From Patescibacteria group bacterium (GTDB lineage Bacteria; Patescibacteriota; Patescibacteriia; UBA1558; GWA2-36-10): 64,000 nucleotides of DNA. The notes under the pieces are model-generated. The model saw only the letters and a list, made by a program, of their open reading frames with translations. It was not told the DNA's origin and did no database searches. Of this stretch, positions 1-64,000 are shown piece by piece; the first letter of the stretch is position 1; each line of letters begins with the position of its first letter. The stretch is taken from positions 66,381 through 130,380 of the forward strand of contig JBAZSG010000001.1 of assembly GCA_041662585.1 (NCBI GenBank), given 5' to 3'. Position numbers and translations under genes: made by a program.

Positions 1-1
1 A

Positions 2-499
2 GCCACCAATATCAACTGTGGTATTATCACCGATACCAATGGTTTTACCAATGCGGCCACAAACTACAAATGTCTATACGCTGCTTCTGAAATGATCAAG
101 CAAGGTGCACAAGTATATAGTATTATTAAAAATACTCTCAATAATAACAATGTATCCAATTTACGTATTTGGGGTCGTGCTCTAGAAAGATTGAGAAAAT
201 CTAGTAAGCACGATATTGTCTATACTTGGCTTAGTCAGGCTGATTTTAAAGAGTGTGAGGTAGATGAAAGAGCAACTGAAGGTATAGTCAATTTTTTGCA
301 CATCTTAAAAGATGCTAAAATATTAATGGTCTTGACTGAAATGCCAAATAATACCATCAAAGGCTCACTTCGTACTGTCTATGATATAGATCTTACCAAA
401 TTGGCTGGACTTTTTGGTGGAGGTGGTCACAAAAAAGCAGCTGGCTTCTCCTTGCCAGGTAGACTAGTTTATGATAAAAATAAATTGAAAATAATATAA
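2..499 (+). CDS. DHH/DHHA1-family phosphoesterase (NrnA-like oligoribonuclease/pAp phosphatase), C-terminal part; 5' end lies outside the window
   Basis: The frame is open from the window start. It contains a DTNGF (DHH motif III-like) and a GGGH DHHA1 motif near the C-terminus. Confidence 0.6.
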   Translation, partial: ATNINCGIITDTNGFTNAATNYKCLYAASEMIKQGAQVYSIIKNTLNNNNVSNLRIWGRALERLRKSSKHDIVYTWLSQADFKECEVDERATEGIVNFLHILKDAKILMVLTEMPNNTIKGSLRTVYDIDLTKLAGLFGGGGHKKAAGFSLPGRLVYDKNKLKII

Positions 500-505
500 A
501 AATAT

Positions 506-1078
506 ATGCTTATACCAACTGTGATAGAAAAAGTACCGGGCGGAGAAAGAGCCTACGATATTTATTCTCGTCTGCTAAAAGATAGAATAGTTTTTTTGGG
601 TGATGCTATTGATGATACGGTAGCCAATTTGGTCATTGCTCAATTACTTTTTCTAGATGCTCAAGACAACAAAAAGCCAATAAAGATGTATATCAATTGC
701 CCAGGAGGTTCAGTTACAGATGGCCTAGCCATATATGACACTATGCAACACATCAAAAGTCCAGTTTCTACTATTTGTGTGGGCCTAGCTGCTTCTATGG
801 CGGCTGTACTTTTATCTGGAGGTGAGGCTGGACAAAGATTTGCTCTACCAAATTCAGAAATATTAATTCATCAAGTTATGGGTGGTGCTAGTGGCCAAGC
901 TAGTGATATAAAAATAAAAGCTGAACAAATTTTGAAATTAAAAGATAGATTAAATAAAATACTCCAAGTTCATACTGGTCAAAAAATAAGCAAACTTGAA
1001 AAAGATACTGATCGCGATTATTATATGACAGCTTCTGAGGCACAGGAATATGGAGTTATAGATAAAATTATAAAATAA
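506..1078 (+). CDS. clpP: ATP-dependent Clp protease proteolytic subunit ClpP
   Basis: 190 aa. Catalytic Ser (GLAASMAA), His (ILIHQ) and Asp lie in the conserved ClpP core. There is a typical Gly-rich region. Confidence 0.95.
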
Positions 1079-1604
1079 TTTAAAAATTACTTTCCAATAT
1101 TTATAAAATGTGCTAATATATTTTTCAAGGTGAGTATTGGGGTTTTTCAACCCCTCTAAAATCACTCATCTCTAGACCATCAGTGTATAACATCAATTGA
1201 TAGTTGAAAGACTTCAAAAAATGTCATGCAATAAGCTGATGGTCTTTTAGTTATAAAATTAATCACTTTTTCATAAATATTATCCCTATAAATCACGACT
1301 CTGAGGCTCTTGATTTTTAATACGTATTATGTTATTATCAGCTTTGAGGAGAATAATATAGAAAGTCTATAATATAGTAAAAATCCTCAATAAATTTAAT
1401 AAAATTAATTTACTGTTTTGAACTTTTATTGAAGTTTTGTATTAGCCAAGCTATTTCTATTTCAAAATATTTCAAGGCTCATAAGCCAAATGACTATCAA
1501 AAATCAATTTCAAGTTATTCAAATAAACTATCAGCTTAGATAAGTTTTTTGCTTATTTGTCATTTTTCTAAAAGAAAAACAGTAAACTGGAAAGTTTACA
1601 CCTA

Positions 1605-3119
1605 ATGAATCTATTTGAAGTAATTCCCGCACTACTTATTGGTGCGATTATTGGTTTTTTTATAAAAAAACTATTTACTAGTCAAAGGGTAAATTCAGCT
1701 GAAAAAAAAGCTGAAATAATATTAAACAAAGCTAACCAAAAATCTAGTGATGTTCTTTTGGAAGCAAAAGATAAATCACTCAAGATTATTGAAGAAGCCA
1801 AAACCGAAGAAAGAGAACGTCGTAAAAGTCTAGCTGATTTAGAGGCTAGAGTAGCCAATAGAGAAAGTCTTTTTGACAAAAAATTAATGGAGTTGGAAGG
1901 AGATAAACAAGCAGTAGCCAATTCTAAACAACAATTAGAAAAAAATAAAGAAGAAATAAAAGAAATTCGTAAACAACAATTGGAGAAATTGGAAAAGGTT
2001 GCTGCGCTCAGTCAAGAAGAGGCCAAAGATGTTTTGATGAAAAATACTGAGGCTCGTATGAAGGACGAGCTACTCCATCTTATGCGCAAATTAGAAAATC
2101 AAAGCACAGAAGAAATGGAGGCCAAGGCCAAAGAAATCCTCTCTGGAGTAATAGAACGTTGTGCTGCCCCTCATACAGCCGAAACAACCACCACCTCTGT
2201 ATCTCTACCAAACGAAGAAATGAAAGGTAGAATCATTGGACGTGAAGGTAGAAATATAAAAGCTATAGAACAGCTCACTGGTGTAGAAATTATCATTGAT
2301 GATACCCCTGATACCATATTGGTATCAGCATTTAATCCTGTCAGACGTCATCTAGCCAAAAGAACTTTGGATAAATTGATGGTTGATGGCCGTATTCATC
2401 CAGGCAGAATAGAAGAAACTGTGGCTACTGCCAAAAAAGAGTTGGCTATGGATATAAAAAAGGCTGGAGAAGAAGCCGCTTACAAAGCAGGTATAGTGGG
2501 TCTAGATAGCAAACTATTGCAAATTCTTGGTCGTCTAAAATATAGAACTAGCTATGGTCAAAATCAATTACAACATGCTTTGGAAGTATCACATCTAGCT
2601 GGTCTTTTGGCTGCTGAGCTAAAGGCTGATGTCGGTGTTTGTAAAAAAGGTGGTCTTCTTCATGATTTGGGCAAAGCATTAGATCATGAAATAAAAGGGT
2701 CACATCCAGAAATTGGTTATGATCTGATGAAAAAATTTGGCTTACCAGAAGAAGTGGCTTATATGTCTATAGCTCACCATGAAAATCACCCTACTACACT
2801 GGAAGGTGTAATAGTAAAAATAGCTGATGCTATATCAGGCTCACGTCCGGGAGCTCGTCGCGATTCTTTTGAAGAATATATCCAGCGTCTAACTGAGCTC
2901 GAAGATACTGCCAAATCATTTGAAGGAGTAGAAAAAGCTTATGCTATACAAGCTGGTAGAGAAATAAGAGTATTTGTCTCACCAGATAAAATAGATGATT
3001 ATGCTAGTGAAAAATTGGCTAGAGACATAGCTAATAAAATAGAAAATGACCTCAAATACCCAGGCGAAATTAGGGTAACTATTATTAGAGAAAAGAGAAT
3101 AACTGAATATGCAAGATAA
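1605..3119 (+). CDS. rny: Ribonuclease Y (membrane-anchored endoribonuclease)
   Basis: N-terminal TM helix, coiled-coil, KH domain (GRIIGREGRNIKAIE) and HD domain (LLHDLGKA, HHENHP). Confidence 0.95.
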   Translation: MNLFEVIPALLIGAIIGFFIKKLFTSQRVNSAEKKAEIILNKANQKSSDVLLEAKDKSLKIIEEAKTEERERRKSLADLEARVANRESLFDKKLMELEGDKQAVANSKQQLEKNKEEIKEIRKQQLEKLEKVAALSQEEAKDVLMKNTEARMKDELLHLMRKLENQSTEEMEAKAKEILSGVIERCAAPHTAETTTTSVSLPNEEMKGRIIGREGRNIKAIEQLTGVEIIIDDTPDTILVSAFNPVRRHLAKRTLDKLMVDGRIHPGRIEETVATAKKELAMDIKKAGEEAAYKAGIVGLDSKLLQILGRLKYRTSYGQNQLQHALEVSHLAGLLAAELKADVGVCKKGGLLHDLGKALDHEIKGSHPEIGYDLMKKFGLPEEVAYMSIAHHENHPTTLEGVIVKIADAISGSRPGARRDSFEEYIQRLTELEDTAKSFEGVEKAYAIQAGREIRVFVSPDKIDDYASEKLARDIANKIENDLKYPGEIRVTIIREKRITEYAR

Positions 3120-3912
3120 TACTAAAATATTATTTTTTGGGGATATATCTGGAACACTTGGTAGGCAAGCTATCAAAAAAATGTCTCCCCTATGGAAAAA
3201 GAAATATCAAGCTGATATTGTCATTGCTAATGTCGAAAATCTAGCTCACAACAAAGGTATTACTCTCAAAACTATGGCCGAAATAGCTGAGGCTGGTGTT
3301 GAAATATTTACCGGTGGAAATCATATTTGGAAAAAATATGATCTAGATGATATGGCCAAAGAAACCGACTACAAAATAGCTGCTCCAGCCAATGATGATC
3401 GTTGTCCAAAAAAATATTTATACCAACTTACTGAAGTAAATAAAACTAAGCTAGCGGTGATAAATCTCAATGGTCAAACTTTTATGGATAATGAGACTAC
3501 ACTAAGTAATCCTTTTAAAAAAATTGATAGTCTGCTGAAGAAAATACCCAAAAATACAAATATCATAATAGATATGCATGCTGAAGCTACTAGTGACAAA
3601 AGAGCTTTGGGCTTATATCTAGATGGCCGAGTATCAGCAGTACTGGGAACTCATACTCATATTCCTACAGCTGATGCACAAATATTAGAGAAAGGTACTG
3701 GTTATTTGACTGATATTGGTATGGTAGGAGCTTATCCATCAGTACTTGGCGTCAGTAAAGAAATCATTATTGAAAAATTTTTAACTGAAACCAAAATCAG
3801 ACATGATTTACCAACAACTGGTCAAATTGAAGTAAATGCAGTATTATTAGAAATAGATAATAATACTCATAAGACTATCACCATAAAGTTACTTAGAGAA
3901 ATAATTAATTAA
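3109..3912 (+). CDS. ymdB: YmdB-family metallophosphoesterase (2',3'-cNMP phosphodiesterase)
   Basis: Overlaps the rny stop by 11 nt, matching the conserved rny-ymdB pair. Contains the GDISG, GNH and HTH metallophosphoesterase motifs. Confidence 0.85.
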   Translation: MQDNTKILFFGDISGTLGRQAIKKMSPLWKKKYQADIVIANVENLAHNKGITLKTMAEIAEAGVEIFTGGNHIWKKYDLDDMAKETDYKIAAPANDDRCPKKYLYQLTEVNKTKLAVINLNGQTFMDNETTLSNPFKKIDSLLKKIPKNTNIIIDMHAEATSDKRALGLYLDGRVSAVLGTHTHIPTADAQILEKGTGYLTDIGMVGAYPSVLGVSKEIIIEKFLTETKIRHDLPTTGQIEVNAVLLEIDNNTHKTITIKLLREIIN

Positions 3913-3919
3913 CATAACT

Positions 3920-4198
3920 ATGAACAAAGCTCAGCTCATAGAAACAGTCGCTATCAAGGCTGGTATCAGCAAAAAAGAGACTGAGGATGTCATCCAAGCC
4001 TTTGAAGACTTGGTAATCGAAAGATTAAGGGGAGGAAAAGAAGTAACCTTGACTGGTTTTGGTACTTTTTCAGCTAGAGAAAGACACGCTCGCATGGGTG
4101 TCAATCCTAGAAATCCAAAAGAACGGATTGAAATACCTAAGGTAGTAGTACCAAAATTTAAAGCTGGTAAAACTCTAAAAGACTCTCTAAAAAAATAA
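3920..4198 (+). CDS. hup: DNA-binding protein HU
   Basis: 92 aa, HU/IHF fold, GFGTFSARERHARMGVNPRNPKE arm motif. Confidence 0.9.
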   Translation: MNKAQLIETVAIKAGISKKETEDVIQAFEDLVIERLRGGKEVTLTGFGTFSARERHARMGVNPRNPKERIEIPKVVVPKFKAGKTLKDSLKK

Positions 4199-4204
4199 GT
4201 CCTC

Positions 4205-4870
4205 ATGGAACTAAAATTGCAAGATATAAAAAAAGATCAGCGGATCAATTCTTTTATAGACCAAACGGATAAATATCTCCGTTCTTTAGGTTATACAGAT
4301 CATGGTCGTCGTCATTTGGATATTGTCAGTGATCGTTCAAAAATGATAGCCAGTAAACTTGGCCTCAATGCCACCGATCAAGAAATAGCTGCCATAGCTG
4401 GTTGGTGTCATGATATGGGAAATTTTTTGGGTCGTACTCAACATCATTATTGGGGAGGATTATTATTTTCTCAATGCTATATAAACCAAGCTAATCCTAT
4501 CCAAGTAGCTAGAATAATCCAAGCCATAGTTTCTCATGATAAAGATGAATTAAAAATAGTAGATAAAATCACAGCTTGCCTAATTATAGCTGACAAGTCT
4601 GACGTTCATCGCAATAGAGTCATAACAAAAAATATAAAAGAAATAAAAGCTGATATCCATGATAGAGTAAACTACGCTGTAACTGATAATAATCTTAAAA
4701 TGGATAAACAAAAAAAGACTATTACCTTGTCTTTGACTCTAGATACAAAATTTACTAATATTATGGATTATTTTTCCATTTTTGTAGAACGCATGAACTA
4801 CTGTCAAAAGGCCGCTGAATATTTGCAATATGATTTTAACCTACAAATAAACAATGTCAAATTTGCTTAA
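4205..4870 (+). CDS. HD-domain phosphohydrolase
   Basis: HGRRHLDIV and CHDMGN HD motifs. Confidence 0.6.
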   Translation: MELKLQDIKKDQRINSFIDQTDKYLRSLGYTDHGRRHLDIVSDRSKMIASKLGLNATDQEIAAIAGWCHDMGNFLGRTQHHYWGGLLFSQCYINQANPIQVARIIQAIVSHDKDELKIVDKITACLIIADKSDVHRNRVITKNIKEIKADIHDRVNYAVTDNNLKMDKQKKTITLSLTLDTKFTNIMDYFSIFVERMNYCQKAAEYLQYDFNLQINNVKFA

Positions 4871-5685
4871 TTTTCCAACAAAATCAAAGCATTCTTAGGC
4901 CCTACAGTCAGGGCTTTTTCTTTATCCCAATCAGCAATAGCCTCCATCAGATTTGTTTCTGTATAGACAAAATCAGCGCCATTTCTAGTACCAGGGTCAT
5001 TGGTGATGAATTTGTCATCTACAAAGCCTTTGATAACTAGCATATGATACTTTGGACCATCACCAGTAAAATTGGGATTTATCAATATATGCCCATTGGC
5101 TGGTACTATTACTGGAAAACCTTCTCGTAAAAGATTTCTTATCTTGGTGGCTGTCAAATTTGGTATCACACTTACATTATAGCCAAAATATCCTTTGGCC
5201 AATTGTCCTGTCTCCTCTATTGTAATATCATAATTGCCTTCCATAAATTTTTCTTGCCAAGCAACCATATCAATAAAAATATTTTCAACTGCCTCTTTGC
5301 TAGGCATGTTTTTATTTTGATAATAATAATCAACCATCAACAAACTGGCTTCTTCACAAGCATCTTGAAAAGGCTGATCCCAATTGGCCGTTGGTGCCTG
5401 TGATGTAAAAGGTACAGCCAGGTTAATACTATTAATTTCTGGTTTTACTGGTATCACCGGTACTTCTGGGACAGGTACCTCTACTTCTTCTTGGGGTAAT
5501 ATTTCATCCTCTTTAATAATCTCTTCCATAAACAAATCTACATCAATATTTTTATCTACAAACTCTTGATGTTCTTTGGCAATCGGCATATCTACTTTTA
5601 TGCTACGAGGATGTCTGACCTCGTATATTTTCCATACCCCAGATAAAATAACAATTATTATAATAACAAAAATATATTTTTTCAT
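4867..5685 (-). CDS. Membrane-anchored secreted protein, possible papain-like (peptidase C39-like) domain
   Basis: N-terminal TM segment, Pro/Glu linker, Q...C..S..M..YYY pattern (QDACEEASLLMVDYYY). Confidence 0.4.
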   Translation of the reverse strand: MKKYIFVIIIIVILSGVWKIYEVRHPRSIKVDMPIAKEHQEFVDKNIDVDLFMEEIIKEDEILPQEEVEVPVPEVPVIPVKPEINSINLAVPFTSQAPTANWDQPFQDACEEASLLMVDYYYQNKNMPSKEAVENIFIDMVAWQEKFMEGNYDITIEETGQLAKGYFGYNVSVIPNLTATKIRNLLREGFPVIVPANGHILINPNFTGDGPKYHMLVIKGFVDDKFITNDPGTRNGADFVYTETNLMEAIADWDKEKALTVGPKNALILLEN

Positions 5686-5774
5686 GCTAATATATTATCA
5701 TAAATATCTATAATTGACCAAAAAAAAGAAAAGGATCAACAAATTGTTGATCCCGATATCTATGTTCTAGCAAG

Positions 5775-5960
5775 CTAATTAAAGCCCGCTGGAAAGTCTG
5801 TGGGTATGCCCGTATTGGCTAATTGATTTGTAGCTTCATTCATAAATGAAAGAAGTGTAGTGAGAATCTGTATCGCTAGATCAAAGAGCTCTGGGGCAAA
5901 TATCTTGAACAATATAAGCAGAAAAATGATATTAAAGAATCCGTAGATTGCTTTAAACAT
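5775..5960 (-). CDS. Small hydrophobic protein (61 aa)
   Basis: ORF followed on the minus strand by a 10-bp hairpin (ggatcaacaa/ttgttgatcc, 5730-5757) plus a T-run. No clear SD. Confidence 0.3.
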   Translation of the reverse strand: MFKAIYGFFNIIFLLILFKIFAPELFDLAIQILTTLLSFMNEATNQLANTGIPTDFPAGFN

Positions 5961-6173
5961 ATGTTTTTACTTAATTGCAAAGCCTAGGGAGAATACTCTA
6001 TTTGGGATATTCGACACATCCCTAGACATATGTTGTCCAAGAAATTCTCTTTAGGACACTAGGTAAGATTGTTCCCACCCAAAGTCCTAAAGAGAATTTT
6101 TATTTAATGAACTGCTCACACTTTTCTTATATCACGTAAAACAGCTATAGTCAATACTCCTATACAAAACTAT

Positions 6174-7688
6174 TTAATCAAAAATTTTAGCTCTATATTG
6201 CAAAGCCTCTAGTATGTGTTTATCAGCTATATTATCTCTATCCTCTAAATCAGCTATTGTTCTAGCTACTTTTAAGATTTTAAAATATGCCCGTGCTGAA
6301 AGATTAAGATTTTTACTGGCCTGAGACAATATAGCACTACCAGAATCTGAGACAGCACATATTTTGCGTATTAATTTGTTATCTATATCATCATTTAAAT
6401 TAAAATTATAACTTTGAAATCTCTGCCTTTGAATTTGCCGAGCTCTTGCTATACGACTAGCGATTTGAGCAGAAGATTCTAAAGTAAAATTATTGGCTAT
6501 CAAATCATGATTATCAACTTTGTCCAACAAAAGATGCAAATCTATTCTATCCAATACTGGACCAGACAATCTTTTTTGATAATTTTTAATATCATTACTA
6601 CTACACTGACAGACCCTGTCTTTATCCGTCAAAAAACCACAAGGACAAGGATTGGCTGTAGCGAGTAATATAAAATTGGCCGGAAAGTTTAAACTGCCTT
6701 TTACTCTAGAAACTGTAATTACTTTATCTTCTAAAGGCTGTCTTAAAGCTTCTAGTACTTGCCGCGGAAATTCTAATATTTCATCCAAAAACAAAACATT
6801 GTTGTGAGCCAAAGAAATCTCTCCTGGTTTTGGCCAAGAACCTCCACCAATAATAGATGACACTGAGGCACTGTGGTGAGGACTTCTGACAATACGATTA
6901 TCTATGATGGGTTTATCTTCCGATAACAACCCAGCTAAGCTATAAATTTTACTAGTTTCTAATGCTTCTTGTGATGTAACCTCTGGTAAAATAGATAAGA
7001 AAGCTTTGGCCAAAAGTGTTTTACCAGCCCCTGGTGGTCCAACCATCAAGACATTGTGTCCACCAGCCGCTGCAATTTCTAAAACTCGCTTGGCCTGAGC
7101 CTGCCCTTTAATATCAGCCATATCTACTAAATTATTCGTCTTGCTAGCTACAAAATTACCAAATACAACGGGCTTTATTGTTGTTTTATTGGATAGATGT
7201 TCTGCTAATTCAAATAAATTTTTCACTGGAAAAACATTGATACCTTCTACTACTGAAGCTTCTTTTGTACTAGTGGCTGGTAAAAATACTTTTTTAAAAC
7301 CCATTTCTTTTAGACTAGCCACCATCACCAATACTCCTGGTATAGCTTTGAGATCTCCATTTAGAGATAATTCCCCAATAAAAGCCGCATCATGCTCTAC
7401 TTCTTTCAAATCTCCATTGGCTACCAATATAGCGATAGCAATTGGTAAATCATAAGCTCCTCCTTCTTTTCGGATTTGAGCTGGAGCCAAATTGATAACT
7501 ACTTTTTGCCTAGGAAAAGAAAAACCACTATTTTCAATAGCTGCCCAAACTCTTTCTTTGGCTTCAGAGACTGCTGCATCTGGTAAACCAACTATAATAA
7601 TTTTGGGCAAATGCCTACTTAAATTAGCTTCTAACTCTACCAAAACACCATTTAGTCCATATGGTGCGATGCTATAAATTTTTTTCAT
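6174..7688 (-). CDS. comM: Mg-chelatase-like AAA+ ATPase ComM/YifB
   Basis: ChlI N-terminal domain, Walker A GPPGAGKT, C-terminal Mg_chelatase_C. Start placed at the internal Met (MKKIYSIAPYG). The upstream 34 codons of the ORF track are probably not translated. Confidence 0.85.
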   Translation of the reverse strand: MKKIYSIAPYGLNGVLVELEANLSRHLPKIIIVGLPDAAVSEAKERVWAAIENSGFSFPRQKVVINLAPAQIRKEGGAYDLPIAIAILVANGDLKEVEHDAAFIGELSLNGDLKAIPGVLVMVASLKEMGFKKVFLPATSTKEASVVEGINVFPVKNLFELAEHLSNKTTIKPVVFGNFVASKTNNLVDMADIKGQAQAKRVLEIAAAGGHNVLMVGPPGAGKTLLAKAFLSILPEVTSQEALETSKIYSLAGLLSEDKPIIDNRIVRSPHHSASVSSIIGGGSWPKPGEISLAHNNVLFLDEILEFPRQVLEALRQPLEDKVITVSRVKGSLNFPANFILLATANPCPCGFLTDKDRVCQCSSNDIKNYQKRLSGPVLDRIDLHLLLDKVDNHDLIANNFTLESSAQIASRIARARQIQRQRFQSYNFNLNDDIDNKLIRKICAVSDSGSAILSQASKNLNLSARAYFKILKVARTIADLEDRDNIADKHILEALQYRAKIFD

Positions 7689-7833
7689 ATAAAATAAAAT
7701 CACTTTTCTACCCGAGAAAAGCGATTTAAAAGCTGTCTTGATTTGAGCCCCCGCTAAAATCAAAACAAAAACTAACCTATGCCGTCCCAAAAAGGACTGC
7801 TCTACAAAACCGCTTTTCTCGGTTGATGATATC

Positions 7834-8277
7834 TTAGTCTTGTCTCAAATTTTTGTCAATAGTTTTTTTATAAAGCCACTCATACCATAATAGCCAAACC
7901 ACTCCTATAGATATATAAATGTCTGATAAATTAAATATAGTAAAATATTTTATGTTTATAAAATCTATCACTCCTCCATATTGTATTCTATCCAACAAAT
8001 TGGAAACAGCCCCAATAATTACCAAACCCCAAGGCCAAATCAAAATATTTTTTTTCTGCCAATCTCTTTTCCAAAACCAAAACAATACTAGTAATATTAA
8101 TATTATAATTGGATAAAGTACCAAATAGGTCATGGGCAAAGAAAAGGCTATAGCTTGATTGATATGTAAATCAAAAAAACCACCCCAAAATTCTGAAGAT
8201 GGATTTTTTAAAGCATAGATTTTGGTAAATCTATCTAAAATAAATAATATTAAAACACTAACAAAATATTTGGACAT
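7834..8277 (-). CDS. lspA: Lipoprotein signal peptidase (signal peptidase II)
   Basis: Four TM segments, LDRxTK-like and FNLSD (FNxAD) motifs. Confidence 0.85.
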   Translation of the reverse strand: MSKYFVSVLILFILDRFTKIYALKNPSSEFWGGFFDLHINQAIAFSLPMTYLVLYPIIILILLVLFWFWKRDWQKKNILIWPWGLVIIGAVSNLLDRIQYGGVIDFINIKYFTIFNLSDIYISIGVVWLLWYEWLYKKTIDKNLRQD

Positions 8278-8637
8278 TTACAATGATTTTTCCTTGCATT
8301 TCATACAAGATGTGGCTGAAGGAAAGGCTTTTAAACGATCGGGATTGATGGGGCCACCACATTTTTCACAAATACCATACTTGCCTTCTTCAATTTTTTT
8401 CAAAGCTTTATTGGCATTATAAAGAGAAATTTCTAAGGTTTTCTCCATAGATAAATTTTTTTCAAACATAGCTACTTCAGCAGCATTTTCATCATCTTTA
8501 TCTCCCAAATCAACAAATTTGGCATCATAATCATTTTCTGCTACCTGATCAGTTGAACTCGCCAATTCTTTTTTTAATTCATCTCTTCTAGCCTCTAAGT
8601 CTGCTTTTATTTCTTCAATAAATTTTGTATTCATTTT
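8278..8637 (-). CDS. DksA/TraR-family C4 zinc-finger protein
   Basis: Coiled-coil followed by CEKCGGPI...SCMKCK. Start taken at the internal Met (MKMNTKF). Confidence 0.65.
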   Translation of the reverse strand, partial: KMNTKFIEEIKADLEARRDELKKELASSTDQVAENDYDAKFVDLGDKDDENAAEVAMFEKNLSMEKTLEISLYNANKALKKIEEGKYGICEKCGGPINPDRLKAFPSATSCMKCKEKSL

Positions 8638-9297
8638 CATAAATTTGTTTTTAAAACCTTGTCTAAAATACCTATACATACTAGCAAAAAACCCCCAATA
8701 AATCAAGATACTGGAGCAAATAAAAAAGACGTACTTCTGTGGCACGCAAGTTTTGTTTTGTTGCTAGTGGGTACGCCTTTTGGCGTTTTGATAAAATAAT
8801 TTGTGTTAACTTTTTTTAAGTTAAAATTGGTGACAAATATTGTTTTGTCAAAACGTTATTTTGATTCCCATCTTGATTTAGGGATGCTCATTTTACCATT
8901 CTATGGCACTGAGCTCCTCATATAGGAGAGAACTAGGCATTAAAAATTAACGCTCAATTCTCTCCTATAGAAAGGCTAGTCCTTTTTATTTTTTGTTTTT
9001 GTTTTACTAAGTGGAAATGATCAAGGCATTTCCCATTTTTTTGATAAAACAGTAAAATGAAAAGGGTTAAATACTAGTATTTAAACTAATATGCAATCCT
9101 TTTGAAAATTTATGTCATAGAACTACTTATCAACATATTAAGTATATCATATAATAAGCCTTCTGTCAATGCAATATATTAGCTAATATTAGATAAAAAA
9201 AGAATATATTTAAATCATTCTTTTCTTTTATGTCAAATTATATTCTAATATGTTAACAACTTATCCACACCGTACTAATTCACTCAGGAGAATAACT

Positions 9298-10611
9298 TTA
9301 AAAACAAATATTTAGCCCCGAAATAGTACCAGTAGCATAAGAAAGCATTTTCAATTCTTCTATATTTTCACTACTTAGATAATCTTTAATTTGACCATCT
9401 ACCAGCTTGCTATTCCTCAAATACACCAAATCTCCTATTTTAGCATCTATATTGCCTAGGCAATCCTGTAAAAAATCACCCAAATAGTAATTATAAGACG
9501 TTAATTCTGCTATTAATGCTTGTTTGTTGGATAAATAATGTTTGTCTCCAATATCCCAAATAAACAAATCATCAATTTGTAATATTTTTTGACCATTAAT
9601 TTGATGTTCTATAACGTTTTGTTGCTCGGCAGCCACTAATTCGGTATAAGCTGTACCATCAGACAAAACTCGAGACACTTCTTCTAGAGAAAGAGTGTTT
9701 ATAAAATCCAAAATATTATCTTGCCAGCTCTTATCACTAGCCAAAATCCAGCCATCATCTTTTTGCCAGACTATAGCATCCTGCAAAACTCTATCTTTTA
9801 TAACCTGTTTATCTAAATTATAATATGGCAAAGAGTCAAACAATGATTTTAACAAACTATCTATAATTTCTTCACTTAGATTGTCTGCCAATTGACTATT
9901 GAAAGCAAAAACAAAATCAAATTCTTTTGGCATTAAAAATTCTTTTATATTTTTAATCTCTGAGGTTCTCTCTTCTAGTAAACTAAGCTTATTTTTTCCT
10001 TTAGCTAAGGTTTGCCAATTGACTAATACTCTATTTCCAACAAAAGCTGGCTCTACAATATCTATCAAATCACTCAAAAAACTTGGAGCTTGGCCTTTGT
10101 GCCAATAAATACTGACTCCGGTGTCAAAATATTCAATTTGTTCTGGCCTGGCTTCCAAATAATCAATTACTTTTCCTCTATTGATAAGCAAAATGTTCTT
10201 TTCTGGACTATAGGCCCTAAAATCCAAATTTTTGTTGGTCATTCCCATCAAAAATGACTTTGGTAATCTAGAAAATTTTAATAAATAATTATCATTGGCT
10301 GGATTGGCATCAGTTTGAAACCAAATTATTTCTTGTAAGTTCAAAAAATTGCCTTCTAATATATTTTCCAATTCTACAATCCGTTCTTGAGCGATATTTT
10401 TATTAAATACTTGATCAGCAAAGACTTTTTTACTAGTAAAATGATAATAAAAAGAAACATCGTCTGGTAAATAACTAATTAACTTCTGTTTTTCGTCGTT
10501 TGGCCAAAAAACTAGCAAAGACATTATCAAAATAACCAAAACAACAGTAGCAACAATTATTTTGTTGTCTGTTTTGTGATCTTTTTTTTGTACTAGTTTT
10601 AGAAAATCCAC
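9298..10611 (-). CDS. Hypothetical membrane-anchored protein (437 aa)
   Basis: Long ORF with an N-terminal TM helix. No recognisable domain. Confidence 0.55.
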   Translation of the reverse strand: MDFLKLVQKKDHKTDNKIIVATVVLVILIMSLLVFWPNDEKQKLISYLPDDVSFYYHFTSKKVFADQVFNKNIAQERIVELENILEGNFLNLQEIIWFQTDANPANDNYLLKFSRLPKSFLMGMTNKNLDFRAYSPEKNILLINRGKVIDYLEARPEQIEYFDTGVSIYWHKGQAPSFLSDLIDIVEPAFVGNRVLVNWQTLAKGKNKLSLLEERTSEIKNIKEFLMPKEFDFVFAFNSQLADNLSEEIIDSLLKSLFDSLPYYNLDKQVIKDRVLQDAIVWQKDDGWILASDKSWQDNILDFINTLSLEEVSRVLSDGTAYTELVAAEQQNVIEHQINGQKILQIDDLFIWDIGDKHYLSNKQALIAELTSYNYYLGDFLQDCLGNIDAKIGDLVYLRNSKLVDGQIKDYLSSENIEELKMLSYATGTISGLNICF

Positions 10612-10646
10612 AGAATAATTTTATTTATCTTCTAAATACTAAAAAA

Positions 10647-12851
10647 TTATTTTCTGAAAAATCTTGGTTTTTTGGATTCTGGCTTATGGCTTGTTTCTGC
10701 TTTAAAGCCTTCTGGTTTTGGTAAAAAATCTTTCATGGAAAGACTGACTCTGCCTTTTTCTTTATCTACTTCAACAACTTTGACTTTGACAGTGTCGCCT
10801 ACTTTTATTTTGTCGGTTACTTTGTTGACCCTTTCGTGAGCAATTTGAGAAATATGTACCATACCATCTTTGCCTGGGCTAAGCTCTACAATAGCACCAA
10901 TTTCTGTACCTTTGTTTCTATCAGTAACTATTTTTAATACTTTGCCTTCGTATATTTCACCAACTTCAATTTCTTTGACTATACTTTCAATCCATTCCTT
11001 AGCTTTTTTACCACCTTCTCCTTCAACAGCAGTAATCATAACCAATCCGTCTTGTTCAATATCAATACTAACACCACAAGCATCAATAATTTCGTTGATG
11101 ATTTTACCACCAGAGCCAATGACATCTCTAATTTTCTCTGGATCAATATGTAAAGTAATAATACGAGGTGCATATTTAGACAATTCTGAACGAACCTGAG
11201 GAATAGCTTTGCTCATAACAGCCAAAATCTTTTCACGAGCAATTTTAGCTTTGTCTAAAGTCTCACCAACTACTTTATAAGCAATGCCCCCCAATTTTAT
11301 ATCAAGCTGAATAGCAGTAATACCATCTCTAGTACCAGCTACTTTAAAATCCATATGTCCAGCATGGTCTTCAATGCCTTGAATATCAGTAAGTACTTTA
11401 TAATTATTTTTATCATTATCATCTACTACTAATCCCATAGCAATACCAGCTACTGGCTTGGAAATAGGAACCCCAGCATCCATCAAAGACAAAGTAGAAC
11501 CACAAATAGAAGCCTGAGATGATGATCCATTTGAACCCATGACCTCAGATACAACACGAATAGTATACGGAAAATCCTCATCTTTTGGTAATACTGGAAG
11601 CAAAGCTTTTTCAGCTAGAGCACCGTGACCAATTTCTCTCCGACCAGGACCACGCAGTGGCTTTACTTCACCCACAGAATAACCTGGAAAGTTATAATGA
11701 TGCATATATTTTTTGGTGCCAGCCAATTCCATACTATCCAAAGTCTGTTCGTCTCCCGGAGAGCCAAGAGTAACAACTGATAATACTTGCGTTTCACCAC
11801 GAGCAAACAAAGCACTGCCATGTGTACGTGGAAGTAAGCCTACTTCTGCTTCCAATAATCTGATTTCATCAAATTTTCTATTGTCAGGACGCTTACCATC
11901 TTGTAAAACCAATTTCTTAAAGGCTTTTGTAAGAGCTTCGTCAATCATAGCTAGCCCCATAGCTCTCATATCTTTGGAAACTTCACTGTCTTCTTTGAGA
12001 ACTTCATTTACTTTTTCAGTAAGCTCATCAATAGAAGTTTTCATTTTTGATTTGTCAGGATTAAAACAATCGTTTAAATTATTTTGTGCCAAAACTTTTT
12101 CTACTTTATTTTTGACTATATTTATAATAGTTTGTTTTTCCTCATCTAGACCAGCTTCTTGTTTTTGTTTGCCTTCTTTTTTGATAATATCTTCAATAAA
12201 ATCAACGATTTCTGCTATATATTTGCCAGCCAAATTTATAGCTGCAAAAACATCTGATTCTAGTACTTCTTTGGCACCAGCTTCAATCATAATTATTTCA
12301 TCTTTAGAGCCAGCTACAAAAAGATCCAAATCACTTTTTACTTTGTCCTCAACACTAGGATTGATTGCTATCTGTCCATCAATCCTACCCAACTGTACGC
12401 CAGCCAATGGTCCTTTCCAAGGAATATAAGAAATACCCAAAGCTATAGAAGTAGCTATCAGACTAGGAAAAGTAGGATCATTGATACCATCATATGATAA
12501 AACAGTCACCACTACTTGAATATCATTTCTATCACTTTCACTAAAAAGTGGTCTAATAGAACGATCAATCAAACGACCAGTAAGTATAGCTTCGTCAGTG
12601 GCGCGACCTTCTCTTTTGATAAATCTAGAACCTTTTATTTTGCCAGAAGCATACATTCTTTCCTCATAATCAACCATCAAAGGAAAATAATCTATACCAT
12701 CTCTAGGTTTGCCAGAAGTGACTACTGTAGCCAAGACTACAGTCTCACCATAGCTAACAGTACAAGCTCCATGAGCCTGTTTGGCTAGTTTGCCTAGCTC
12801 TACTTTGAGCTCTCTACCAGCAACCTCTGTTTTAAATTGTTTAATACCCAT
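10647..12851 (-). CDS. pnp: Polyribonucleotide nucleotidyltransferase (PNPase)
   Basis: 734 aa with two RNase PH domains, KH and a C-terminal S1 domain. The N-terminus reads MGIKQFKTEVAGRELKVE... Confidence 0.97.
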   Translation of the reverse strand: MGIKQFKTEVAGRELKVELGKLAKQAHGACTVSYGETVVLATVVTSGKPRDGIDYFPLMVDYEERMYASGKIKGSRFIKREGRATDEAILTGRLIDRSIRPLFSESDRNDIQVVVTVLSYDGINDPTFPSLIATSIALGISYIPWKGPLAGVQLGRIDGQIAINPSVEDKVKSDLDLFVAGSKDEIIMIEAGAKEVLESDVFAAINLAGKYIAEIVDFIEDIIKKEGKQKQEAGLDEEKQTIINIVKNKVEKVLAQNNLNDCFNPDKSKMKTSIDELTEKVNEVLKEDSEVSKDMRAMGLAMIDEALTKAFKKLVLQDGKRPDNRKFDEIRLLEAEVGLLPRTHGSALFARGETQVLSVVTLGSPGDEQTLDSMELAGTKKYMHHYNFPGYSVGEVKPLRGPGRREIGHGALAEKALLPVLPKDEDFPYTIRVVSEVMGSNGSSSQASICGSTLSLMDAGVPISKPVAGIAMGLVVDDNDKNNYKVLTDIQGIEDHAGHMDFKVAGTRDGITAIQLDIKLGGIAYKVVGETLDKAKIAREKILAVMSKAIPQVRSELSKYAPRIITLHIDPEKIRDVIGSGGKIINEIIDACGVSIDIEQDGLVMITAVEGEGGKKAKEWIESIVKEIEVGEIYEGKVLKIVTDRNKGTEIGAIVELSPGKDGMVHISQIAHERVNKVTDKIKVGDTVKVKVVEVDKEKGRVSLSMKDFLPKPEGFKAETSHKPESKKPRFFRK

Positions 12852-12960
12852 ATTTTTGCTCCTTTCTTAAATTGTCGTCGAGCTGATATGGCAAATTTTA
12901 GACTATTAGCTAGCTAGCAATCTAATACTTACCTACCAACCCTCAACTGTTAATTAATAT

Positions 12961-13008
12961 TTTATTTAAAACCCCGAACCTGAGCCTCTAGGGCAATTGA
13001 TTCGGGGC
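12961..13008 (-). terminator. rpsO-pnp intergenic hairpin (intrinsic terminator or RNase III-type processing site)
   Basis: A 7-bp GC stem ccccgaa/ttcgggg lies 18 nt after the rpsO stop and is followed by a T-run on the minus strand. Confidence 0.6.
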
Positions 13009-13025
13009 TTAATAATTTGTTTATT

Positions 13026-13385
13026 TTATTCTTGTTCCTCCTCCTCTTCTTCTTCCTCTTTTGTCTCTTCTGCTTTAAGTAGTTCAATTGGTTCTTCTAT
13101 ATCAAGCCTTTCTTTTTTGGCTATTTTTAGTTTTAAGATTTTTACTAATTTTAGAAACCTTTTTTCGTCCTCTCGTTCTAAATAACGAAGTAATTTGTGA
13201 CGAAGAGCTACTTTTGCTAAAAGACCACGTCTTGAAGAAAAATCTTTTTTGTGTTCACGAAGGTGGTTGGTCAATTCTTTGATTTCTTCGGTAAGAATAG
13301 CAATCTGCACTTCAGATGAACCAGTGTCATTTTTGTGAGTCTTAAACTTTTCAATAAGCCTCTGTTTCTTTTTTTTGTCTAACAT
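13026..13385 (-). CDS. rpsO: 30S ribosomal protein S15 with a C-terminal acidic extension
   Basis: GSSEVQIAILTEEIKELTNHLREHKKDFSSRRGLL S15 core. An extra ~30 aa ends in EEEEEEEEQE. An AAAGGA RBS is present. Confidence 0.92.
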   Translation of the reverse strand: MLDKKKKQRLIEKFKTHKNDTGSSEVQIAILTEEIKELTNHLREHKKDFSSRRGLLAKVALRHKLLRYLEREDEKRFLKLVKILKLKIAKKERLDIEEPIELLKAEETKEEEEEEEEQE

Positions 13386-13565
13386 AATTTATCCTTTCCA
13401 ATCCCGAATCCGAGCTAAGCCTCAATTAGACCTCTGTCAGGCCAAGCCAAGTATTGGGAAATTAATTAAATACGGACTTATATTAACACTTTTATATCTA
13501 AAAGTCAATACTGAAGTCTATAAAGCCATACTTACATTTGTGTCGTTTTATGTTAAAATATAAGT

Positions 13566-14342
13566 ATGTTAAAATATAAAAATCATTTAAAATCTATCAA
13601 ATTACAAACCTCTACTATAAAAAGCTATCTCTGGCATATAGATCAGTTTTTAAGCTGGCTTGATAAAGCAGAATTGACTGATAATAAACTAAAAGAATAT
13701 TTTCAATATTTATTGAAAAAATATAAACGTATAAATACCATTAATCTTCGCCTAAAAATAATAAATAATTACTTAAAGTTTTTAAATACTCCATTTCATA
13801 TTGATCTTCTCCCTAATGAAACTACCGGTATTAAAATATTAACTGCTCAAGAGCTTGATAAATTTTTAGAAAACCCTAATAAGTATAAGAATCTAATCGG
13901 ACTTAGAGATAAAGCTATTTTAGAATTACTTTACTCCTCTGGACTCAAAGTAGGGCAACTAGTAAAATTGAAAATATCTCAAATAGATGCTATAAAACAA
14001 GAAATATTTATAACTAAAAATAATTTTATAAAAATAAATCCTAGTACTTGGCTGTATTTAAAAAAATATTTAGACAAAAGAAATGATACTATAGATTATC
14101 TGTTTATAAATTTTGATAGATCAAACAAATCTGACAATAGATCATTAAGTATCCGCTCTGTTGAAAGGCTCATAAATAAATATGCCAAAAATATAAATCC
14201 CTCTGTAAATATAAATCCCCAAATATTAAGAAACACTCTGGCACACAGATTAAAATCTGAAGGTGCCCAAAGTGAACATATAAAATCAGCTCTACATTTT
14301 AAAACAAAAATAGCTGCTCAAAATTATTTAAATAAAATATAA
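13566..14342 (+). CDS. Tyrosine site-specific recombinase (XerD/integrase family, short form)
   Basis: N-terminal SAM-like domain, then box I LRDKAILELLYSSGLKVGQL, a LAHRL HxxR-type motif, and a C-terminal QNY catalytic Tyr. Confidence 0.7.
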   Translation: MLKYKNHLKSIKLQTSTIKSYLWHIDQFLSWLDKAELTDNKLKEYFQYLLKKYKRINTINLRLKIINNYLKFLNTPFHIDLLPNETTGIKILTAQELDKFLENPNKYKNLIGLRDKAILELLYSSGLKVGQLVKLKISQIDAIKQEIFITKNNFIKINPSTWLYLKKYLDKRNDTIDYLFINFDRSNKSDNRSLSIRSVERLINKYAKNINPSVNINPQILRNTLAHRLKSEGAQSEHIKSALHFKTKIAAQNYLNKI

Positions 14343-14351
14343 AAATTATTT

Positions 14352-14759
14352 TTATGGTATTAATTCGCTCCAAGTACAATTTGACATATCCTTGGTACAA
14401 GAATATCTAACCTTTCTAGTAGATTGTGTAGTAGAGGCTGTGGCTTCTATCAATGAGATACAAGAAGCTCCTTCACAAAAATTTTCAATAAATTGACGTT
14501 CAACTTCCACCCCATTTATTAAAAAATTATCAAAAATATAATTATTTGGTTCTTTTTTTAGTTGCATCAAAGCTTCTTGAACTCCAGTTTCAGCAGCATA
14601 AAAAGTATGGGTAGCATCTATAAAAGAATTTAAACTATTTTTCATATTTACAGATATTAAAGATAATGATAAAGATATTGACAACATAGTAGTGGTTACA
14701 AATATAGCAGCTATCAAAGTTGCAGCTCCGTCTTTTTGTTTTAAAAAATTTATAATCAT
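14352..14759 (-). CDS. PilX-like minor pilin
   Basis: PilX_N-like N-terminus (TLIAAIFVTT...TFYAAETGVQEA). Last gene of the pilus operon. Confidence 0.5.
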   Translation of the reverse strand: MIINFLKQKDGAATLIAAIFVTTTMLSISLSLSLISVNMKNSLNSFIDATHTFYAAETGVQEALMQLKKEPNNYIFDNFLINGVEVERQFIENFCEGASCISLIEATASTTQSTRKVRYSCTKDMSNCTWSELIP

Positions 14760-14760
14760 A

Positions 14761-15297
14761 TTATCTGATACTAAGAAAAGTAGAAAAATCTCTTTGATAA
14801 TAAGAATAATCTTTTTCTACTGTGCCTGAAGTTAGCCTAAAGCTTATCTGAATACCTTGATTACTAATACCTCGATAATCATCAACAGCTATTAAAGATA
14901 AATTTGATACTGACACATTAGAATTATTCAATATTATTGGACTTAAAGTAGATTGATCTGGAAAACCAGAGCCAATATCTTGTCCCTCACGATAAACCAT
15001 GTCGTCTCCTAAGACTTCGATACTAAAACGCATATCTGGTAATTGATAAAAATGAAATTGTTCGGGTGCCGGACTCACATCTACAATAGTATTTGTATTA
15101 TGCAATCTATTGGTAAGATAATGAACTATAAATCTAGCATTGTGATTTACATCATTTATAGCTATAAAATGTCGACGCGCTTTAAAAACAGATAATACTA
15201 AACTTGATATTATAATCATTAAAAGAGTAGCGATAAGCAAATAGATTATAGTTTCTACCAAAGTAAATCCTTTTTTATTTATCTGAAAAATTTTCAT
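14761..15297 (-). CDS. Prepilin-type minor pilin/pseudopilin
   Basis: Class III signal KKG|FTLVETIIYLLI. Confidence 0.8.
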   Translation of the reverse strand: MKIFQINKKGFTLVETIIYLLIATLLMIIISSLVLSVFKARRHFIAINDVNHNARFIVHYLTNRLHNTNTIVDVSPAPEQFHFYQLPDMRFSIEVLGDDMVYREGQDIGSGFPDQSTLSPIILNNSNVSVSNLSLIAVDDYRGISNQGIQISFRLTSGTVEKDYSYYQRDFSTFLSIR

Positions 15298-15298
15298 T

Positions 15299-17230
15299 TT
15301 ATAAATTTTCTGAATAAGAAATAATAACTTCCTCCAAAGTTGGTGTTTGTAAATCAGCTTGACTATCTAAAAAAAGTTTATATCTAATATATTTATCAAA
15401 AGCGTGATTAGTATAGTTTATATATTCTCCATTGGCTTCTGTATAATAACTAGTGCTTGTTCCGTCTGGCCCTTTAAAGTCCCAAGGTCCTCCAGAATTA
15501 TCACTAGTTGCAATTTGAAAACGTATATCAGTATCAAGTGGTTCGTTGCCTTCCCAAGAAATCCAGTTGTAAGAGCTAGTAGCCGTACCAGCATCAAAAG
15601 TTGATGATTCTAATATTCCAGCTGTAGAATAATCACAATCTGTTATTTCGGTAGATATAATAAAAAATTCCCCAATATTACTAGAAGTTGCTGCATAAAT
15701 CATAGAACAATTGGCCGACATGCCTAAAACATATCCTTCTAAATCAAAACCAAACTCTTTAAAAATATTACTAGGATCAGTGATATTTAAAACATTTAAT
15801 TCTTCGTCTAAAAAATTAGTACCCAAAAGAGCATAAGGTCCTACCAAAGAAAAAGAATGAACTGTCTCATTGACTTCGTATGATCCTAAAAAGTTTGGAT
15901 TAGCTGGTTCATTTACATCTAATACGAAAAATTCTGGTCCCCCACCATTGTTTTGAGTTGATATATATCCTTTATTACCTCGAACAAAAACATCTGTACC
16001 TTTTAAAGACCCTGGTAAATCATATATCCCTATTATATTTAAATCTGCTGGATTAGTAACATTTACTATTTGAAATTCAGCTGAGCTATCTAAAGTAGCC
16101 AAATAAACATAAGAATCTGAAAAAAATAATTGATCCAACTCAGCCGCTATGTTCAATGAATCAAGAAGTTGAATATTTGAAGGATCTAATATACTCAAAG
16201 AATAAAAATCAGCTCCTTGTACTATATAAGCTTCCGTACCAGATATTGCTAAATCCAGTGAATCATCATTGCTCGGTAAATCATAAGAATTAAAAATATA
16301 GGGACTACTTAGATTATTTATATTTATTATTTGAAGTTCGGCTACATTATCTCCTGTGGCCAAATAAGCATAATCTCCAGACACTCTTATACTATTAACT
16401 GAAGACCCAATATCTAAAGATGATATTTTAAATACATTGTAAGGATCACTAACATCTAATATATAAAGCTCGTCTCCTGAAGGATTATTTTCTGTAATCA
16501 AATAAGCAATCCCATCTTTTTCTAAAACATCATTATCATCAAAATTTGATGGAGTATCATAATTATCAGTAGTAGTGGTATTGCTCCAATCTATATATCC
16601 AAGTTGTAAGCTAACTACACCAGCAGTCGATACATCTACACCTGCATTTTTAGAAAAAAACTTGGTTTCATCAAACCAATTAACCTGTCCGTCTCCACCA
16701 ACCCAATCTGTTTGTAACCAACGACTAGCTTGCCATCTATGCAAATATGTTTCCATATTTTCTTGTTGAGCATTACCAGATTTACTATTCCATGATACAT
16801 TAATAGTTATTTTTTTTGTATCTACATCGATATAACCTCCAGATAATACTATATCACCATAAGCTTGTCCGTTGGTATAATTTTCTCTATAAACATCTGA
16901 TACTGTAATAGTTCTAGTGTAAAAATTATCCAAAAGCTGACCACCTGAACTCGCAACCCATTTGTTAGCTACTAAATTAATAGAATAATCACCAGCGGCT
17001 AAAGTACTCCAATCCAATAATCTAACAGCTTCCATAGATTCAATGGTATAAAAAAGAGCTTTAGTTTTTTCTTCATTTATATACCTTAACTTATTATTTG
17101 ATACACTTATAGCAAATACCAAAACAATCATAGTAGCTATAAAAGATATAGTTATTAATAGTTCTATCATGGAGAATCCTTCAATATTTTTTCGCAAATA
17201 TAAACCAAATTGTTTTTTTATATTCTTCAT
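15299..17230 (-). CDS. Large pilin-like protein with LVIVD beta-propeller repeats (putative pilus tip adhesin)
   Basis: Prepilin signal NIEG|FSMIELLITISF. About 600 aa of repeated D(V/L)S(D/N)P...Y segments typical of LVIVD repeats. Confidence 0.7.
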   Translation of the reverse strand: MKNIKKQFGLYLRKNIEGFSMIELLITISFIATMIVLVFAISVSNNKLRYINEEKTKALFYTIESMEAVRLLDWSTLAAGDYSINLVANKWVASSGGQLLDNFYTRTITVSDVYRENYTNGQAYGDIVLSGGYIDVDTKKITINVSWNSKSGNAQQENMETYLHRWQASRWLQTDWVGGDGQVNWFDETKFFSKNAGVDVSTAGVVSLQLGYIDWSNTTTTDNYDTPSNFDDNDVLEKDGIAYLITENNPSGDELYILDVSDPYNVFKISSLDIGSSVNSIRVSGDYAYLATGDNVAELQIININNLSSPYIFNSYDLPSNDDSLDLAISGTEAYIVQGADFYSLSILDPSNIQLLDSLNIAAELDQLFFSDSYVYLATLDSSAEFQIVNVTNPADLNIIGIYDLPGSLKGTDVFVRGNKGYISTQNNGGGPEFFVLDVNEPANPNFLGSYEVNETVHSFSLVGPYALLGTNFLDEELNVLNITDPSNIFKEFGFDLEGYVLGMSANCSMIYAATSSNIGEFFIISTEITDCDYSTAGILESSTFDAGTATSSYNWISWEGNEPLDTDIRFQIATSDNSGGPWDFKGPDGTSTSYYTEANGEYINYTNHAFDKYIRYKLFLDSQADLQTPTLEEVIISYSENL

Positions 17231-17233
17231 AAA

Positions 17234-17710
17234 CTAATTAACTTGCCCAGAACTTTTAACTTCTATATTTTTATTATAACTATTGTCAATACTCAATATT
17301 ATAGATATTGTCCCTGTATTATTTGCTTCTCCATCAAATTTGGAAAATATTACATCTGGTCCATAAACACCGAAAGCATCTGAAAAAATTGTTTCTGAAT
17401 TTTGAATTTCTATACCATTTAAAATCCATGTTTTATTGTTAACATCAGATTGATCATATGTGTCTCCTGAAAAAATAGTATAGCTTGAAGTAGTAAAATG
17501 CATACCCCATGAATTACTACCAGCAGCAGCTGTAGCTAATTGTTGAGTCCTAACCAAAGCACTTTTTATTGTGTCATGAGTATCAATAAGCAATATTTTT
17601 TTATGCCAAGTTTTATAACCATTAAAACCCATAGAAATAATCAAAGATGTGACTGATATAACTATCAATAACTCAATCATACTCAATCCTCTTTGATTTT
17701 TTATAAACAT
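17234..17710 (-). CDS. Prepilin-type pilin (FimT/GspH-like)
   Basis: QRG|LSMIELLIVISV N-terminal methylation motif. Confidence 0.75.
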   Translation of the reverse strand: MFIKNQRGLSMIELLIVISVTSLIISMGFNGYKTWHKKILLIDTHDTIKSALVRTQQLATAAAGSNSWGMHFTTSSYTIFSGDTYDQSDVNNKTWILNGIEIQNSETIFSDAFGVYGPDVIFSKFDGEANNTGTISIILSIDNSYNKNIEVKSSGQVN

Positions 17711-17715
17711 AAAAA

Positions 17716-18993
17716 TTATTCGGCAAAAGAATTGGTTAATTCATACATTGGGCCAATGACAGACACAGCAATAAAACCAACAGCTACACCAACTATGACC
17801 AGTAAAACTGGTTCTAATATTGTAGAAAGATTATCTAAAACATTATTTACTCTATTTTCATAAAATTCAAAAATCTTGGCTAGTATTTCTTCCAGCTGTC
17901 CAGTAGACTCACCAACTTGTATCAATTGTACAGTCAGTGATGGGAAAAGGTTTGGTCTTTTGGCCATAGAGGCTTGTAAAGATGTGCCTTTTTCCAATTC
18001 CTTGGCGATAATAGCCACTTCTTTTTGGTATCTAGTGTTGGACAGAGTTTTGGATACTATCTCCATAGATTGGACAATAGGTAATCCAGCTGCCAAAAGA
18101 GCATTGAGATTACCAGCAAAACGAGTAAGCTCTAATTCTCTACTGAGCTTTCCCAAAAAAGGTGTTTTTAATATAAAAGTATGCAAAGCCAATTTTGGAC
18201 GAGCTTTAGAAAATATAAATTTGATTAAAATCAACAACCCAATAAAACCACCAATGGAAAAGTGCCAATAATTTCTCACGACAAAATTGATACCCGATAC
18301 AGCTCTCAAAATAAAAGGAAGTTTTACTCCTCCTGATTCAAATAAATCTATCAACTGAGGAAATATAACTAAGGCCAAAAAACCACTCACAATAATCAAA
18401 GCGATAATTACAATAACTGGATACATCATAGCCCCAACTACCTTGCTACGCAATTCTTTTTGTCTTTTTATGATATCGGCCAAATGACCAAAAGTATCAG
18501 CCAACATACCTGTATTTTCTCCTACTTCAACAGTAGCAACAACCATACTAGGAAAAACCTTGGGATAGTGTTTTAAGCCGGTAGATAAAGTTTGACCATT
18601 TTCAATATGTTCACACAAATAGTCTAATATGTCTTTAAAATATTTGTTTTTAATCTCATTTTTAATAGTCTTGAGAGCTGGAGTAATAGATAATCCAGCG
18701 CGAAGCATAGTAGACATATTGTCCATAAAAAGCATCTTATCGGTCAAAGATACTTTATTAAAAATACCAATATCTTTTGTATGGACAGGCTTTATTTCTT
18801 TTTTGACTGGTGCACCAGATGATTCTATTTTTTTATTATTTTTTGATACTTTTGAAGATTTTTTTGGTGCTCTATATAATTGAAATGAAGACATCTGAGA
18901 CTTTGTCTTGGTCAATTCACCATCACCACTAAGTTTGTTTACATCAAACTTAGAAGAGTTGTTTGTTTTTTTACTATCATCAATATATTTCAT
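17716..18993 (-). CDS. pilC: Type IV pilus assembly platform protein PilC (GspF family)
   Basis: Two T2SSF repeats (GxxLS...FP motifs) and three TM segments. Confidence 0.9.
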   Translation of the reverse strand: MKYIDDSKKTNNSSKFDVNKLSGDGELTKTKSQMSSFQLYRAPKKSSKVSKNNKKIESSGAPVKKEIKPVHTKDIGIFNKVSLTDKMLFMDNMSTMLRAGLSITPALKTIKNEIKNKYFKDILDYLCEHIENGQTLSTGLKHYPKVFPSMVVATVEVGENTGMLADTFGHLADIIKRQKELRSKVVGAMMYPVIVIIALIIVSGFLALVIFPQLIDLFESGGVKLPFILRAVSGINFVVRNYWHFSIGGFIGLLILIKFIFSKARPKLALHTFILKTPFLGKLSRELELTRFAGNLNALLAAGLPIVQSMEIVSKTLSNTRYQKEVAIIAKELEKGTSLQASMAKRPNLFPSLTVQLIQVGESTGQLEEILAKIFEFYENRVNNVLDNLSTILEPVLLVIVGVAVGFIAVSVIGPMYELTNSFAE

Positions 18994-18995
18994 AT

Positions 18996-20726
18996 CTATT
19001 CTCTTTTAATACGCAATACTTCTTCTATAGTGGTCATGCCCAAAAGGACTTTTTGCATACCATCTTCAAAAATTGTAATCATACCATGTTCTTTAGCTGC
19101 ATTTTCTATATCAACTGAAGAGGCGTTTCTAATAATACAATCTTGAACTTTTTTATCATTTTCCAATAACTCCAAAACAGCAATTCTTTTGCTGTAGCCA
19201 GATCCATTGCAACGAGAACAACCCTTGCCTTTATAAAAGGTAAGATCAGCGAAAGAATGTAATCTACTTTCTACCAATTTTAATTCTTTAAACCTCTCAA
19301 ACATATCTTCAAGGTTGAATTCATGGCTCAAACTACTTAATTGATCTTTGTTTAATTTAAAACTCTCAATACAATTTAAACAAATACGTCTTACTAATCT
19401 TTGAGCAATTACTAAATTGAGGGTAGAAGCTACCAAAAATGACTCTACTCCCATATCCAACAATCTGGGTGGTGCGCCCGAAGCATTGTTGGTATGTAGA
19501 GTTGATAAAACCAAATGACCTGTAAGTCCAGCCCTGACCGCAATTTGTGCTGTATCGTTGTCACGAATCTCTCCAATCATGATAATATCTGGATCCTGAC
19601 GAAGTAAGGCTCTAAGACCACCAGCAAAATCATAACCTGCTTTGTCATTTATTTGTGTTTGATTTACGCGATGCACTCCATACTCTATTGGATCCTCAAT
19701 AGTAGAGATATTGACTTCTTCAGTATTCAAAATATTTAAAACCGAATAAAGAGTGGTGGTTTTACCCGATCCAGTAGGTCCAACTACTAGTATCATGCCA
19801 AAAGGCTTTTTTATCTGTCTGAGCATTATTTCTTGATTGTGGTCAAGAAATCCCAAATCTTCTAAACTCAGGTTTTGAGCATCGTCAGTCATCAGACGCA
19901 TTACTATCTTTTCACCATAAAAAGCAGGTAAAACTGAAACTCGGACTGACTCTTCCTCGTCTTCTATTTTAAAAGAAAAACGTCCATCCTGAGGCACACG
20001 ATGTTCATCAATACGAAGATTAGACAAAATTTTTATACGAGCTATTAAAGCATCATGGATACTTGATGGTAATTCTACTACATCATGAAGATCACCATCT
20101 ACCCTAAATCTAATAACCACTGCATCTGGTAATGCCTCAATATGGATATCTGAAGCTTGCTCAAAAAGAGCTGATTCTAAAATAGCATCAATAATTTTGA
20201 TAATTGGAATTTCAACTTCAGTTGGCTTACCATCTACTTTTAAAATCTTGCTATCCAATATTTGATTGAGCTCTTCTTGAATATCTTTTTGATAAAGACG
20301 AGAAGCAAAAAGAAAATTTTTATAACTAGTCATAAAAATCTCAATCTTCTTTTTGCTAGCTTTTTTAACTAAAGCTACTTTTTCTTTACTATTAGGATTT
20401 ACAAAAGCTACCTTAAGTTTGCCTTTTTCCAAGGCAAAAGGAATTGCCTTGGCCTTACGAGATGTTTTTTCATCAATAATATTTAATACTGCGTGATCTA
20501 ATTTTCTCTTGCGTAAATTTATAAAAGGTACCTTTAAATAGTCACTAATCAATTCATGCAAATAATTAGGATTTAAAAATCCTCTCTCCGTAAGAACTTC
20601 TTCTATACCACGACGACGACGATGAGCGTTGTCTTCTGCTTCTTTCCAGTCATTTTCTTTAATGACTTTGGCGTCAAAAAGTATCTTTTTTAATGAATCT
20701 TGAGATATTGGTAAATGAGATGACAT
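18996..20726 (-). CDS. pilB: Type IV pilus assembly ATPase PilB (GspE family)
   Basis: GSPII_E N-domain, Walker A GPTGSGKTT, Asp and His boxes, and a C-terminal tetra-Cys motif. Confidence 0.93.
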   Translation of the reverse strand: MSSHLPISQDSLKKILFDAKVIKENDWKEAEDNAHRRRRGIEEVLTERGFLNPNYLHELISDYLKVPFINLRKRKLDHAVLNIIDEKTSRKAKAIPFALEKGKLKVAFVNPNSKEKVALVKKASKKKIEIFMTSYKNFLFASRLYQKDIQEELNQILDSKILKVDGKPTEVEIPIIKIIDAILESALFEQASDIHIEALPDAVVIRFRVDGDLHDVVELPSSIHDALIARIKILSNLRIDEHRVPQDGRFSFKIEDEEESVRVSVLPAFYGEKIVMRLMTDDAQNLSLEDLGFLDHNQEIMLRQIKKPFGMILVVGPTGSGKTTTLYSVLNILNTEEVNISTIEDPIEYGVHRVNQTQINDKAGYDFAGGLRALLRQDPDIIMIGEIRDNDTAQIAVRAGLTGHLVLSTLHTNNASGAPPRLLDMGVESFLVASTLNLVIAQRLVRRICLNCIESFKLNKDQLSSLSHEFNLEDMFERFKELKLVESRLHSFADLTFYKGKGCSRCNGSGYSKRIAVLELLENDKKVQDCIIRNASSVDIENAAKEHGMITIFEDGMQKVLLGMTTIEEVLRIKRE

Positions 20727-20802
20727 ATTTAGATAAAATAATAACTTACTTACTTATTAATATGCTAAGTATAAACTAATTATAACAGAAATAGCCCATC
20801 TA

Positions 20803-20840
20803 GACAAAATAAAAAGACACTTGATAATTCAAGTGTCTTT
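20803..20840 (-). terminator. Intrinsic terminator after the ybaK-like gene
   Basis: 12-bp stem aaagacacttga/tcaagtgtcttt with a 4-nt loop and flanking T/A runs. Confidence 0.6.
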
Positions 20841-20850
20841 AAAAATAAAT

Positions 20851-21456
20851 TTATCTCTTAATTACTCTTTTTTTAGTTGGCTTTTTCTTAATACTCTTCT
20901 TACTTGTCTTTTTTTTCTTATTTACTTTCTTTTTAACGCTTGCTTGTTTTTTGATTTTTTTCTTTATTCCAAAAGTATCTATAAGTGCATTTTCCAAACT
21001 AATAAAATCTTTGACTGCCATTTCTACTGAATGATTAAAACTATCTGAAGAAAAAACCGCTGTTTTTATATTGGCTATTTTTTTGTCTATTATCACTGGC
21101 AATTTATATAAAGAACCAAAAGCAGCTATAGAATCATTTTTGACTTTTAATACTTCCCTAGCCAATTTTTCACCTGGAATTTTGATAAGCTTGATTTGTT
21201 TCTGTTGAGCTTTGCTCAAAACTTTTTTTAGCTTCTCCATATCAAGATTTTGATCAGCTGGTAATAAAACCATATAATAATCCTTATCTGCTTTTACCAA
21301 AAGTGACTTAGCAATTTCTTCCATTTTCTTTTTCATGGTATTAGCTGCATCAATAGCAGTATAAATAGTCTTGTGTTCTAACAAGTCATGTTTTATACCG
21401 GCCTTCTCTAAATATTTAATAGTTTTAACTGGTAGCTTTCTTTTTTTGACTGACAT
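20851..21456 (-). CDS. YbaK/ProX-type aminoacyl-tRNA deacylase domain protein with a Lys-rich C-terminal tail
   Basis: YbaK-like core (LLPADQ...IKIPGEKLA...IAAFG) followed by a K-rich tail of about 40 aa. Confidence 0.6.
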   Translation of the reverse strand: MSVKKRKLPVKTIKYLEKAGIKHDLLEHKTIYTAIDAANTMKKKMEEIAKSLLVKADKDYYMVLLPADQNLDMEKLKKVLSKAQQKQIKLIKIPGEKLAREVLKVKNDSIAAFGSLYKLPVIIDKKIANIKTAVFSSDSFNHSVEMAVKDFISLENALIDTFGIKKKIKKQASVKKKVNKKKKTSKKSIKKKPTKKRVIKR

Positions 21457-21504
21457 ATATTTTTATTAAAATCAATATTTATATCCAAATTATAGCATTT
21501 TTAA

Positions 21505-21545
21505 TACAAAAATAAAAACACCTTGTTAGGTGTTTTTATTTTATA
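21505..21545. terminator. Bidirectional intrinsic terminator after copA
   Basis: aaaacacc-ttgtta-ggtgtttt hairpin with A/T runs on both sides. Confidence 0.6.
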
Positions 21546-21553
21546 CTGATTGG

Positions 21554-23716
21554 CTACAATTTAATACGCCTAATTCTAAGACTATTGGTTACAACTGAAA
21601 CACTAGAAAAGCTCATTGCAGCAGCTGCAATCATTGGATTTAAAAATCCAAAAGCCGCCAATGGTATAGCAATTACATTGTAAGCAAAGGCCCAAAATAA
21701 ATTTTGCTTAATAGTGGTAAATGTTTTTTTTGATAAAGCAATCGCTGAAATAACTTTGCGTGGATCGCTATTCATCAGCACTATATTACCACTTTCCATA
21801 GCAATATCAGTGCCCCCACCAATAGCAATACCCAAATCTGCCAATGTCAAAGCTGGAGCATCATTTATACCATCCCCTACAAAAGCCACTATCTTGCCTT
21901 TTTCTTTAAGTTTTCGGATATGCTCTACTTTTTGATCTGGCAACACCTCAGCTATTACTTTTTTTATACCCAATTCTCTAGCAATAGCCTGAGCTGTCAA
22001 TTTGTGATCACCAGTCAACATATATACTTCACTTATTTTTTGAAGTTGGGCTATAGCCTCTTTAGAGGAAGACCTGATAACATCGGCAACTGCTATGACA
22101 CCCATTACTTTTTTATCTTTTATAAAATAAATGGGCGTTTTGGCTTCACTAGCATATTTTTCAAAAGCAACTTTGTAATTTGCACTCTCTACTACTTGCA
22201 AATCTTTTAATAATTCCCTATTACCGAGATACATTTCTTGATTGTCAATCAAGCCTTTGATACCCTTGCCTTTTATCGCTTCTACTTTGGTGGCATTCTT
22301 TAATGCTAAATTATTATCTTTAGCATACTTTATAAAAGCATTGGCCAAAGAATGCTCGCTGCTAGCCTCCAAAGAGCAAGCCAGGATCATAAGCTGTTTA
22401 GATGATAATGTATCATCAAGAGTATTGATATCAGTTATAGCTGGCTTTCCTTCAGTCAAAGTGCCAGTTTTATCAAAAACCACTACATTTACTTTATGAG
22501 CTATTTCTAAACTTTGAGAATCCTTGATAAGAATACCATTGGCTGCTCCCTTACCAGATCCCACCATAATAGCTGTCGGCGTAGCAAGACCCAAGGCACA
22601 AGGACAGGCTATTACTATCACTGCTACTGCATTGATAAGACTGAGCTCAAAGCCAACTCCCAATAACCAATACCAAATCGCAAAAGTAATAATAGCTATA
22701 CCAATAGCTGCTGGCACAAAAATACTAGATACTTTATCAGCCAATTTTTGTATTGGAGCTTTTGATGCTTGAGCATCTTCTACCAGTTTGATTATCTGAG
22801 CCAAAACTGTGTCTTCTCCTATCTTATTAACTTTTACTTTTATGACACCTTGATTGTTGATAGTTGCTCCATAAACCAAGCTACCCTGTTTTTTGTCTAC
22901 TGGAATACTTTCACCAGTCAACATTGATTCATCAACAGAGGTCTCGCCTTCTACTATCTCACCATCTAAAGGAATTTTTTCACCCGGCTTGACCAATACT
23001 ATATCACCCAGCTTGATGTCTTTGATATCTTTTTTTTGTTCTTGATTGTCAATCAATATAGTAGCTTGTTTTACTCCCAAAGATAACAATTGTTTGATGG
23101 CTGTAGAAGCTCTGCCTTTACTTTTTTCTTCTAAATATTTACCCAGTAATATCAAAGTAATAATCACTGCCGCTGTTTCAAAATAAACATGAGTATCAAT
23201 GAACATTGCGTACAAACTATAAAAATAAGCTGCTAGTGTACCGATTGAAATCAGTGTATCCATATTTGATTTGAATTGCTTGAGTTGCAAAATCATACCC
23301 TTGTGAAACTGCCAACCAATCACAAAAACTACTATAAATGCCAAATCATGCATTATCCAGGTTTCCAAACTAACATCAAAAAAATTAATACCAAAGTTTG
23401 GTTTATAAAACATGGTCACAAGCAAAGGCAAAGTGAGGATAAGTGCCCAAACAAACTTACGATAAGATTTTTGAGTCAACTTCAAATCTGCTGTTTGATC
23501 GCTATCATCTATTACCTTATAATCACCTGCTTTGGAAATTACTGCTTCTATTTCACTTCTACTTATTTTTTGACTATCAAACTCTACTTTGGCTTGATTA
23601 TTGGCATAGTTTACACTAGCACTTTTTATACCTGGACTTTTTTTTATAGTCTTTTCAATATTTAAAGCACAAGAAGCGCAATGCATACCTGCTATTTTTA
23701 AATTTATATTTTCCAT
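21554..23716 (-). CDS. copA: Copper-translocating P1B-type ATPase
   Basis: N-terminal HMA (GMHCASC), CPC motif, [15 protein letters not shown]. Confidence 0.95.
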
Positions 23717-23727
23717 ATATTTTTATA

Positions 23728-25062
23728 TTATTCTACAATAAATTTACCACGAACCATACCCATCCCACAAGAAAAATTAATAGTACCAGATTCTTGTGGA
23801 GTAAATTCTATTATATTTTCCCCACTATGAATATCTTCAGCAATACCCAAGTCTGGGACAATAATACTATTGGTACAACCAGATGCTTTGGTGCCATCAA
23901 TTATCCATTTAACAGGTACACTTTTTTTTAATTTAAAAGCACTAGGAGTATAGCCACTAGAATCAACAATCATTTTAATTTCTTGAGCGTTGGCAGAACC
24001 AACAATACTGCTTACTGCCTCTTGGCTAGACCAAAAATTTATATCAATACCTTGAATAGCTAATCCAGAAGACATAGTATAAAAAGCAAAAAATAATACT
24101 ACAAAGCCAATGGCTTTTTGTATTATCACTGTCTTCATATTTTTAAATTTAGTAGTAGCTACTCCCAATCCTAGTAACACTGGAGAAGTGCCTAGGGCAA
24201 AAAGAAATAAAGTAAGAGCTCCAGTCATAAAATCTCCAGAGGCCATAGCAAAAAGTTGCATGCTCTGAGTAAAGCCACAAGGTAAAAAGAAAGTAAAGGC
24301 TCCCAAAATAGTTGGTGCCATAGCATGTTCTGATTCTTGCAGTTTTTTCCAAGCACCCATACTACGCTTTGGCATTCGAATACCCAAAGTGGTAAGAGAT
24401 GGTACAAATCCCAAAATATTTAAAGCTAGCCACAATAAAACTAGGGCAATAAAAACCGTAAACCAACTCATAAATACATCTGAGATATTAAACCAAGAAC
24501 CTATCATCCCTAATATACCTCCTAGAATAAAAAAGGCTGCCAAACGTCCAAAGTGAAATAATAAGTGTGGCTTTAAATTGCGCTCATAAAAAGTACCTCG
24601 GGCTTGATATTTAGCAGCAAAAGACATAACCACTGCCCCCACTACTACTAAACAACTAGACAAAGAGGCTACAATACCAATAATAAAAGCTGCGCCATAA
24701 TTTATATCACTGATATCGGCTTGTATCCAGTCTAATAAACCTATCCATCTTAAATATCTATAAATAAGATACAACCCCAAAACCAATAACCCAGCATAAA
24801 ACCATTGCTCAGCTGATGCTTGTGGTTTTTTGTTTTTTATTGGTTCCAGAGAAGCTTGATAACCCAGCTCTTCTATTTTTCTAATTATTTCTTTGATGGG
24901 CAATTGTTCTCCATCATGGCCAAGCTCAGCTTTGCCATGCAAATGACTAATTTTTATATATTTAATACTCTCTATTTCTTCTAATGAGTCTTTGATTAAC
25001 ATCTCACAAGAAGTACAAGTCATGCCTGAAATATATATAGACTTACATTGTTTATTATTCAT
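23728..25062 (-). CDS. HMA-domain-fused polytopic permease (TauE/DsbD-like) with a C-terminal cupredoxin-like beta-sandwich
   Basis: N-terminal GMTCTSC HMA, about 8 TM segments with conserved Cys (SSCLVV, LPCGF), C-terminal Cys/Met-containing domain. Confidence 0.55.
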   Translation of the reverse strand: MNNKQCKSIYISGMTCTSCEMLIKDSLEEIESIKYIKISHLHGKAELGHDGEQLPIKEIIRKIEELGYQASLEPIKNKKPQASAEQWFYAGLLVLGLYLIYRYLRWIGLLDWIQADISDINYGAAFIIGIVASLSSCLVVVGAVVMSFAAKYQARGTFYERNLKPHLLFHFGRLAAFFILGGILGMIGSWFNISDVFMSWFTVFIALVLLWLALNILGFVPSLTTLGIRMPKRSMGAWKKLQESEHAMAPTILGAFTFFLPCGFTQSMQLFAMASGDFMTGALTLFLFALGTSPVLLGLGVATTKFKNMKTVIIQKAIGFVVLFFAFYTMSSGLAIQGIDINFWSSQEAVSSIVGSANAQEIKMIVDSSGYTPSAFKLKKSVPVKWIIDGTKASGCTNSIIVPDLGIAEDIHSGENIIEFTPQESGTINFSCGMGMVRGKFIVE

Positions 25063-25071
25063 TTTTTTAAA

Positions 25072-25620
25072 TTAATGATCAATTTTGCACAATAACGGAT
25101 TTTGAATTTTTTTGGCTATTAAATAAGTAGAAAACAAAAGCATAAATACTCCCAATATACCAAATTCTAAACCTCCAAAAGGTAAGATGCCAATAAAAGA
25201 TGTCGTAGCGGCCAAACCAAATATAGAGGATAAAACTAGTGACCCACAAGAAGCACAACCGACACCAAGAAATCCCAATATCATACCCATCAGGCCTACT
25301 CCTGTATTTTTTTCCAAACTTATTCTTCTCTTAACATAGAAAATCATCATTACAATATTTATAGCCGACAAAAAAGATAATATAATAACCAAGATTAGTG
25401 AGCTACTAGTGAAAGTACTCTGGGGGTCCCTTAGTAAAAACCAAAACATCTTTATTTTTATCAAGCCAGAAAAAGCTGCTAGCAATTGGTATCTAGCTAT
25501 TAAAAAACTAGCCAAAAAAAATGCCAAAGCTATAATAAAAAATAAAATAACATAACTTGGTTTTTTGAAAACATCTTTAAAAGATTTATTTATTTCTATT
25601 ATATTTTTATTTTCCCCCAT
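25072..25620 (-). CDS. Hypothetical polytopic membrane protein (GCASCGS motif)
   Basis: ORF with 4-5 predicted TM helices. Confidence 0.45.
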   Translation of the reverse strand: MGENKNIIEINKSFKDVFKKPSYVILFFIIALAFFLASFLIARYQLLAAFSGLIKIKMFWFLLRDPQSTFTSSSLILVIILSFLSAINIVMMIFYVKRRISLEKNTGVGLMGMILGFLGVGCASCGSLVLSSIFGLAATTSFIGILPFGGLEFGILGVFMLLFSTYLIAKKIQNPLLCKIDH

Positions 25621-25810
25621 AAAAATTTATTAAATTATTTAGTGATATTATATTTTTTTAAATCATAACATCCTAAACAAATATTATCAATCAATCTCAA
25701 CAAATCCTTTTTTAATAGCCATTTTTAGTGCAAATATATTTTTATATATATCAAAAAAACCTTAATCAATTATATTTATAATAATATAAAACTAAGGCTT
25801 AGATTATAAG

Positions 25811-26188
25811 CTAATAAATCTTTGGATGAAGAATTCCGTTGCTAAATAAAAAAGTAAATTTATAAAACAATTTGAAACCACCGTATCTATCTCGAAGTAA
25901 AAAATAATTGCTAAGTATGTCAAATTTAATATACAAAAATATAATAACAGCCAGTATAAAATTTATTCCCCATAAATTTATACCCACCTCAGATAACATA
26001 TATTGTAAATCATACCCTACATGTTCTGAAAAACTATAAGCGCCCATATTGCAACATTCCATAGCTGGCATTGTATTGTCATGGGTATTATTAAAATCTG
26101 AACTAGTAAAAAAACATCCCAAAACAAATAAATTTGCCAAAGCTATAAATAAAGAGAAAATTATTATTTTATTTTTTACCAATTTCAT
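25811..26188 (-). CDS. Hypothetical membrane protein
   Basis: Hydrophobic ORF with a signal-anchor. Confidence 0.35.
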   Translation of the reverse strand: MKLVKNKIIIFSLFIALANLFVLGCFFTSSDFNNTHDNTMPAMECCNMGAYSFSEHVGYDLQYMLSEVGINLWGINFILAVIIFLYIKFDILSNYFLLRDRYGGFKLFYKFTFLFSNGILHPKIY

Positions 26189-26282
26189 AAGTATCTATAT
26201 TATACCTTATATAATGCTTTTGTAAATAAAGCCAAAATATATGATATAATATAAGCAATAAAAAAATTAATCACAAAACAAA

Positions 26283-26771
26283 ATGAAAGATAAACTAAAA
26301 TATTCAAAAGGTCTGCTAAGAATAATATTGGGTTGGATATTTTTGTGGGCTTTTTGGGACAAGGTTTTTGGTCTAGGCTTTGCTACTGAAGCTGACAAAT
26401 CTTGGCTAAATGGTACCTCTCCTACTAGTGGGTTTTTAAAATTTTCTACTAGTGGTCCTTTTGCTGATATATTTCAGTCTATGGCTGGTAACCCACTAAT
26501 AGATTGGCTATTTATGTTGGGGTTATTGTTGTTGGGTTCGGCTTTGATACTTGGTATTGCCAGTAAGCTTACTACTATTGGTGGTTCTATTATGCTTGCT
26601 TTGATGTATTTGGCAGCTATACCACCAGAACATAACCCTTTGGTAGATGAACATATAATCTATATCTTGATCTTATTTGGTTTTTATATAGATGAGACTA
26701 ACCACAGTCTTGGTTTTGGTAAGAAATGGGAAAAATGTAAATTGGTCAAAAAATATCCTATTCTACAATAA
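26283..26771 (+). CDS. DoxX-family membrane protein
   Basis: LLRIILGWIFLWAFWDK DoxX signature. An extended -10 (tgatataat) lies upstream. Confidence 0.7.
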   Translation: MKDKLKYSKGLLRIILGWIFLWAFWDKVFGLGFATEADKSWLNGTSPTSGFLKFSTSGPFADIFQSMAGNPLIDWLFMLGLLLLGSALILGIASKLTTIGGSIMLALMYLAAIPPEHNPLVDEHIIYILILFGFYIDETNHSLGFGKKWEKCKLVKKYPILQ

Positions 26772-26812
26772 CTACCAAAAAACACCTCAGCTAGAGGTGT
26801 TTTTTGAAGGTT

Positions 26813-27256
26813 TTATTTTTCTAAATTGTTATTAGCAAACCCGTGTCTCATTCCAAAACCTTTGTGCATCCCCATGCCCATACCTAGTTCTGGTAGACCA
26901 AGCTCATCTTTTAATGTTTGAGCTGCCTCAAAATCACCTTCTTGCATATATTTATGCATTTGTACAAATTGGTCAAAATTATCTTGGTTGATAAAATCAG
27001 TAATTCTAGGAATACTATCAGTAGCTTCTTTCCAAGTATTATAGTCTCCGTTTTCTATAGCTGTTTGGATAGCATCATGATATTGTTCCATAGCTTGATG
27101 ATGTTCTTCCATGGTGGCTAGCCTTTCTGGATCTATATTTCTAGCTCCAGTGGATTGCCCATACAAACCATGAGCTGATGCGATGGAAGATACTACTAAA
27201 GTGGTAATAACCAAGCCCAAAAATCCACTCAGTAAATAAAACTTACTTTTCTTCAT
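26813..27256 (-). CDS. Secreted Met/His-rich protein (putative periplasmic metal-binding)
   Basis: Signal peptide, HH...HxxM pairs, C-terminal MGMGMHKGFGMRHG. Confidence 0.5.
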   Translation of the reverse strand: MKKSKFYLLSGFLGLVITTLVVSSIASAHGLYGQSTGARNIDPERLATMEEHHQAMEQYHDAIQTAIENGDYNTWKEATDSIPRITDFINQDNFDQFVQMHKYMQEGDFEAAQTLKDELGLPELGMGMGMHKGFGMRHGFANNNLEK

Positions 27257-27300
27257 AATTTATTGTTAGGTTTATTAGCTAAAAGCGATCGATCTGCTTT

Positions 27301-28071
27301 CTATCTATTAATACGAACCGGCAAAAAATTTCTTTCATCTATCATTCTATGAGGTGACTCATATCTTTCTTGTAGCCAATGCATACCACGCATTGGTAAA
27401 AGAATGTGCATTTCAAAATTTTGACTATCTAGCTTTTGACCAATAATGCGAATCGGCTGTCCAATCTTTAGATTTAAAAAATTGGGCGTAGTAGTATTAA
27501 AATGTTTGATCATCCAAATATTACCTTGCATATCTTCAATTTCTATATATTCATCTTCAATAGCCCTGACCACTCCCCCCAAAAGACCATCATCAACACG
27601 AGACCATATATGTTGTCTCCTATTGATCACTTCATTATAAAAAAATGCTCTCTGGGCTACTATATTATCTATTGCCTGAGCCATCCCAAAATTGTAAAAA
27701 AATGTGCCTAGCAATATATTGATACCCAAGCCAGCTAAAAATATTTTACTCAAAGAAAATCTATAACCATTTTTTGTATGTCTAAAATTATAATAAGTAA
27801 CTAAGATCAAAATCCCCAAAAACATCAACCAAAAATATGGTAAAGTCAAAAATATAAATTCTAATAAACTACCACTGATACGACTATATACATCCCAGTC
27901 ATTGTCTATCAACATATACAAAATAACTGAAAAAGCTAAACTACTAATAATCAATGAAATGCTAGCCAAACACCAAACTATATAGTTTTTAAGCAAAAAT
28001 TGCCAACGTGGTTTTGGTTTTGTATCTTTTATTTTATCCAATATTTCTTGGGTAATATTTGTTTCACTCAT
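27301..28071 (-). CDS. Membrane protein, putative anti-sigma factor
   Basis: Lies immediately downstream of the ECF sigma gene with a 4-nt gap. Multi-TM. Confidence 0.45.
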   Translation of the reverse strand: MSETNITQEILDKIKDTKPKPRWQFLLKNYIVWCLASISLIISSLAFSVILYMLIDNDWDVYSRISGSLLEFIFLTLPYFWLMFLGILILVTYYNFRHTKNGYRFSLSKIFLAGLGINILLGTFFYNFGMAQAIDNIVAQRAFFYNEVINRRQHIWSRVDDGLLGGVVRAIEDEYIEIEDMQGNIWMIKHFNTTTPNFLNLKIGQPIRIIGQKLDSQNFEMHILLPMRGMHWLQERYESPHRMIDERNFLPVRINR

Positions 28072-28075
28072 ATAT

Positions 28076-28657
28076 CTATAATTTAATATCTTGCTCTTCT
28101 ATTTTTTGTAAAAATTGCTTCTTGGCTCGGCTAATCAAAGTAGCGATGGTACCCATTGGTTTTTTCAAAATATCCGAGATTTCTTTGTATTCTTTTTCTT
28201 CCAAAAATTTTAAAACCAATACTTCTCTATACTTTAAATCCAAACTATCTAATACTTTATTAATATTAACTCGTAAATATTTATTATCTAGTTCTTTGCT
28301 AATATCTGCTCTACTTATTATATTGTTTAATATTGACTCACTATCATAGCTGATTTCTTGAGGTCTGACTTGTTTTTTACGATAATTATCAATAACTTCG
28401 TTGTGAGCAATACGATAAATCCAAGAAGAAAATTTGAGATCTTTATCAAAGCTATTTATATTTTGATAAGTTTTTATAAAGACTTCTTGTAAAACATCCT
28501 CAATATCTTCTTTGGCAAGACCAGCAATACGCTTTATATACCGACTAAGTTTTGCTTCATATCTTCTAATCAAATACAAAAAATTGTCTTGTTTTTCCAA
28601 GGTAAGTTTGACCAATTCTGCGTCTGACAAATTATCCCAATTATTAATATCTGGCAT
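28076..28657 (-). CDS. ECF (sigma-70 family) RNA polymerase sigma factor
   Basis: Region 2 (FIKTYQNINSF...WIYRIAHNEVIDNYRKK) and region 4 (YREVLVLKFLEEKEYKEIS). Confidence 0.88.
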   Translation of the reverse strand: MPDINNWDNLSDAELVKLTLEKQDNFLYLIRRYEAKLSRYIKRIAGLAKEDIEDVLQEVFIKTYQNINSFDKDLKFSSWIYRIAHNEVIDNYRKKQVRPQEISYDSESILNNIISRADISKELDNKYLRVNINKVLDSLDLKYREVLVLKFLEEKEYKEISDILKKPMGTIATLISRAKKQFLQKIEEQDIKL

Positions 28658-28770
28658 ATTAGCTATGTCTTAGGTATAATACGTATTAATAGCTCATTTA
28701 TTTCATTATAGCAAGTTTGATTTTTTACTCAAATAACATTAAAATTAGTACATTAAACTAAACAAAAACT

Positions 28771-29502
28771 ATGGCTTTAAAATTTAGAACACCTTTTATA
28801 AATATTGGTTTCAAAACCCCCACTATAGACGAACAAACTGCCTATGCTAAAACTAGGCAGGTTATTAATGGACCATATACTAGAATATATTTGATACGTC
28901 ATTGTCATCCAGATTATACTCTAAAAGAAACACTAGGAGATGAAAAAATGCCCTTGTCTGATATAGGTCTAAAACAAAGAAAAGTACTTTATAAAAAATT
29001 AAAACAAATAAACATAGAAAAAATATATATCTCCGAGTTTGTCAGAGCGAGAGAAACAGCTGAAGACTATGCCAAAAAACAAAACAAAAGAATATATGTT
29101 GATAAAAGACTAAATGAAATTGACTGGACAGAATGGTATAAAATAAAATATTTCCGTATGTCAGAAAAAACTCGTATAAAAAAAATAAAAGCCTACAAAC
29201 ATATGGATCTAGAAATGAATAAATTACAAGAAAAATCTAGACGTCTTCTAGCTGATATCTACAAAAAAAATAAAGGAAAAAGAGTAGGCCTGTTTTGTCA
29301 TGGAAATTTGATAAGATCCATAGTAACTAGCATTTTAAATACCGATGTCATTGGTTTTTTGTCTATGGAAATATATCAATCTTCTATTACAAAATTGGTA
29401 ATTGATCGCGATGGTTATATAAAAATAAATTATATCAATAATATCTGCCATCTACCTCACAAGCCCAATGAAGACTTATTTTTGGCCGCTCTCAATCAAT
29501 AA
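28771..29502 (+). CDS. Histidine phosphatase (phosphoglycerate mutase-like) family protein
   Basis: IRH...RARETAE motifs. Confidence 0.55.
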   Translation: MALKFRTPFINIGFKTPTIDEQTAYAKTRQVINGPYTRIYLIRHCHPDYTLKETLGDEKMPLSDIGLKQRKVLYKKLKQINIEKIYISEFVRARETAEDYAKKQNKRIYVDKRLNEIDWTEWYKIKYFRMSEKTRIKKIKAYKHMDLEMNKLQEKSRRLLADIYKKNKGKRVGLFCHGNLIRSIVTSILNTDVIGFLSMEIYQSSITKLVIDRDGYIKINYINNICHLPHKPNEDLFLAALNQ

Positions 29503-29552
29503 AAATAATAAAACTAAAAAACTCCCGTATCATATGCGAGAGTTTTTTAAAC

Positions 29553-30479
29553 TTAGTAATTATGATATTCTCTTAAAACTTCTTTCAAATCACTAGCTTT
29601 TACTTTGATAATTTTATTCGAATCTATATTATTTAACCTTACCTGAGCAGCTACTTCATCCAATATATCAATAGCCTTATCAGGAAAAGCCCTATCTTTT
29701 ATTTTGGCCGTACCCTCTACTATTTGTTTTATAATATCACTGCCAATAGATACTTTATGATAATCCTCATAGCCCTTCTTCAGTGCCTCTAACATTTTTA
29801 TAGTAGTATTTTTATCTGGCTCTTCCATCAAATAGCCTTCAAATCTTCTAGTTAAAGTTTTATCTGGTTCTATATATTTTTTATACTCCTCTACTGTAGT
29901 GGTGCCAATCATTTGTAATTCACCCCTAGCTAAAGGAGCTTTGATAATATCATCGGCGTCAATAGAACCTTCGGTTCCTCCAGCTTGGACTATGGTATGA
30001 ATTTCATCCATAAATACTATAATACGCTTATTCATAGCAATAACATTATCAATCAGCTCTTTAAACCTTTTTTCAAAATCTCCTCTATACTTAGTACCCG
30101 CCAATACTGATGAAATATCAATTTTTAAAATTACTTTATCTGCTAAATTTTTAGGAACCTTACCTTTAGCTATGGCTAGGGCCAAGCCTTCGGCTATAGC
30201 TGTTTTACCAATACCAGCTCTACCAAATATAATAATATTGTTTTTTCTACGTCTTGATAATACTTGTATAACTTTTCTGATTTCTTTATCTCGACCTACT
30301 ACCGGATCCAATTTTCCTTCTCTAGCCAAAGCAGTTAGGTCTAAAGAAAAATTGTTTATAAAATTGGCAGAACCAAGATTGTGTTCTGTTTTATTATGTT
30401 TATTTTTGCCACGTAACAAATAAAACGCGGCTAAAATCAATATTAATATACTTAGAGCTAGAGGATAATCTAAAATCAT
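29553..30479 (-). CDS. Membrane-anchored AAA+ ATPase resembling the ClpA/ClpB D1 module only
   Basis: N-terminal TM helix, then LTALAREGKLDPVVGRDKEIRKVIQVLSRRRKNN, a variant Walker A GRAGIGKT, and a Walker B IIVFMDEIH. There is no N-domain and no D2. Confidence 0.65.
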   Translation of the reverse strand: MILDYPLALSILILILAAFYLLRGKNKHNKTEHNLGSANFINNFSLDLTALAREGKLDPVVGRDKEIRKVIQVLSRRRKNNIIIFGRAGIGKTAIAEGLALAIAKGKVPKNLADKVILKIDISSVLAGTKYRGDFEKRFKELIDNVIAMNKRIIVFMDEIHTIVQAGGTEGSIDADDIIKAPLARGELQMIGTTTVEEYKKYIEPDKTLTRRFEGYLMEEPDKNTTIKMLEALKKGYEDYHKVSIGSDIIKQIVEGTAKIKDRAFPDKAIDILDEVAAQVRLNNIDSNKIIKVKASDLKEVLREYHNY

Positions 30480-30481
30480 AA

Positions 30482-32581
30482 TTATAACCTATCGTAACTA
30501 TTAATTGATGGATTAATAGTTATCGTAAGCGTTTCTGTATCTGCACCAACAGAATTAAGAGCTGTTATTTCAACAGCATATGTACCAACTACACTGGCTG
30601 TACCGACGATTACGCCAGTTGATGTATCAAATGATAAGCCAGTTGGTAAATTACTTATTCTAAAATTAGTAGGGTTATTGGTAGCTGTAATAGTATATCT
30701 AAAACTACTTCCAACTGTAGCATTGACAGTTAATGGACTAGTTATTTCTGGTGCTGGTCCTCCTATAATTTCATTACATGGGATTTCGGTGATTGGCAAA
30801 GTCAAAAAAGTATCAGCATAGGGAGTACCATTAGTGTCATAATAATATATATTTGGCATATAATCTGTATAAGTTGTTTCTGGCAAACAGAGGGAATGTG
30901 TAATGCCTTGGGATTGTATATTTATTATACGTTCTGGAATTATTGCATGATTTTCATCATCAAAAACTTCTAAAGCAAATGGTGCACCTGGTTGATATTG
31001 TTGAGCAATATTAGAACTAAAATAATCATTAGTGTTCAAGTTTAGACCTCCAAATGGATAACCATAAGGGTTAAAATTAGCTATAAAATATATCTCCGGA
31101 TTGCTAATGCCGTCTGAATCTACTGGAATATTAACACTAGCATCATCAATACTACCGATATCTAGTTTATTAGCCAAAAGTTGATTACATGGTAAAGTGG
31201 TAGCTTTGTTGGTTAATAAACTATCAAAGTAGGGAGTACCATTGGTGTCATAATAATATAAAATATAATCACCCTCATTAATTAATGTCTCTGGTAAACA
31301 AAGAGTATGGATAGTTCCTTCAGATTGTATGTTTATTATACGCTCTGGAACCAGTGTTCCTACGTCACTACCAAAACTCAAAGCAAGTGGCGCACCTGGT
31401 TGATATTGTTGACCAATATTAGAACTAAAATAATTATTGCTACTCAAATTTAATTGTCCGAATGGATAACCATAAGGGGTAAAATTAGTCATAAAATATA
31501 TCTCGGGATCATTGATGCCGTCTGAATAAACTGGAATATTAACACTAGCATCATCAATACTACCAATATCTAGTTTATTAGCCAAAAGTTGATTACATGG
31601 TAAAGTGGTAGCTTTGTTGGTTAATAAACTATCAAAGTAGGGAGTACCATTGGTGTCATAATAATATAAAATATAATCACCCTCATTAATTAATGTCTCT
31701 GGTAAACAAAGAGTATGGATAGTTCCTTCAGATTGTATGTTTATTATACGCTCTGGAACCAGTGTTCCTACGTCACTACCAAAACTCAAAGCAAGTGGCG
31801 CACCTGGTTGATATTGTTGACCAATATTAGAACTAAAATAATTATTGCTACTCAAATTTAATTGTCCGAATGGATAACCATAAGGGGTAAAATTAGTCAT
31901 AAAATATATCTCGGGATCATTGATGCCGTCTGAATAAACTGGAATATTAACACTAGCATCATCAATACTACCAATATCTAGTTTATTAGCCAAAAGTTGA
32001 TTACATGGTAAAGTGGTAGCTTTGTTGGTTAATAAACTATCAAAGTATGGAGTACCATTGGTGTCATAATAGTATTTATTTGGAAAATAATCAGTATAGG
32101 TTGTCTCTGGTAAACAAAGAGTATGGATAGTTCCTTGAGATTGTACATTTATTATACGACTTGGGATTACTTCTCCTCCATTATCTGCCCAAAGTTGTAG
32201 AGCTAATGGAACGGTTGAAGTGGAATATTGAATATCCATTGGATCATATCCTCCACTTAAACTTAAATGGCCCAAAGATAAATTATCAGCTATAAACTCT
32301 ACACTAGGGTTGCTAATGCCGTCTGAATAAACTGGAATATTTACTGCAGCATCTTCAATACTTTTTAATACTAATGGACCTGTTTTTAAAATAGTTTCTC
32401 CAATTATGACAGGACCATTGACTGGACCACTAATTCTACTAACGGAAAAAGCCATAGCCATAAAATTAAGTCCTAACATAAATGAAGATACTATTAGTAA
32501 AGAAAGGGCTATCTGTTGCCCAGTAATTACCTTACTAACTATAGAAGTTTTATTTTGCACTTGCGTTTTTACTTGTTTCAT
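30482..32581 (-). CDS. Repeat-rich cell-surface protein with a C-terminal Ig-like (He_PIG-type) domain
   Basis: N-terminal signal-anchor, four ~136-aa repeats (CNQLLANKLDIGSIDDASVNIPVYSDGI...), C-terminal TGLSFDTSTGVIVGTA motif. Confidence 0.7.
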   Translation of the reverse strand: MKQVKTQVQNKTSIVSKVITGQQIALSLLIVSSFMLGLNFMAMAFSVSRISGPVNGPVIIGETILKTGPLVLKSIEDAAVNIPVYSDGISNPSVEFIADNLSLGHLSLSGGYDPMDIQYSTSTVPLALQLWADNGGEVIPSRIINVQSQGTIHTLCLPETTYTDYFPNKYYYDTNGTPYFDSLLTNKATTLPCNQLLANKLDIGSIDDASVNIPVYSDGINDPEIYFMTNFTPYGYPFGQLNLSSNNYFSSNIGQQYQPGAPLALSFGSDVGTLVPERIINIQSEGTIHTLCLPETLINEGDYILYYYDTNGTPYFDSLLTNKATTLPCNQLLANKLDIGSIDDASVNIPVYSDGINDPEIYFMTNFTPYGYPFGQLNLSSNNYFSSNIGQQYQPGAPLALSFGSDVGTLVPERIINIQSEGTIHTLCLPETLINEGDYILYYYDTNGTPYFDSLLTNKATTLPCNQLLANKLDIGSIDDASVNIPVDSDGISNPEIYFIANFNPYGYPFGGLNLNTNDYFSSNIAQQYQPGAPFALEVFDDENHAIIPERIINIQSQGITHSLCLPETTYTDYMPNIYYYDTNGTPYADTFLTLPITEIPCNEIIGGPAPEITSPLTVNATVGSSFRYTITATNNPTNFRISNLPTGLSFDTSTGVIVGTASVVGTYAVEITALNSVGADTETLTITINPSINSYDRL
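31141..32046. repeat. Tandem direct repeat, 408-bp unit, about 2.2 near-identical copies inside the surface-protein gene
   Basis: The string catcatcaatactacc(g/a)atatctagtttattagcc recurs at 31141, 31549 and 31957 with a nearly identical intervening sequence. Confidence 0.85.
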
Positions 32582-32664
32582 AACTTATTAATCTTTAAAA
32601 ATTTATTATTATATATAAATATTAATTGTTATTATTATACCATAAAAATAAAAAAATAAAAAAT

Positions 32665-32693
32665 TTGACAGTCAAAAATAATCAGCGTATAAT
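32665..32693 (+). promoter_or_regulatory. Consensus sigma-70 promoter (TTGACA-17-TATAAT)
   Basis: ttgaca gtcaaaaataatcagcg tataat. The -35 sits inside the palindrome tttgacagtcaaa. Confidence 0.6.
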
Positions 32694-32703
32694 ATCTATT
32701 AAT

Positions 32704-32775
32704 ATGCTGAAAAGAATTATTCAACATAAAAAACACCACAAAGATTACTACTTAAAATTTTTAAAAAATATATAA
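32704..32775 (+). other. Candidate leader peptide ORF (MLKRIIQHKKHHKDYYLKFLKNI, 23 aa)
   Basis: The ATG lies about 4 nt from the predicted TSS. The TAA stop directly abuts the terminator stem. Confidence 0.3.
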
Positions 32776-32803
32776 GTCGTTCCGAAAGGAACGATTTTTT
32801 TAT
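32776..32803 (+). terminator. Intrinsic terminator/attenuator in the leader of the AsnRS-core gene
   Basis: gtcgttcc-gaaa-ggaacgat followed by ttttttta, 25 nt upstream of the ATG at 32828. Confidence 0.55.
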
Positions 32804-32827
32804 AAACTAATAATTAAATAAAAACCT

Positions 32828-33832
32828 ATGGACAAAGCAAAAACAGCCCGCCTTGAGGGCTTCGTACTCAAGGAAGCTGAAGATTTTTTTCGCAAGCAGG
32901 GTTTTATCCCTTTATTTCCACCCAAAATTGTCAGAGCCTCTGGCGCTTGTGAAAATATAAATACTCTTTTTGAAGTCAGTGTTGATAAAAATCATAAATG
33001 GTTTGATAGGAATTCTTACCTTTCACAAACTGGTCAGCTCTATCTTGAAGCTATGGTACCAGAACTCAAAAAAGTCTATTGTGTAGGACCATCATTTAGA
33101 GCTGAGCCCAAAATAGACTCCCGACATTTAACAGAATTTACTATGTTGGAAATTGAATTTGCTGGTAACTTTGAAGATCTCTTAGCCTATGAAGAAACAC
33201 TTATTCATCATGTAGCCAAAAAAGTAGTGCAACATCCCAAAGTCAAAGAGGATTTTGGCTTGAGTGACCAAGACATACAACGCTTAAATAAATGTCCAAA
33301 TAAATTCCAGCGCTTTACCTATGATCAGGCCATTACCAAGCTTCAAGAAATTGGTGAAGCTATAAAATGGGGAGATGACATAAATAGTAATAGAGAAAAA
33401 TTGCTTCTAGCTACGGTTGATAATCAACCGTTTTTTATTACCCACTATCCTGACCCGATGTATGAAGAACATAAAAATATTGAAGTAGAAAAATTCTTCA
33501 ATATGCTACCATCAAAAGACAATCCTGGTCGTGTACTCAGTTCTGATCTTATATTACCCTTTGGTGGTGAAGCGGTGGGAGCAGCTGCTCGTGTACATAT
33601 ATTGGATGAATTGGTAAAACGTTTAAAAAATTCCAAAATGTATAAACGCCTACAAGAAAAAGGCGGTGATATCAGTGATTTTGAATGGTATATAAATCAT
33701 ATAGAAAAAAATGGAGCTGTACCGCATGCTGGTTGTGGTTTTGGCATGTCCAGAATACTACAGTATATTAGTGGCAAAACAGACATTACTGAAGCAGTCA
33801 CTTTTCCTTCTAATAAAGGCCTTTTGATATAA
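32828..33832 (+). CDS. AsnRS-like class II catalytic core without an anticodon-binding domain (putative archaeal-type asparagine synthetase A-like paralog)
   Basis: 334 aa. QTGQLYLEA, motif 2 GPSFRAEPKIDSRHLTEFTMLEIE, motif 3 GCGFGMSRIL. No N-terminal OB fold. Confidence 0.65.
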   Translation: MDKAKTARLEGFVLKEAEDFFRKQGFIPLFPPKIVRASGACENINTLFEVSVDKNHKWFDRNSYLSQTGQLYLEAMVPELKKVYCVGPSFRAEPKIDSRHLTEFTMLEIEFAGNFEDLLAYEETLIHHVAKKVVQHPKVKEDFGLSDQDIQRLNKCPNKFQRFTYDQAITKLQEIGEAIKWGDDINSNREKLLLATVDNQPFFITHYPDPMYEEHKNIEVEKFFNMLPSKDNPGRVLSSDLILPFGGEAVGAAARVHILDELVKRLKNSKMYKRLQEKGGDISDFEWYINHIEKNGAVPHAGCGFGMSRILQYISGKTDITEAVTFPSNKGLLI

Positions 33833-33973
33833 TAAATAAAGTGGATAGACCATTGTCCATCCACTGACTCTCAAACACAAACATCAGTAGTAAACAAATT
33901 TTATATCAATAAGAAAACCGCCACCCGTAGCTTTATGCGAAGGGTGGCGGTCCACGCTTTTGGCCAATAATGT

Positions 33974-34192
33974 CTAGCACGAACACGGCACATCACTGAG
34001 TGTCAGGTGCTCGGAAACCTTATTAAGGGTTTCGATATCAATGCCTAGTTGCCCAGCGGCCAAACTAGGGCTCAAGGGATAATCACGGCGACCACACTGA
34101 CAGATAATGAAATACCAGCCATAGATGCTTGATTTTTCCACTCTGGCTTTGGAGTGGCAAACTTGGCACACAATAGTTTTGTTGTTAGACAT
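33974..34192 (-). CDS. Small zinc-ribbon protein (72 aa) in a GC-enriched patch
   Basis: CQVC...CQCG...CSC. Perfect AAGGAGG RBS. Followed on the minus strand by the ccgccaccc/gggtggcgg hairpin plus a T-run. Confidence 0.5.
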   Translation of the reverse strand: MSNNKTIVCQVCHSKARVEKSSIYGWYFIICQCGRRDYPLSPSLAAGQLGIDIETLNKVSEHLTLSDVPCSC

Positions 34193-34423
34193 GGCTTTCC
34201 TCCTTGATGAAATGAACTTGAAATTTGTACAAAAAAACTGATCCTTTACGGAGATCAGTGCTTTTGCTTTTATCTAAATTTAATTTATATAACAAGAATG
34301 CCTAATCTCCTCGATCAGTTAACAACAAAAACAAAATAGAAATTTTATTTATAATCGGCATATATTATATATTATAATATCTAAAAAATTTGTCAATATA
34401 TAAAAATCAAACCCATCGCTTTT

Positions 34424-35128
34424 TCAACGATGGGTTTTTAAGTCAACGACTGCTTGCCTGACTCTATGTCCAATCACTTTTCTGACATGACGATCTGACA
34501 TATCTAGGTCAGAAAAATTAATCGGTTTACCGATAGTAATAGTTCCTCTATGACCAGAAGAAATTCCGCGATAGCTGAAACCAACGGCGATTGGCATGAT
34601 GGGCTGAATGCCTTCTAAGAGTATAGGGATTACGAAGTTTGGCTGAGCCAAACGGATAGTCTCAGCTACACCAGGTACACAGGGACCAACCTCCCCTGTC
34701 CTACTACGAGTAGCCTCAAAGAAAAGAACCACATTGCCAGTTTTTAAGGCTCTAACAAATAATCTGATTTGAGCCTTAATAGTATGGTGACCACTTTTTC
34801 TGGCGACAGGTATATTCTTTAAGAGATTGAAAAGGTGTTTCCACACCTTGTGGGTCAAAAAATTCTTTCTGTCTGGTGTATTCCAAGAAATACGTCTAGG
34901 GCAAAACAATATCTCCCACCAACTCAAGGTAGCGATTCCAATTAAAAAGGAATCAATTAGTGTGAGATGATTAGCTACATAAAGTACTCTAGTATCGTGG
35001 GGCAGGTTTTCTCGGCCGATTATCTCAACCTTGTTTCGAACACGGAAAATCCAAATACTCCACAACCATCCAACGATCAAAACTATATGGCTAAGTCTGC
35101 CATAAAACCACTTTTTTATGCTGCTCAT
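34424..35128 (-). CDS. Lysophospholipid (1-acyl-sn-glycerol-3-phosphate) acyltransferase family protein
   Basis: NHLTLIDS (HX4D) and FFEATRSRTGE motifs. Start set at MSSIKKW, which is preceded by an AAAGGAGG RBS. Confidence 0.7.
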   Translation of the reverse strand: MSSIKKWFYGRLSHIVLIVGWLWSIWIFRVRNKVEIIGRENLPHDTRVLYVANHLTLIDSFLIGIATLSWWEILFCPRRISWNTPDRKNFLTHKVWKHLFNLLKNIPVARKSGHHTIKAQIRLFVRALKTGNVVLFFEATRSRTGEVGPCVPGVAETIRLAQPNFVIPILLEGIQPIMPIAVGFSYRGISSGHRGTITIGKPINFSDLDMSDRHVRKVIGHRVRQAVVDLKTHR

Positions 35129-35299
35129 AGCAGACCTCCTTTCATGGTCATTGTATTTAAATAACACTATACTAACTAAATAGACTACTACACAAAAACC
35201 TTCTTGTCAAAATAGCTATTATTTATAAAATTGTAAATTTATAAAAAATATTGTATGCTACAGGCTCTTAAAGCCTATATAAAATATCTATATTAAAAC

Positions 35300-35866
35300 A
35301 TGAATTTTTTTAAACAATTCTTATCAAGTCCACTAGAAACAGGTGCTATTAAATCTTCTTCAAAAAATTTATCTAAGCTGATTACCAATCAAAGTGATTT
35401 GTCCAAAAAAAAATGTATCGTAGAGCTTGGCTCAGGTAAAGGAGTATTCACCAAAGAAATATTAAATAAAATATCTCCTAAGTGTATATTTTTTTGTTTA
35501 GAAATTAATCCTCAATTTGTTATTGAGACCAAAAAAAACTGTCCCAAGGCCATAGTCTATAATACCTCTGCCAAAAATATTAAGAAATATTTACTAAAAC
35601 ACAAACAAATAAGCTGTGACTGTATTATATCTGGATTACCTTGGTCATCTTTTAATAAAAAAGTACAAGAGACTTTATTAGATGAAATATATACTTCACT
35701 TGAAGATAATGGCGAATTTTTAACTTTTGCCTATCTTCAAGGACTATTACTTCCAAATGGAATTAGATTTCAAAAATTGTTGAAAAATAAATTTAAGCGA
35801 GTGAAAAAAACAAAAATAATCTGGAAAAATTTACCACCGGCCTTAGTATATTATTGTAAAAAATAA
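35300..35866 (+). CDS. Class I SAM-dependent methyltransferase (phospholipid/rRNA N-methyltransferase-like)
   Basis: VELGSGKGVFTKEIL motif I. Confidence 0.55.
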   Translation: MNFFKQFLSSPLETGAIKSSSKNLSKLITNQSDLSKKKCIVELGSGKGVFTKEILNKISPKCIFFCLEINPQFVIETKKNCPKAIVYNTSAKNIKKYLLKHKQISCDCIISGLPWSSFNKKVQETLLDEIYTSLEDNGEFLTFAYLQGLLLPNGIRFQKLLKNKFKRVKKTKIIWKNLPPALVYYCKK

Positions 35867-35898
35867 AATTTATATTATAATATAGCAAAAAAAAAAAT

Positions 35899-35918
35899 AA
35901 GAATTTTTTAAAATTCTT
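35899..35918. terminator. Perfect palindrome aagaatttt-tt-aaaattctt (bidirectional terminator-like)
   Basis: 9-bp inverted repeat with A/T runs on both sides. Confidence 0.45.
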
Positions 35919-36039
35919 ATTTTTTCTTTTTCTTGTTTGCCTTTGCTTCAAGCATAAGTCTTTTAATCTCTAGTCTTTTGGGAGTTTTTTTAGAACTAGA
36001 TTTTTGTGCTCTACCTGCAGCGTGTCTTCTTTTTGCCAT
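35917..36039 (-). CDS. Unannotated 40-aa highly basic ORF (MAKRRHAAGRAQKSSSKKTPKRLEIKRLMLEAKANKKKKK)
   Basis: AAAGG lies 9 nt upstream of the ATG. Below the 60-aa ORF-track cut-off. Confidence 0.2.
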   Translation of the reverse strand: MAKRRHAAGRAQKSSSKKTPKRLEIKRLMLEAKANKKKKK

Positions 36040-36116
36040 AATAAATAACCTTTAATGTTAATATAAAATATATTAACATTTTGAGCAATAAAAATCAAGA
36101 CCTTAAGCTACTATAA

Positions 36117-36689
36117 TTATTCAATAATTTGTACATTTGAAGGCAAACTTTGACGTATAATATCCAAATCTTGTCTTGATGTCTGATTACCAGACAAATT
36201 TAATATTTTTAAATTTTGCAAATTACCCAATTCGTATGGCAAACCAGTAAGCTGATTATTAGCTAAATTAAGTTCTATTAAATTACTCAATTGCCCAATT
36301 TCAGCTGGCACTCCTGTCATCTTATTGTTGGAAGCATTCAAAACCTGCAATCTTTGCAATTGATTGATTTGAGATGGTAAGGCTCCTGTTAATTGATTGT
36401 TTGATACATCCAGTTTTAACAAATTTGTTTTTTTAAAAACTGATTGATCTACTTGTTGTAAACCTTGACCACTTAAATCGAGACTATCTTTATTACTAAT
36501 ATCGACATTTATATCTTCTTGTTCTATTTTTTGTTCAGTATTTGTAGTGTTCTCGACAAGATTGTCTATTGATGTTTTATCAAAACTACAACTTGCGCCC
36601 ATTAGTAAAAAAATTGCTAAAACTAATAATATATTTTTCATAAATTTATAATTATTCAAATAAAATAGATATTTCCAAGGCATCATCAT
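36117..36689 (-). CDS. Secreted leucine-rich-repeat (LRR) protein
   Basis: Signal peptide followed by about six LxxLxLxxNxLTGxLP repeats. Confidence 0.8.
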   Translation of the reverse strand: MMMPWKYLFYLNNYKFMKNILLVLAIFLLMGASCSFDKTSIDNLVENTTNTEQKIEQEDINVDISNKDSLDLSGQGLQQVDQSVFKKTNLLKLDVSNNQLTGALPSQINQLQRLQVLNASNNKMTGVPAEIGQLSNLIELNLANNQLTGLPYELGNLQNLKILNLSGNQTSRQDLDIIRQSLPSNVQIIE

Positions 36690-37302
36690 ACTCTGGTAAA
36701 CCAGAAGGGTTGTCTTTTTGCAAAATCAAAGCTCCATTATTTTTATAACTAGGCTTTTCAAATTCTAGAGTAGCTTCAAATGGTACAAAATCTTCAGTCA
36801 TCCAATCATCTTTGGCTTGAGCTATTCCTTGAGCAATGATTAATCCATCCCAATTTACTAGAAATATTGGGAAACTAGCTTCAAAAAACCAAGTGCCTCT
36901 AGCTTGGCCAGTAATAGTTAAAGGGCTAGAAATATAATCGCCAGCATGCACTGAATCTAAAATTATTAAATCTTGTTTGGCCAGCTCTTCACTATCTATA
37001 ATTTCTTCGGTAGCTATGTTTTCTTCAGTATTTATGATTTGCTTCATCACACATTGATTATTATCCGAACAATGACAACTAAATGATGGTAGAGCCAAAG
37101 ATATATCTATTTGCCCAATTTTTATAGGCTTTTTGCTCCAACAACCACCCAAAAGACCACCGGTGATTTTTTGACAGTCAACATCTTGTTGACAATATTT
37201 GCTGCCTCCAAAACTAAAAGAAGTAAAAAATATTATATAACCTACTAATAAAATTAGTACTATAAATAAACTAATGACCCAAAAAAACTTTGTTGCTCTC
37301 AT
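36652..37302 (-). CDS. Membrane-anchored protein with a novel 6-Cys domain and a C-terminal Gmad2-like Ig domain
   Basis: TM, then FTSFSFGGSKYCQQDVDCQKITGG..GCWSKKPIKIG...C.C..NQC, then GQARGTWFFEASFPIFLVNWDG. Confidence 0.55.
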   Translation of the reverse strand: MRATKFFWVISLFIVLILLVGYIIFFTSFSFGGSKYCQQDVDCQKITGGLLGGCWSKKPIKIGQIDISLALPSFSCHCSDNNQCVMKQIINTEENIATEEIIDSEELAKQDLIILDSVHAGDYISSPLTITGQARGTWFFEASFPIFLVNWDGLIIAQGIAQAKDDWMTEDFVPFEATLEFEKPSYKNNGALILQKDNPSGLPEYDDALEISILFE

Positions 37303-37628
37303 AAAATTATTACCGATAATATTATTATAAACATAATTACAGCATATAAAAAATTAAAAGCTAAAATTTGTAAGGCTCTTTTGATATTGTGTTGAATAAT
37401 CAAATAAATGGGATATCCAAAAACCAAAAGCCCACAAACGGCTGCTGAAAAAACTAACAAAAAAAGCATAAGCGCTATACCCCAAATTTCTGGTGCGTTT
37501 TCCACTTGATTATTACCCATCAAGCGAAAAAATAGAGCAACCAAAGAACAATATATGGCCACCCCAAGTGTTTGTAAAAAACCAATCCAACCAGCAGACA
37601 TTTTATCCAAATTCATAAAATTACTCAT
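37299..37628 (-). CDS. Small polytopic membrane protein
   Basis: Three TM helices. ATGA overlap with the downstream gene. Confidence 0.45.
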   Translation of the reverse strand: MSNFMNLDKMSAGWIGFLQTLGVAIYCSLVALFFRLMGNNQVENAPEIWGIALMLFLLVFSAAVCGLLVFGYPIYLIIQHNIKRALQILAFNFLYAVIMFIIILSVIIL

Positions 37629-37713
37629 TTAGTATTAATATCTTTATTATAGCACTATAAAGCCTTTTACAACAAACAAAAAATCACCATAAAAGATGAT
37701 TTTTTGAAAAAAT

Positions 37714-39165
37714 TTATTGAGCCAATTCTACAGACGGTTCTACTGCTGGCACAGCACTTAGTATATCAACAGGCATTGGTTCTGGTTCTACCATCCTCTG
37801 ATCAAAAATATCTTTGGCCAATGGCACTACTACATTTTGTTTATAAAAATATTCTGCTTCACTTGGTAATTCAATAATAGGAAACACTAAAGCTGGAACT
37901 AATAATTCACTACTTACATTATTGGTATATTGCCAAGTCTGCATATAAGCAAGGTGAGGGGTGCCCAATTCTATCTCCACTACTTTTACTCCTGCTTGTT
38001 CTGGAAAATAATAATAATAATTTCCACCTCTAGCTGCCAATTTTAGTATTTTATCTATGTCCGTTTCCATATCATAAAGAGAGCTTTGATATTTTTGACT
38101 AGTCAAATTCCACATACTACTTACTTTCTTGTATCTCAAATTGATAGCTACTCTAATACCCTGTGCGCCACCCCATTCTTCATAAGAATTTTTACCATCA
38201 ACTATCAAAGGATATACAACTGTGGCCACATCAGGAATCATAAAGCCCTCCATATTAGCTAACCTAAGATAATTTTCTTTCCAAGAATTATCTACTTCTG
38301 GAGTACCATATGTAGCGATACTAATATTATGCTCTTCTAAAAATTTATTGGCCATATTAATAAGCTGATCATCACTAGGAATATCTTCCATCTTTATCGG
38401 TTCTTGTGGATAGTCTATGCCCATTGGCCATTTTTCCCAGTTTTCATTAATGGAAATCATGCCCTCATACAAATCAACATTGACTGCATAACCAAAATTT
38501 TTGTCTTCATAGATACTAAAATTTCTTATTTTTAAATTATCTAGAGAATTTAAATCAAAATTATCAAAATTTAAACCTTGCAAAATATTGGCCACATCTT
38601 TTTGTGAATCAAGACCTTTTATCCTTTTTAAAACAGTCATCTGTGCATTATCAACAGAAAAGTCTTCCCCTTTATAAACATACTTATAAACTATTGGTTG
38701 TGGAGCAATCTTCATATCCATAGCTACTGTAGAGCCCATACCACCACCCCCACCACCAAGACCAGCGACCATGGTGTTTTCCTGAGTGCCCCCATTTTGA
38801 GCCAATAATGGCCCAAAAGCTTGTCTGCCCAATCCTTTAACTTGTAAATTAAAATCCACATTGGCCGTTTTAATATTTTCATCCTTAGATAATGTAGGAA
38901 TAAGGATTAGCAAAACAAGAGCCAAAGAGCCAAACACATAAATTAATTTGTTCATAATATTATAATTAGATTGTTTATTATTGTTTTCAGAAAACTTTTC
39001 CAATAGTTCTCTGCGTAATTTAATTTGAAAATCTTTATCAAATTTTATATCCGGTTTAGATATTAAAAGTTTTTCGATGATATCTATCAACTGTGACTCA
39101 TATTTTTTGAGACTACTGTCAATAATATATAAATCTTCTAAAATATTTTTTATATCTTCTTTCAT
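37714..39165 (-). CDS. Single-pass membrane protein, putative anti-sigma factor with a large extracytoplasmic domain
   Basis: Directly downstream of the ECF sigma. Cytoplasmic N-domain, one TM, Gly-rich linker. Confidence 0.45.
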   Translation of the reverse strand: MKEDIKNILEDLYIIDSSLKKYESQLIDIIEKLLISKPDIKFDKDFQIKLRRELLEKFSENNNKQSNYNIMNKLIYVFGSLALVLLILIPTLSKDENIKTANVDFNLQVKGLGRQAFGPLLAQNGGTQENTMVAGLGGGGGGMGSTVAMDMKIAPQPIVYKYVYKGEDFSVDNAQMTVLKRIKGLDSQKDVANILQGLNFDNFDLNSLDNLKIRNFSIYEDKNFGYAVNVDLYEGMISINENWEKWPMGIDYPQEPIKMEDIPSDDQLINMANKFLEEHNISIATYGTPEVDNSWKENYLRLANMEGFMIPDVATVVYPLIVDGKNSYEEWGGAQGIRVAINLRYKKVSSMWNLTSQKYQSSLYDMETDIDKILKLAARGGNYYYYFPEQAGVKVVEIELGTPHLAYMQTWQYTNNVSSELLVPALVFPIIELPSEAEYFYKQNVVVPLAKDIFDQRMVEPEPMPVDILSAVPAVEPSVELAQ

Positions 39166-39170
39166 ATTTT

Positions 39171-39731
39171 TTAATTAATCAACATAGTAAATAATACTAT
39201 CAAGCTAGCTAGAGACAATTTAAGTTCTTTGATGCTTCTAGAAAAAATCATTTTGCAATTGGCTTCTGACTTACCGACTATTTCTGAAATTTCTTTGTAT
39301 GACAATTGTTGCCAAACCCTTAAAACAATTATTTCTCTCTGCGTATCACTAAGCCTGTTCAGTTTATCTTTAATTTCTGATATTTGAGCTGCCCTATCTA
39401 AATCATCGTCGGCTGTGATAGAAAACGAAACATCAGAAATTTCCTCTATGTCTTGAAAATTTTTGTTGGTTCTATAATGATCAATCACTGTATTTCTAGC
39501 AATACGATAAAGCCAAGAACTAAAACTACCTTTGCGACTATCAAATTTTACTAAATTATTTAAAGCTTTATAAAAAGTCTCCGCTACCAAGTCTTCGGTA
39601 TTTTCTTTATGACTTATTTTATAGTACACAAAACTATATATTTTTTTAAAATATCTATCATATAATTGTCCAAAAGCTTGGCCGTCGCCAGCCTGACAAG
39701 CAGAAATTAAGCTTAAATCGTCATTTTCCAT
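39171..39731 (-). CDS. ECF sigma factor
   Basis: Region 2 (YFKKIYSFVYYK...WLYRIARNTVIDHYR) and region 4 (QREIIVLRVWQQLSYKEISEIVG). Start taken at MENDD. Confidence 0.85.
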   Translation of the reverse strand: MENDDLSLISACQAGDGQAFGQLYDRYFKKIYSFVYYKISHKENTEDLVAETFYKALNNLVKFDSRKGSFSSWLYRIARNTVIDHYRTNKNFQDIEEISDVSFSITADDDLDRAAQISEIKDKLNRLSDTQREIIVLRVWQQLSYKEISEIVGKSEANCKMIFSRSIKELKLSLASLIVLFTMLIN

Positions 39732-39984
39732 GGATTTTTCTCTTCTCACTATATTATAACGAATAAATACAAAAAAAGTAACAAAAAACATTTCTCTTAA
39801 ACAAAAAATGTTTTTATTTTTTAGTTTATTCTTGTTTGACCTTCAAAAAATAACTATAAAACAATTATTAGTAAAATGACCCCCAATATAAATATTGAAA
39901 ACAGTATTGTTTCCCATTGACCAAAAAAATAAAGATATCAGAGAACAATAAATAATTACCCTATTAAACCTCGCTAATGATTAT

Positions 39985-40878
39985 CTAGGTGCCACCACAA
40001 TCAGCAGCACTAATATGAATATGGGTAGGAGGATCAGACGGTGGATGATACAAATAATTTCCGTGACAAGACACAACAATATTTCTAATAACAGACCTCT
40101 GACTATTGCTTAAGTGGGTACTTCGTAAATCAGCAGCATAAGATCCGTCCATATTTTTGGCCGGTCCGCCATAATGACAAGAGTTTTTAGTATGCACACA
40201 AGTAGCATCGGTCCAATTATCTCGGCAAGTAGCCAAACCACCCACATCCTGACTAATAGAAGTAATAATCAAGTCACTAGGATCTAAAACATGGCTATTA
40301 TTTACACCCTGCATCAAACAAGTAAGCAAATCTTCTAAAGCCGGCGAAGCATCAAAGCATTGCTGACTATTTATGCCACTAGTAATAATGCCACCGCAAC
40401 TACCACCACAAGAAATGCCCCCCTCCCAAGCTGAAGTACAACCCACTCCATTATTAGCCGGCGCCTGGTTGGCATTTAATATCGCGCCACATGATCCAGC
40501 TGCCTCCAAACGAATTTCTTCCATATTAACATTTAAAATATCTTCAATAAAAAACTTAACTATAATATTACTACCAAAGGCCAAGATAATAGCAAAAACA
40601 GTATTGATCATAATAGATTTGCCTGCATTAACTCTTTCCATATTACCACCCGAAATAATCCAACGAGTACCGCCCCAGACAAAATAGAGCAAGGCCACAG
40701 CTCCCATTGCTCCTAGTAATATCACTATAAAATCATAAAGAACTGTAGCAATATCCGCAAATCCACAATTACCACATTGCACGCAGGTCAAACCATCTAA
40801 AAGTCTCGCCTGAGAAATACTGGGTAGTGCCCAAAATAAAAGGCTGAAAGAAAATATAACAATGATTTTTTTGGCCAT
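39985..40878 (-). CDS. Cys-rich secreted/membrane protein (signal peptide + two hydrophobic helices + Cys-rich C-domain)
   Basis: The signal peptide is followed by a CVQCGNCGF motif and then the two hydrophobic helices. The C-domain carries more than 15 further Cys and a Gly-rich stretch. Confidence 0.45.
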   Translation of the reverse strand: MAKKIIVIFSFSLLFWALPSISQARLLDGLTCVQCGNCGFADIATVLYDFIVILLGAMGAVALLYFVWGGTRWIISGGNMERVNAGKSIMINTVFAIILAFGSNIIVKFFIEDILNVNMEEIRLEAAGSCGAILNANQAPANNGVGCTSAWEGGISCGGSCGGIITSGINSQQCFDASPALEDLLTCLMQGVNNSHVLDPSDLIITSISQDVGGLATCRDNWTDATCVHTKNSCHYGGPAKNMDGSYAADLRSTHLSNSQRSVIRNIVVSCHGNYLYHPPSDPPTHIHISAADCGGT

Positions 40879-40909
40879 AGTTGCCTTTCTTACTGATAAG
40901 TAATTATTT

Positions 40910-41902
40910 TTACAACAAACTGCTCGCCACTAGTAAATATATAGTCACACTCATCAAATCTTGAATAATAGTAGCAATTGGTCCACTGGCATTGGCTGGA
41001 TCTAAACTCAAACGACTGAAAGCATAAGGTATGAAAAGTCCAGTAATAATAGAAGATAAAATAGCCAAAAACATAGCCACACCCAAAACAAAAGCTATCA
41101 TAGCATCACTATAAACAACCCAAGTGATTCCCCAGACAGTCAAACTAATTATCACTCCAATAAGCAAAATTATTTTCAACTGACGCCATATATAAACTAA
41201 AAAATTTATTTTGGAATGGATAGCCAAATCTCTAATAATAAAAAATCCAACCTGTGTACCCACAGCACTAGCCATATAAACAACCAGTGGTATAAAAGCG
41301 GCTAATATTATGTTGGCTGCCAAAATATTTTCAAAAAGCCCAATAACCCGAGCAGCTAAAAGACCCCCCAAAAGCCCAATGATGAGCCAAGGTAAACGAT
41401 GTTTTAAGGAAACAAGTAATGGTAAACTAGTAACATCATCAATATTGACCGAGACATGATTTGGGACACCAGCAAAATGAGAAATATCTTCCTGAGCTTC
41501 AGAATAAATAATTCGCAAAATATCGTCACTCAATACCACACCCAAAAATTTATTTTCTTTATCCACGACTGGTATAGCCTTGATATTATGTTTTAAAGCT
41601 AGATAAGCCACTCTTTCTTGACTGGTGTGTGGATGAGCTATTACTAAATCTTTGATCATAACCTCGTCAACTCTTTTGTTCTTGGGCTGACGAAAAATTT
41701 CCTTAATCGAAATAACACCATTTAAAACACCATTCTTACCCAAGACATAAACATAATTTATTGACTGGATATTTCTAGTATTAATCAGCAAATATTTTTC
41801 CAAAGATCCAATGGTACTATCTGATAAAGTAGTAGGTACACTGTCAGTCATCAAACTGCCAGCGCTAGACTTGGGAAATGAAGTAGTGGATTTTTCTTTC
41901 AT
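40910..41902 (-). CDS. mgtE: Magnesium transporter MgtE (CBS pair + MgtE membrane domain)
   Basis: Two CBS domains followed by the 5-TM MgtE domain. Confidence 0.8.
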   Translation of the reverse strand: MKEKSTTSFPKSSAGSLMTDSVPTTLSDSTIGSLEKYLLINTRNIQSINYVYVLGKNGVLNGVISIKEIFRQPKNKRVDEVMIKDLVIAHPHTSQERVAYLALKHNIKAIPVVDKENKFLGVVLSDDILRIIYSEAQEDISHFAGVPNHVSVNIDDVTSLPLLVSLKHRLPWLIIGLLGGLLAARVIGLFENILAANIILAAFIPLVVYMASAVGTQVGFFIIRDLAIHSKINFLVYIWRQLKIILLIGVIISLTVWGITWVVYSDAMIAFVLGVAMFLAILSSIITGLFIPYAFSRLSLDPANASGPIATIIQDLMSVTIYLLVASSLL

Positions 41903-42095
41903 TTTTTTTAAAAAATAATCTACCTATATTTTACTCTATTTTCTATTATTTAAAAAGGATTATAAAAAATGCCATGTTTTATAAAAAAATAGCCCACTAA
42001 AATCTCTGACTATAACCATTGACAGATGTTTAGAATGTGTTAATTTATAAGGACAAAAGGTCGTCTCAAACCTTAATTACTTAACAAATAAATAT

Positions 42096-43421
42096 ATGAT
42101 AAAATCTATAAAAACTATCCTAATTTTAGCTCTTTTCCTATTGCCTTTTGGTATTGGAAAATTCCATACCCAAGTAGCCGAAGCTAACACTACGATGTGT
42201 TTTGTCGAAGGCGAAGTGGCTGAAGGGTTCCAATATGCTTCCACTGTAGTGGAAGTGCATCAAGGACTCAAAAAAAATGGCACAGCTGTAAATCCTGGTC
42301 GATCTATCCCAACTCAGGGTTTAGTTTACGAAGCCGCCCAAAGTGAAAGCAGCTTTTTCAGTCTAGGCTTTAATGGCTCAATAATTGTGGAATTTACCAA
42401 TCCAATATTTAATGGCAGTGGCAATGACTTAAAACTTACCGAAGACACCTGGGGCTCATACCCACTAGAGAAAGCTGATGTCTTTGTCTCTCAAGACAAT
42501 GCTACTTGGCACTTTTTAGGAACTGCCAATAATACCAACCACATCAATATTCACACTGTCAGCGAATTTGACCTAGGAACATTGACCTGGGCCAAATATG
42601 TAAAAATTGTTGATGTAACTGATCCGGCTCCACTACCAGCTGACGGCGATGGCTATGATCTAAATGCGGTAGAAGCTTTGTACTCTGGCGTTTTGTGTAA
42701 TCCATCAATCACTATCGACAAAGAAGCAACACTATCTTTGCCTTATGAAGTTTATGTCGGAGAAAATGTAAACTACACTTATGAAATTACCAATAATGGT
42801 AATGTACCGTTGGTTATAGACAGCTTAATCGATGATAAATGTGGCACTCCTACTTTTATGAGTGGAGACAACGGCAATAATCTTTTAGATATTAATGAAA
42901 TTTGGAGTTATGCCTGCTCTATGGAATTAACTCAAACTACTGAAAACATTGCTACAATCACTGCTCATGATAATTTTGGAACACCAGTAAGTGCCAGTGA
43001 TTCTGTCACAGTAGCTGTCAAAGGTCCAGAATGTACATTGACCCAAGGTTATTGGAAAACTCATTCTACTAATGGACCAGCTCCAGTTGATTCAGATTGG
43101 AATGGGCTAGAAAATACTACTTTTTATTCCAGCGGACAAACATACTACCAAGTCCTTTGGACAGCACCCCAGGGCAATGCTTATTATCAATTAGCTCACC
43201 AATTTATTGCCGCTACACTAAATGGTCTGACACCACAGATATACCCAGCTTGGGAAGCTGCCCACAATTTACTAAATATAAACTCTCCTGAAAATTTAGC
43301 AACATCAAAAGGCAAACCATCTGAAGCTTATAAAATTTTAAAACAACAGTTTATCACTTTAGCTGGAGAGCTAGGAGCCTACAATGAAGGCCTTACTGGT
43401 CCCGGACATTGTTCTCAATAA
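42096..43421 (+). CDS. Secreted DUF11-repeat protein
   Basis: Signal peptide. DUF11-like segment (YTYEITNNGNVPL). Confidence 0.55.
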   Translation: MIKSIKTILILALFLLPFGIGKFHTQVAEANTTMCFVEGEVAEGFQYASTVVEVHQGLKKNGTAVNPGRSIPTQGLVYEAAQSESSFFSLGFNGSIIVEFTNPIFNGSGNDLKLTEDTWGSYPLEKADVFVSQDNATWHFLGTANNTNHINIHTVSEFDLGTLTWAKYVKIVDVTDPAPLPADGDGYDLNAVEALYSGVLCNPSITIDKEATLSLPYEVYVGENVNYTYEITNNGNVPLVIDSLIDDKCGTPTFMSGDNGNNLLDINEIWSYACSMELTQTTENIATITAHDNFGTPVSASDSVTVAVKGPECTLTQGYWKTHSTNGPAPVDSDWNGLENTTFYSSGQTYYQVLWTAPQGNAYYQLAHQFIAATLNGLTPQIYPAWEAAHNLLNINSPENLATSKGKPSEAYKILKQQFITLAGELGAYNEGLTGPGHCSQ

Positions 43422-43476
43422 ACTCTATCAATTAAAAAAACACGCTCTGGTTAAGAACGTGTTTTTTATATACATT

Positions 43477-43941
43477 TTATTGTTGAATTTTTTTTACTAA
43501 ATCCATCATAGAAGGACTACCTTTTAAAAGCGATTTTTTCAAATTTGCTGTTTGCTTGGCAATATTTTGATTCTTATCAACTTTCATTACAAAGCCCATG
43601 ATAGTAATATCCTCACCTACTTTTTTTACCATCTGACCAAAATCATAAAATTGAATATATTCTCCATTTTTATGTTTGATTCTATATAAAGTTTCATAAA
43701 AATCTTTTTTCCCAGTCAAATGATCACGCATAGCCTGCATAGCCGGTTCATAATCATCAGGCTGCAAAAGCTTGGTAAAATCTTGATAATGATTAAAATC
43801 CGAACTATCATAGCCCAGCATATCGGTTTTGGCATCGCTAAAAAATACTTCCCCTGACGGCAAATTCATTTGCCACCAAGCCATTTTTCCTTCCAAAAAA
43901 GCTTGGTCCAATTTTTCCAAGGTTAACTGTTTGTTAATCAT
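43477..43941 (-). CDS. Stand-alone PAS-domain protein
   Basis: PAS_3-like fold pattern (WWQMNL...YDS...E...YR.KHKNGEYI). Confidence 0.45.
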   Translation of the reverse strand: MINKQLTLEKLDQAFLEGKMAWWQMNLPSGEVFFSDAKTDMLGYDSSDFNHYQDFTKLLQPDDYEPAMQAMRDHLTGKKDFYETLYRIKHKNGEYIQFYDFGQMVKKVGEDITIMGFVMKVDKNQNIAKQTANLKKSLLKGSPSMMDLVKKIQQ

Positions 43942-43975
43942 AATTATATTGTAATAACTATTTAACTACGCTGTC

Positions 43976-44440
43976 TTATAAAGCCTCAACATTACCGGCA
44001 TTGGGACTGAGATCCTGTGGATCTGGACAATCACCGTCTAAATTGGCTTGAGCATTACAAAGTGTGCCATCGATTCTTTTACACATAGGCGTTTCTGTGC
44101 CCACTCCTTCTACTTGACCACCAGTTATAGCACAATAAACCTGAGCATCATTTTCATAGCCAGTGATTTTCAAACCACCAACTGGACATTCACCACGCAG
44201 TAGTGCCCACTCTTCGCACTGTCGATTGTCTTCAAATAAACATACACCGTATTGACCTTTTTTATTGTTTCTCATTTCCAAACGACCCCCTTTTTCAAGA
44301 CAATTAGCTGAAGCCGGGTTAGCTATGGTTATATTGGACTCACCTGTAGCTGGCCGATCTAGGGCTTGGGGTTTTTTATTTTGATAAATCTGACAACCAG
44401 CTAAGAAGAAAATAGCTGTAATTAATAAAATTTTTTTCAT
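43976..44440 (-). CDS. DUF333-domain lipoprotein
   Basis: LAGC lipobox. NPASANCLEKGGRLE...GVCLFEDNRQCEEWALLRGEC. Confidence 0.65.
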   Translation of the reverse strand: MKKILLITAIFFLAGCQIYQNKKPQALDRPATGESNITIANPASANCLEKGGRLEMRNNKKGQYGVCLFEDNRQCEEWALLRGECPVGGLKITGYENDAQVYCAITGGQVEGVGTETPMCKRIDGTLCNAQANLDGDCPDPQDLSPNAGNVEAL

Positions 44441-44471
44441 ACTTTATTTTTAACCATAATGTCTTTCATAT

Positions 44472-44759
44472 TCATAATACATAATAAGAATAAATAAAAG
44501 CTAATATTAAAGTTACCAAAAATAATATTAAAAGTGCTATCTTTGTACTTCGTAACCATTTTACAGTCTCAAAATTTTTCCTTAAAAATTCTCTTACCAA
44601 TAACCCCAATAATAAAAACCAAGCCAAAACACCTATCCCAAAAAACTGTTGAAATGGACTTGAATCATTTTTCTTTTCAAATGATAAAAAAATGCCTAAA
44701 ATAAATAAAATTATAATATAAAAAAATTTTTTAATAAGACTTATCTTTCTGCCATGCAT
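44472..44759 (-). CDS. Small membrane protein
   Basis: Three TM segments. Confidence 0.35.
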   Translation of the reverse strand: MHGRKISLIKKFFYIIILFILGIFLSFEKKNDSSPFQQFFGIGVLAWFLLLGLLVREFLRKNFETVKWLRSTKIALLILFLVTLILAFIYSYYVL

Positions 44760-44826
44760 ATTATTCTATCCCAATATTTTATATTATAACACCTATTTTA
44801 AATTATATAAATAATTGTTAATAATT

Positions 44827-45297
44827 TTATTTTAGATAGGGCTCCAAAAATTTTTCTTCTTTTCTGTGAATATGCTCAAGTAAATACCAAGGCACAGCTA
44901 AAATTATTGATAAAATAAAAGGCAAGGCGCGGGAAATTTCCACAGAAATTATGGTAAAAAACATCCAAAAGACTGGATGGCCAATTATCAACCAACTAAC
45001 AAAAATTATAGTACGCCTCTTGGGAATCCATTGAGGTATTTTTTGCTGAGCTACTAATTCGCGCAGCTTTTTATTTAATGCATGCCCCTTGGCAAACTTA
45101 CTAAAATATATCAAAGGAAGCGAGAAAAAACAAATAAAGGCCACTGCTACAAATAATCCCCAAATTTTGTCTCTAAAAGTGAAAGTAACAATAAAAATCG
45201 TCTGTAAAATTACCAGCATTCTATCCAAACGTCTATCATACAACCAAAGACTTTTTATTGAATCATTGGCTGGATTGTATATTTTACTTTGTTCCAT
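44827..45297 (-). CDS. Polytopic membrane protein
   Basis: 4 TM. The conserved extended -10 promoter lies 6 nt upstream of the ATG, implying a leaderless mRNA. Confidence 0.45.
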   Translation of the reverse strand: MEQSKIYNPANDSIKSLWLYDRRLDRMLVILQTIFIVTFTFRDKIWGLFVAVAFICFFSLPLIYFSKFAKGHALNKKLRELVAQQKIPQWIPKRRTIIFVSWLIIGHPVFWMFFTIISVEISRALPFILSIILAVPWYLLEHIHRKEEKFLEPYLK

Positions 45298-45341
45298 AGT
45301 TCAATTATACCACTTATTGTTTCAAACAAAAATTAGATATT

Positions 45342-46595
45342 TTAATTAATAAATTTAAAAGTTAAAATGATTTGTTCTAGACTATCAAACCATTCTTGAG
45401 CGACTGGGGAGGCCGTATTATTAATTAATTCATTATAAAATTTAGATTCTATATTATCCTGATCTATCCAAGTATCAAGACCTTCACCACAGACATTACC
45501 AAAATACTGATCCATACTGTCAACTATATCTTGAAATGGGCCACGAATAATAATATTTACTAAATAACCGTTATAATAAAATAATAACTCTCTATTAAAA
45601 GAGAGATCACATATTTCCCAACTTCTCAATCTAATAGAATCTCTAGCATTAACATTACCCAAATCAACCAATTTAATTGACTCTTCTAAAGGATGCCAAT
45701 CATAGCAAACACTTTTTACTTGTTCATTTTTTAAATATTCTATATTCTTTAAAGTTGTATTTTTATCCAAACAAGCAGCTATCTCTTCTGACATATCTGC
45801 TATTTTTTTTACATCAACTTGATAAGATAATTCTTCTGTACTATAAGTATAATCTTTAATATATTTCATCTTTGAAGGATAATTAAAACTAAAACCAACT
45901 TCTTCATTAATATAAGTTTGCCAATCGTTAGTATCTATCACTATATTCTCTAAAAATTTAAAAGTATTAATAATCTCTTCATTCAGAAATCCTTCCCGAT
46001 GGTTAATGACAGAGCTATATATATCTATAAGTTGACCATCTTGTATATAAAAATAATGTTTCACGGAATCCATGCCACTGGCTACTTCAAAAACCATAAA
46101 CTTTTTATTTGCGATTTCTATTTCTTTTTTCCATTCATTGGAGTACCCTGATGGAGCATCTTTTTCTAAAAAACCGTTTTTTGCCCAATTATAAAAATCA
46201 AAATATCTATTATCTAAACTACCTGCGACTACAATCCGAATTGAATTTTGTCCTCCCATATCATCAGGTGGGTTACCTACAAAATTTCTAGTAAGTAATA
46301 ATTGGTTACCGCTATATTCTATTTTATAAGTGTTTGGATATTCTAATGAATAACCATGTTGTTCATTTGTGTAAGTTAACCAATCCTGATGATTATCTTT
46401 CTCTATTATTTCTGCTTCTTTTCCTTTAACATCAATAACTTTAGCAACTAATTGTTTGACCTGATTTAATGTATTAAATATCTCCATTTCCTTCCATACA
46501 AATATCCCTAAAATAAATAATGACCCTAGTACACCCCCGATGATCGTCACCACTATTATATCATTAAATCCTTTTTTGTTTTTAAATAATTTCAT
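45342..46595 (-). CDS. Hypothetical membrane-anchored protein (417 aa)
   Basis: Signal-anchor. No recognised domain. Confidence 0.5.
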   Translation of the reverse strand: MKLFKNKKGFNDIIVVTIIGGVLGSLFILGIFVWKEMEIFNTLNQVKQLVAKVIDVKGKEAEIIEKDNHQDWLTYTNEQHGYSLEYPNTYKIEYSGNQLLLTRNFVGNPPDDMGGQNSIRIVVAGSLDNRYFDFYNWAKNGFLEKDAPSGYSNEWKKEIEIANKKFMVFEVASGMDSVKHYFYIQDGQLIDIYSSVINHREGFLNEEIINTFKFLENIVIDTNDWQTYINEEVGFSFNYPSKMKYIKDYTYSTEELSYQVDVKKIADMSEEIAACLDKNTTLKNIEYLKNEQVKSVCYDWHPLEESIKLVDLGNVNARDSIRLRSWEICDLSFNRELLFYYNGYLVNIIIRGPFQDIVDSMDQYFGNVCGEGLDTWIDQDNIESKFYNELINNTASPVAQEWFDSLEQIILTFKFIN

Positions 46596-46605
46596 AATTT
46601 TTAAT

Positions 46606-47352
46606 TTAAATTTTAATAATTTCTAAAGATAAACTCTCTAGTGGCAGACCTTGATACTGTTTTTTGCTAATCTCTTTATTCTCACCCAAAATATTTACCT
46701 GTAAATCAGCTTGTTCAACTATGCTAATATAATCATCCTTTAAAAGCGCTCCACCAACACAACCAGCTATTAAGTCTTCGTTGTTTCTTTGGTCTTCGGA
46801 TAATTCTTCTAGTAAAACAATATCCGAAATATACATTTTGCCTCCGGTTTTTAAAACCCTATACGCTTCTTGAAATACTTTTAATTTGTCAGGTGCTAAG
46901 TTGATAACACAATTGCTGATTATAACATCTATAGAATTATCAGCTATGGGTAAATTTTCAATTTCTCCCCATCTAAACTCTGTATTTTTATAACTATATT
47001 TTTCAGCCAATGTTTTGGCTTTATCAATCATCTCCTCTGTCATATCTACCCCAATCACCTTGCCGGTATCGCCAACTTTTTTAGCCGCCAAAAAAGCATC
47101 AAAGCCAGCACCGCAACCCAAATCCAAAACAGTATCCCCAACTTTTATTTTACTAATAGCAATGGGATTGCCACAACCCAAACCAAGGTTGGCTTCTGGT
47201 GCAACCGATATCTGCTCGTCAGAATAACCAATACTTTTGGAAATTACTTCACTGTTATCTGAACTACAACTGCACTGACAACCACAGCTGAGCTTGGTGG
47301 CTATATTGGCATAACTTTTTTTAACAACTTGTTTTATTTTATCGGCTTTCAT
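46606..47352 (-). CDS. ArsM/UbiE-family SAM-dependent methyltransferase (arsenite methyltransferase-like)
   Basis: N-terminal Cys cluster, [11 protein letters not shown] motif I, further Cys at GCVGGA. Confidence 0.7.
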
Positions 47353-47458
47353 AATAAAATTATAATTCTATTATCTTTGAAGGTCAAATAAAGCAAGGGC
47401 GTTGATAATAACAAAATGATAAATAGCATTTACTAGGACCTTTTGCTATAATTACCTC

Positions 47459-49303
47459 ATGACCAAAGTGAAAGAAAAGAAAAAAAATTTTCTCGCCCTA
47501 ATAATCTTGACTGTGGGATTGATCGCTCTGGCTTTTATTGTATTTGACTGGTTAATTACCAAAAATCCCACTCCAATCACCAATCCAGCCATTGAAACAC
47601 GAAATTGTCTTGATACTAGTGCCAAGTATTTGGATCCCAGCATTCCGATTGAAGACAGGATAACCGATTTGCTTGGCCGTATGACTGAGGCAGAAAAAAT
47701 CGGTCAATTGGGCTTGGTGGAAAAAAACAGCCTGATTAAAACACAACATATCGCTGATTACCACTTGGGTGCACTACTGAGCGGAGCAGGAGCAAAACCA
47801 AAACCAAATACGCCAGAAGCTTGGCTAAAAATGGTAGAAAATTTTGATGCCGCTACCTTAAATACCTGTCTAAAAATTCCCCTACTCTATGGCGTAGATG
47901 CCAACCATGGTCATGCCAATGTTCCAGGTGCAGTAGTTTTCCCACACGCCATTGGTCTAGGAGCAGCCAACGATACCGAACTAATCCGAAGAGTAGCACA
48001 GGCGACCAGAGAAGAGTTGCTGGCAACCGGCATTCGTTGGACTTTTGGCCCAGATCTGGATGTGACTAGAGACCTACGCTGGGGCAGAACTTATGAAACC
48101 TTTGGAAGTAATGCTCAAACAGTGACCGAACTAGGACGCGCTTATTTAAACGGCTTACAAAATCCCAATAGTGCTTGGCCAATGGTTTTGGGTACAGCCA
48201 AACACTATATCGGAACAGGTGCCATGACTTGGGGAACTTCAATTAATAGCAATTTTAAAATTGACCAAGGTGACAGTCAAATAAGCGAAGCTGAGTTGCG
48301 ATACACTCATTTACCACCATTTCAAGCGGCAATTGATGAAGGTGCCTTGAGTGTCATGGCCGGCTTAAATAAATGGCAAGGAAAAAATATGGCTACCCAA
48401 CGCTATCTATTGACCGATGTGCTAAAAAAAGAATTGGACTTTAAAGGTTTTGTAGTCTCTGATTGGTACGGCGTTTATGAAATTTCTAACAGCAAATATA
48501 AATCCCTGGTCACAGCAATAAATGCTGGGGTTGATATGATCATGTTACCGTTTGATTACCAACAATTTACCACAGACCTTCAAAAAGCTCTTCAAAACCA
48601 TGATATTAGCCAAACGCGACTAGATGATGCCGTCAGTAGAATTTTGCGAGCCAAATTTAGTTTGGGACTTTTTGATCAAAAGCCGACAAAAGTTGACCTT
48701 TCAATACTTGGCTCTTCAGTTCACCGTGAGTTGGCCAGAGAAGCTGTCCGTAAATCATTGGTAGAATTAAAAAACAAAAATAATACTTTGCCTCTAGCAA
48801 ATAATCTCCAGCGAATTGTAGTGGCTGGTTCGGCAGCTGATAATCTTGGTCAACAGATGGGTGCTTGGACTGTAGAATGGCAAGGTATCGACGGCAACTG
48901 GGTACCTGGTACTACTATTTTGTCGGGAATTAAACAGACTGTTTCAACTAATACGATAGTTGATTATAATCTCGAAGGAAAATTTACTAATACTGACGAC
49001 TTGGCTGATATAGGCATCGCCGTAGTTGGAGAAAAGCCTTACGCCGAAGGTTGGGGCGATAACCAATATCTAAAATTAAGTACCGAAGACCTAGTCAGAA
49101 TAAAAAGAGTCAAAGCTGCCAGTAAAAAATTGCTAGTAATTATTGTATCTGGTCGACCCTTGGACATTGGCACTGTAAGTAAAGATTGGGATGCAATCGT
49201 AGCTGCCTGGCTACCAGGTAGCGAAGGCTCTGGAGTAGCTGACGTGCTATTTGGTGATTATGATTTTGTCGGTCAACTGCCAGTTCCCTGGAATATAGAA
49301 TAA
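47459..49303 (+). CDS. Glycoside hydrolase family 3 (beta-glucosidase/beta-hexosaminidase-type), membrane-anchored
   Basis: KHYIGTG and VVSDWYG GH3 motifs. N-terminal TM. Confidence 0.88.
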   Translation: MTKVKEKKKNFLALIILTVGLIALAFIVFDWLITKNPTPITNPAIETRNCLDTSAKYLDPSIPIEDRITDLLGRMTEAEKIGQLGLVEKNSLIKTQHIADYHLGALLSGAGAKPKPNTPEAWLKMVENFDAATLNTCLKIPLLYGVDANHGHANVPGAVVFPHAIGLGAANDTELIRRVAQATREELLATGIRWTFGPDLDVTRDLRWGRTYETFGSNAQTVTELGRAYLNGLQNPNSAWPMVLGTAKHYIGTGAMTWGTSINSNFKIDQGDSQISEAELRYTHLPPFQAAIDEGALSVMAGLNKWQGKNMATQRYLLTDVLKKELDFKGFVVSDWYGVYEISNSKYKSLVTAINAGVDMIMLPFDYQQFTTDLQKALQNHDISQTRLDDAVSRILRAKFSLGLFDQKPTKVDLSILGSSVHRELAREAVRKSLVELKNKNNTLPLANNLQRIVVAGSAADNLGQQMGAWTVEWQGIDGNWVPGTTILSGIKQTVSTNTIVDYNLEGKFTNTDDLADIGIAVVGEKPYAEGWGDNQYLKLSTEDLVRIKRVKAASKKLLVIIVSGRPLDIGTVSKDWDAIVAAWLPGSEGSGVADVLFGDYDFVGQLPVPWNIE

Positions 49304-49343
49304 ATCATTTTAGTGCTTAAATTTCATTTGATTTTTATAATCA

Positions 49344-49372
49344 AAAACTCGGACTTAAACCCGAGTTTTTAA
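49344..49372 (+). terminator. Intrinsic terminator after the GH3 gene
   Basis: aaaactcgg-acttaaa-cccgagtttt followed by a T-run. Confidence 0.7.
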
Positions 49373-49403
49373 ATGAAAAAATTAGAAAATTTAATTACTA
49401 AAA

Positions 49404-50063
49404 TCAATTTATAAATAAAAATGTGCCACTATTTTTATACTGAATATATAAACCATAAATGATTACTATTGCAACACTTATTAGTACTGCATAAAATACT
49501 TTTTTCCACAAACGCATATGAATAAAATTTAATAAACTAAAAATAAATAAAACAAATCCTGTTTGAAACATAAATTGATTAAACTCTATATACTCATAAA
49601 CTTTAGTTACTATCCCGTTAATCTCTACATGCTTATTAGTTATTAATAATGGTGTGGCACACATTACTAATCCAGAAGCAACAATAGCCGGTTTTTTATA
49701 TTTTTCTAAATGAAACTTAACGATTATTTTCTTCGTTAAGTACGATATAAAAATAGCGATAATATACCAAAATATAATATCAATAACTATATTAAGAGGA
49801 ATCACTTCTGTCTTGTATGGCTGAGTAAGATAAAACATTCCTGGCGCCCTATCTGAATTATCTTCTACAATCTTAGAAAAATCCAAAGGAAACCCTGTCA
49901 CTCTAAGGCAACCGCTTCCTATTAAAGGCGGCTGGTTACAGCTAACAACTATAGTGCCCACTGCCATCAGTAGCACGAAAGTTAAAAATAATTTTCCTAC
50001 AGTGGGTTTAAAAAAATCTTTCCAATTCATATTTTTAATATTTAATTTATTATAATACAGCAA
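49404..50063 (-). CDS. Polytopic membrane protein
   Basis: About 5 TM. Confidence 0.45.
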   Translation of the reverse strand: MLYYNKLNIKNMNWKDFFKPTVGKLFLTFVLLMAVGTIVVSCNQPPLIGSGCLRVTGFPLDFSKIVEDNSDRAPGMFYLTQPYKTEVIPLNIVIDIIFWYIIAIFISYLTKKIIVKFHLEKYKKPAIVASGLVMCATPLLITNKHVEINGIVTKVYEYIEFNQFMFQTGFVLFIFSLLNFIHMRLWKKVFYAVLISVAIVIIYGLYIQYKNSGTFLFIN

Positions 50064-50652
50064 ACATATTATCTACAGCATAAACTGAAAATATATAAGT
50101 CAACCACAATAACACCAAAAACACAGGAATGGCTATACTGATAATAGCAACAAAATTTTGTCTTTTTTTCATCTTTACTAAAAACACAAACAACAAAATA
50201 AATAATATAATACCTGCTGGCACATAAATTGTAGATGGTGATGATACAAGTGGTCTAGATGGTCCTCTAAGAGTAAGCCCCTCATAAAGATTATGAACAT
50301 TAGTTAAAAAATAACCCCCCAGAGCCTCATCTCCTGAAAATTGAATATCAGCACTTATTAAATCATTTGCCTTAATTGGATATTTATCATATTCATCTTT
50401 TGTTAATATAAGATCTCCGTCTTTATATATTGGCCCATTCTGATCATCGCATTCCAAACTATTTTTATCAAAATTTATTCTTACTAAGTAATAGCTAGAT
50501 TCCCTGTCAAATTTAGTCTGTTTTATCAAATCAGAGACTGACTGAACCGACCCTTTAAATGTACAAATAGGAGCTGGCATAGCTGGCACAGCAAAGCTTT
50601 TATTTGTAAAAAATAAACTTACTAATAATAAAGTTAATAATAATTTTTTCAT
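50050..50652 (-). CDS. Secreted protein with a C-terminal membrane anchor
   Basis: Signal peptide and two C-terminal TM helices. Confidence 0.45.
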   Translation of the reverse strand: MKKLLLTLLLVSLFFTNKSFAVPAMPAPICTFKGSVQSVSDLIKQTKFDRESSYYLVRINFDKNSLECDDQNGPIYKDGDLILTKDEYDKYPIKANDLISADIQFSGDEALGGYFLTNVHNLYEGLTLRGPSRPLVSSPSTIYVPAGIILFILLFVFLVKMKKRQNFVAIISIAIPVFLVLLWLTYIFSVYAVDNMFAVL

Positions 50653-50771
50653 AATTTTAAGTTAAAATAGTAACTATTTAATTATATCACTTATTGCTTC
50701 AAACAAAAAACTACCCTGAGTATACTCAAATAGGTAATTTTTTACTAATAGATGCTATAAATTTAAATTTT

Positions 50772-51338
50772 TTAATATTCAAAACAATCAGGAATCATTG
50801 AAGCTGGAAAATCATAATCTTCAATAAGAGAACAAGAAATCATGCCATTGCCATCAAAAACCAATTGCCACTCACCATTTACTTTACTTGCTAAAAATAT
50901 ACCACCTTCACCAATACCATCCCGACCGAACTTAACGCCACCTCTGGCATAATTTTTGGTCTGCTGATTAACTGTCACTCTTACCTCAGCTTGATCTTTT
51001 TGATATTTTTTAACAAACAATTGTTTTATTTTATCGCTGATGTCTTCTGATTCACTTTTGGGCTGACATTCCCCACGAAAATAGCTCCATTCTTCACATT
51101 CTGAATCATCTACAAAAACACAAATACCATTTTGACTACCATCTGACGAGCTTCTAATTTCCAAGCGACCACCTTGTTGCTCACAATAAACCGAAGCTGG
51201 ATTTGCCAAACCGGCTTTATTGCTGGTATCACTATTATTTGTATTGGTTTCTTCGTTTTTATTGCTTGGGCTAGTTTGACTTAAACAGCCGGCCATTACC
51301 AAAGGAATGAAGAATAAAAGAAAAATAGTTTTTTTCAT
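50772..51338 (-). CDS. DUF333-domain lipoprotein (paralog of 43976..44440)
   Basis: MAGC lipobox. NPASVYCEQQGGRLE...GICVFVDDSECEEWSYFRGEC. Confidence 0.65.
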   Translation of the reverse strand: MKKTIFLLFFIPLVMAGCLSQTSPSNKNEETNTNNSDTSNKAGLANPASVYCEQQGGRLEIRSSSDGSQNGICVFVDDSECEEWSYFRGECQPKSESEDISDKIKQLFVKKYQKDQAEVRVTVNQQTKNYARGGVKFGRDGIGEGGIFLASKVNGEWQLVFDGNGMISCSLIEDYDFPASMIPDCFEY

Positions 51339-51417
51339 ATGTTTTTATTGTTACTTACCTATATTATACTACGAAATTATAATAAAATGGTAACAATACA
51401 AGATGTAAATAAATCAA

Positions 51418-52821
51418 TTATTTTAGATGTTGCTGACGGACTTGATTATTTAATTTTTTTAAACTATTGCTTATTTTTACTGGAAATTCATATTCCTGTT
51501 TAATATCTAAATATTTTTTTGGTAATTTATTTAATTCTTTTGAAAAATAGCTTCGAAGTACTTTTATATGAGGTAGTTTTTTAATTAATTTACCTTTTAT
51601 AATATAGGGAAGTAATAATGGCTTACCAAGCTTTTTTTCTCCTTCTAGACCAATGGTATCACTCTTAATTTGGCCATTACTAAAATATTTACGATATACA
51701 TTTTTTAAACCAGGATATGATTCTTTTCCAGGTGTCAATTTGGCCATATATTTTGTTTCAAATTTAAATACTAGCTGTGAAATTTTATAAACAGTTTCTA
51801 ATTTAGGAGCATCTGCAACTGTTAAGCCTTCTGTGGCAATAATAAACACATCAGCTGGTACATTTTTATTCATCATTTCCTTAATTTTATATTCATCTAA
51901 ATTACTAGCCAAATTTATTTTAATATAATTTAATCCAGCTTTATCTAACATTCGACGAGCAATAACAGCACCCTTATATAAATCACCACTATCAATTGTA
52001 ATTGAGGTTAATCTCTTTCCGTTTTTTTCCATTTCTTTGGCCATGAGTATAGCATTTTCAATACCAGGAATTAAATCATAAGTATCAACCATAACACTTG
52101 TATTTAAAAATCTATCGCCATATTCAACTAGTTTCATCATAGCTGTCAATTCTTCATCATATGATTTGATAAAAGCATGATAACCAATAAGAGCGGTCGA
52201 TATTTCTTTGCCTGGAATATTATACTTTCTAAAAAAGGCCGGTGCCCCTATAGTAGAGCCAACAATATAACTTGATCGAGCACATTTCATAGATGACTCC
52301 CAACTATGTGCTCGCATTCCCCAAGGACCAATTAATATTTTTGGCTTGGCAGAAATAACACATCGTGCAGCTTTAGTTGAAAAAATAGTATTACTAGTTA
52401 AAATATTCATTAACATCATAGTCAAAAGATTACATTCAATAAGTGGTGCGCTGATTCGTACAACTGGTTCTTTTTGAAAAAAAATTGATCCTTCTGGCAT
52501 AGCATAAACATCACCAGAAAATTTGAAATTTTTTAAATATTTTGCAAAGGCAGGTGTCAGTAATTTATTTTTTTGAAGATATTTAATTTCGTCCTCAGTA
52601 TAGTGCCAATTAATTATGTCATTAATTATTTCCTCCAGACCAGTAAAAACTAAAAAATTACGATGAGGTGGCATTTCCCTAATTACTAGATCAAAAGTAG
52701 CCCAATATTTATTCATACCATCTTCTAACCAAATTGAACTAACACTAAAAATTTGTGGTAACTCATACAGAACTTTATCAGCTTCAGTGAATAAAAATGA
52801 TTTAGTTTTTCGTTGTTTCAT
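51418..52821 (-). CDS. pncB: Nicotinate phosphoribosyltransferase family protein
   Basis: 467 aa with the VDTYD motif and a NAPRTase N-domain. Confidence 0.8.
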   Translation of the reverse strand: MKQRKTKSFLFTEADKVLYELPQIFSVSSIWLEDGMNKYWATFDLVIREMPPHRNFLVFTGLEEIINDIINWHYTEDEIKYLQKNKLLTPAFAKYLKNFKFSGDVYAMPEGSIFFQKEPVVRISAPLIECNLLTMMLMNILTSNTIFSTKAARCVISAKPKILIGPWGMRAHSWESSMKCARSSYIVGSTIGAPAFFRKYNIPGKEISTALIGYHAFIKSYDEELTAMMKLVEYGDRFLNTSVMVDTYDLIPGIENAILMAKEMEKNGKRLTSITIDSGDLYKGAVIARRMLDKAGLNYIKINLASNLDEYKIKEMMNKNVPADVFIIATEGLTVADAPKLETVYKISQLVFKFETKYMAKLTPGKESYPGLKNVYRKYFSNGQIKSDTIGLEGEKKLGKPLLLPYIIKGKLIKKLPHIKVLRSYFSKELNKLPKKYLDIKQEYEFPVKISNSLKKLNNQVRQQHLK

Positions 52822-53026
52822 AAGTATGATCTTAATTCAAGTTTTAATATATTTATTATATCACTTATTTTTTCAAACAAAAAATAAGCTAGAATTAGCT
52901 TATTTTCCAAATAATTTTAGAAATATTTCTTCTGGACCAAGATCATATCCAGAAAGTAAACCCATTGATAATAACAATAAAAATATAAAAATCAAAACCA
53001 ATATTATAGTTAATAGTTTCATATTT

Positions 53027-54058
53027 TTAATAGCCACCAACCACACAAATTCCTCTATTTGTAGCTTCGTCTAATGGATTTTCAATAGTTTCTCCGTCTA
53101 CTATATAAACATTTGTACCTTCACCAGTTGTTAAATCTATATCAACCTCCGCTTCATAATTACCTGAGGACATATCTCTATACATCTTAACAACTGCTGT
53201 CTTTAAATCATCATCAGCCAAAGAACAGGACAAAAGACCATTGTTTGGTAAATCTTCTTCCGTTTTACATACACCATTTTCCATTGCTACCACCCTCATT
53301 TCTAATTGTTCCCCAGTTAAAGGGTGCATAAAATTACAAGAAAATCCGACATTACACTGCTCTAAATTATTGGCAAAATCAACATAACAATTGGATTGTT
53401 CTGTAATATCTAAGTCTGCAATTTCTTCACTTGAAATTTCCTCTTCTGCCTCAACATCAATTCTAGCTAAATCACCATTGGTAATTCCTAGTGATAAAAA
53501 TCTCATAATCTGATAAGCAGAGGGACCATCTGGCATATAATATCTTTTATTATTGTCTGGATTTATATACCATGCCTCACCATTTGTTTCTACTTGTAAA
53601 AGTATTTTACCTTTTAATCTATTTGCTAAATTTAAATCATAAGATAAATTACCAGCTCCTAGAGGATTATAATTTGCTTTTACTTCTGTGCCATCATCAT
53701 AGCCATCGTTGTCTGTATCACTATTATATTTATCTGTTCCCAAACCATCTTCTAATTTGTCACATAGGCCATCGTTGTCTGAATCTAAACATTCAAACCT
53801 ATCTTCAAAACCTATTGGTATTTTATTTATATCACTATTACTAACACCCAATCCCAAATCTCTCATCATCCCATAAGCAGCATCACCATCTTTCATATAC
53901 ATTCTTTGACCATCTTCTGGTTTTACATACCAAGCTTCGCCATTGGCTTCTACTTGTAAAAGAATTTTTCCTCTCAATCTTATTTCTGCTGGAGAGGCTT
54001 GAGATAATATTGGTAATACCAATATTATCAAACTAAAGGTTAATAATAATTTTTTCAT
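53027..54058 (-). CDS. Secreted protein with two ~100-aa repeats and thrombospondin type-3-like Asp-rich Ca-binding repeats
   Basis: Signal peptide, duplicated GKILLQVE.NGEAWY...R.YM.DG module, DSDNDGLCDKLEDGLGTDKYNSDTDNDGYDDGTE. Confidence 0.55.
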   Translation of the reverse strand: MKKLLLTFSLIILVLPILSQASPAEIRLRGKILLQVEANGEAWYVKPEDGQRMYMKDGDAAYGMMRDLGLGVSNSDINKIPIGFEDRFECLDSDNDGLCDKLEDGLGTDKYNSDTDNDGYDDGTEVKANYNPLGAGNLSYDLNLANRLKGKILLQVETNGEAWYINPDNNKRYYMPDGPSAYQIMRFLSLGITNGDLARIDVEAEEEISSEEIADLDITEQSNCYVDFANNLEQCNVGFSCNFMHPLTGEQLEMRVVAMENGVCKTEEDLPNNGLLSCSLADDDLKTAVVKMYRDMSSGNYEAEVDIDLTTGEGTNVYIVDGETIENPLDEATNRGICVVGGY

Positions 54059-54326
54059 AATTTTATTTTAAATTTTAATATGTTTATTATACCACTTCTT
54101 TTTTCAAACAAAAAACCATTCCTTTTGAAATGATTCTTTAATGGGAATTATTTTCTAATTTTAGAATGTTGGAACTAGATATTGACAAAATGACTAATTT
54201 CTATTACTTTAATATATTCAAAAATCTAACTTTTGAATAAGTTCATTGACATCACCACCTGCCTAGAAATAGTGCAGATAAAACCACAAAGATCCGTAGT
54301 ATAGGATCAGTAAAAGGAGAAAGGCC

Positions 54327-55655
54327 ATGAAGGAAGTGTTTGTCACTGATCTAATCAACAACGGATCCCTCAATACCGAGGTCCAGTTGCAAGGTTGGAT
54401 CAAGAATCGCCGACACCACGGAAAACTCGTTTTTCTTGATGTCTGTGATTCCACTGGTATCATCCAGGTTGTCATAAACCGCGAAACAATTGATGAGGAC
54501 AGTTTCAATCTGGCAAAGAAAGCCAACCTCGAAACCTCTGTCAACATCAGGGGCACCCTGATCAACGGCAGTGGCAAGAGCCAACTCGACAGGGAGATCG
54601 TCGTACATGAGTTCAACATCATCGGAGAGGCAGAATCCATCTCGCCTGCTATCCGAGCGGATGATATTGACATCTCTAATCCTGGAAATGCTGATCACCT
54701 ACTGAAAAACCGCCACCTCTACATCCGCAATCCGCAGATCATCGCGGTCATGATTTTCAGGCACAGGATCATGCATTTCATCCGTGAGTGGTTCGTGAAG
54801 AACCGCTACATTGAAATCACAGCTCCGGTCCTGACCATGCTACCGCTCTACTCGGATGGCAGTGTCCTGCCTGTCGACATCAAAGGTGAGAAAGCCTACC
54901 TCACTCAGTGCGTGGGATTTTATTTGGAAGCTTCTGTTCATGCTCTGGAACGCGTCTACAACATGGGACCGTCTTTCAGAGGAGAAGAGAGCAGGAGTCT
55001 CCGACACCTGATGGAATACTGGCACATCAAAGGAGAGGCTGCCTTCGCCGATTTGGAAGATGCTATCCACACCGTGGAAAGCATCTTTAGTGAAACGGTG
55101 GAATTCTGCGAAAGGGAATGCCAAGATATCTTTGCTACCCTGGGCACTGAAATTCACACTGAAGGCAAGCTCATTCCATTCCCTCGCATCAGCTACCGCG
55201 AAGCCGGCGAGATGCTGAAAGCTGCCGGACTGCCTTTCGAGTTTGGTACTAGTCTTAGTACTACCGACGAGGAATTCCTGGCGGCGCAGTTCGACCGACC
55301 ATTCTGGGTTGTCGGCATTCCCCGCAAGATCGAACCATTCCCCTACGTCATTGACCCTGACGATCCTGAAATCACTAGAACAGCCGATCTCATCGCTTCC
55401 CGAGGATTCGGAGAGCTTCTCGGCGTCGCTGAGAAAATTTCCAACCTCGAAAGCCTTGACGAGAGACTCCGTGAAAAAGGCAAAGCTGGAGACGAAAACC
55501 ACGAATGGCTACGGGACATCAGAAAATACGGCTGTGTCCCGCACATTGGTTTTGGCATGGGTGTTGAACGTCTGCTCAGGTGGCTTCTAGACATCAGGCA
55601 CGTTCGTGATACTATGCCATTTCCACGAATCTTCCGTCGTAGAATTTACCCATAA
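54327..55655 (+). CDS. asnS: Asparaginyl-tRNA synthetase-like class IIb aaRS (about 50% GC, foreign composition)
   Basis: N-terminal OB-fold anticodon-binding domain, motif 2 GPSFRGEESRSLRHLMEYWHIKGE, motif 3 GFGMGVERLL. AAGGAG RBS 7 nt upstream. Confidence 0.8.
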   Translation: MKEVFVTDLINNGSLNTEVQLQGWIKNRRHHGKLVFLDVCDSTGIIQVVINRETIDEDSFNLAKKANLETSVNIRGTLINGSGKSQLDREIVVHEFNIIGEAESISPAIRADDIDISNPGNADHLLKNRHLYIRNPQIIAVMIFRHRIMHFIREWFVKNRYIEITAPVLTMLPLYSDGSVLPVDIKGEKAYLTQCVGFYLEASVHALERVYNMGPSFRGEESRSLRHLMEYWHIKGEAAFADLEDAIHTVESIFSETVEFCERECQDIFATLGTEIHTEGKLIPFPRISYREAGEMLKAAGLPFEFGTSLSTTDEEFLAAQFDRPFWVVGIPRKIEPFPYVIDPDDPEITRTADLIASRGFGELLGVAEKISNLESLDERLREKGKAGDENHEWLRDIRKYGCVPHIGFGMGVERLLRWLLDIRHVRDTMPFPRIFRRRIYP

Positions 55656-55676
55656 AAATAGAAAGAGGTAACAACC

Positions 55677-56984
55677 GTGAAAAGAATACTAATCGGCAAT
55701 CTCCAACAGATGCCTAGTGGCCAGATGGTCACCATCTGTGGCTGGTTGCATTCTCTGCGCAAGCAGAAGAATATGATCTTCGCAGTGGTCAGAGACTATA
55801 CTGGTCTTGTCCAGTTGTCCTACTTCCGCGGTGACAACCAGTTGAATATCGAGAAAGCCCTCGAACAGCTTACTGTCGAATCAGCAATCATCGTCACCGG
55901 TGAACTGCTGACCAATGAAGCGGTCAAGCTCGGTGGCAAGGAAATCAAGCCAGAGACAATCAAGATCGTCTCGCTGGCCGAATCTCCCCTGCCGCTTTCG
56001 GACAAATCGCCCTTGGACACTCGTCTGGACTGGCGTTTCCTCGACCTTCGCAAGGAGAAACAACAACTCATTATGCGAGTCCAGACTGTTGCCGAACATG
56101 CCATGCGCCTGTTCTGGCAACAAGAAGGATTCGTCGAGATACACTCTCCCAAACTGATGGGAAGCTCCAGCGAATCCGGCAGTGAACTGTTCCGTCTGCC
56201 CTACTTCGGCGGCGAAGCCTTCTTGGCCCAGTCACCTCAGTTTTTCAAGCAGATGGCTATGGCTGCCGGCCTAGAACGCGTTTTCGAGATTGGTCCGGTG
56301 TTCCGAGCCAACAAGTCCCACACTGTCCGCCATGACACGGAATTTACCAGCGTGGATGTCGAGTTCTCCTGGATCGAGTCCCATCACGAAGTGATGGAGC
56401 TCGAGGAAAGGTGGCTTTGTTTCGTCATTGCCTACATCAAGGACAAACTTGGTGAGCAGATCACCAATCTCTTCGGTGTTGAAGTGGTTGTTCCTCAACT
56501 TCCTTTCCCTAGAGTGACGATGGTCGAAGCTCAGAACATCGTCGCTCAACGAGGTCATATTTGCGAACGCAAAGATGACCTCGACCCCGAAGGCGAAAGG
56601 CAACTCAGCTCCTACATCATGGGGAAGTTCGGACACCAAATGGTGTTCGTAACTGACTACCCCACCGAAGTTAGACCTTTCTATCACATGAGGCCGACAC
56701 ACAACCCCGAACTGACCAACAGCTTCGACCTTCTGTGGAAGGGGCTCGAAGTCACCACTGGGGCTCAGCGAGAACATCGTTACGATGTCCTGCGTCAACA
56801 AGCCGTCGACAAGGGTCTCGAACTGGAACCCATCCGATTCTATCTGGACTTCTTCCGCTACGGCATGCCGCCGCACGGAGGATACGGTTTCGGTCTCACC
56901 CGTATGCTTATGGTACTCCTCGGACTATCCAATGTCCGCGAGGTCACCTACGTATATCGTGGTGTCAACAGACTGACTCCCTAA
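55677..56984 (+). CDS. aspS: Aspartyl-tRNA synthetase, archaeal/eukaryal short type (about 50% GC)
   Basis: OB fold, QSPQFFKQ AspRS signature, GPVFRANKSHTVRHDTEFT, GGYGFGLTRM. Confidence 0.8.
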   Translation: MKRILIGNLQQMPSGQMVTICGWLHSLRKQKNMIFAVVRDYTGLVQLSYFRGDNQLNIEKALEQLTVESAIIVTGELLTNEAVKLGGKEIKPETIKIVSLAESPLPLSDKSPLDTRLDWRFLDLRKEKQQLIMRVQTVAEHAMRLFWQQEGFVEIHSPKLMGSSSESGSELFRLPYFGGEAFLAQSPQFFKQMAMAAGLERVFEIGPVFRANKSHTVRHDTEFTSVDVEFSWIESHHEVMELEERWLCFVIAYIKDKLGEQITNLFGVEVVVPQLPFPRVTMVEAQNIVAQRGHICERKDDLDPEGERQLSSYIMGKFGHQMVFVTDYPTEVRPFYHMRPTHNPELTNSFDLLWKGLEVTTGAQREHRYDVLRQQAVDKGLELEPIRFYLDFFRYGMPPHGGYGFGLTRMLMVLLGLSNVREVTYVYRGVNRLTP

Positions 56985-57001
56985 CATAGGAGACACGACC
57001 C

Positions 57002-57046
57002 AAGAGGGGCCTAGCATCATTTGCCGGGCCCCTCTTCTTTTTTTAT
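57002..57046 (+). terminator. GC-rich intrinsic terminator after aspS
   Basis: aagaggggcc...ggcccctctt followed by a T-run. Confidence 0.75.
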
Positions 57047-57050
57047 AAAC

Positions 57051-57800
57051 TTATAATTCTGATATAGCGTGAAATTTATTTTCTTTTTTCAACTTATGTT
57101 TAAAGTATTTTCCATCTTTCCAATATATTTTGTATACATTAGCAAATTTCCTAGAACTAATAATTCTAAACATGCCATCAACTATTTCAATTGCGGCACA
57201 ATTTTCTGCAGCTAGAGCAAAACCAGAAATTTTTTTCATCCTTTCTTTTATATCAATTTGTCTATCCTTCTCAAAATCATAATGAGGAGAAAATAAAGCA
57301 TTGACTATACCTAAGCCCGAGACAGTTATATATGGGACTTTTTTATTAGTAAATTTTTTTGCATCACTCTGACCATATTTAAACCAACAAATAGCGCCAG
57401 CACTCAAACCAGAAAGAACTATCCCTTTACTATACGCTTCTATAAGTAGCCTATCTACTCCAAATTTTCGCCAAGTTTTCATCATCTTTAAAGTGTTGCC
57501 TCCTCCTACATATATAACGTCCGCATTGAGAATTTTATTTTTCAATTCTTTTTTTGTATATTTATTTTTTATTAAAAGCAAAGATGAAACTTTAGCTCCT
57601 AATTTTCCCCCAAAATAATTATTAATTACATCTATATACCCTTGAGCGTCTGAACTAGCAGTAGGAATAAAAAGCAAATTTGGACTCTTTTTGCCCGAGA
57701 GCTTGATAACCTCTTTATCTATTGCTAATGTCTCTATTTTATAGCCAGGTCGGCCTATTTCTCCACCACCGATAGCTATTATTTTTTTTGTCTTTTCCAT
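57051..57800 (-). CDS. Peptidase S51 family (dipeptidase E/cyanophycinase-like)
   Basis: IGGG...LFIPTAS...YVGGGNT...SGLSAGA. Host-like AT-rich composition. Confidence 0.7.
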   Translation of the reverse strand: MEKTKKIIAIGGGEIGRPGYKIETLAIDKEVIKLSGKKSPNLLFIPTASSDAQGYIDVINNYFGGKLGAKVSSLLLIKNKYTKKELKNKILNADVIYVGGGNTLKMMKTWRKFGVDRLLIEAYSKGIVLSGLSAGAICWFKYGQSDAKKFTNKKVPYITVSGLGIVNALFSPHYDFEKDRQIDIKERMKKISGFALAAENCAAIEIVDGMFRIISSRKFANVYKIYWKDGKYFKHKLKKENKFHAISEL

Positions 57801-57947
57801 AAAAAAATTATAGCAAAAAATCGCTATTATTCAAATATGTAACTATAAAGCCTAAAACTTTACAAAATGTAACAATCATGATAATTATAGTAATAATTAA
57901 AAAAATTTTAATGTACCTTGAAACCTTCATCATTTAGGAGGGATACC

Positions 57948-58970
57948 ATGTCTGAAGCCAGAGACAACATAGAGCACGGCCTCACTATCACCAAAAGAGA
58001 GCTGGCTAAACGTGATGAAATTCTCGCCTACCTGCCCGAAATCATCATAGACGCGCATGCTCACGCCGGACTTGAAGAGCAGGTCGGTCAGATTGACCCC
58101 AGAACCATGCAGCACATGATGACGACATTCCCCTTCTTCAGTCTAGAAGACTCGGCCCGAATGAACAGCCTATTCTTTACGGGAAAACTGGTGCATACCT
58201 TGCGCTTTGCCATCCCGTGGAGAGGCATAGATCATCGGTCTGCTAACCAGTACCTGCTGAAAAACAGTCCACCCTCAGATAGGGTTGCCCTTTGTGGCAT
58301 CCCTGATGACCCGGACTATACAATAAACCAATTGTGCAGAAAAAAATACTGCGCACTAAAAATGTATGTCAGATACTTTGAACCCCCGGCAACCAGAATA
58401 TACGAATTTTTTCTGCCTGAGATACTGGAAGAAGCGCAAGTTCTGGACATTCCAATAATACTGCATCTGCCGGCTATGATCACCAAGTGTATTGATGATT
58501 TGGATAGGTGCTTATCGGACTTTCCCAAGCTACGGGTAGTGCTAGCTCACCTGGGCCTACCTCATCTACCCATACCAGGATTAGCAGAAGCTTACGATCA
58601 ATTCGCGAGCTACCCTCAAGTGTCCATGGATACGGCAATGATCCCTTCCAAAGAAGTGGTCGCTCTGGCTCTAAAAGCTTTCGGCCACGATCGAATAATG
58701 TACGGTTCCGATCAACCTCTGAACATACTAAGGCAAGTCGTCTATCACCACCCTGAAAAGGGAGAAAGAATAGTGACGCATCGTCGCTACCACTGGAGTG
58801 ATTCACTAGAACACGAACAATACGGCCACCTGGCTGTTGGTGCCGTGCACTCGCATTGGCAATGCTTAGAATCTCTGCTGGAAGGAATCAAACAAATATT
58901 CCCCAGCTCCGAAGCTGAAGCGCGTCGCAATATATTCTGCGCTAATGCGCGGAAAATGTTCGACTTCTAA
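57948..58970 (+). CDS. Amidohydrolase-2 (TIM-barrel metal-dependent hydrolase) family protein (about 50% GC)
   Basis: IIDAHAHAG, VLAHLG, MYGSDQP motifs. AGGAGG RBS. Start taken at MSEARD. Confidence 0.7.
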   Translation: MSEARDNIEHGLTITKRELAKRDEILAYLPEIIIDAHAHAGLEEQVGQIDPRTMQHMMTTFPFFSLEDSARMNSLFFTGKLVHTLRFAIPWRGIDHRSANQYLLKNSPPSDRVALCGIPDDPDYTINQLCRKKYCALKMYVRYFEPPATRIYEFFLPEILEEAQVLDIPIILHLPAMITKCIDDLDRCLSDFPKLRVVLAHLGLPHLPIPGLAEAYDQFASYPQVSMDTAMIPSKEVVALALKAFGHDRIMYGSDQPLNILRQVVYHHPEKGERIVTHRRYHWSDSLEHEQYGHLAVGAVHSHWQCLESLLEGIKQIFPSSEAEARRNIFCANARKMFDF

Positions 58971-58982
58971 ACACGGTACGGT

Positions 58983-59023
58983 AAGGGGGATTCGCCTAAA
59001 AATGAACCCCCCTTGTTTTATTA
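58983..59023 (+). terminator. Intrinsic terminator after the amidohydrolase gene
   Basis: aaggggg...ccccctt plus a T-run. Confidence 0.7.
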
Positions 59024-59065
59024 TTAAAATTCTACAATTTTTTGTAACTCGTACTGTCAAAAAAA

Positions 59066-59101
59066 CAAAAACAAGTTTATAAAAATATAAACTTGTTTTT
59101 G
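59066..59101. repeat. Perfect 16-bp-arm palindrome (caaaaacaagtttata-aaaa-tataaacttgtttttg)
   Basis: Seen directly. It occupies the same position as the terminator hairpins of the other cassettes. Confidence 0.8.
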
Positions 59102-59133
59102 TTGGAATCCTCTGTGGAATAAATTCCGAACCT
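59102..59133 (-). repeat. Degenerate tRNA-His 3'-end copy (fragment E)
   Basis: The minus-strand reading AAGGTTCGGAATTTATTCCACAGAGGATTCCA aligns with the tRNA-His T-arm and acceptor 3' half. Confidence 0.5.
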
Positions 59134-59137
59134 TTTG

Positions 59138-59494
59138 TTATCGTTTGTTATAAAATAAATAAATTGGAAGTACTATATCAAATATGATTATTGCTAAAAA
59201 TATTTTGTTTTTTAAAATATTTTTTTTATACATCTTATAATATAATATTGCTATTATAACGAAAGAAACGATTAGTATGGGGATGCCCCAAATTAAATAT
59301 CCTAACCAAGCCCAAAATATGCCGTCATCAGAATTTCCTCTCAACATATTAAGAAGTCCTGCTAAAACGAAATACTTACCTACGAAATACGTACCTACAA
59401 TAACTGGCAGTACAAAAAGGATAAGAAGCCCCCGTAAACCATTAAATTTTTTTGCTGGTCCTAAATTTTTATCAACCTGATTTAATTCTTTCAT
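59138..59494 (-). CDS. Small polytopic membrane protein
   Basis: 3 TM. Confidence 0.45.
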   Translation of the reverse strand: MKELNQVDKNLGPAKKFNGLRGLLILFVLPVIVGTYFVGKYFVLAGLLNMLRGNSDDGIFWAWLGYLIWGIPILIVSFVIIAILYYKMYKKNILKNKIFLAIIIFDIVLPIYLFYNKR

Positions 59495-59503
59495 AATTTT
59501 ATT

Positions 59504-59767
59504 TTAATCTTCTAATAATTCTATTTGTTGGCATTGATTATTATCACAATAACAAGCAAAGGGCTGTGGTAAATATAAAATATCTATACCACCAATTTTT
59601 ATTGGTTTCCTACTCCAACATCCTGATAAAATACCTCCACTGATTTTTTTACAATCTAAATCCTGGCTACAATTTTTACTACCTCCAAAACTAAAAGATG
59701 TAAACAACCATATGTAAATAAATATGCCAATTAAAATTATGATTAAAATCAATAGAATCTTTTTCAT
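59504..59767 (-). CDS. Membrane-anchored 6-Cys domain protein (paralog of the N-domain of 36652..37302)
   Basis: FTSFSFGGSKNCSQDLDCKKISGGILSGCWSRKPIKIG...C.C.NNQC, about 65% identical to the 37-kb copy. Confidence 0.55.
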   Translation of the reverse strand: MKKILLILIIILIGIFIYIWLFTSFSFGGSKNCSQDLDCKKISGGILSGCWSRKPIKIGGIDILYLPQPFACYCDNNQCQQIELLED

Positions 59768-59826
59768 AATATAATTATACCACCTATTTTTAAAACAAAA
59801 AACTAGCTATTATTAGCTAATTCTCT

Positions 59827-59888
59827 GATGGATCCCTTATAGCCTGCCTGCCGGCAGGCAGGGACGAATTCAGAACCCTAGATTGGAG
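59827..59888 (-). repeat. Degenerate tRNA-His 3'-end copy (fragment C) interrupted by a 20-bp GC palindrome cctgcctgccggcaggcagg
   Basis: gatgg..ccctt...gaattcagaaccctagattgg, with the palindrome at 59843..59862. Confidence 0.6.
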
Positions 59889-59908
59889 CAAGTTGCAACA
59901 CAGTATTC

Positions 59909-60997
59909 CTAACTTATCTTTTTAACCACACCGTTATCAGCATCTACTTCTATTTTATCGCCATTCTTAAAAATTTTAGTAGCCTCTTTTGTATCAATTA
60001 TACAAGGAATTTTTAACTCACGAGATACTATAGCAGCATGAGAAAGCATGCCACCTTGATCTGCTACAATAGCTGAAGCTTTTTTACACAATGGTAGCCA
60101 ATCAGGACTGGTAGACTCGGCAATTAAAATATCACCTTTCTTCATTTGTTTATCCATCAATTTTACTTTTTTTATATCATAAAACATAGGAGCAATTATG
60201 GCTCTGCCAACTACTTTGCCCTTAAAAGCTGTTCTGCCTTTTAATATTGTTGTTTTGGAAGCCAAGGTGAAGTTTTTATAAAGTTCTAAAGACTGTTTAT
60301 AAGAAAAAGTTTTGATACTATTATTTTGATTTATGGCGCTATAACATTTTTTTCTTTGTTCAATTAAATTTTTAGGAATTTTTTTACCATCAAAAATATT
60401 TAATATTTCATTTGAATATAGGAATCTTCCATCATAATCATATTTCAAAAAATATTTCAATAAATTTTCAAAAACACCCCCTTTAAAAAAATAGTTGTTT
60501 AGTAATTCTCTGCCGTGAAATTTAAACTTGGCTGCTTGAAGTAGATTATTTTTAACTGTTTTAGCTTTATTTTTATCTAAAGAATCTAAATCTATTTCTT
60601 GATAAGGAAATTCGACAAAACCATAATAATACCAAAACTGGGCTAAAAAATTTCTAATTTTTATAAATTCTCTCCTGTTTAATATTTCGGGTGTTTTGTT
60701 ATATTTAGATATTATTTCTTTATTTGCTTTATTAACATAATCTTTAAAATCTTTTAAATATCTTTTAAATCTTGCTTCATTTCCATACAAACACAACCCT
60801 TCTTTAGAAAAATACTTCAAATTATTTTTACTAATAAAAGTATAATAATCTTTATCTTTATGTATAACTAACATCCCCTTGCCCAAAGAACTTGTTAATA
60901 AAAACTCACTATGAAGACAGGTAATAATACCCTTAGTAACAAAAAATCTCACAAAATTATTTGGTGTTATCTTGATTAATTCTATATCCTTTTTCAT
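59909..60997 (-). CDS. Protein with a C-terminal PEP-utilising-enzyme mobile (phosphohistidine swivel) domain and an uncharacterised N-domain
   Basis: C-terminal GGMLSHAAIVSRELKIPCIID...VDADNGVVKKIS. Confidence 0.65.
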   Translation of the reverse strand: MKKDIELIKITPNNFVRFFVTKGIITCLHSEFLLTSSLGKGMLVIHKDKDYYTFISKNNLKYFSKEGLCLYGNEARFKRYLKDFKDYVNKANKEIISKYNKTPEILNRREFIKIRNFLAQFWYYYGFVEFPYQEIDLDSLDKNKAKTVKNNLLQAAKFKFHGRELLNNYFFKGGVFENLLKYFLKYDYDGRFLYSNEILNIFDGKKIPKNLIEQRKKCYSAINQNNSIKTFSYKQSLELYKNFTLASKTTILKGRTAFKGKVVGRAIIAPMFYDIKKVKLMDKQMKKGDILIAESTSPDWLPLCKKASAIVADQGGMLSHAAIVSRELKIPCIIDTKEATKIFKNGDKIEVDADNGVVKKIS

Positions 60998-61077
60998 TAT
61001 TTTAATTCAAATTTTAATATATTAATTATACCACTTATTTTTAAAACAAAAAACGAGCTAAAATTAGCTCACTTTTT

Positions 61078-61120
61078 GATGGGGTCCCTTGTGGGAGGAA
61101 TTCCGAACCCTAGACTGGTC
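61078..61120 (-). repeat. Degenerate tRNA-His 3'-end copy (fragment A)
   Basis: The minus-strand reading TAGGGTTCGGAATTCCTCCCACAAGGGACCCCATC compares with the tRNA-His sequence GAGGGTTCAATTCCCTCTGGGCACCCCATC. Confidence 0.65.
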
Positions 61121-61138
61121 AAAATTACAAAATAGTTA

Positions 61139-61357
61139 TTAGCTTAATTTTTTAACTTTTAAATAATCATATATAGCCGCTACTGTAAAAATTATCTGTA
61201 AAATTATAAAAATTATATCATCAATATAAATACTATACATTTCTAAACATAAACCTCCTAAAATATAATATATATCTTGGCTCTTTCTTCTTTTTGTTAT
61301 GATACCAATAGAAATTAGTAGAATGCCTAAGGCGCCGATGATTTTAAATATGTCCAT
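61139..61357 (-). CDS. Small membrane protein (72 aa)
   Basis: Two TM. Preceded by TTGACC-17-TATAAT with the ATG 6 nt after the -10 (leaderless). Confidence 0.45.
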   Translation of the reverse strand: MDIFKIIGALGILLISIGIITKRRKSQDIYYILGGLCLEMYSIYIDDIIFIILQIIFTVAAIYDYLKVKKLS

Positions 61358-61363
61358 AAAATA

Positions 61364-61392
61364 ATTATAATTCTATTCCCATTTTGGGTCAA
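61364..61392 (-). promoter_or_regulatory. Near-consensus sigma-70 promoter (TTGACC-17-TATAAT) for the leaderless small gene
   Basis: The minus strand reads tttgacc caaaatgggaatagaat tataat. Confidence 0.55.
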
Positions 61393-61424
61393 ACAAAAAA
61401 CAAGCTAAGATTAGCTCACTTTTT

Positions 61425-61470
61425 GATGGAGTCCCTTGTGGGATGAATTCAGAACCCTAGATTGGGGTAA
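61425..61470 (-). repeat. Degenerate tRNA-His 3'-end copy (fragment B)
   Basis: gatggagtcccttgtgggatgaattcagaaccctagattgggg. Confidence 0.65.
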
Positions 61471-61487
61471 ATTACAATATAATATTC

Positions 61488-62936
61488 CTAATTTAACTTT
61501 TTAACTACACCATTATCAGCGTCTACTTCTACTTTATCACCATCTTTTAATACTTGTGTGGCTATTTTGGTGCCAATAATACAAGGTATGCCTAATTCAC
61601 GTGATACTATAGCAGCGTGACAAGTAATTCCTCCTTCATCAGTTATAATAGCAGCTGCTTTTTTCATAGCTGGAGCCATCTCTGGACGAGTCATAGAAGA
61701 AACTAATATATCGCCCTCATCCATATTGATCATATCGTGAATTTTTAAAATAATTTTAACAACACCCTGAGCTTTCCCTTTAGAAGCAACCACTCCTTTT
61801 AACTCTTCTGTTACGCCTTTTTTATTTTGATAAAAATCCAAAAGTTCTTTAACAGTTTTACCAGATATAATTTCATAAGAATTTGGAGTCTGAATACAAA
61901 CACACATTTCTTTTCTGCCTTCTAACTCTTCTTTATCAATTTTTTTAGCTAAAACTTTACGAAATTCTGAATAAACTGAGTAGGTTAATAAATCAAAAGG
62001 GACTTTTGTGCGTTTTTCAACCTCGCGTAAAAACTTAAATTGATAATAATTAGCCATTAAAACATACTTTTTTCTAGTGTCCTGAATACCAAAAAATTCA
62101 TCCATCATATCTATCAGCGAAAGATTCCACTTAGATAGTTTTAATTCTTTAATTAACCCTTCTCTTTCCTTTAGAATGCTTTCTCTAGTTTTAGATGGTG
62201 TGTGATCTATGAGTTTTTTAAAATCCTGATAAATTATTTTGGAAAAATCATCAACTGTTAGATAATTTCCTTTAGCATAATTATTTTGAATATAGAAATA
62301 CTTAGCTGAATGCTGTTCTAATTTATCTAGTGGTATTTTTTTGCCGTCTTTTAAGTATTGTAGTAATTTTTCTCTATCCACCTGTTCTTCTTCAATGAAA
62401 GAAATGTGTTTGGTGGTTATTAATTTAGGAAATATCTCATTAAATCTGTTTCCTAGTATTTTTTCAAACTCAGGAATAATATAACGGTCAGCGTGCATAG
62501 ATACCGCATCACCCAAAGTCATAAAATAAGTAAATTGTTCTAAATATGCCTCGTAAAAACTATCATATAATAATGCTAGTTCTTCATCATTTAATTTTTC
62601 TAAATTTATCTTATCTACTTTATCAATAACTGATTCAAAATCATTTATTTTCTTATACCAATCGTTTTGTATTTTTTTTAAATAATTTTTATCTTTTTTT
62701 AAATTATCTAAAAATAAATTACGTACCCTATCTAAGTCATTATCATTCCAATACCAGTGAACATAATCATTAGTAACAAAAAAGAGAGTTATGGTACTAG
62801 AATCACCATATATCTTTTTCATAGGAAAACCAGTTTGTCCTACTGGAAAGAAAGTGTGTAATACACCGTGAAAGCCTTTATATGTCCAGGTAGATTGGTC
62901 TATCTTATACTTACTTATAATTTCTTCTACTTTCAT
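61488..62936 (-). CDS. Paralogous protein with a C-terminal PEP-utilising-enzyme mobile domain (482 aa)
   Basis: C-terminal GGITCHAAIVSRELGIPCIIG...VDADNGVVKKLN. Preceded by an extended -10 ttggtataat 9 nt from the ATG. Confidence 0.65.
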   Translation of the reverse strand: MKVEEIISKYKIDQSTWTYKGFHGVLHTFFPVGQTGFPMKKIYGDSSTITLFFVTNDYVHWYWNDNDLDRVRNLFLDNLKKDKNYLKKIQNDWYKKINDFESVIDKVDKINLEKLNDEELALLYDSFYEAYLEQFTYFMTLGDAVSMHADRYIIPEFEKILGNRFNEIFPKLITTKHISFIEEEQVDREKLLQYLKDGKKIPLDKLEQHSAKYFYIQNNYAKGNYLTVDDFSKIIYQDFKKLIDHTPSKTRESILKEREGLIKELKLSKWNLSLIDMMDEFFGIQDTRKKYVLMANYYQFKFLREVEKRTKVPFDLLTYSVYSEFRKVLAKKIDKEELEGRKEMCVCIQTPNSYEIISGKTVKELLDFYQNKKGVTEELKGVVASKGKAQGVVKIILKIHDMINMDEGDILVSSMTRPEMAPAMKKAAAIITDEGGITCHAAIVSRELGIPCIIGTKIATQVLKDGDKVEVDADNGVVKKLN

Positions 62937-62984
62937 AAATAAATTATACCAAATTATATTTTAGTTCGATACCCCATTAGGGCG

Positions 62985-63013
62985 TATCAAAAAATAAGCT
63001 AACCTTAGCTTAT
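62985..63013 (-). terminator. Hairpin ataagcta/tagcttat + T-run immediately 3' of tRNA-His
   Basis: 8-bp stem flanked by T-runs on both strands. Confidence 0.55.
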
Positions 63014-63020
63014 TTTTTGA

Positions 63021-63096
63021 TGGGGTGCCCAGAGGGAATTGAACCCTCATTAGCGGTACCACAAACCGCTGTGTTAACCATTACACCATGGGCACC
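63021..63096 (-). tRNA. tRNA-His (anticodon GTG) with encoded G-1 and CCA
   Basis: Hand-folded cloverleaf. G-1:C73 pair, D-stem GTGT/ACAC, anticodon loop TTGTGGT, T-arm GAGGG-TTCAATT-CCCTC, 3' CCA. Confidence 0.88.
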
Positions 63097-63110
63097 ATAT
63101 GAATAAATAT

Positions 63111-63185
63111 GGTGCTCCCAGTAGGAATCGAACCTACATCTACGGCTTAGAAGGCCGCTGTTCTATCCGTTGAACTATAGGAGCA
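63111..63185 (-). tRNA. tRNA-Arg (anticodon TCT) with encoded CCA
   Basis: Acceptor GCTCCTA/TGGGAGC, anticodon loop CTTCTAA, T-loop TTCGATT. Confidence 0.88.
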
Positions 63186-63236
63186 GGATATATAAAACAT
63201 TGCAAACTATAGCAGAAAATAATACTTTAGTCAATG

Positions 63237-64000
63237 CTATGAAACCCTAAGACCTGATTGTTCTCGCCACAAAGCTGCATAAAGTCCACCTTGTTTTATC
63301 AGAGTATCATGTCGGCCAGACTCTACTATCTTTCCTTTTTCCAAAACATATATTTTCTTGGCATGAGCTATAGTTGACAAGCGATGAGCCACCAAAATAC
63401 TAATCATATTGCTATGAACTTTTTCAATACTCTTAATAGTTTCGGTAATTTCCTTTTCTGTTAATGAATCTAAGCTAGAAGTAGCTTCGTCAAATATCAA
63501 TATATCTGGATTTCTAAGCAAAGCCCTAGCAATGGCTAGTCTTTGTTTTTCTCCTCCCGACAATTTGAGTCCCCCTTCACCAATTTTGGTATCCAAACCA
63601 TCTCCCCCTCTACTTATAATACTGTTGGCTGAAGCCTGAGCCATGACTTTGAGACACTCTTCTTCACTGGCTCCGGGGCTAACAAATAATAAATTGTCCC
63701 TAATAGTTCCTGAAAAAAGTTGTGTTTCTTGAGATACCAAACCAATTCTTTTTCTGAGCTTTTCATTTACTACATCATATATACTAGTCTGATTGTTTAA
63801 TATAATATGCCCACTAGTAGCTTTGTATAATTTAACTAATAATTTTATAAGAGTGGTTTTACCAGAGCCACTTGGTCCCACAAAAGCTACTGATTCTCCA
63901 GCTGAAATATCTAAATTTATATTATACAAAGCTTGCTCAGCGTCTGGTCGGTATGAAAAATTAACATCTTTAAAACTTATATTTTTTATATCCCCGATAG
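63237..64000 (-). CDS. ABC exporter ATP-binding domain, MsbA/ABCB-like (C-terminal part of a gene extending beyond the window end)
   Basis: Walker A GPSGSGKTT, signature LSGGEKQRLAIARAL, Walker B ILIFDEATSSLD, H-loop. The frame stays open upstream through ISFKDVNFSY to coordinate 64000. Confidence 0.85.
   Translation of the reverse strand, partial: IGDIKNISFKDVNFSYRPDAEQALYNINLDISAGESVAFVGPSGSGKTTLIKLLVKLYKATSGHIILNNQTSIYDVVNEKLRKRIGLVSQETQLFSGTIRDNLLFVSPGASEEECLKVMAQASANSIISRGGDGLDTKIGEGGLKLSGGEKQRLAIARALLRNPDILIFDEATSSLDSLTEKEITETIKSIEKVHSNMISILVAHRLSTIAHAKKIYVLEKGKIVESGRHDTLIKQGGLYAALWREQSGLRVS

Follow-up and report, generated by a model that had tools for sequence, protein, structure and literature searches.

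Candidate tandem insertion of small gene cassettes at a tRNA-His 3' end in a Patescibacteria genome

In a Patescibacteria genome, a 3.9-kb run of small gene units directly abuts the 3' end of tRNA-His, and every unit of this array closes with one common repeat of ~65 bases. How did such units come to lie beside the tRNA, and what are the repeats? A first-pass annotation of the window (the whole 64-kb stretch of DNA that was analysed) took the repeats for degraded copies of the tRNA-His 3' end. The explanation favoured here, which we place just on the probable side, is that integrase-less cassettes were added by site-specific recombination at the CCCA of tRNA-His and that the repeats are element-side att arms.

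Layout of the array and its repeat family

The intact tRNA-His and the gene units were found as first annotated; the features of the locus are as follows.

63110..63184, minus strand: tRNA-Arg(TCT) (ARAGORN and Rfam, 73.8 bits)
63021-63095, minus strand, with G-1 at 63096: intact tRNA-His(GTG), encoded G-1 and CCA (65.2 bits)
62937..63020, minus strand: first junction, between tRNA-His and cassette 1
62986-63020, minus strand: type-1 bidirectional terminator of the first junction
62958-62985, minus strand: hairpin of the first junction, a degenerate inverted copy of the repeat
62943-62951, minus strand: extended -10 TGGTATAAT of the first junction, 6 nt ahead of the PEP1 ATG
61488..62936, minus strand: cassette 1, 482-aa protein with a PEP-utilizers swivel domain only (Pfam PF00391, E=4e-27)
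61427..61490, minus strand: repeat copy A (X1), ending CTCCA (nhmmer E=7e-14 to 2e-25)
61358..61426, minus strand: junction after A, type-1 terminator (61393-61426), then a degenerate inverted repeat copy
61139..61357, minus strand: cassette 2, 72-aa predicted membrane protein
61080..61137, minus strand: repeat copy B (X1), ending CCCCA
60998..61079, minus strand: junction after B, type-1 terminator (61046-61079) and promoter TGGTATAAT (61025-61033)
59909..60997, minus strand: cassette 3, 362-aa protein with a PEP-swivel domain only (Pfam)
59829..59911, minus strand: repeat copy C (X1), a 20-nt GC palindrome (59843-59862) inserted after TCCC
59768..59828, minus strand: junction after C, type-1 terminator (59795-59828) and promoter TGGTATAAT (59774-59782)
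59138..59767, minus strand: cassette 4, 87-aa Cys-rich protein (59504-59767) and 118-aa membrane protein (59138-59494)
59103..59135, minus strand: repeat copy D (diverged X1), ending TTCCA (nhmmer E=3e-4 to 2e-3)
58971..59102, minus strand: flank past copy D, type-2 terminator (59064-59102) and the amidohydrolase terminator
54143..58970, no strand: GC-rich island, two AspRS-like genes, S51 peptidase, Amidohydro_2

The order within a unit is terminator, own promoter, gene or genes, an X1 arm of about 65 nt, and CCCA. The units measure 0.35-1.6 kb and each has its own promoter, which is atypical of integrative elements. The closest homologues of the cassette 1 protein are Patescibacteria proteins (59-70% identical); the 72-aa protein of cassette 2 has no family match, and the 118-aa protein of cassette 4 is an orphan, a search of 5.8e9 sequences recovering only itself. 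A hairpin, T-run and extended -10 had been proposed to follow every repeat. This holds for A-C, where hairpin and T-run lead into TGGTATAAT (reverse complement at 61025 and 59774), as also at 62943 after the tRNA; after D they lead into a convergent gene instead of a promoter. The degenerate inverted copy after A carries a -35 TTGACC and a -10 TATAAT. Type-1 terminators follow tRNA-His, A, B and C, and a type-2 terminator follows D. The first junction is homologous to the Kom2->AKR junction of another genome (L013) and to the tRNA-His flank of L029.

The core GAATTCMGAACCCTAGAYTGG is present three times (59866, 61098 and 61445), with 0 expected from 100 shuffles, and an nhmmer profile recovers A (61393-61470), B (61046-61123) and C (59795-59891) with E values of 1e-21 to 1e-25. 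Of the four repeats said to share a core, these three are strong; D is weak (59096-59132, E=3e-4) and lacks it. The profile found no further X1 copies in the 64 kb, and no sign of a genome-wide dispersed repeat was seen. A miniature mobile repeat (MITE- or REP-like) that targets terminators and carries a terminator and promoter along would fit the junction modules of about 150 nt that several genomes have in common beside unrelated genes, as well as the degenerate inverted copies that flank some terminators. Such an origin is nevertheless highly improbable: the 64 kb are otherwise free of copies, other genomes gave no more than 1-2 copies each in an exact-pattern scan, the module has neither terminal inverted repeats nor target duplications at its bounds, and the copies all lie in one orientation within local arrays.

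X1 is a conserved family with members in five or more Patescibacteria genomes or contigs, and nothing in it is like tRNA-His except its terminal (C)CCCA and, weakly, a stretch similar to a T-arm. A full-unit profile matches the tRNA-His 3' end plus its terminator (E=3.6e-9); the tRNA-like 44 nt by themselves gave no match to tRNA-His at E<=100, and the covariance-model check suggested in the first pass, with the Rfam tRNA model, matched no fragment at E<=10. In pairwise alignment against shuffles, the fragments score z=3.5-5.4 with tRNA-His versus 0.9-2.6 with tRNA-Arg, suggesting a likeness that is real but modest. This similarity, and the (C)CCCA that ends all copies, a tRNA-His hallmark (C72-C73-CCA), would be expected of decayed pseudogene pieces that stem from tandem duplication around the tRNA gene and play no part in recombination. 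However, the copies are far closer to each other than to their own genome's tRNA-His, and copies from different genomes have derived features in common, namely the CCAATCTA and GAATTC blocks and a spacing longer by 5 nt; independent decay would not converge on these. X1 also occurs in an array of Komeilibacteria whose upstream 5.7 kb contain no tRNA and whose distal end adjoins a GH3 terminator, not a tRNA. The view of the repeats as degraded tRNA copies appears largely refuted by this cross-genome conservation, and we rate it the least probable of the alternatives.

Insertion at the 3' end of tRNA-His

The L036 relative provides an empty site: its tRNA-His CCA directly precedes the DNA found here after copy D, and copy D occupies the place of the L036 tRNA-His 3' end. 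The flank past D and that of L036 have 115 identical bases over 128/132, versus 77/131 for a control flank, and the type-2 terminator after D is the same in kind as that of the L036 tRNA-His. Gene order in genome P0127 agrees, with a mere 307-nt gap for the tRNAs. Synteny is kept upstream (POR ... HisKA-Rpe-RpiB-130aa-tRNA-Arg-tRNA-His) and ends at the tRNA pair, which is conserved and also found in L014/L031, L029, L033, L036 and L038. By comparison with these relatives the array is shown to be an insertion at the exact 3' end of tRNA-His, with defined boundaries, as first proposed. Judged by the alignments, the terminal CCCCA of tRNA-His (63021-63025) is the proximal, attL-like boundary and copy D the distal, attR-like one.

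Relatives differ in gene order past this point. Six configurations occur downstream of tRNA-His among those with conserved upstream gene order, and the contents of the window, L036, L031, L029, L033 and L038 are all unlike. Since relatives have nothing or other DNA here, the tRNA-His end is, on this comparison, a recurrent landing site for foreign genes, and it is shown as a hot spot with cargo differing between relatives. The earlier claim of repeated insertion stands in this respect; separate entry of single cassettes, their gain or loss, and their excision were not seen, and the two of four PEP1-carrying contigs that were read (100% identical over 11.6 kb) showed neither cassette-level polymorphism nor a circular form.

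The neighbouring GC-rich island has a GC content of 0.48-0.53 (window, 0.33). Identity to L036 is 91-98% for the island proteins, compared with 72% for Rpe and about 72% for core genes, and the island's homology to L036 stops at CCCA on either side. By these measures the island was recently transferred in its own right, and it too has ...CCCA boundaries.

The repeats as putative attachment-site arms

An integrase acting at tRNA-His had been proposed as something to look for, and in the L038 relative a 543-aa large serine recombinase (Resolvase+Recombinase+Zn_ribbon_recom) adjoins the matching tRNA end. The gene enters the tRNA-His 3' end from the opposite strand, so that the final 11 codons are read from the complement of that end, with TGG GGT in frame. 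Within or adjoining the array no recombinase was found; the 64 kb encode just one, an Xer-like tyrosine recombinase (258 aa) at a distance of about 45 kb.

Read antisense from TGGGG in the L038 recombinase frame, two junction repeat families encode WGPLWDEFRTLDW... and WG.LVKA.GTK.F.ELDN.Y, with differences that are mostly synonymous or conservative. Copy A reads WSPLWDEFRTLDWGKLQYNIPNLTF*, copy B WGPLWEEFRTLDWSKLQNSY* (* marking a stop) and copy D WNPLWNKFRT.... Between the X2 repeats SO2 and L036far, the 11 changed codons comprise 5 synonymous, 6 conservative and 0 radical changes in the recombinase frame, compared with 1 synonymous and 6-8 radical in other frames; between the X1 repeats winB and SO3, 5/9 changed codons are synonymous. 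A permutation test gave p<0.0005 in the recombinase frame only. An antisense coding signature in the repeats is shown by these codon comparisons, and the tails may belong to an L038-type recombinase. A profile of the X1 peptide recovered no full-length protein among 1.84e9 representatives, nor were there viral or phage matches, and it is therefore the L038 frame that ties the tails to a recombinase.

The same variable positions bear on whether the repeats might instead be conserved as a functional RNA, a tRNA-like 3'-UTR structure ahead of intrinsic terminators with a role in mRNA stabilisation, processing or protein binding. All copies are sense-oriented, 0-30 nt past a stop codon and right before a terminator; GC-rich stems are inserted at the identical point of a possible hairpin in copy C (whose palindrome the first pass had noted) and in the L012 repeat; and conservation of the core exceeds neutral expectation, the X1 element of the window being about 88% identical to that of SO_GW1 (a count on the sequences), compared with only 0.34-0.59 identity at fourfold-degenerate sites of orthologues. 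Yet the variable positions fit third codon positions of the antisense frame, Rfam gives no match, single-sequence folds are no stabler than shuffles (z from -1.6 to +1.2), and the proposed helices contain 0 compensatory pairs, with no RNA covariation found. A functional RNA would also leave the empty site and the CCCA boundaries unexplained, and we consider it improbable.

The spacing within the repeats is of interest here, as the X1 arm has 5 extra nt relative to tRNA-His between the common AGGGTTC/AATTCC block and GGG.ACCCCA. The attP and attB sites of large serine integrases differ in where the outer (zinc-ribbon) motif stands, attP having it 5 bp more distant from the crossover (PMC3783163), a geometry to which the X1 spacing offers a suggestive fit only.

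Under the favoured site-specific reading, the 3.9 kb bounded by tRNA-His and copy D would be foreign DNA that entered at the extreme 3' end (CCCA), a recurrent attachment site in the present Patescibacteria lineage. New units would insert beside tRNA-His and shift older ones outward, giving tandem accretion, and the tRNA-like fragments would be P arms, on the element side of attachment sites, instead of tRNA in decay. Where a relative is autonomous, its recombinase gene would cross the attachment site antisense, with the last 20-30 codons within the X1 arm; P arms may be conserved between genomes, beyond neutral expectation in the case of X1, because that gene ends in them. Since the cassettes lack a recombinase, they would rely on one supplied in trans, or now be fixed. 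Each cassette would have entered separately, and the units may still be mobile. Counting against this reading are the lack of a recombinase beside the array, the uniform PEP1 contigs, the X1 peptide profile that recovered no full-length protein, the Komeilibacteria array with its tRNA-free upstream stretch, the small units with promoters of their own, and the homology of A and C within the PEP-swivel genes described next.

A single island may instead have entered tRNA-His once, by site-specific recombination or by homologous recombination via the conserved tRNA and GC-island flanks. Local tandem duplication or gene conversion of a block consisting of PEP-swivel gene, 3' flank and terminator/promoter would then have produced A-C, and the units would not be individually mobile. 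The homology of A and C reaches into the 3' ends of both PEP-swivel genes: the last ~170 nt and 3' flank of cassette 3 are homologous to cassette 1 (repeat D1, 225 nt, 78% identity), with identity rising. Two Komeilibacteria copies are 58/60 identical across gene ends (55 terminal coding nt and the element), in paralogues otherwise 40-50% identical. Duplication or gene conversion therefore shaped the array. PEP-swivel genes form tandem paralogue clusters elsewhere, the promoter part of the junction fits a general consensus found elsewhere in the window, and the uniformity of the two PEP1 contigs points the same way. Against a single island, copies B and D follow unrelated genes (for the 72-aa and 118-aa proteins), the switch in terminator type falls exactly at D, and diverged copies differ synonymously in one antisense frame, a pattern not predicted by neutral decay of duplicates. 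Unrelated genes are also flanked by X1 or X2 arms in four other genomes or contigs. Arrays of CCCCA/terminator junctions with such arms, which fit the favoured reading, are present in L031 (4 junctions), L013 (5-6), L012 (2) and L017 (2). We regard a single entry as unlikely, if the most serious of the alternatives.

Comparison with known systems

The composite SCC islands of staphylococci are associated with large serine recombinases, CcrAB/CcrC, and include ccr-less pseudo-SCC elements in tandem at the 3' end of rlmH/orfX. As in the present array, a conserved gene takes the insertion at its extreme 3' end, and several recombinase-less units stand in tandem with short integration-site repeats between them. 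The enzyme class may also be alike, the best-scoring models for the L038 recombinase being XisF and CcrB/CcrC, at scores far below cut-offs. The target here is a tRNA gene rather than rlmH, the units are single-gene cassettes of 0.35-1.6 kb, each bringing a terminator and a promoter, a conserved ~65-nt arm with an antisense coding signature forms part of the repeats, and this genome window has no recombinase in or next to the array.

In archaeal integrases of the SSV type, attP lies within the gene, which is split upon integration into a tRNA gene ('gene capture'). The recombinase frame likewise crosses the attachment site and overlaps the tRNA 3' region, and integration would leave part of the coding sequence cut off at the distal end of the inserted DNA. 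The SSV enzymes belong to the tyrosine recombinases and are split near the N-terminus, whereas the candidate here is a serine recombinase of which only a C-terminal tail of 20-30 codons would be exchanged.

Genomic islands at tRNA genes also show insertion at the tRNA 3' end, a tRNA-end-like distal bound and a variable region adjoining a conserved tRNA. In the array, however, identity with the tRNA comprises only CCCA and a weak, gapped resemblance, no integrase is adjacent, and there are multiple internal junctions at sub-2-kb spacing.

Integron arrays have in common with this one unidirectional one- or two-gene cassettes, a recombination-site-like repeat at each 3' end and, possibly, the newest unit beside the primary site. 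The integron reading touched on in the first pass is rejected: intI, attI and Pc are absent, a promoter and a terminator come with every cassette, conservation of the repeat is in sequence and not in folded structure (0 compensatory pairs, no attC-like covariation), and the primary site is a tRNA end.

Accretion of ICEs and cis-mobilizable elements (CIMEs) at tRNA or other att sites is described for elements such as streptococcal ICESt (PMC5704250). Integrase-less att-flanked elements likewise lie in tandem beside the target gene there and could be mobilised in trans; ICEs and CIMEs differ in using tyrosine integrases and longer exact direct repeats, in spanning kilobases to tens of kilobases, and in att arms that have no coding tail. 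By analogy, the array resembles ccr-less SCC composite islands and CIME accretion.

The insertion at the tRNA-His end

Four gene units lie downstream of tRNA-His, all co-oriented on the minus strand and each with one repeat (A to D) behind it. The window that contains them is AT-rich (GC about 33%) and derives from a 702-kb Patescibacteria contig; a second sample yields the same sequence, 100% identical across 11.6 kb. It holds five CCA-ended junctions. The 118-aa protein of the last unit, for which homologues were sought as a handle on cassette mobility, is an orphan.

Features of the array (window coordinates)
63110-63184, minus strand: tRNA-Arg(TCT)
63021-63096, minus strand: tRNA-His(GTG), G-1 and CCA encoded
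Unit 1, minus strand: 482-aa PEP-swivel (PEP-utilizers swivel-domain) protein
61427-61490, minus strand: repeat A
Unit 2, minus strand: 72-aa membrane protein
61080-61137, minus strand: repeat B
Unit 3, minus strand: 362-aa PEP-swivel protein
59829-59911, minus strand: repeat C
Unit 4, minus strand: 87-aa Cys-rich protein and 118-aa membrane protein
59103-59135, minus strand: repeat D

The corresponding loci of relatives were retrieved with ribulose-phosphate epimerase as the anchor, which is encoded upstream of the two tRNAs. Gene order upstream and through tRNA-Arg and tRNA-His is conserved in all relatives retrieved, while the content downstream differs in every genome examined except the pair L036 and P0127.

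Content directly downstream of tRNA-His
Window: the array
L036 and P0127 genome: Amidohydro_2, methyltransferase, S51 peptidase and AspRS directly after the tRNAs
Isolate SO_2016_GW1_35 (SO_GW1): HTH-to-DsbD operon ending in an X1 repeat, then three more CCCCA/terminator junctions
L029: convergent radical-SAM gene
L033: C39 peptidase
L038: recombinase with SIR2- and NucS-like genes

The nucleotide-precise CCCA end of tRNA-His divides conserved synteny from DNA that is variable among the relatives examined. That the units were inserted at this end, as the first-pass annotation had proposed, is borne out by an empty site with precise boundaries in L036. There the CCA of tRNA-His runs straight into GCAAAAACAAGCTTATATTTTTATAAGCTTG..., the orthologue of the flank behind the CCA of copy D; the two flanks match at 115 bases over 128/132, and a control flank gives 77/131. 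The stretch between 63020 and 59103, 3.9 kb long, was therefore inserted at the end of the tRNA, and D stands where L036 has its tRNA 3' end. The gene order of P0127 agrees, with the tRNAs there inferred from a 307-nt gap. The terminators also agree with this reading: a type-1 terminator (GAGCTAA..TTAGCTC) lies behind tRNA-His, A, B and C, while the terminator behind D is of the type found after the L036 tRNA-His.

Beyond D lies a GC-rich island (54143-59102; GC 0.48-0.53 versus 0.33 for the window) with two AspRS/AsnRS-like genes, an AT-rich S51 peptidase and an amidohydrolase. The two synthetase-like genes are 98% and 27% identical to the single AspRS of L036 and are apparently distant paralogues. 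Window and L036 versions of the island proteins share 91-98% identity, compared with only 72% for Rpe and about 72% for core genes, which indicates that the island was recently transferred. Its homology with L036 ends at ...CCCA on both sides and, given this together with the protein identity, it is another insert at the tRNA-His site. The AT-rich array is inserted between the GC island and tRNA-His.

The junction repeat and its relatives

The repeated core occurs three times in the window and not at all in shuffled sequences. A profile search recovers A-C at E=1e-21 to 1e-25 and the diverged D at E=3e-4, and neither nhmmer nor inspection of all 3' flanks found further copies in the 64 kb. A dispersed repeat of MITE or REP type, which would entail many scattered copies with terminal inverted repeats and target-site duplications, is not supported: within the 64 kb, copies are confined to the local array; a pattern scan found 1-2 copies per other genome.

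The copies had been read as degraded fragments of tRNA-His. This reading is rejected in favour of a conserved cross-genome family, X1, one of two junction-repeat or ‘arm’ families (X1 and X2) that end in (C)CCCA. A likeness to tRNA-His does exist, since gapped pairwise alignment beats shuffles (z=3.5-5.4 for tRNA-His; z=0.9-2.6 for tRNA-Arg), but it is weaker than was implied. The Rfam tRNA model matches none of the fragments at E<=10, only the two true tRNAs; a profile match to tRNA-His (E=3.6e-9) is owed largely to the common terminator, and nhmmer with the tRNA-like 44-nt part on its own does not find the tRNA. The repeats end in TTCCA (D) or (C/T)(C/T)CCA (A-C), and the rest is gapped tRNA-His resemblance only. 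Between a common AGGGTTC/AATTCC block and GGG.ACCCCA, X1 has 5 nt more than the tRNA. The attP sites of large serine integrases carry the outer zinc-ribbon motif 5 bp more distant from the crossover than attB sites do (PMC3783163), a geometry that the extra spacing fits in a weakly suggestive way; a matching motif on the other half-site was not found. By eye, the repeat shows no convincing dyad for a dif/Xer-like or symmetric core site.

True X1 homologues were found in other Patescibacteria with one scan each of genome and metagenome collections: in Candidatus Komeilibacteria RIFOXYD1_FULL_37_29 (contigs L005 and L013), in SO_GW1 (L006, L014 and L031) and in two short contigs, L012 and L017. 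All have in common CCARTCTAGGGTTCNGAATTCNTCCC...GGGAYCCCA, a core with 26 invariant nucleotides. Counted on the printed sequences, the X1 elements of the window and SO_GW1 agree at about 88% of positions, whereas fourfold-degenerate sites of orthologues are 0.34-0.59 identical; X1 is therefore constrained or recently exchanged. Arrays of CCCA-type junctions also occur in L031 and L013. The Komeilibacteria array runs PEP-swivel, X1, His-phosphatase, PEP-swivel, X1, aldo-keto reductase, a degenerate copy, ..., X1, HAD hydrolase and a weak copy.

The surroundings of the Komeilibacteria array have some features of their own. The GH3 glycosidase of the window (47459-49303) and its Komeilibacteria counterpart (L013 1-861) are 87% identical in protein, with fourfold sites at 0.72 and a common terminator; the Komeilibacteria array abuts this terminator exactly, and in the window an unrelated 219-aa gene abuts it instead. 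Upstream of the array (L013 9738-12669; L005 2520-2830) are an RVT_1 reverse transcriptase (305 aa), a PD-(D/E)XK-like 248-aa protein and a 415-aa protein, which may form a retron- or defence-type system, and the first cassette is preceded by about 300 nt that seem to be non-coding.

A single island enlarged by local duplication is a serious rival to stepwise insertion, because the homology of A and C extends into the ends of the PEP-swivel genes, the two Komeilibacteria copies match at 58/60 positions across gene ends, and PEP-swivel genes form tandem paralogue clusters in other Patescibacteria. Local duplication clearly had a part in shaping the array. Three further points tell against the preferred insertion model. 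No integrase was found inside the array or within 10 kb of it, in keeping with the initial remark that the units carry none of their own; neither cassette-level polymorphism nor a circular form has been seen; and the Komeilibacteria array has no tRNA in its 12.9 kb of available DNA and ends at the GH3 terminator (GCCA followed by TCTAAAAAC). The tandem PEP-swivel clusters of three further loci (L022, L023 and L025) have no X1 element. In two of these, L022 (1576-10555) and L023 (3347-8883), PEP-swivel-only proteins form 4-5 closely packed tandem paralogues, with an additional His_Phos_1 gene and a separate PPDK_N gene in L022; these clusters look like a split, expanded PEP-synthase/Rph-like phosphotransferase system.

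A terminator and TGGTATAAT precede every cassette. The initial description of a hairpin, T-run and promoter after each copy holds for A-C, where hairpin and T-run are followed by TGGTATAAT, but at D they are followed by a convergent gene. The extended -10 TGGTATAAT lies at 62943-62951, 61025-61033, 59774-59782 and 54086-54094, and at two of its four genes it stands only 6-7 nt ahead of the ATG, a spacing suggestive of leaderless mRNAs. Unrelated loci of the window have this promoter module too. Likeness between genomes in the promoter part was therefore down-weighted as a sign of a mobile junction module, junction likeness being partly mere promoter consensus.

Beyond two of the terminators, at 62958-62985 and 61364-61392, the repeat recurs in degenerate, inverted form, which turns the junction as a whole into a long imperfect palindrome; the copy at 61364-61392 provides the -35 TTGACC for the next promoter. 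The same arrangement is found behind the L029 tRNA-His and behind Kom2, a Komeilibacteria X1 copy in L013. The GC palindrome reported within copy C was located at 59843-59862 and is a 20-nt perfect palindrome, CCTGCCTGCCGGCAGGCAGG. At the same repeat position in a different genome (L012, about 4072-4110) a 26-nt GC-rich stem-loop is inserted. These GC stems, which occupy the same loop position, are accounted for by no tested explanation, including an antisense-coding reading. A functional RNA element is not supported, with no Rfam match (58-64 kb, E<=10) and no covariation: RNAalifold and explicit pair counts gave 0 compensatory pairs, and single-sequence fold stability is no better than that of shuffles.

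Recombinases and antisense peptides

In Pfam tables for the whole window, the only recombinase is a 258-aa Xer-like tyrosine recombinase (13566-14342, plus strand) beside rpsO and pnp, about 45 kb from the array. It matches XerA/XerD models best, far under their cut-offs, and is probably a housekeeping Xer rather than an island integrase. An integrase acting at tRNA-His has no candidate in the window, the scope of that search, but in L038 a large serine recombinase abuts tRNA-His. This 543-aa ORF, on the strand opposite the tRNA, has Resolvase, Recombinase and Zn_ribbon_recom domains. Its C-terminus reads ...LLWGAQRESNPH up to the stop codon, and the final 11 codons run antisense to the tRNA-His 3' end, with TGG GGT (antisense of ACCCCA) in frame. 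The L038 island (1-6736), which also carries SIR2_2 and NucS_C-like genes that look like defence cargo, has its distal end beyond the contig.

When every junction is read antisense from TGGGG in the frame of the L038 recombinase, X1 yields the peptide WGPLW(D/E)EFRTLDW(S/G)KLQYSIP... and X2, whose arms occur in SO_GW1, L017 and at the far end of the L036 GC island, yields WG.LVKA(I/V)GTK.F.ELDN.Y. The differences within each family obey the codons of this frame. Between the X2 arms of an SO_GW1 junction (SO2) and the far end of the L036 island, 11 codons are changed, and of these changes 5 are synonymous, 6 conservative and 0 radical; the other two frames give 1 synonymous and 6-8 radical changes. 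For X1, 5/9 changed codons are synonymous between window copy B and a second SO_GW1 junction (SO3). A permutation test gave p<0.0005 in the recombinase frame only. No full-length protein ending in the X1 peptide was found among 1.84e9 representatives. The sole related match, P0243, is a 78-aa ORF on a 3374-nt JGI contig with MDEFRTLDW twice, 50 residues apart; it was probably called across two antisense repeat copies only 150 nt apart, which hints at junction arrays without a gene in between. The DNA core, the back-translated peptide, the X1 peptide and the L038 recombinase had no true match of viral, phage or plasmid origin.

We infer that in autonomous elements the recombinase gene would cross attP. 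Integration would swap the C-terminal tail of the recombinase for the antisense of tRNA-His and leave the tail at the far junction, where the arm would be this detached tail. A further step, possible though rather unlikely, is that the tRNA-His CCCA serves as a cassette-capture platform, in which a large serine recombinase, its gene spanning its own attP, inserts and exchanges minimal, enzyme-less one-gene cassettes in trans. Such a cassette would consist of terminator, promoter, gene and tail arm, and the platform would yield integron-like arrays of self-expressed genes.

Comparison with known systems

The genomes of Patescibacteria (CPR) are tiny and generally regarded as poor in mobile elements, and their gain of accessory genes is poorly understood. 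If units were inserted singly by a trans-acting serine recombinase, the locus would represent a compact gene-capture system built on a tRNA end, analogous to integrons and SCC, and the X1/X2 arms would provide a sequence handle for accessory-gene arrays in CPR metagenomes. If instead a one-off island was reshaped by duplication, this would be an ordinary tRNA-linked island.

Contrary to the suggestion of an integron-like array, the locus is not an integron: intI is absent from the window, the units have their own promoters and there is no attC-type structure. Integrons combine intI, attI and Pc, whereas the lone tyrosine recombinase of the window is Xer-like and scores 23 bits against the integron-integrase model (cut-off 265). 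The attC site is conserved in structure, while the X1 core is conserved in sequence, and integron cassettes are mostly promoterless, while here each has TGGTATAAT and a terminator ahead of it. With tRNA-targeted islands the locus shares an empty site with precise boundaries; those islands carry an integrase next to att, as does L038, unlike the window array. With SCC-like arrays it shares a short integration-site repeat at every junction and a tandem arrangement of units beside a conserved gene's 3' end; a large serine recombinase, the candidate enzyme, abuts that tRNA end in L038 but is absent from the window. The locus is a tRNA-His-end insertion hot spot with tandem integrase-less units separated by att-type arms, and its nearest counterparts in logic are ccr-less SCC composite islands and CIME accretion.
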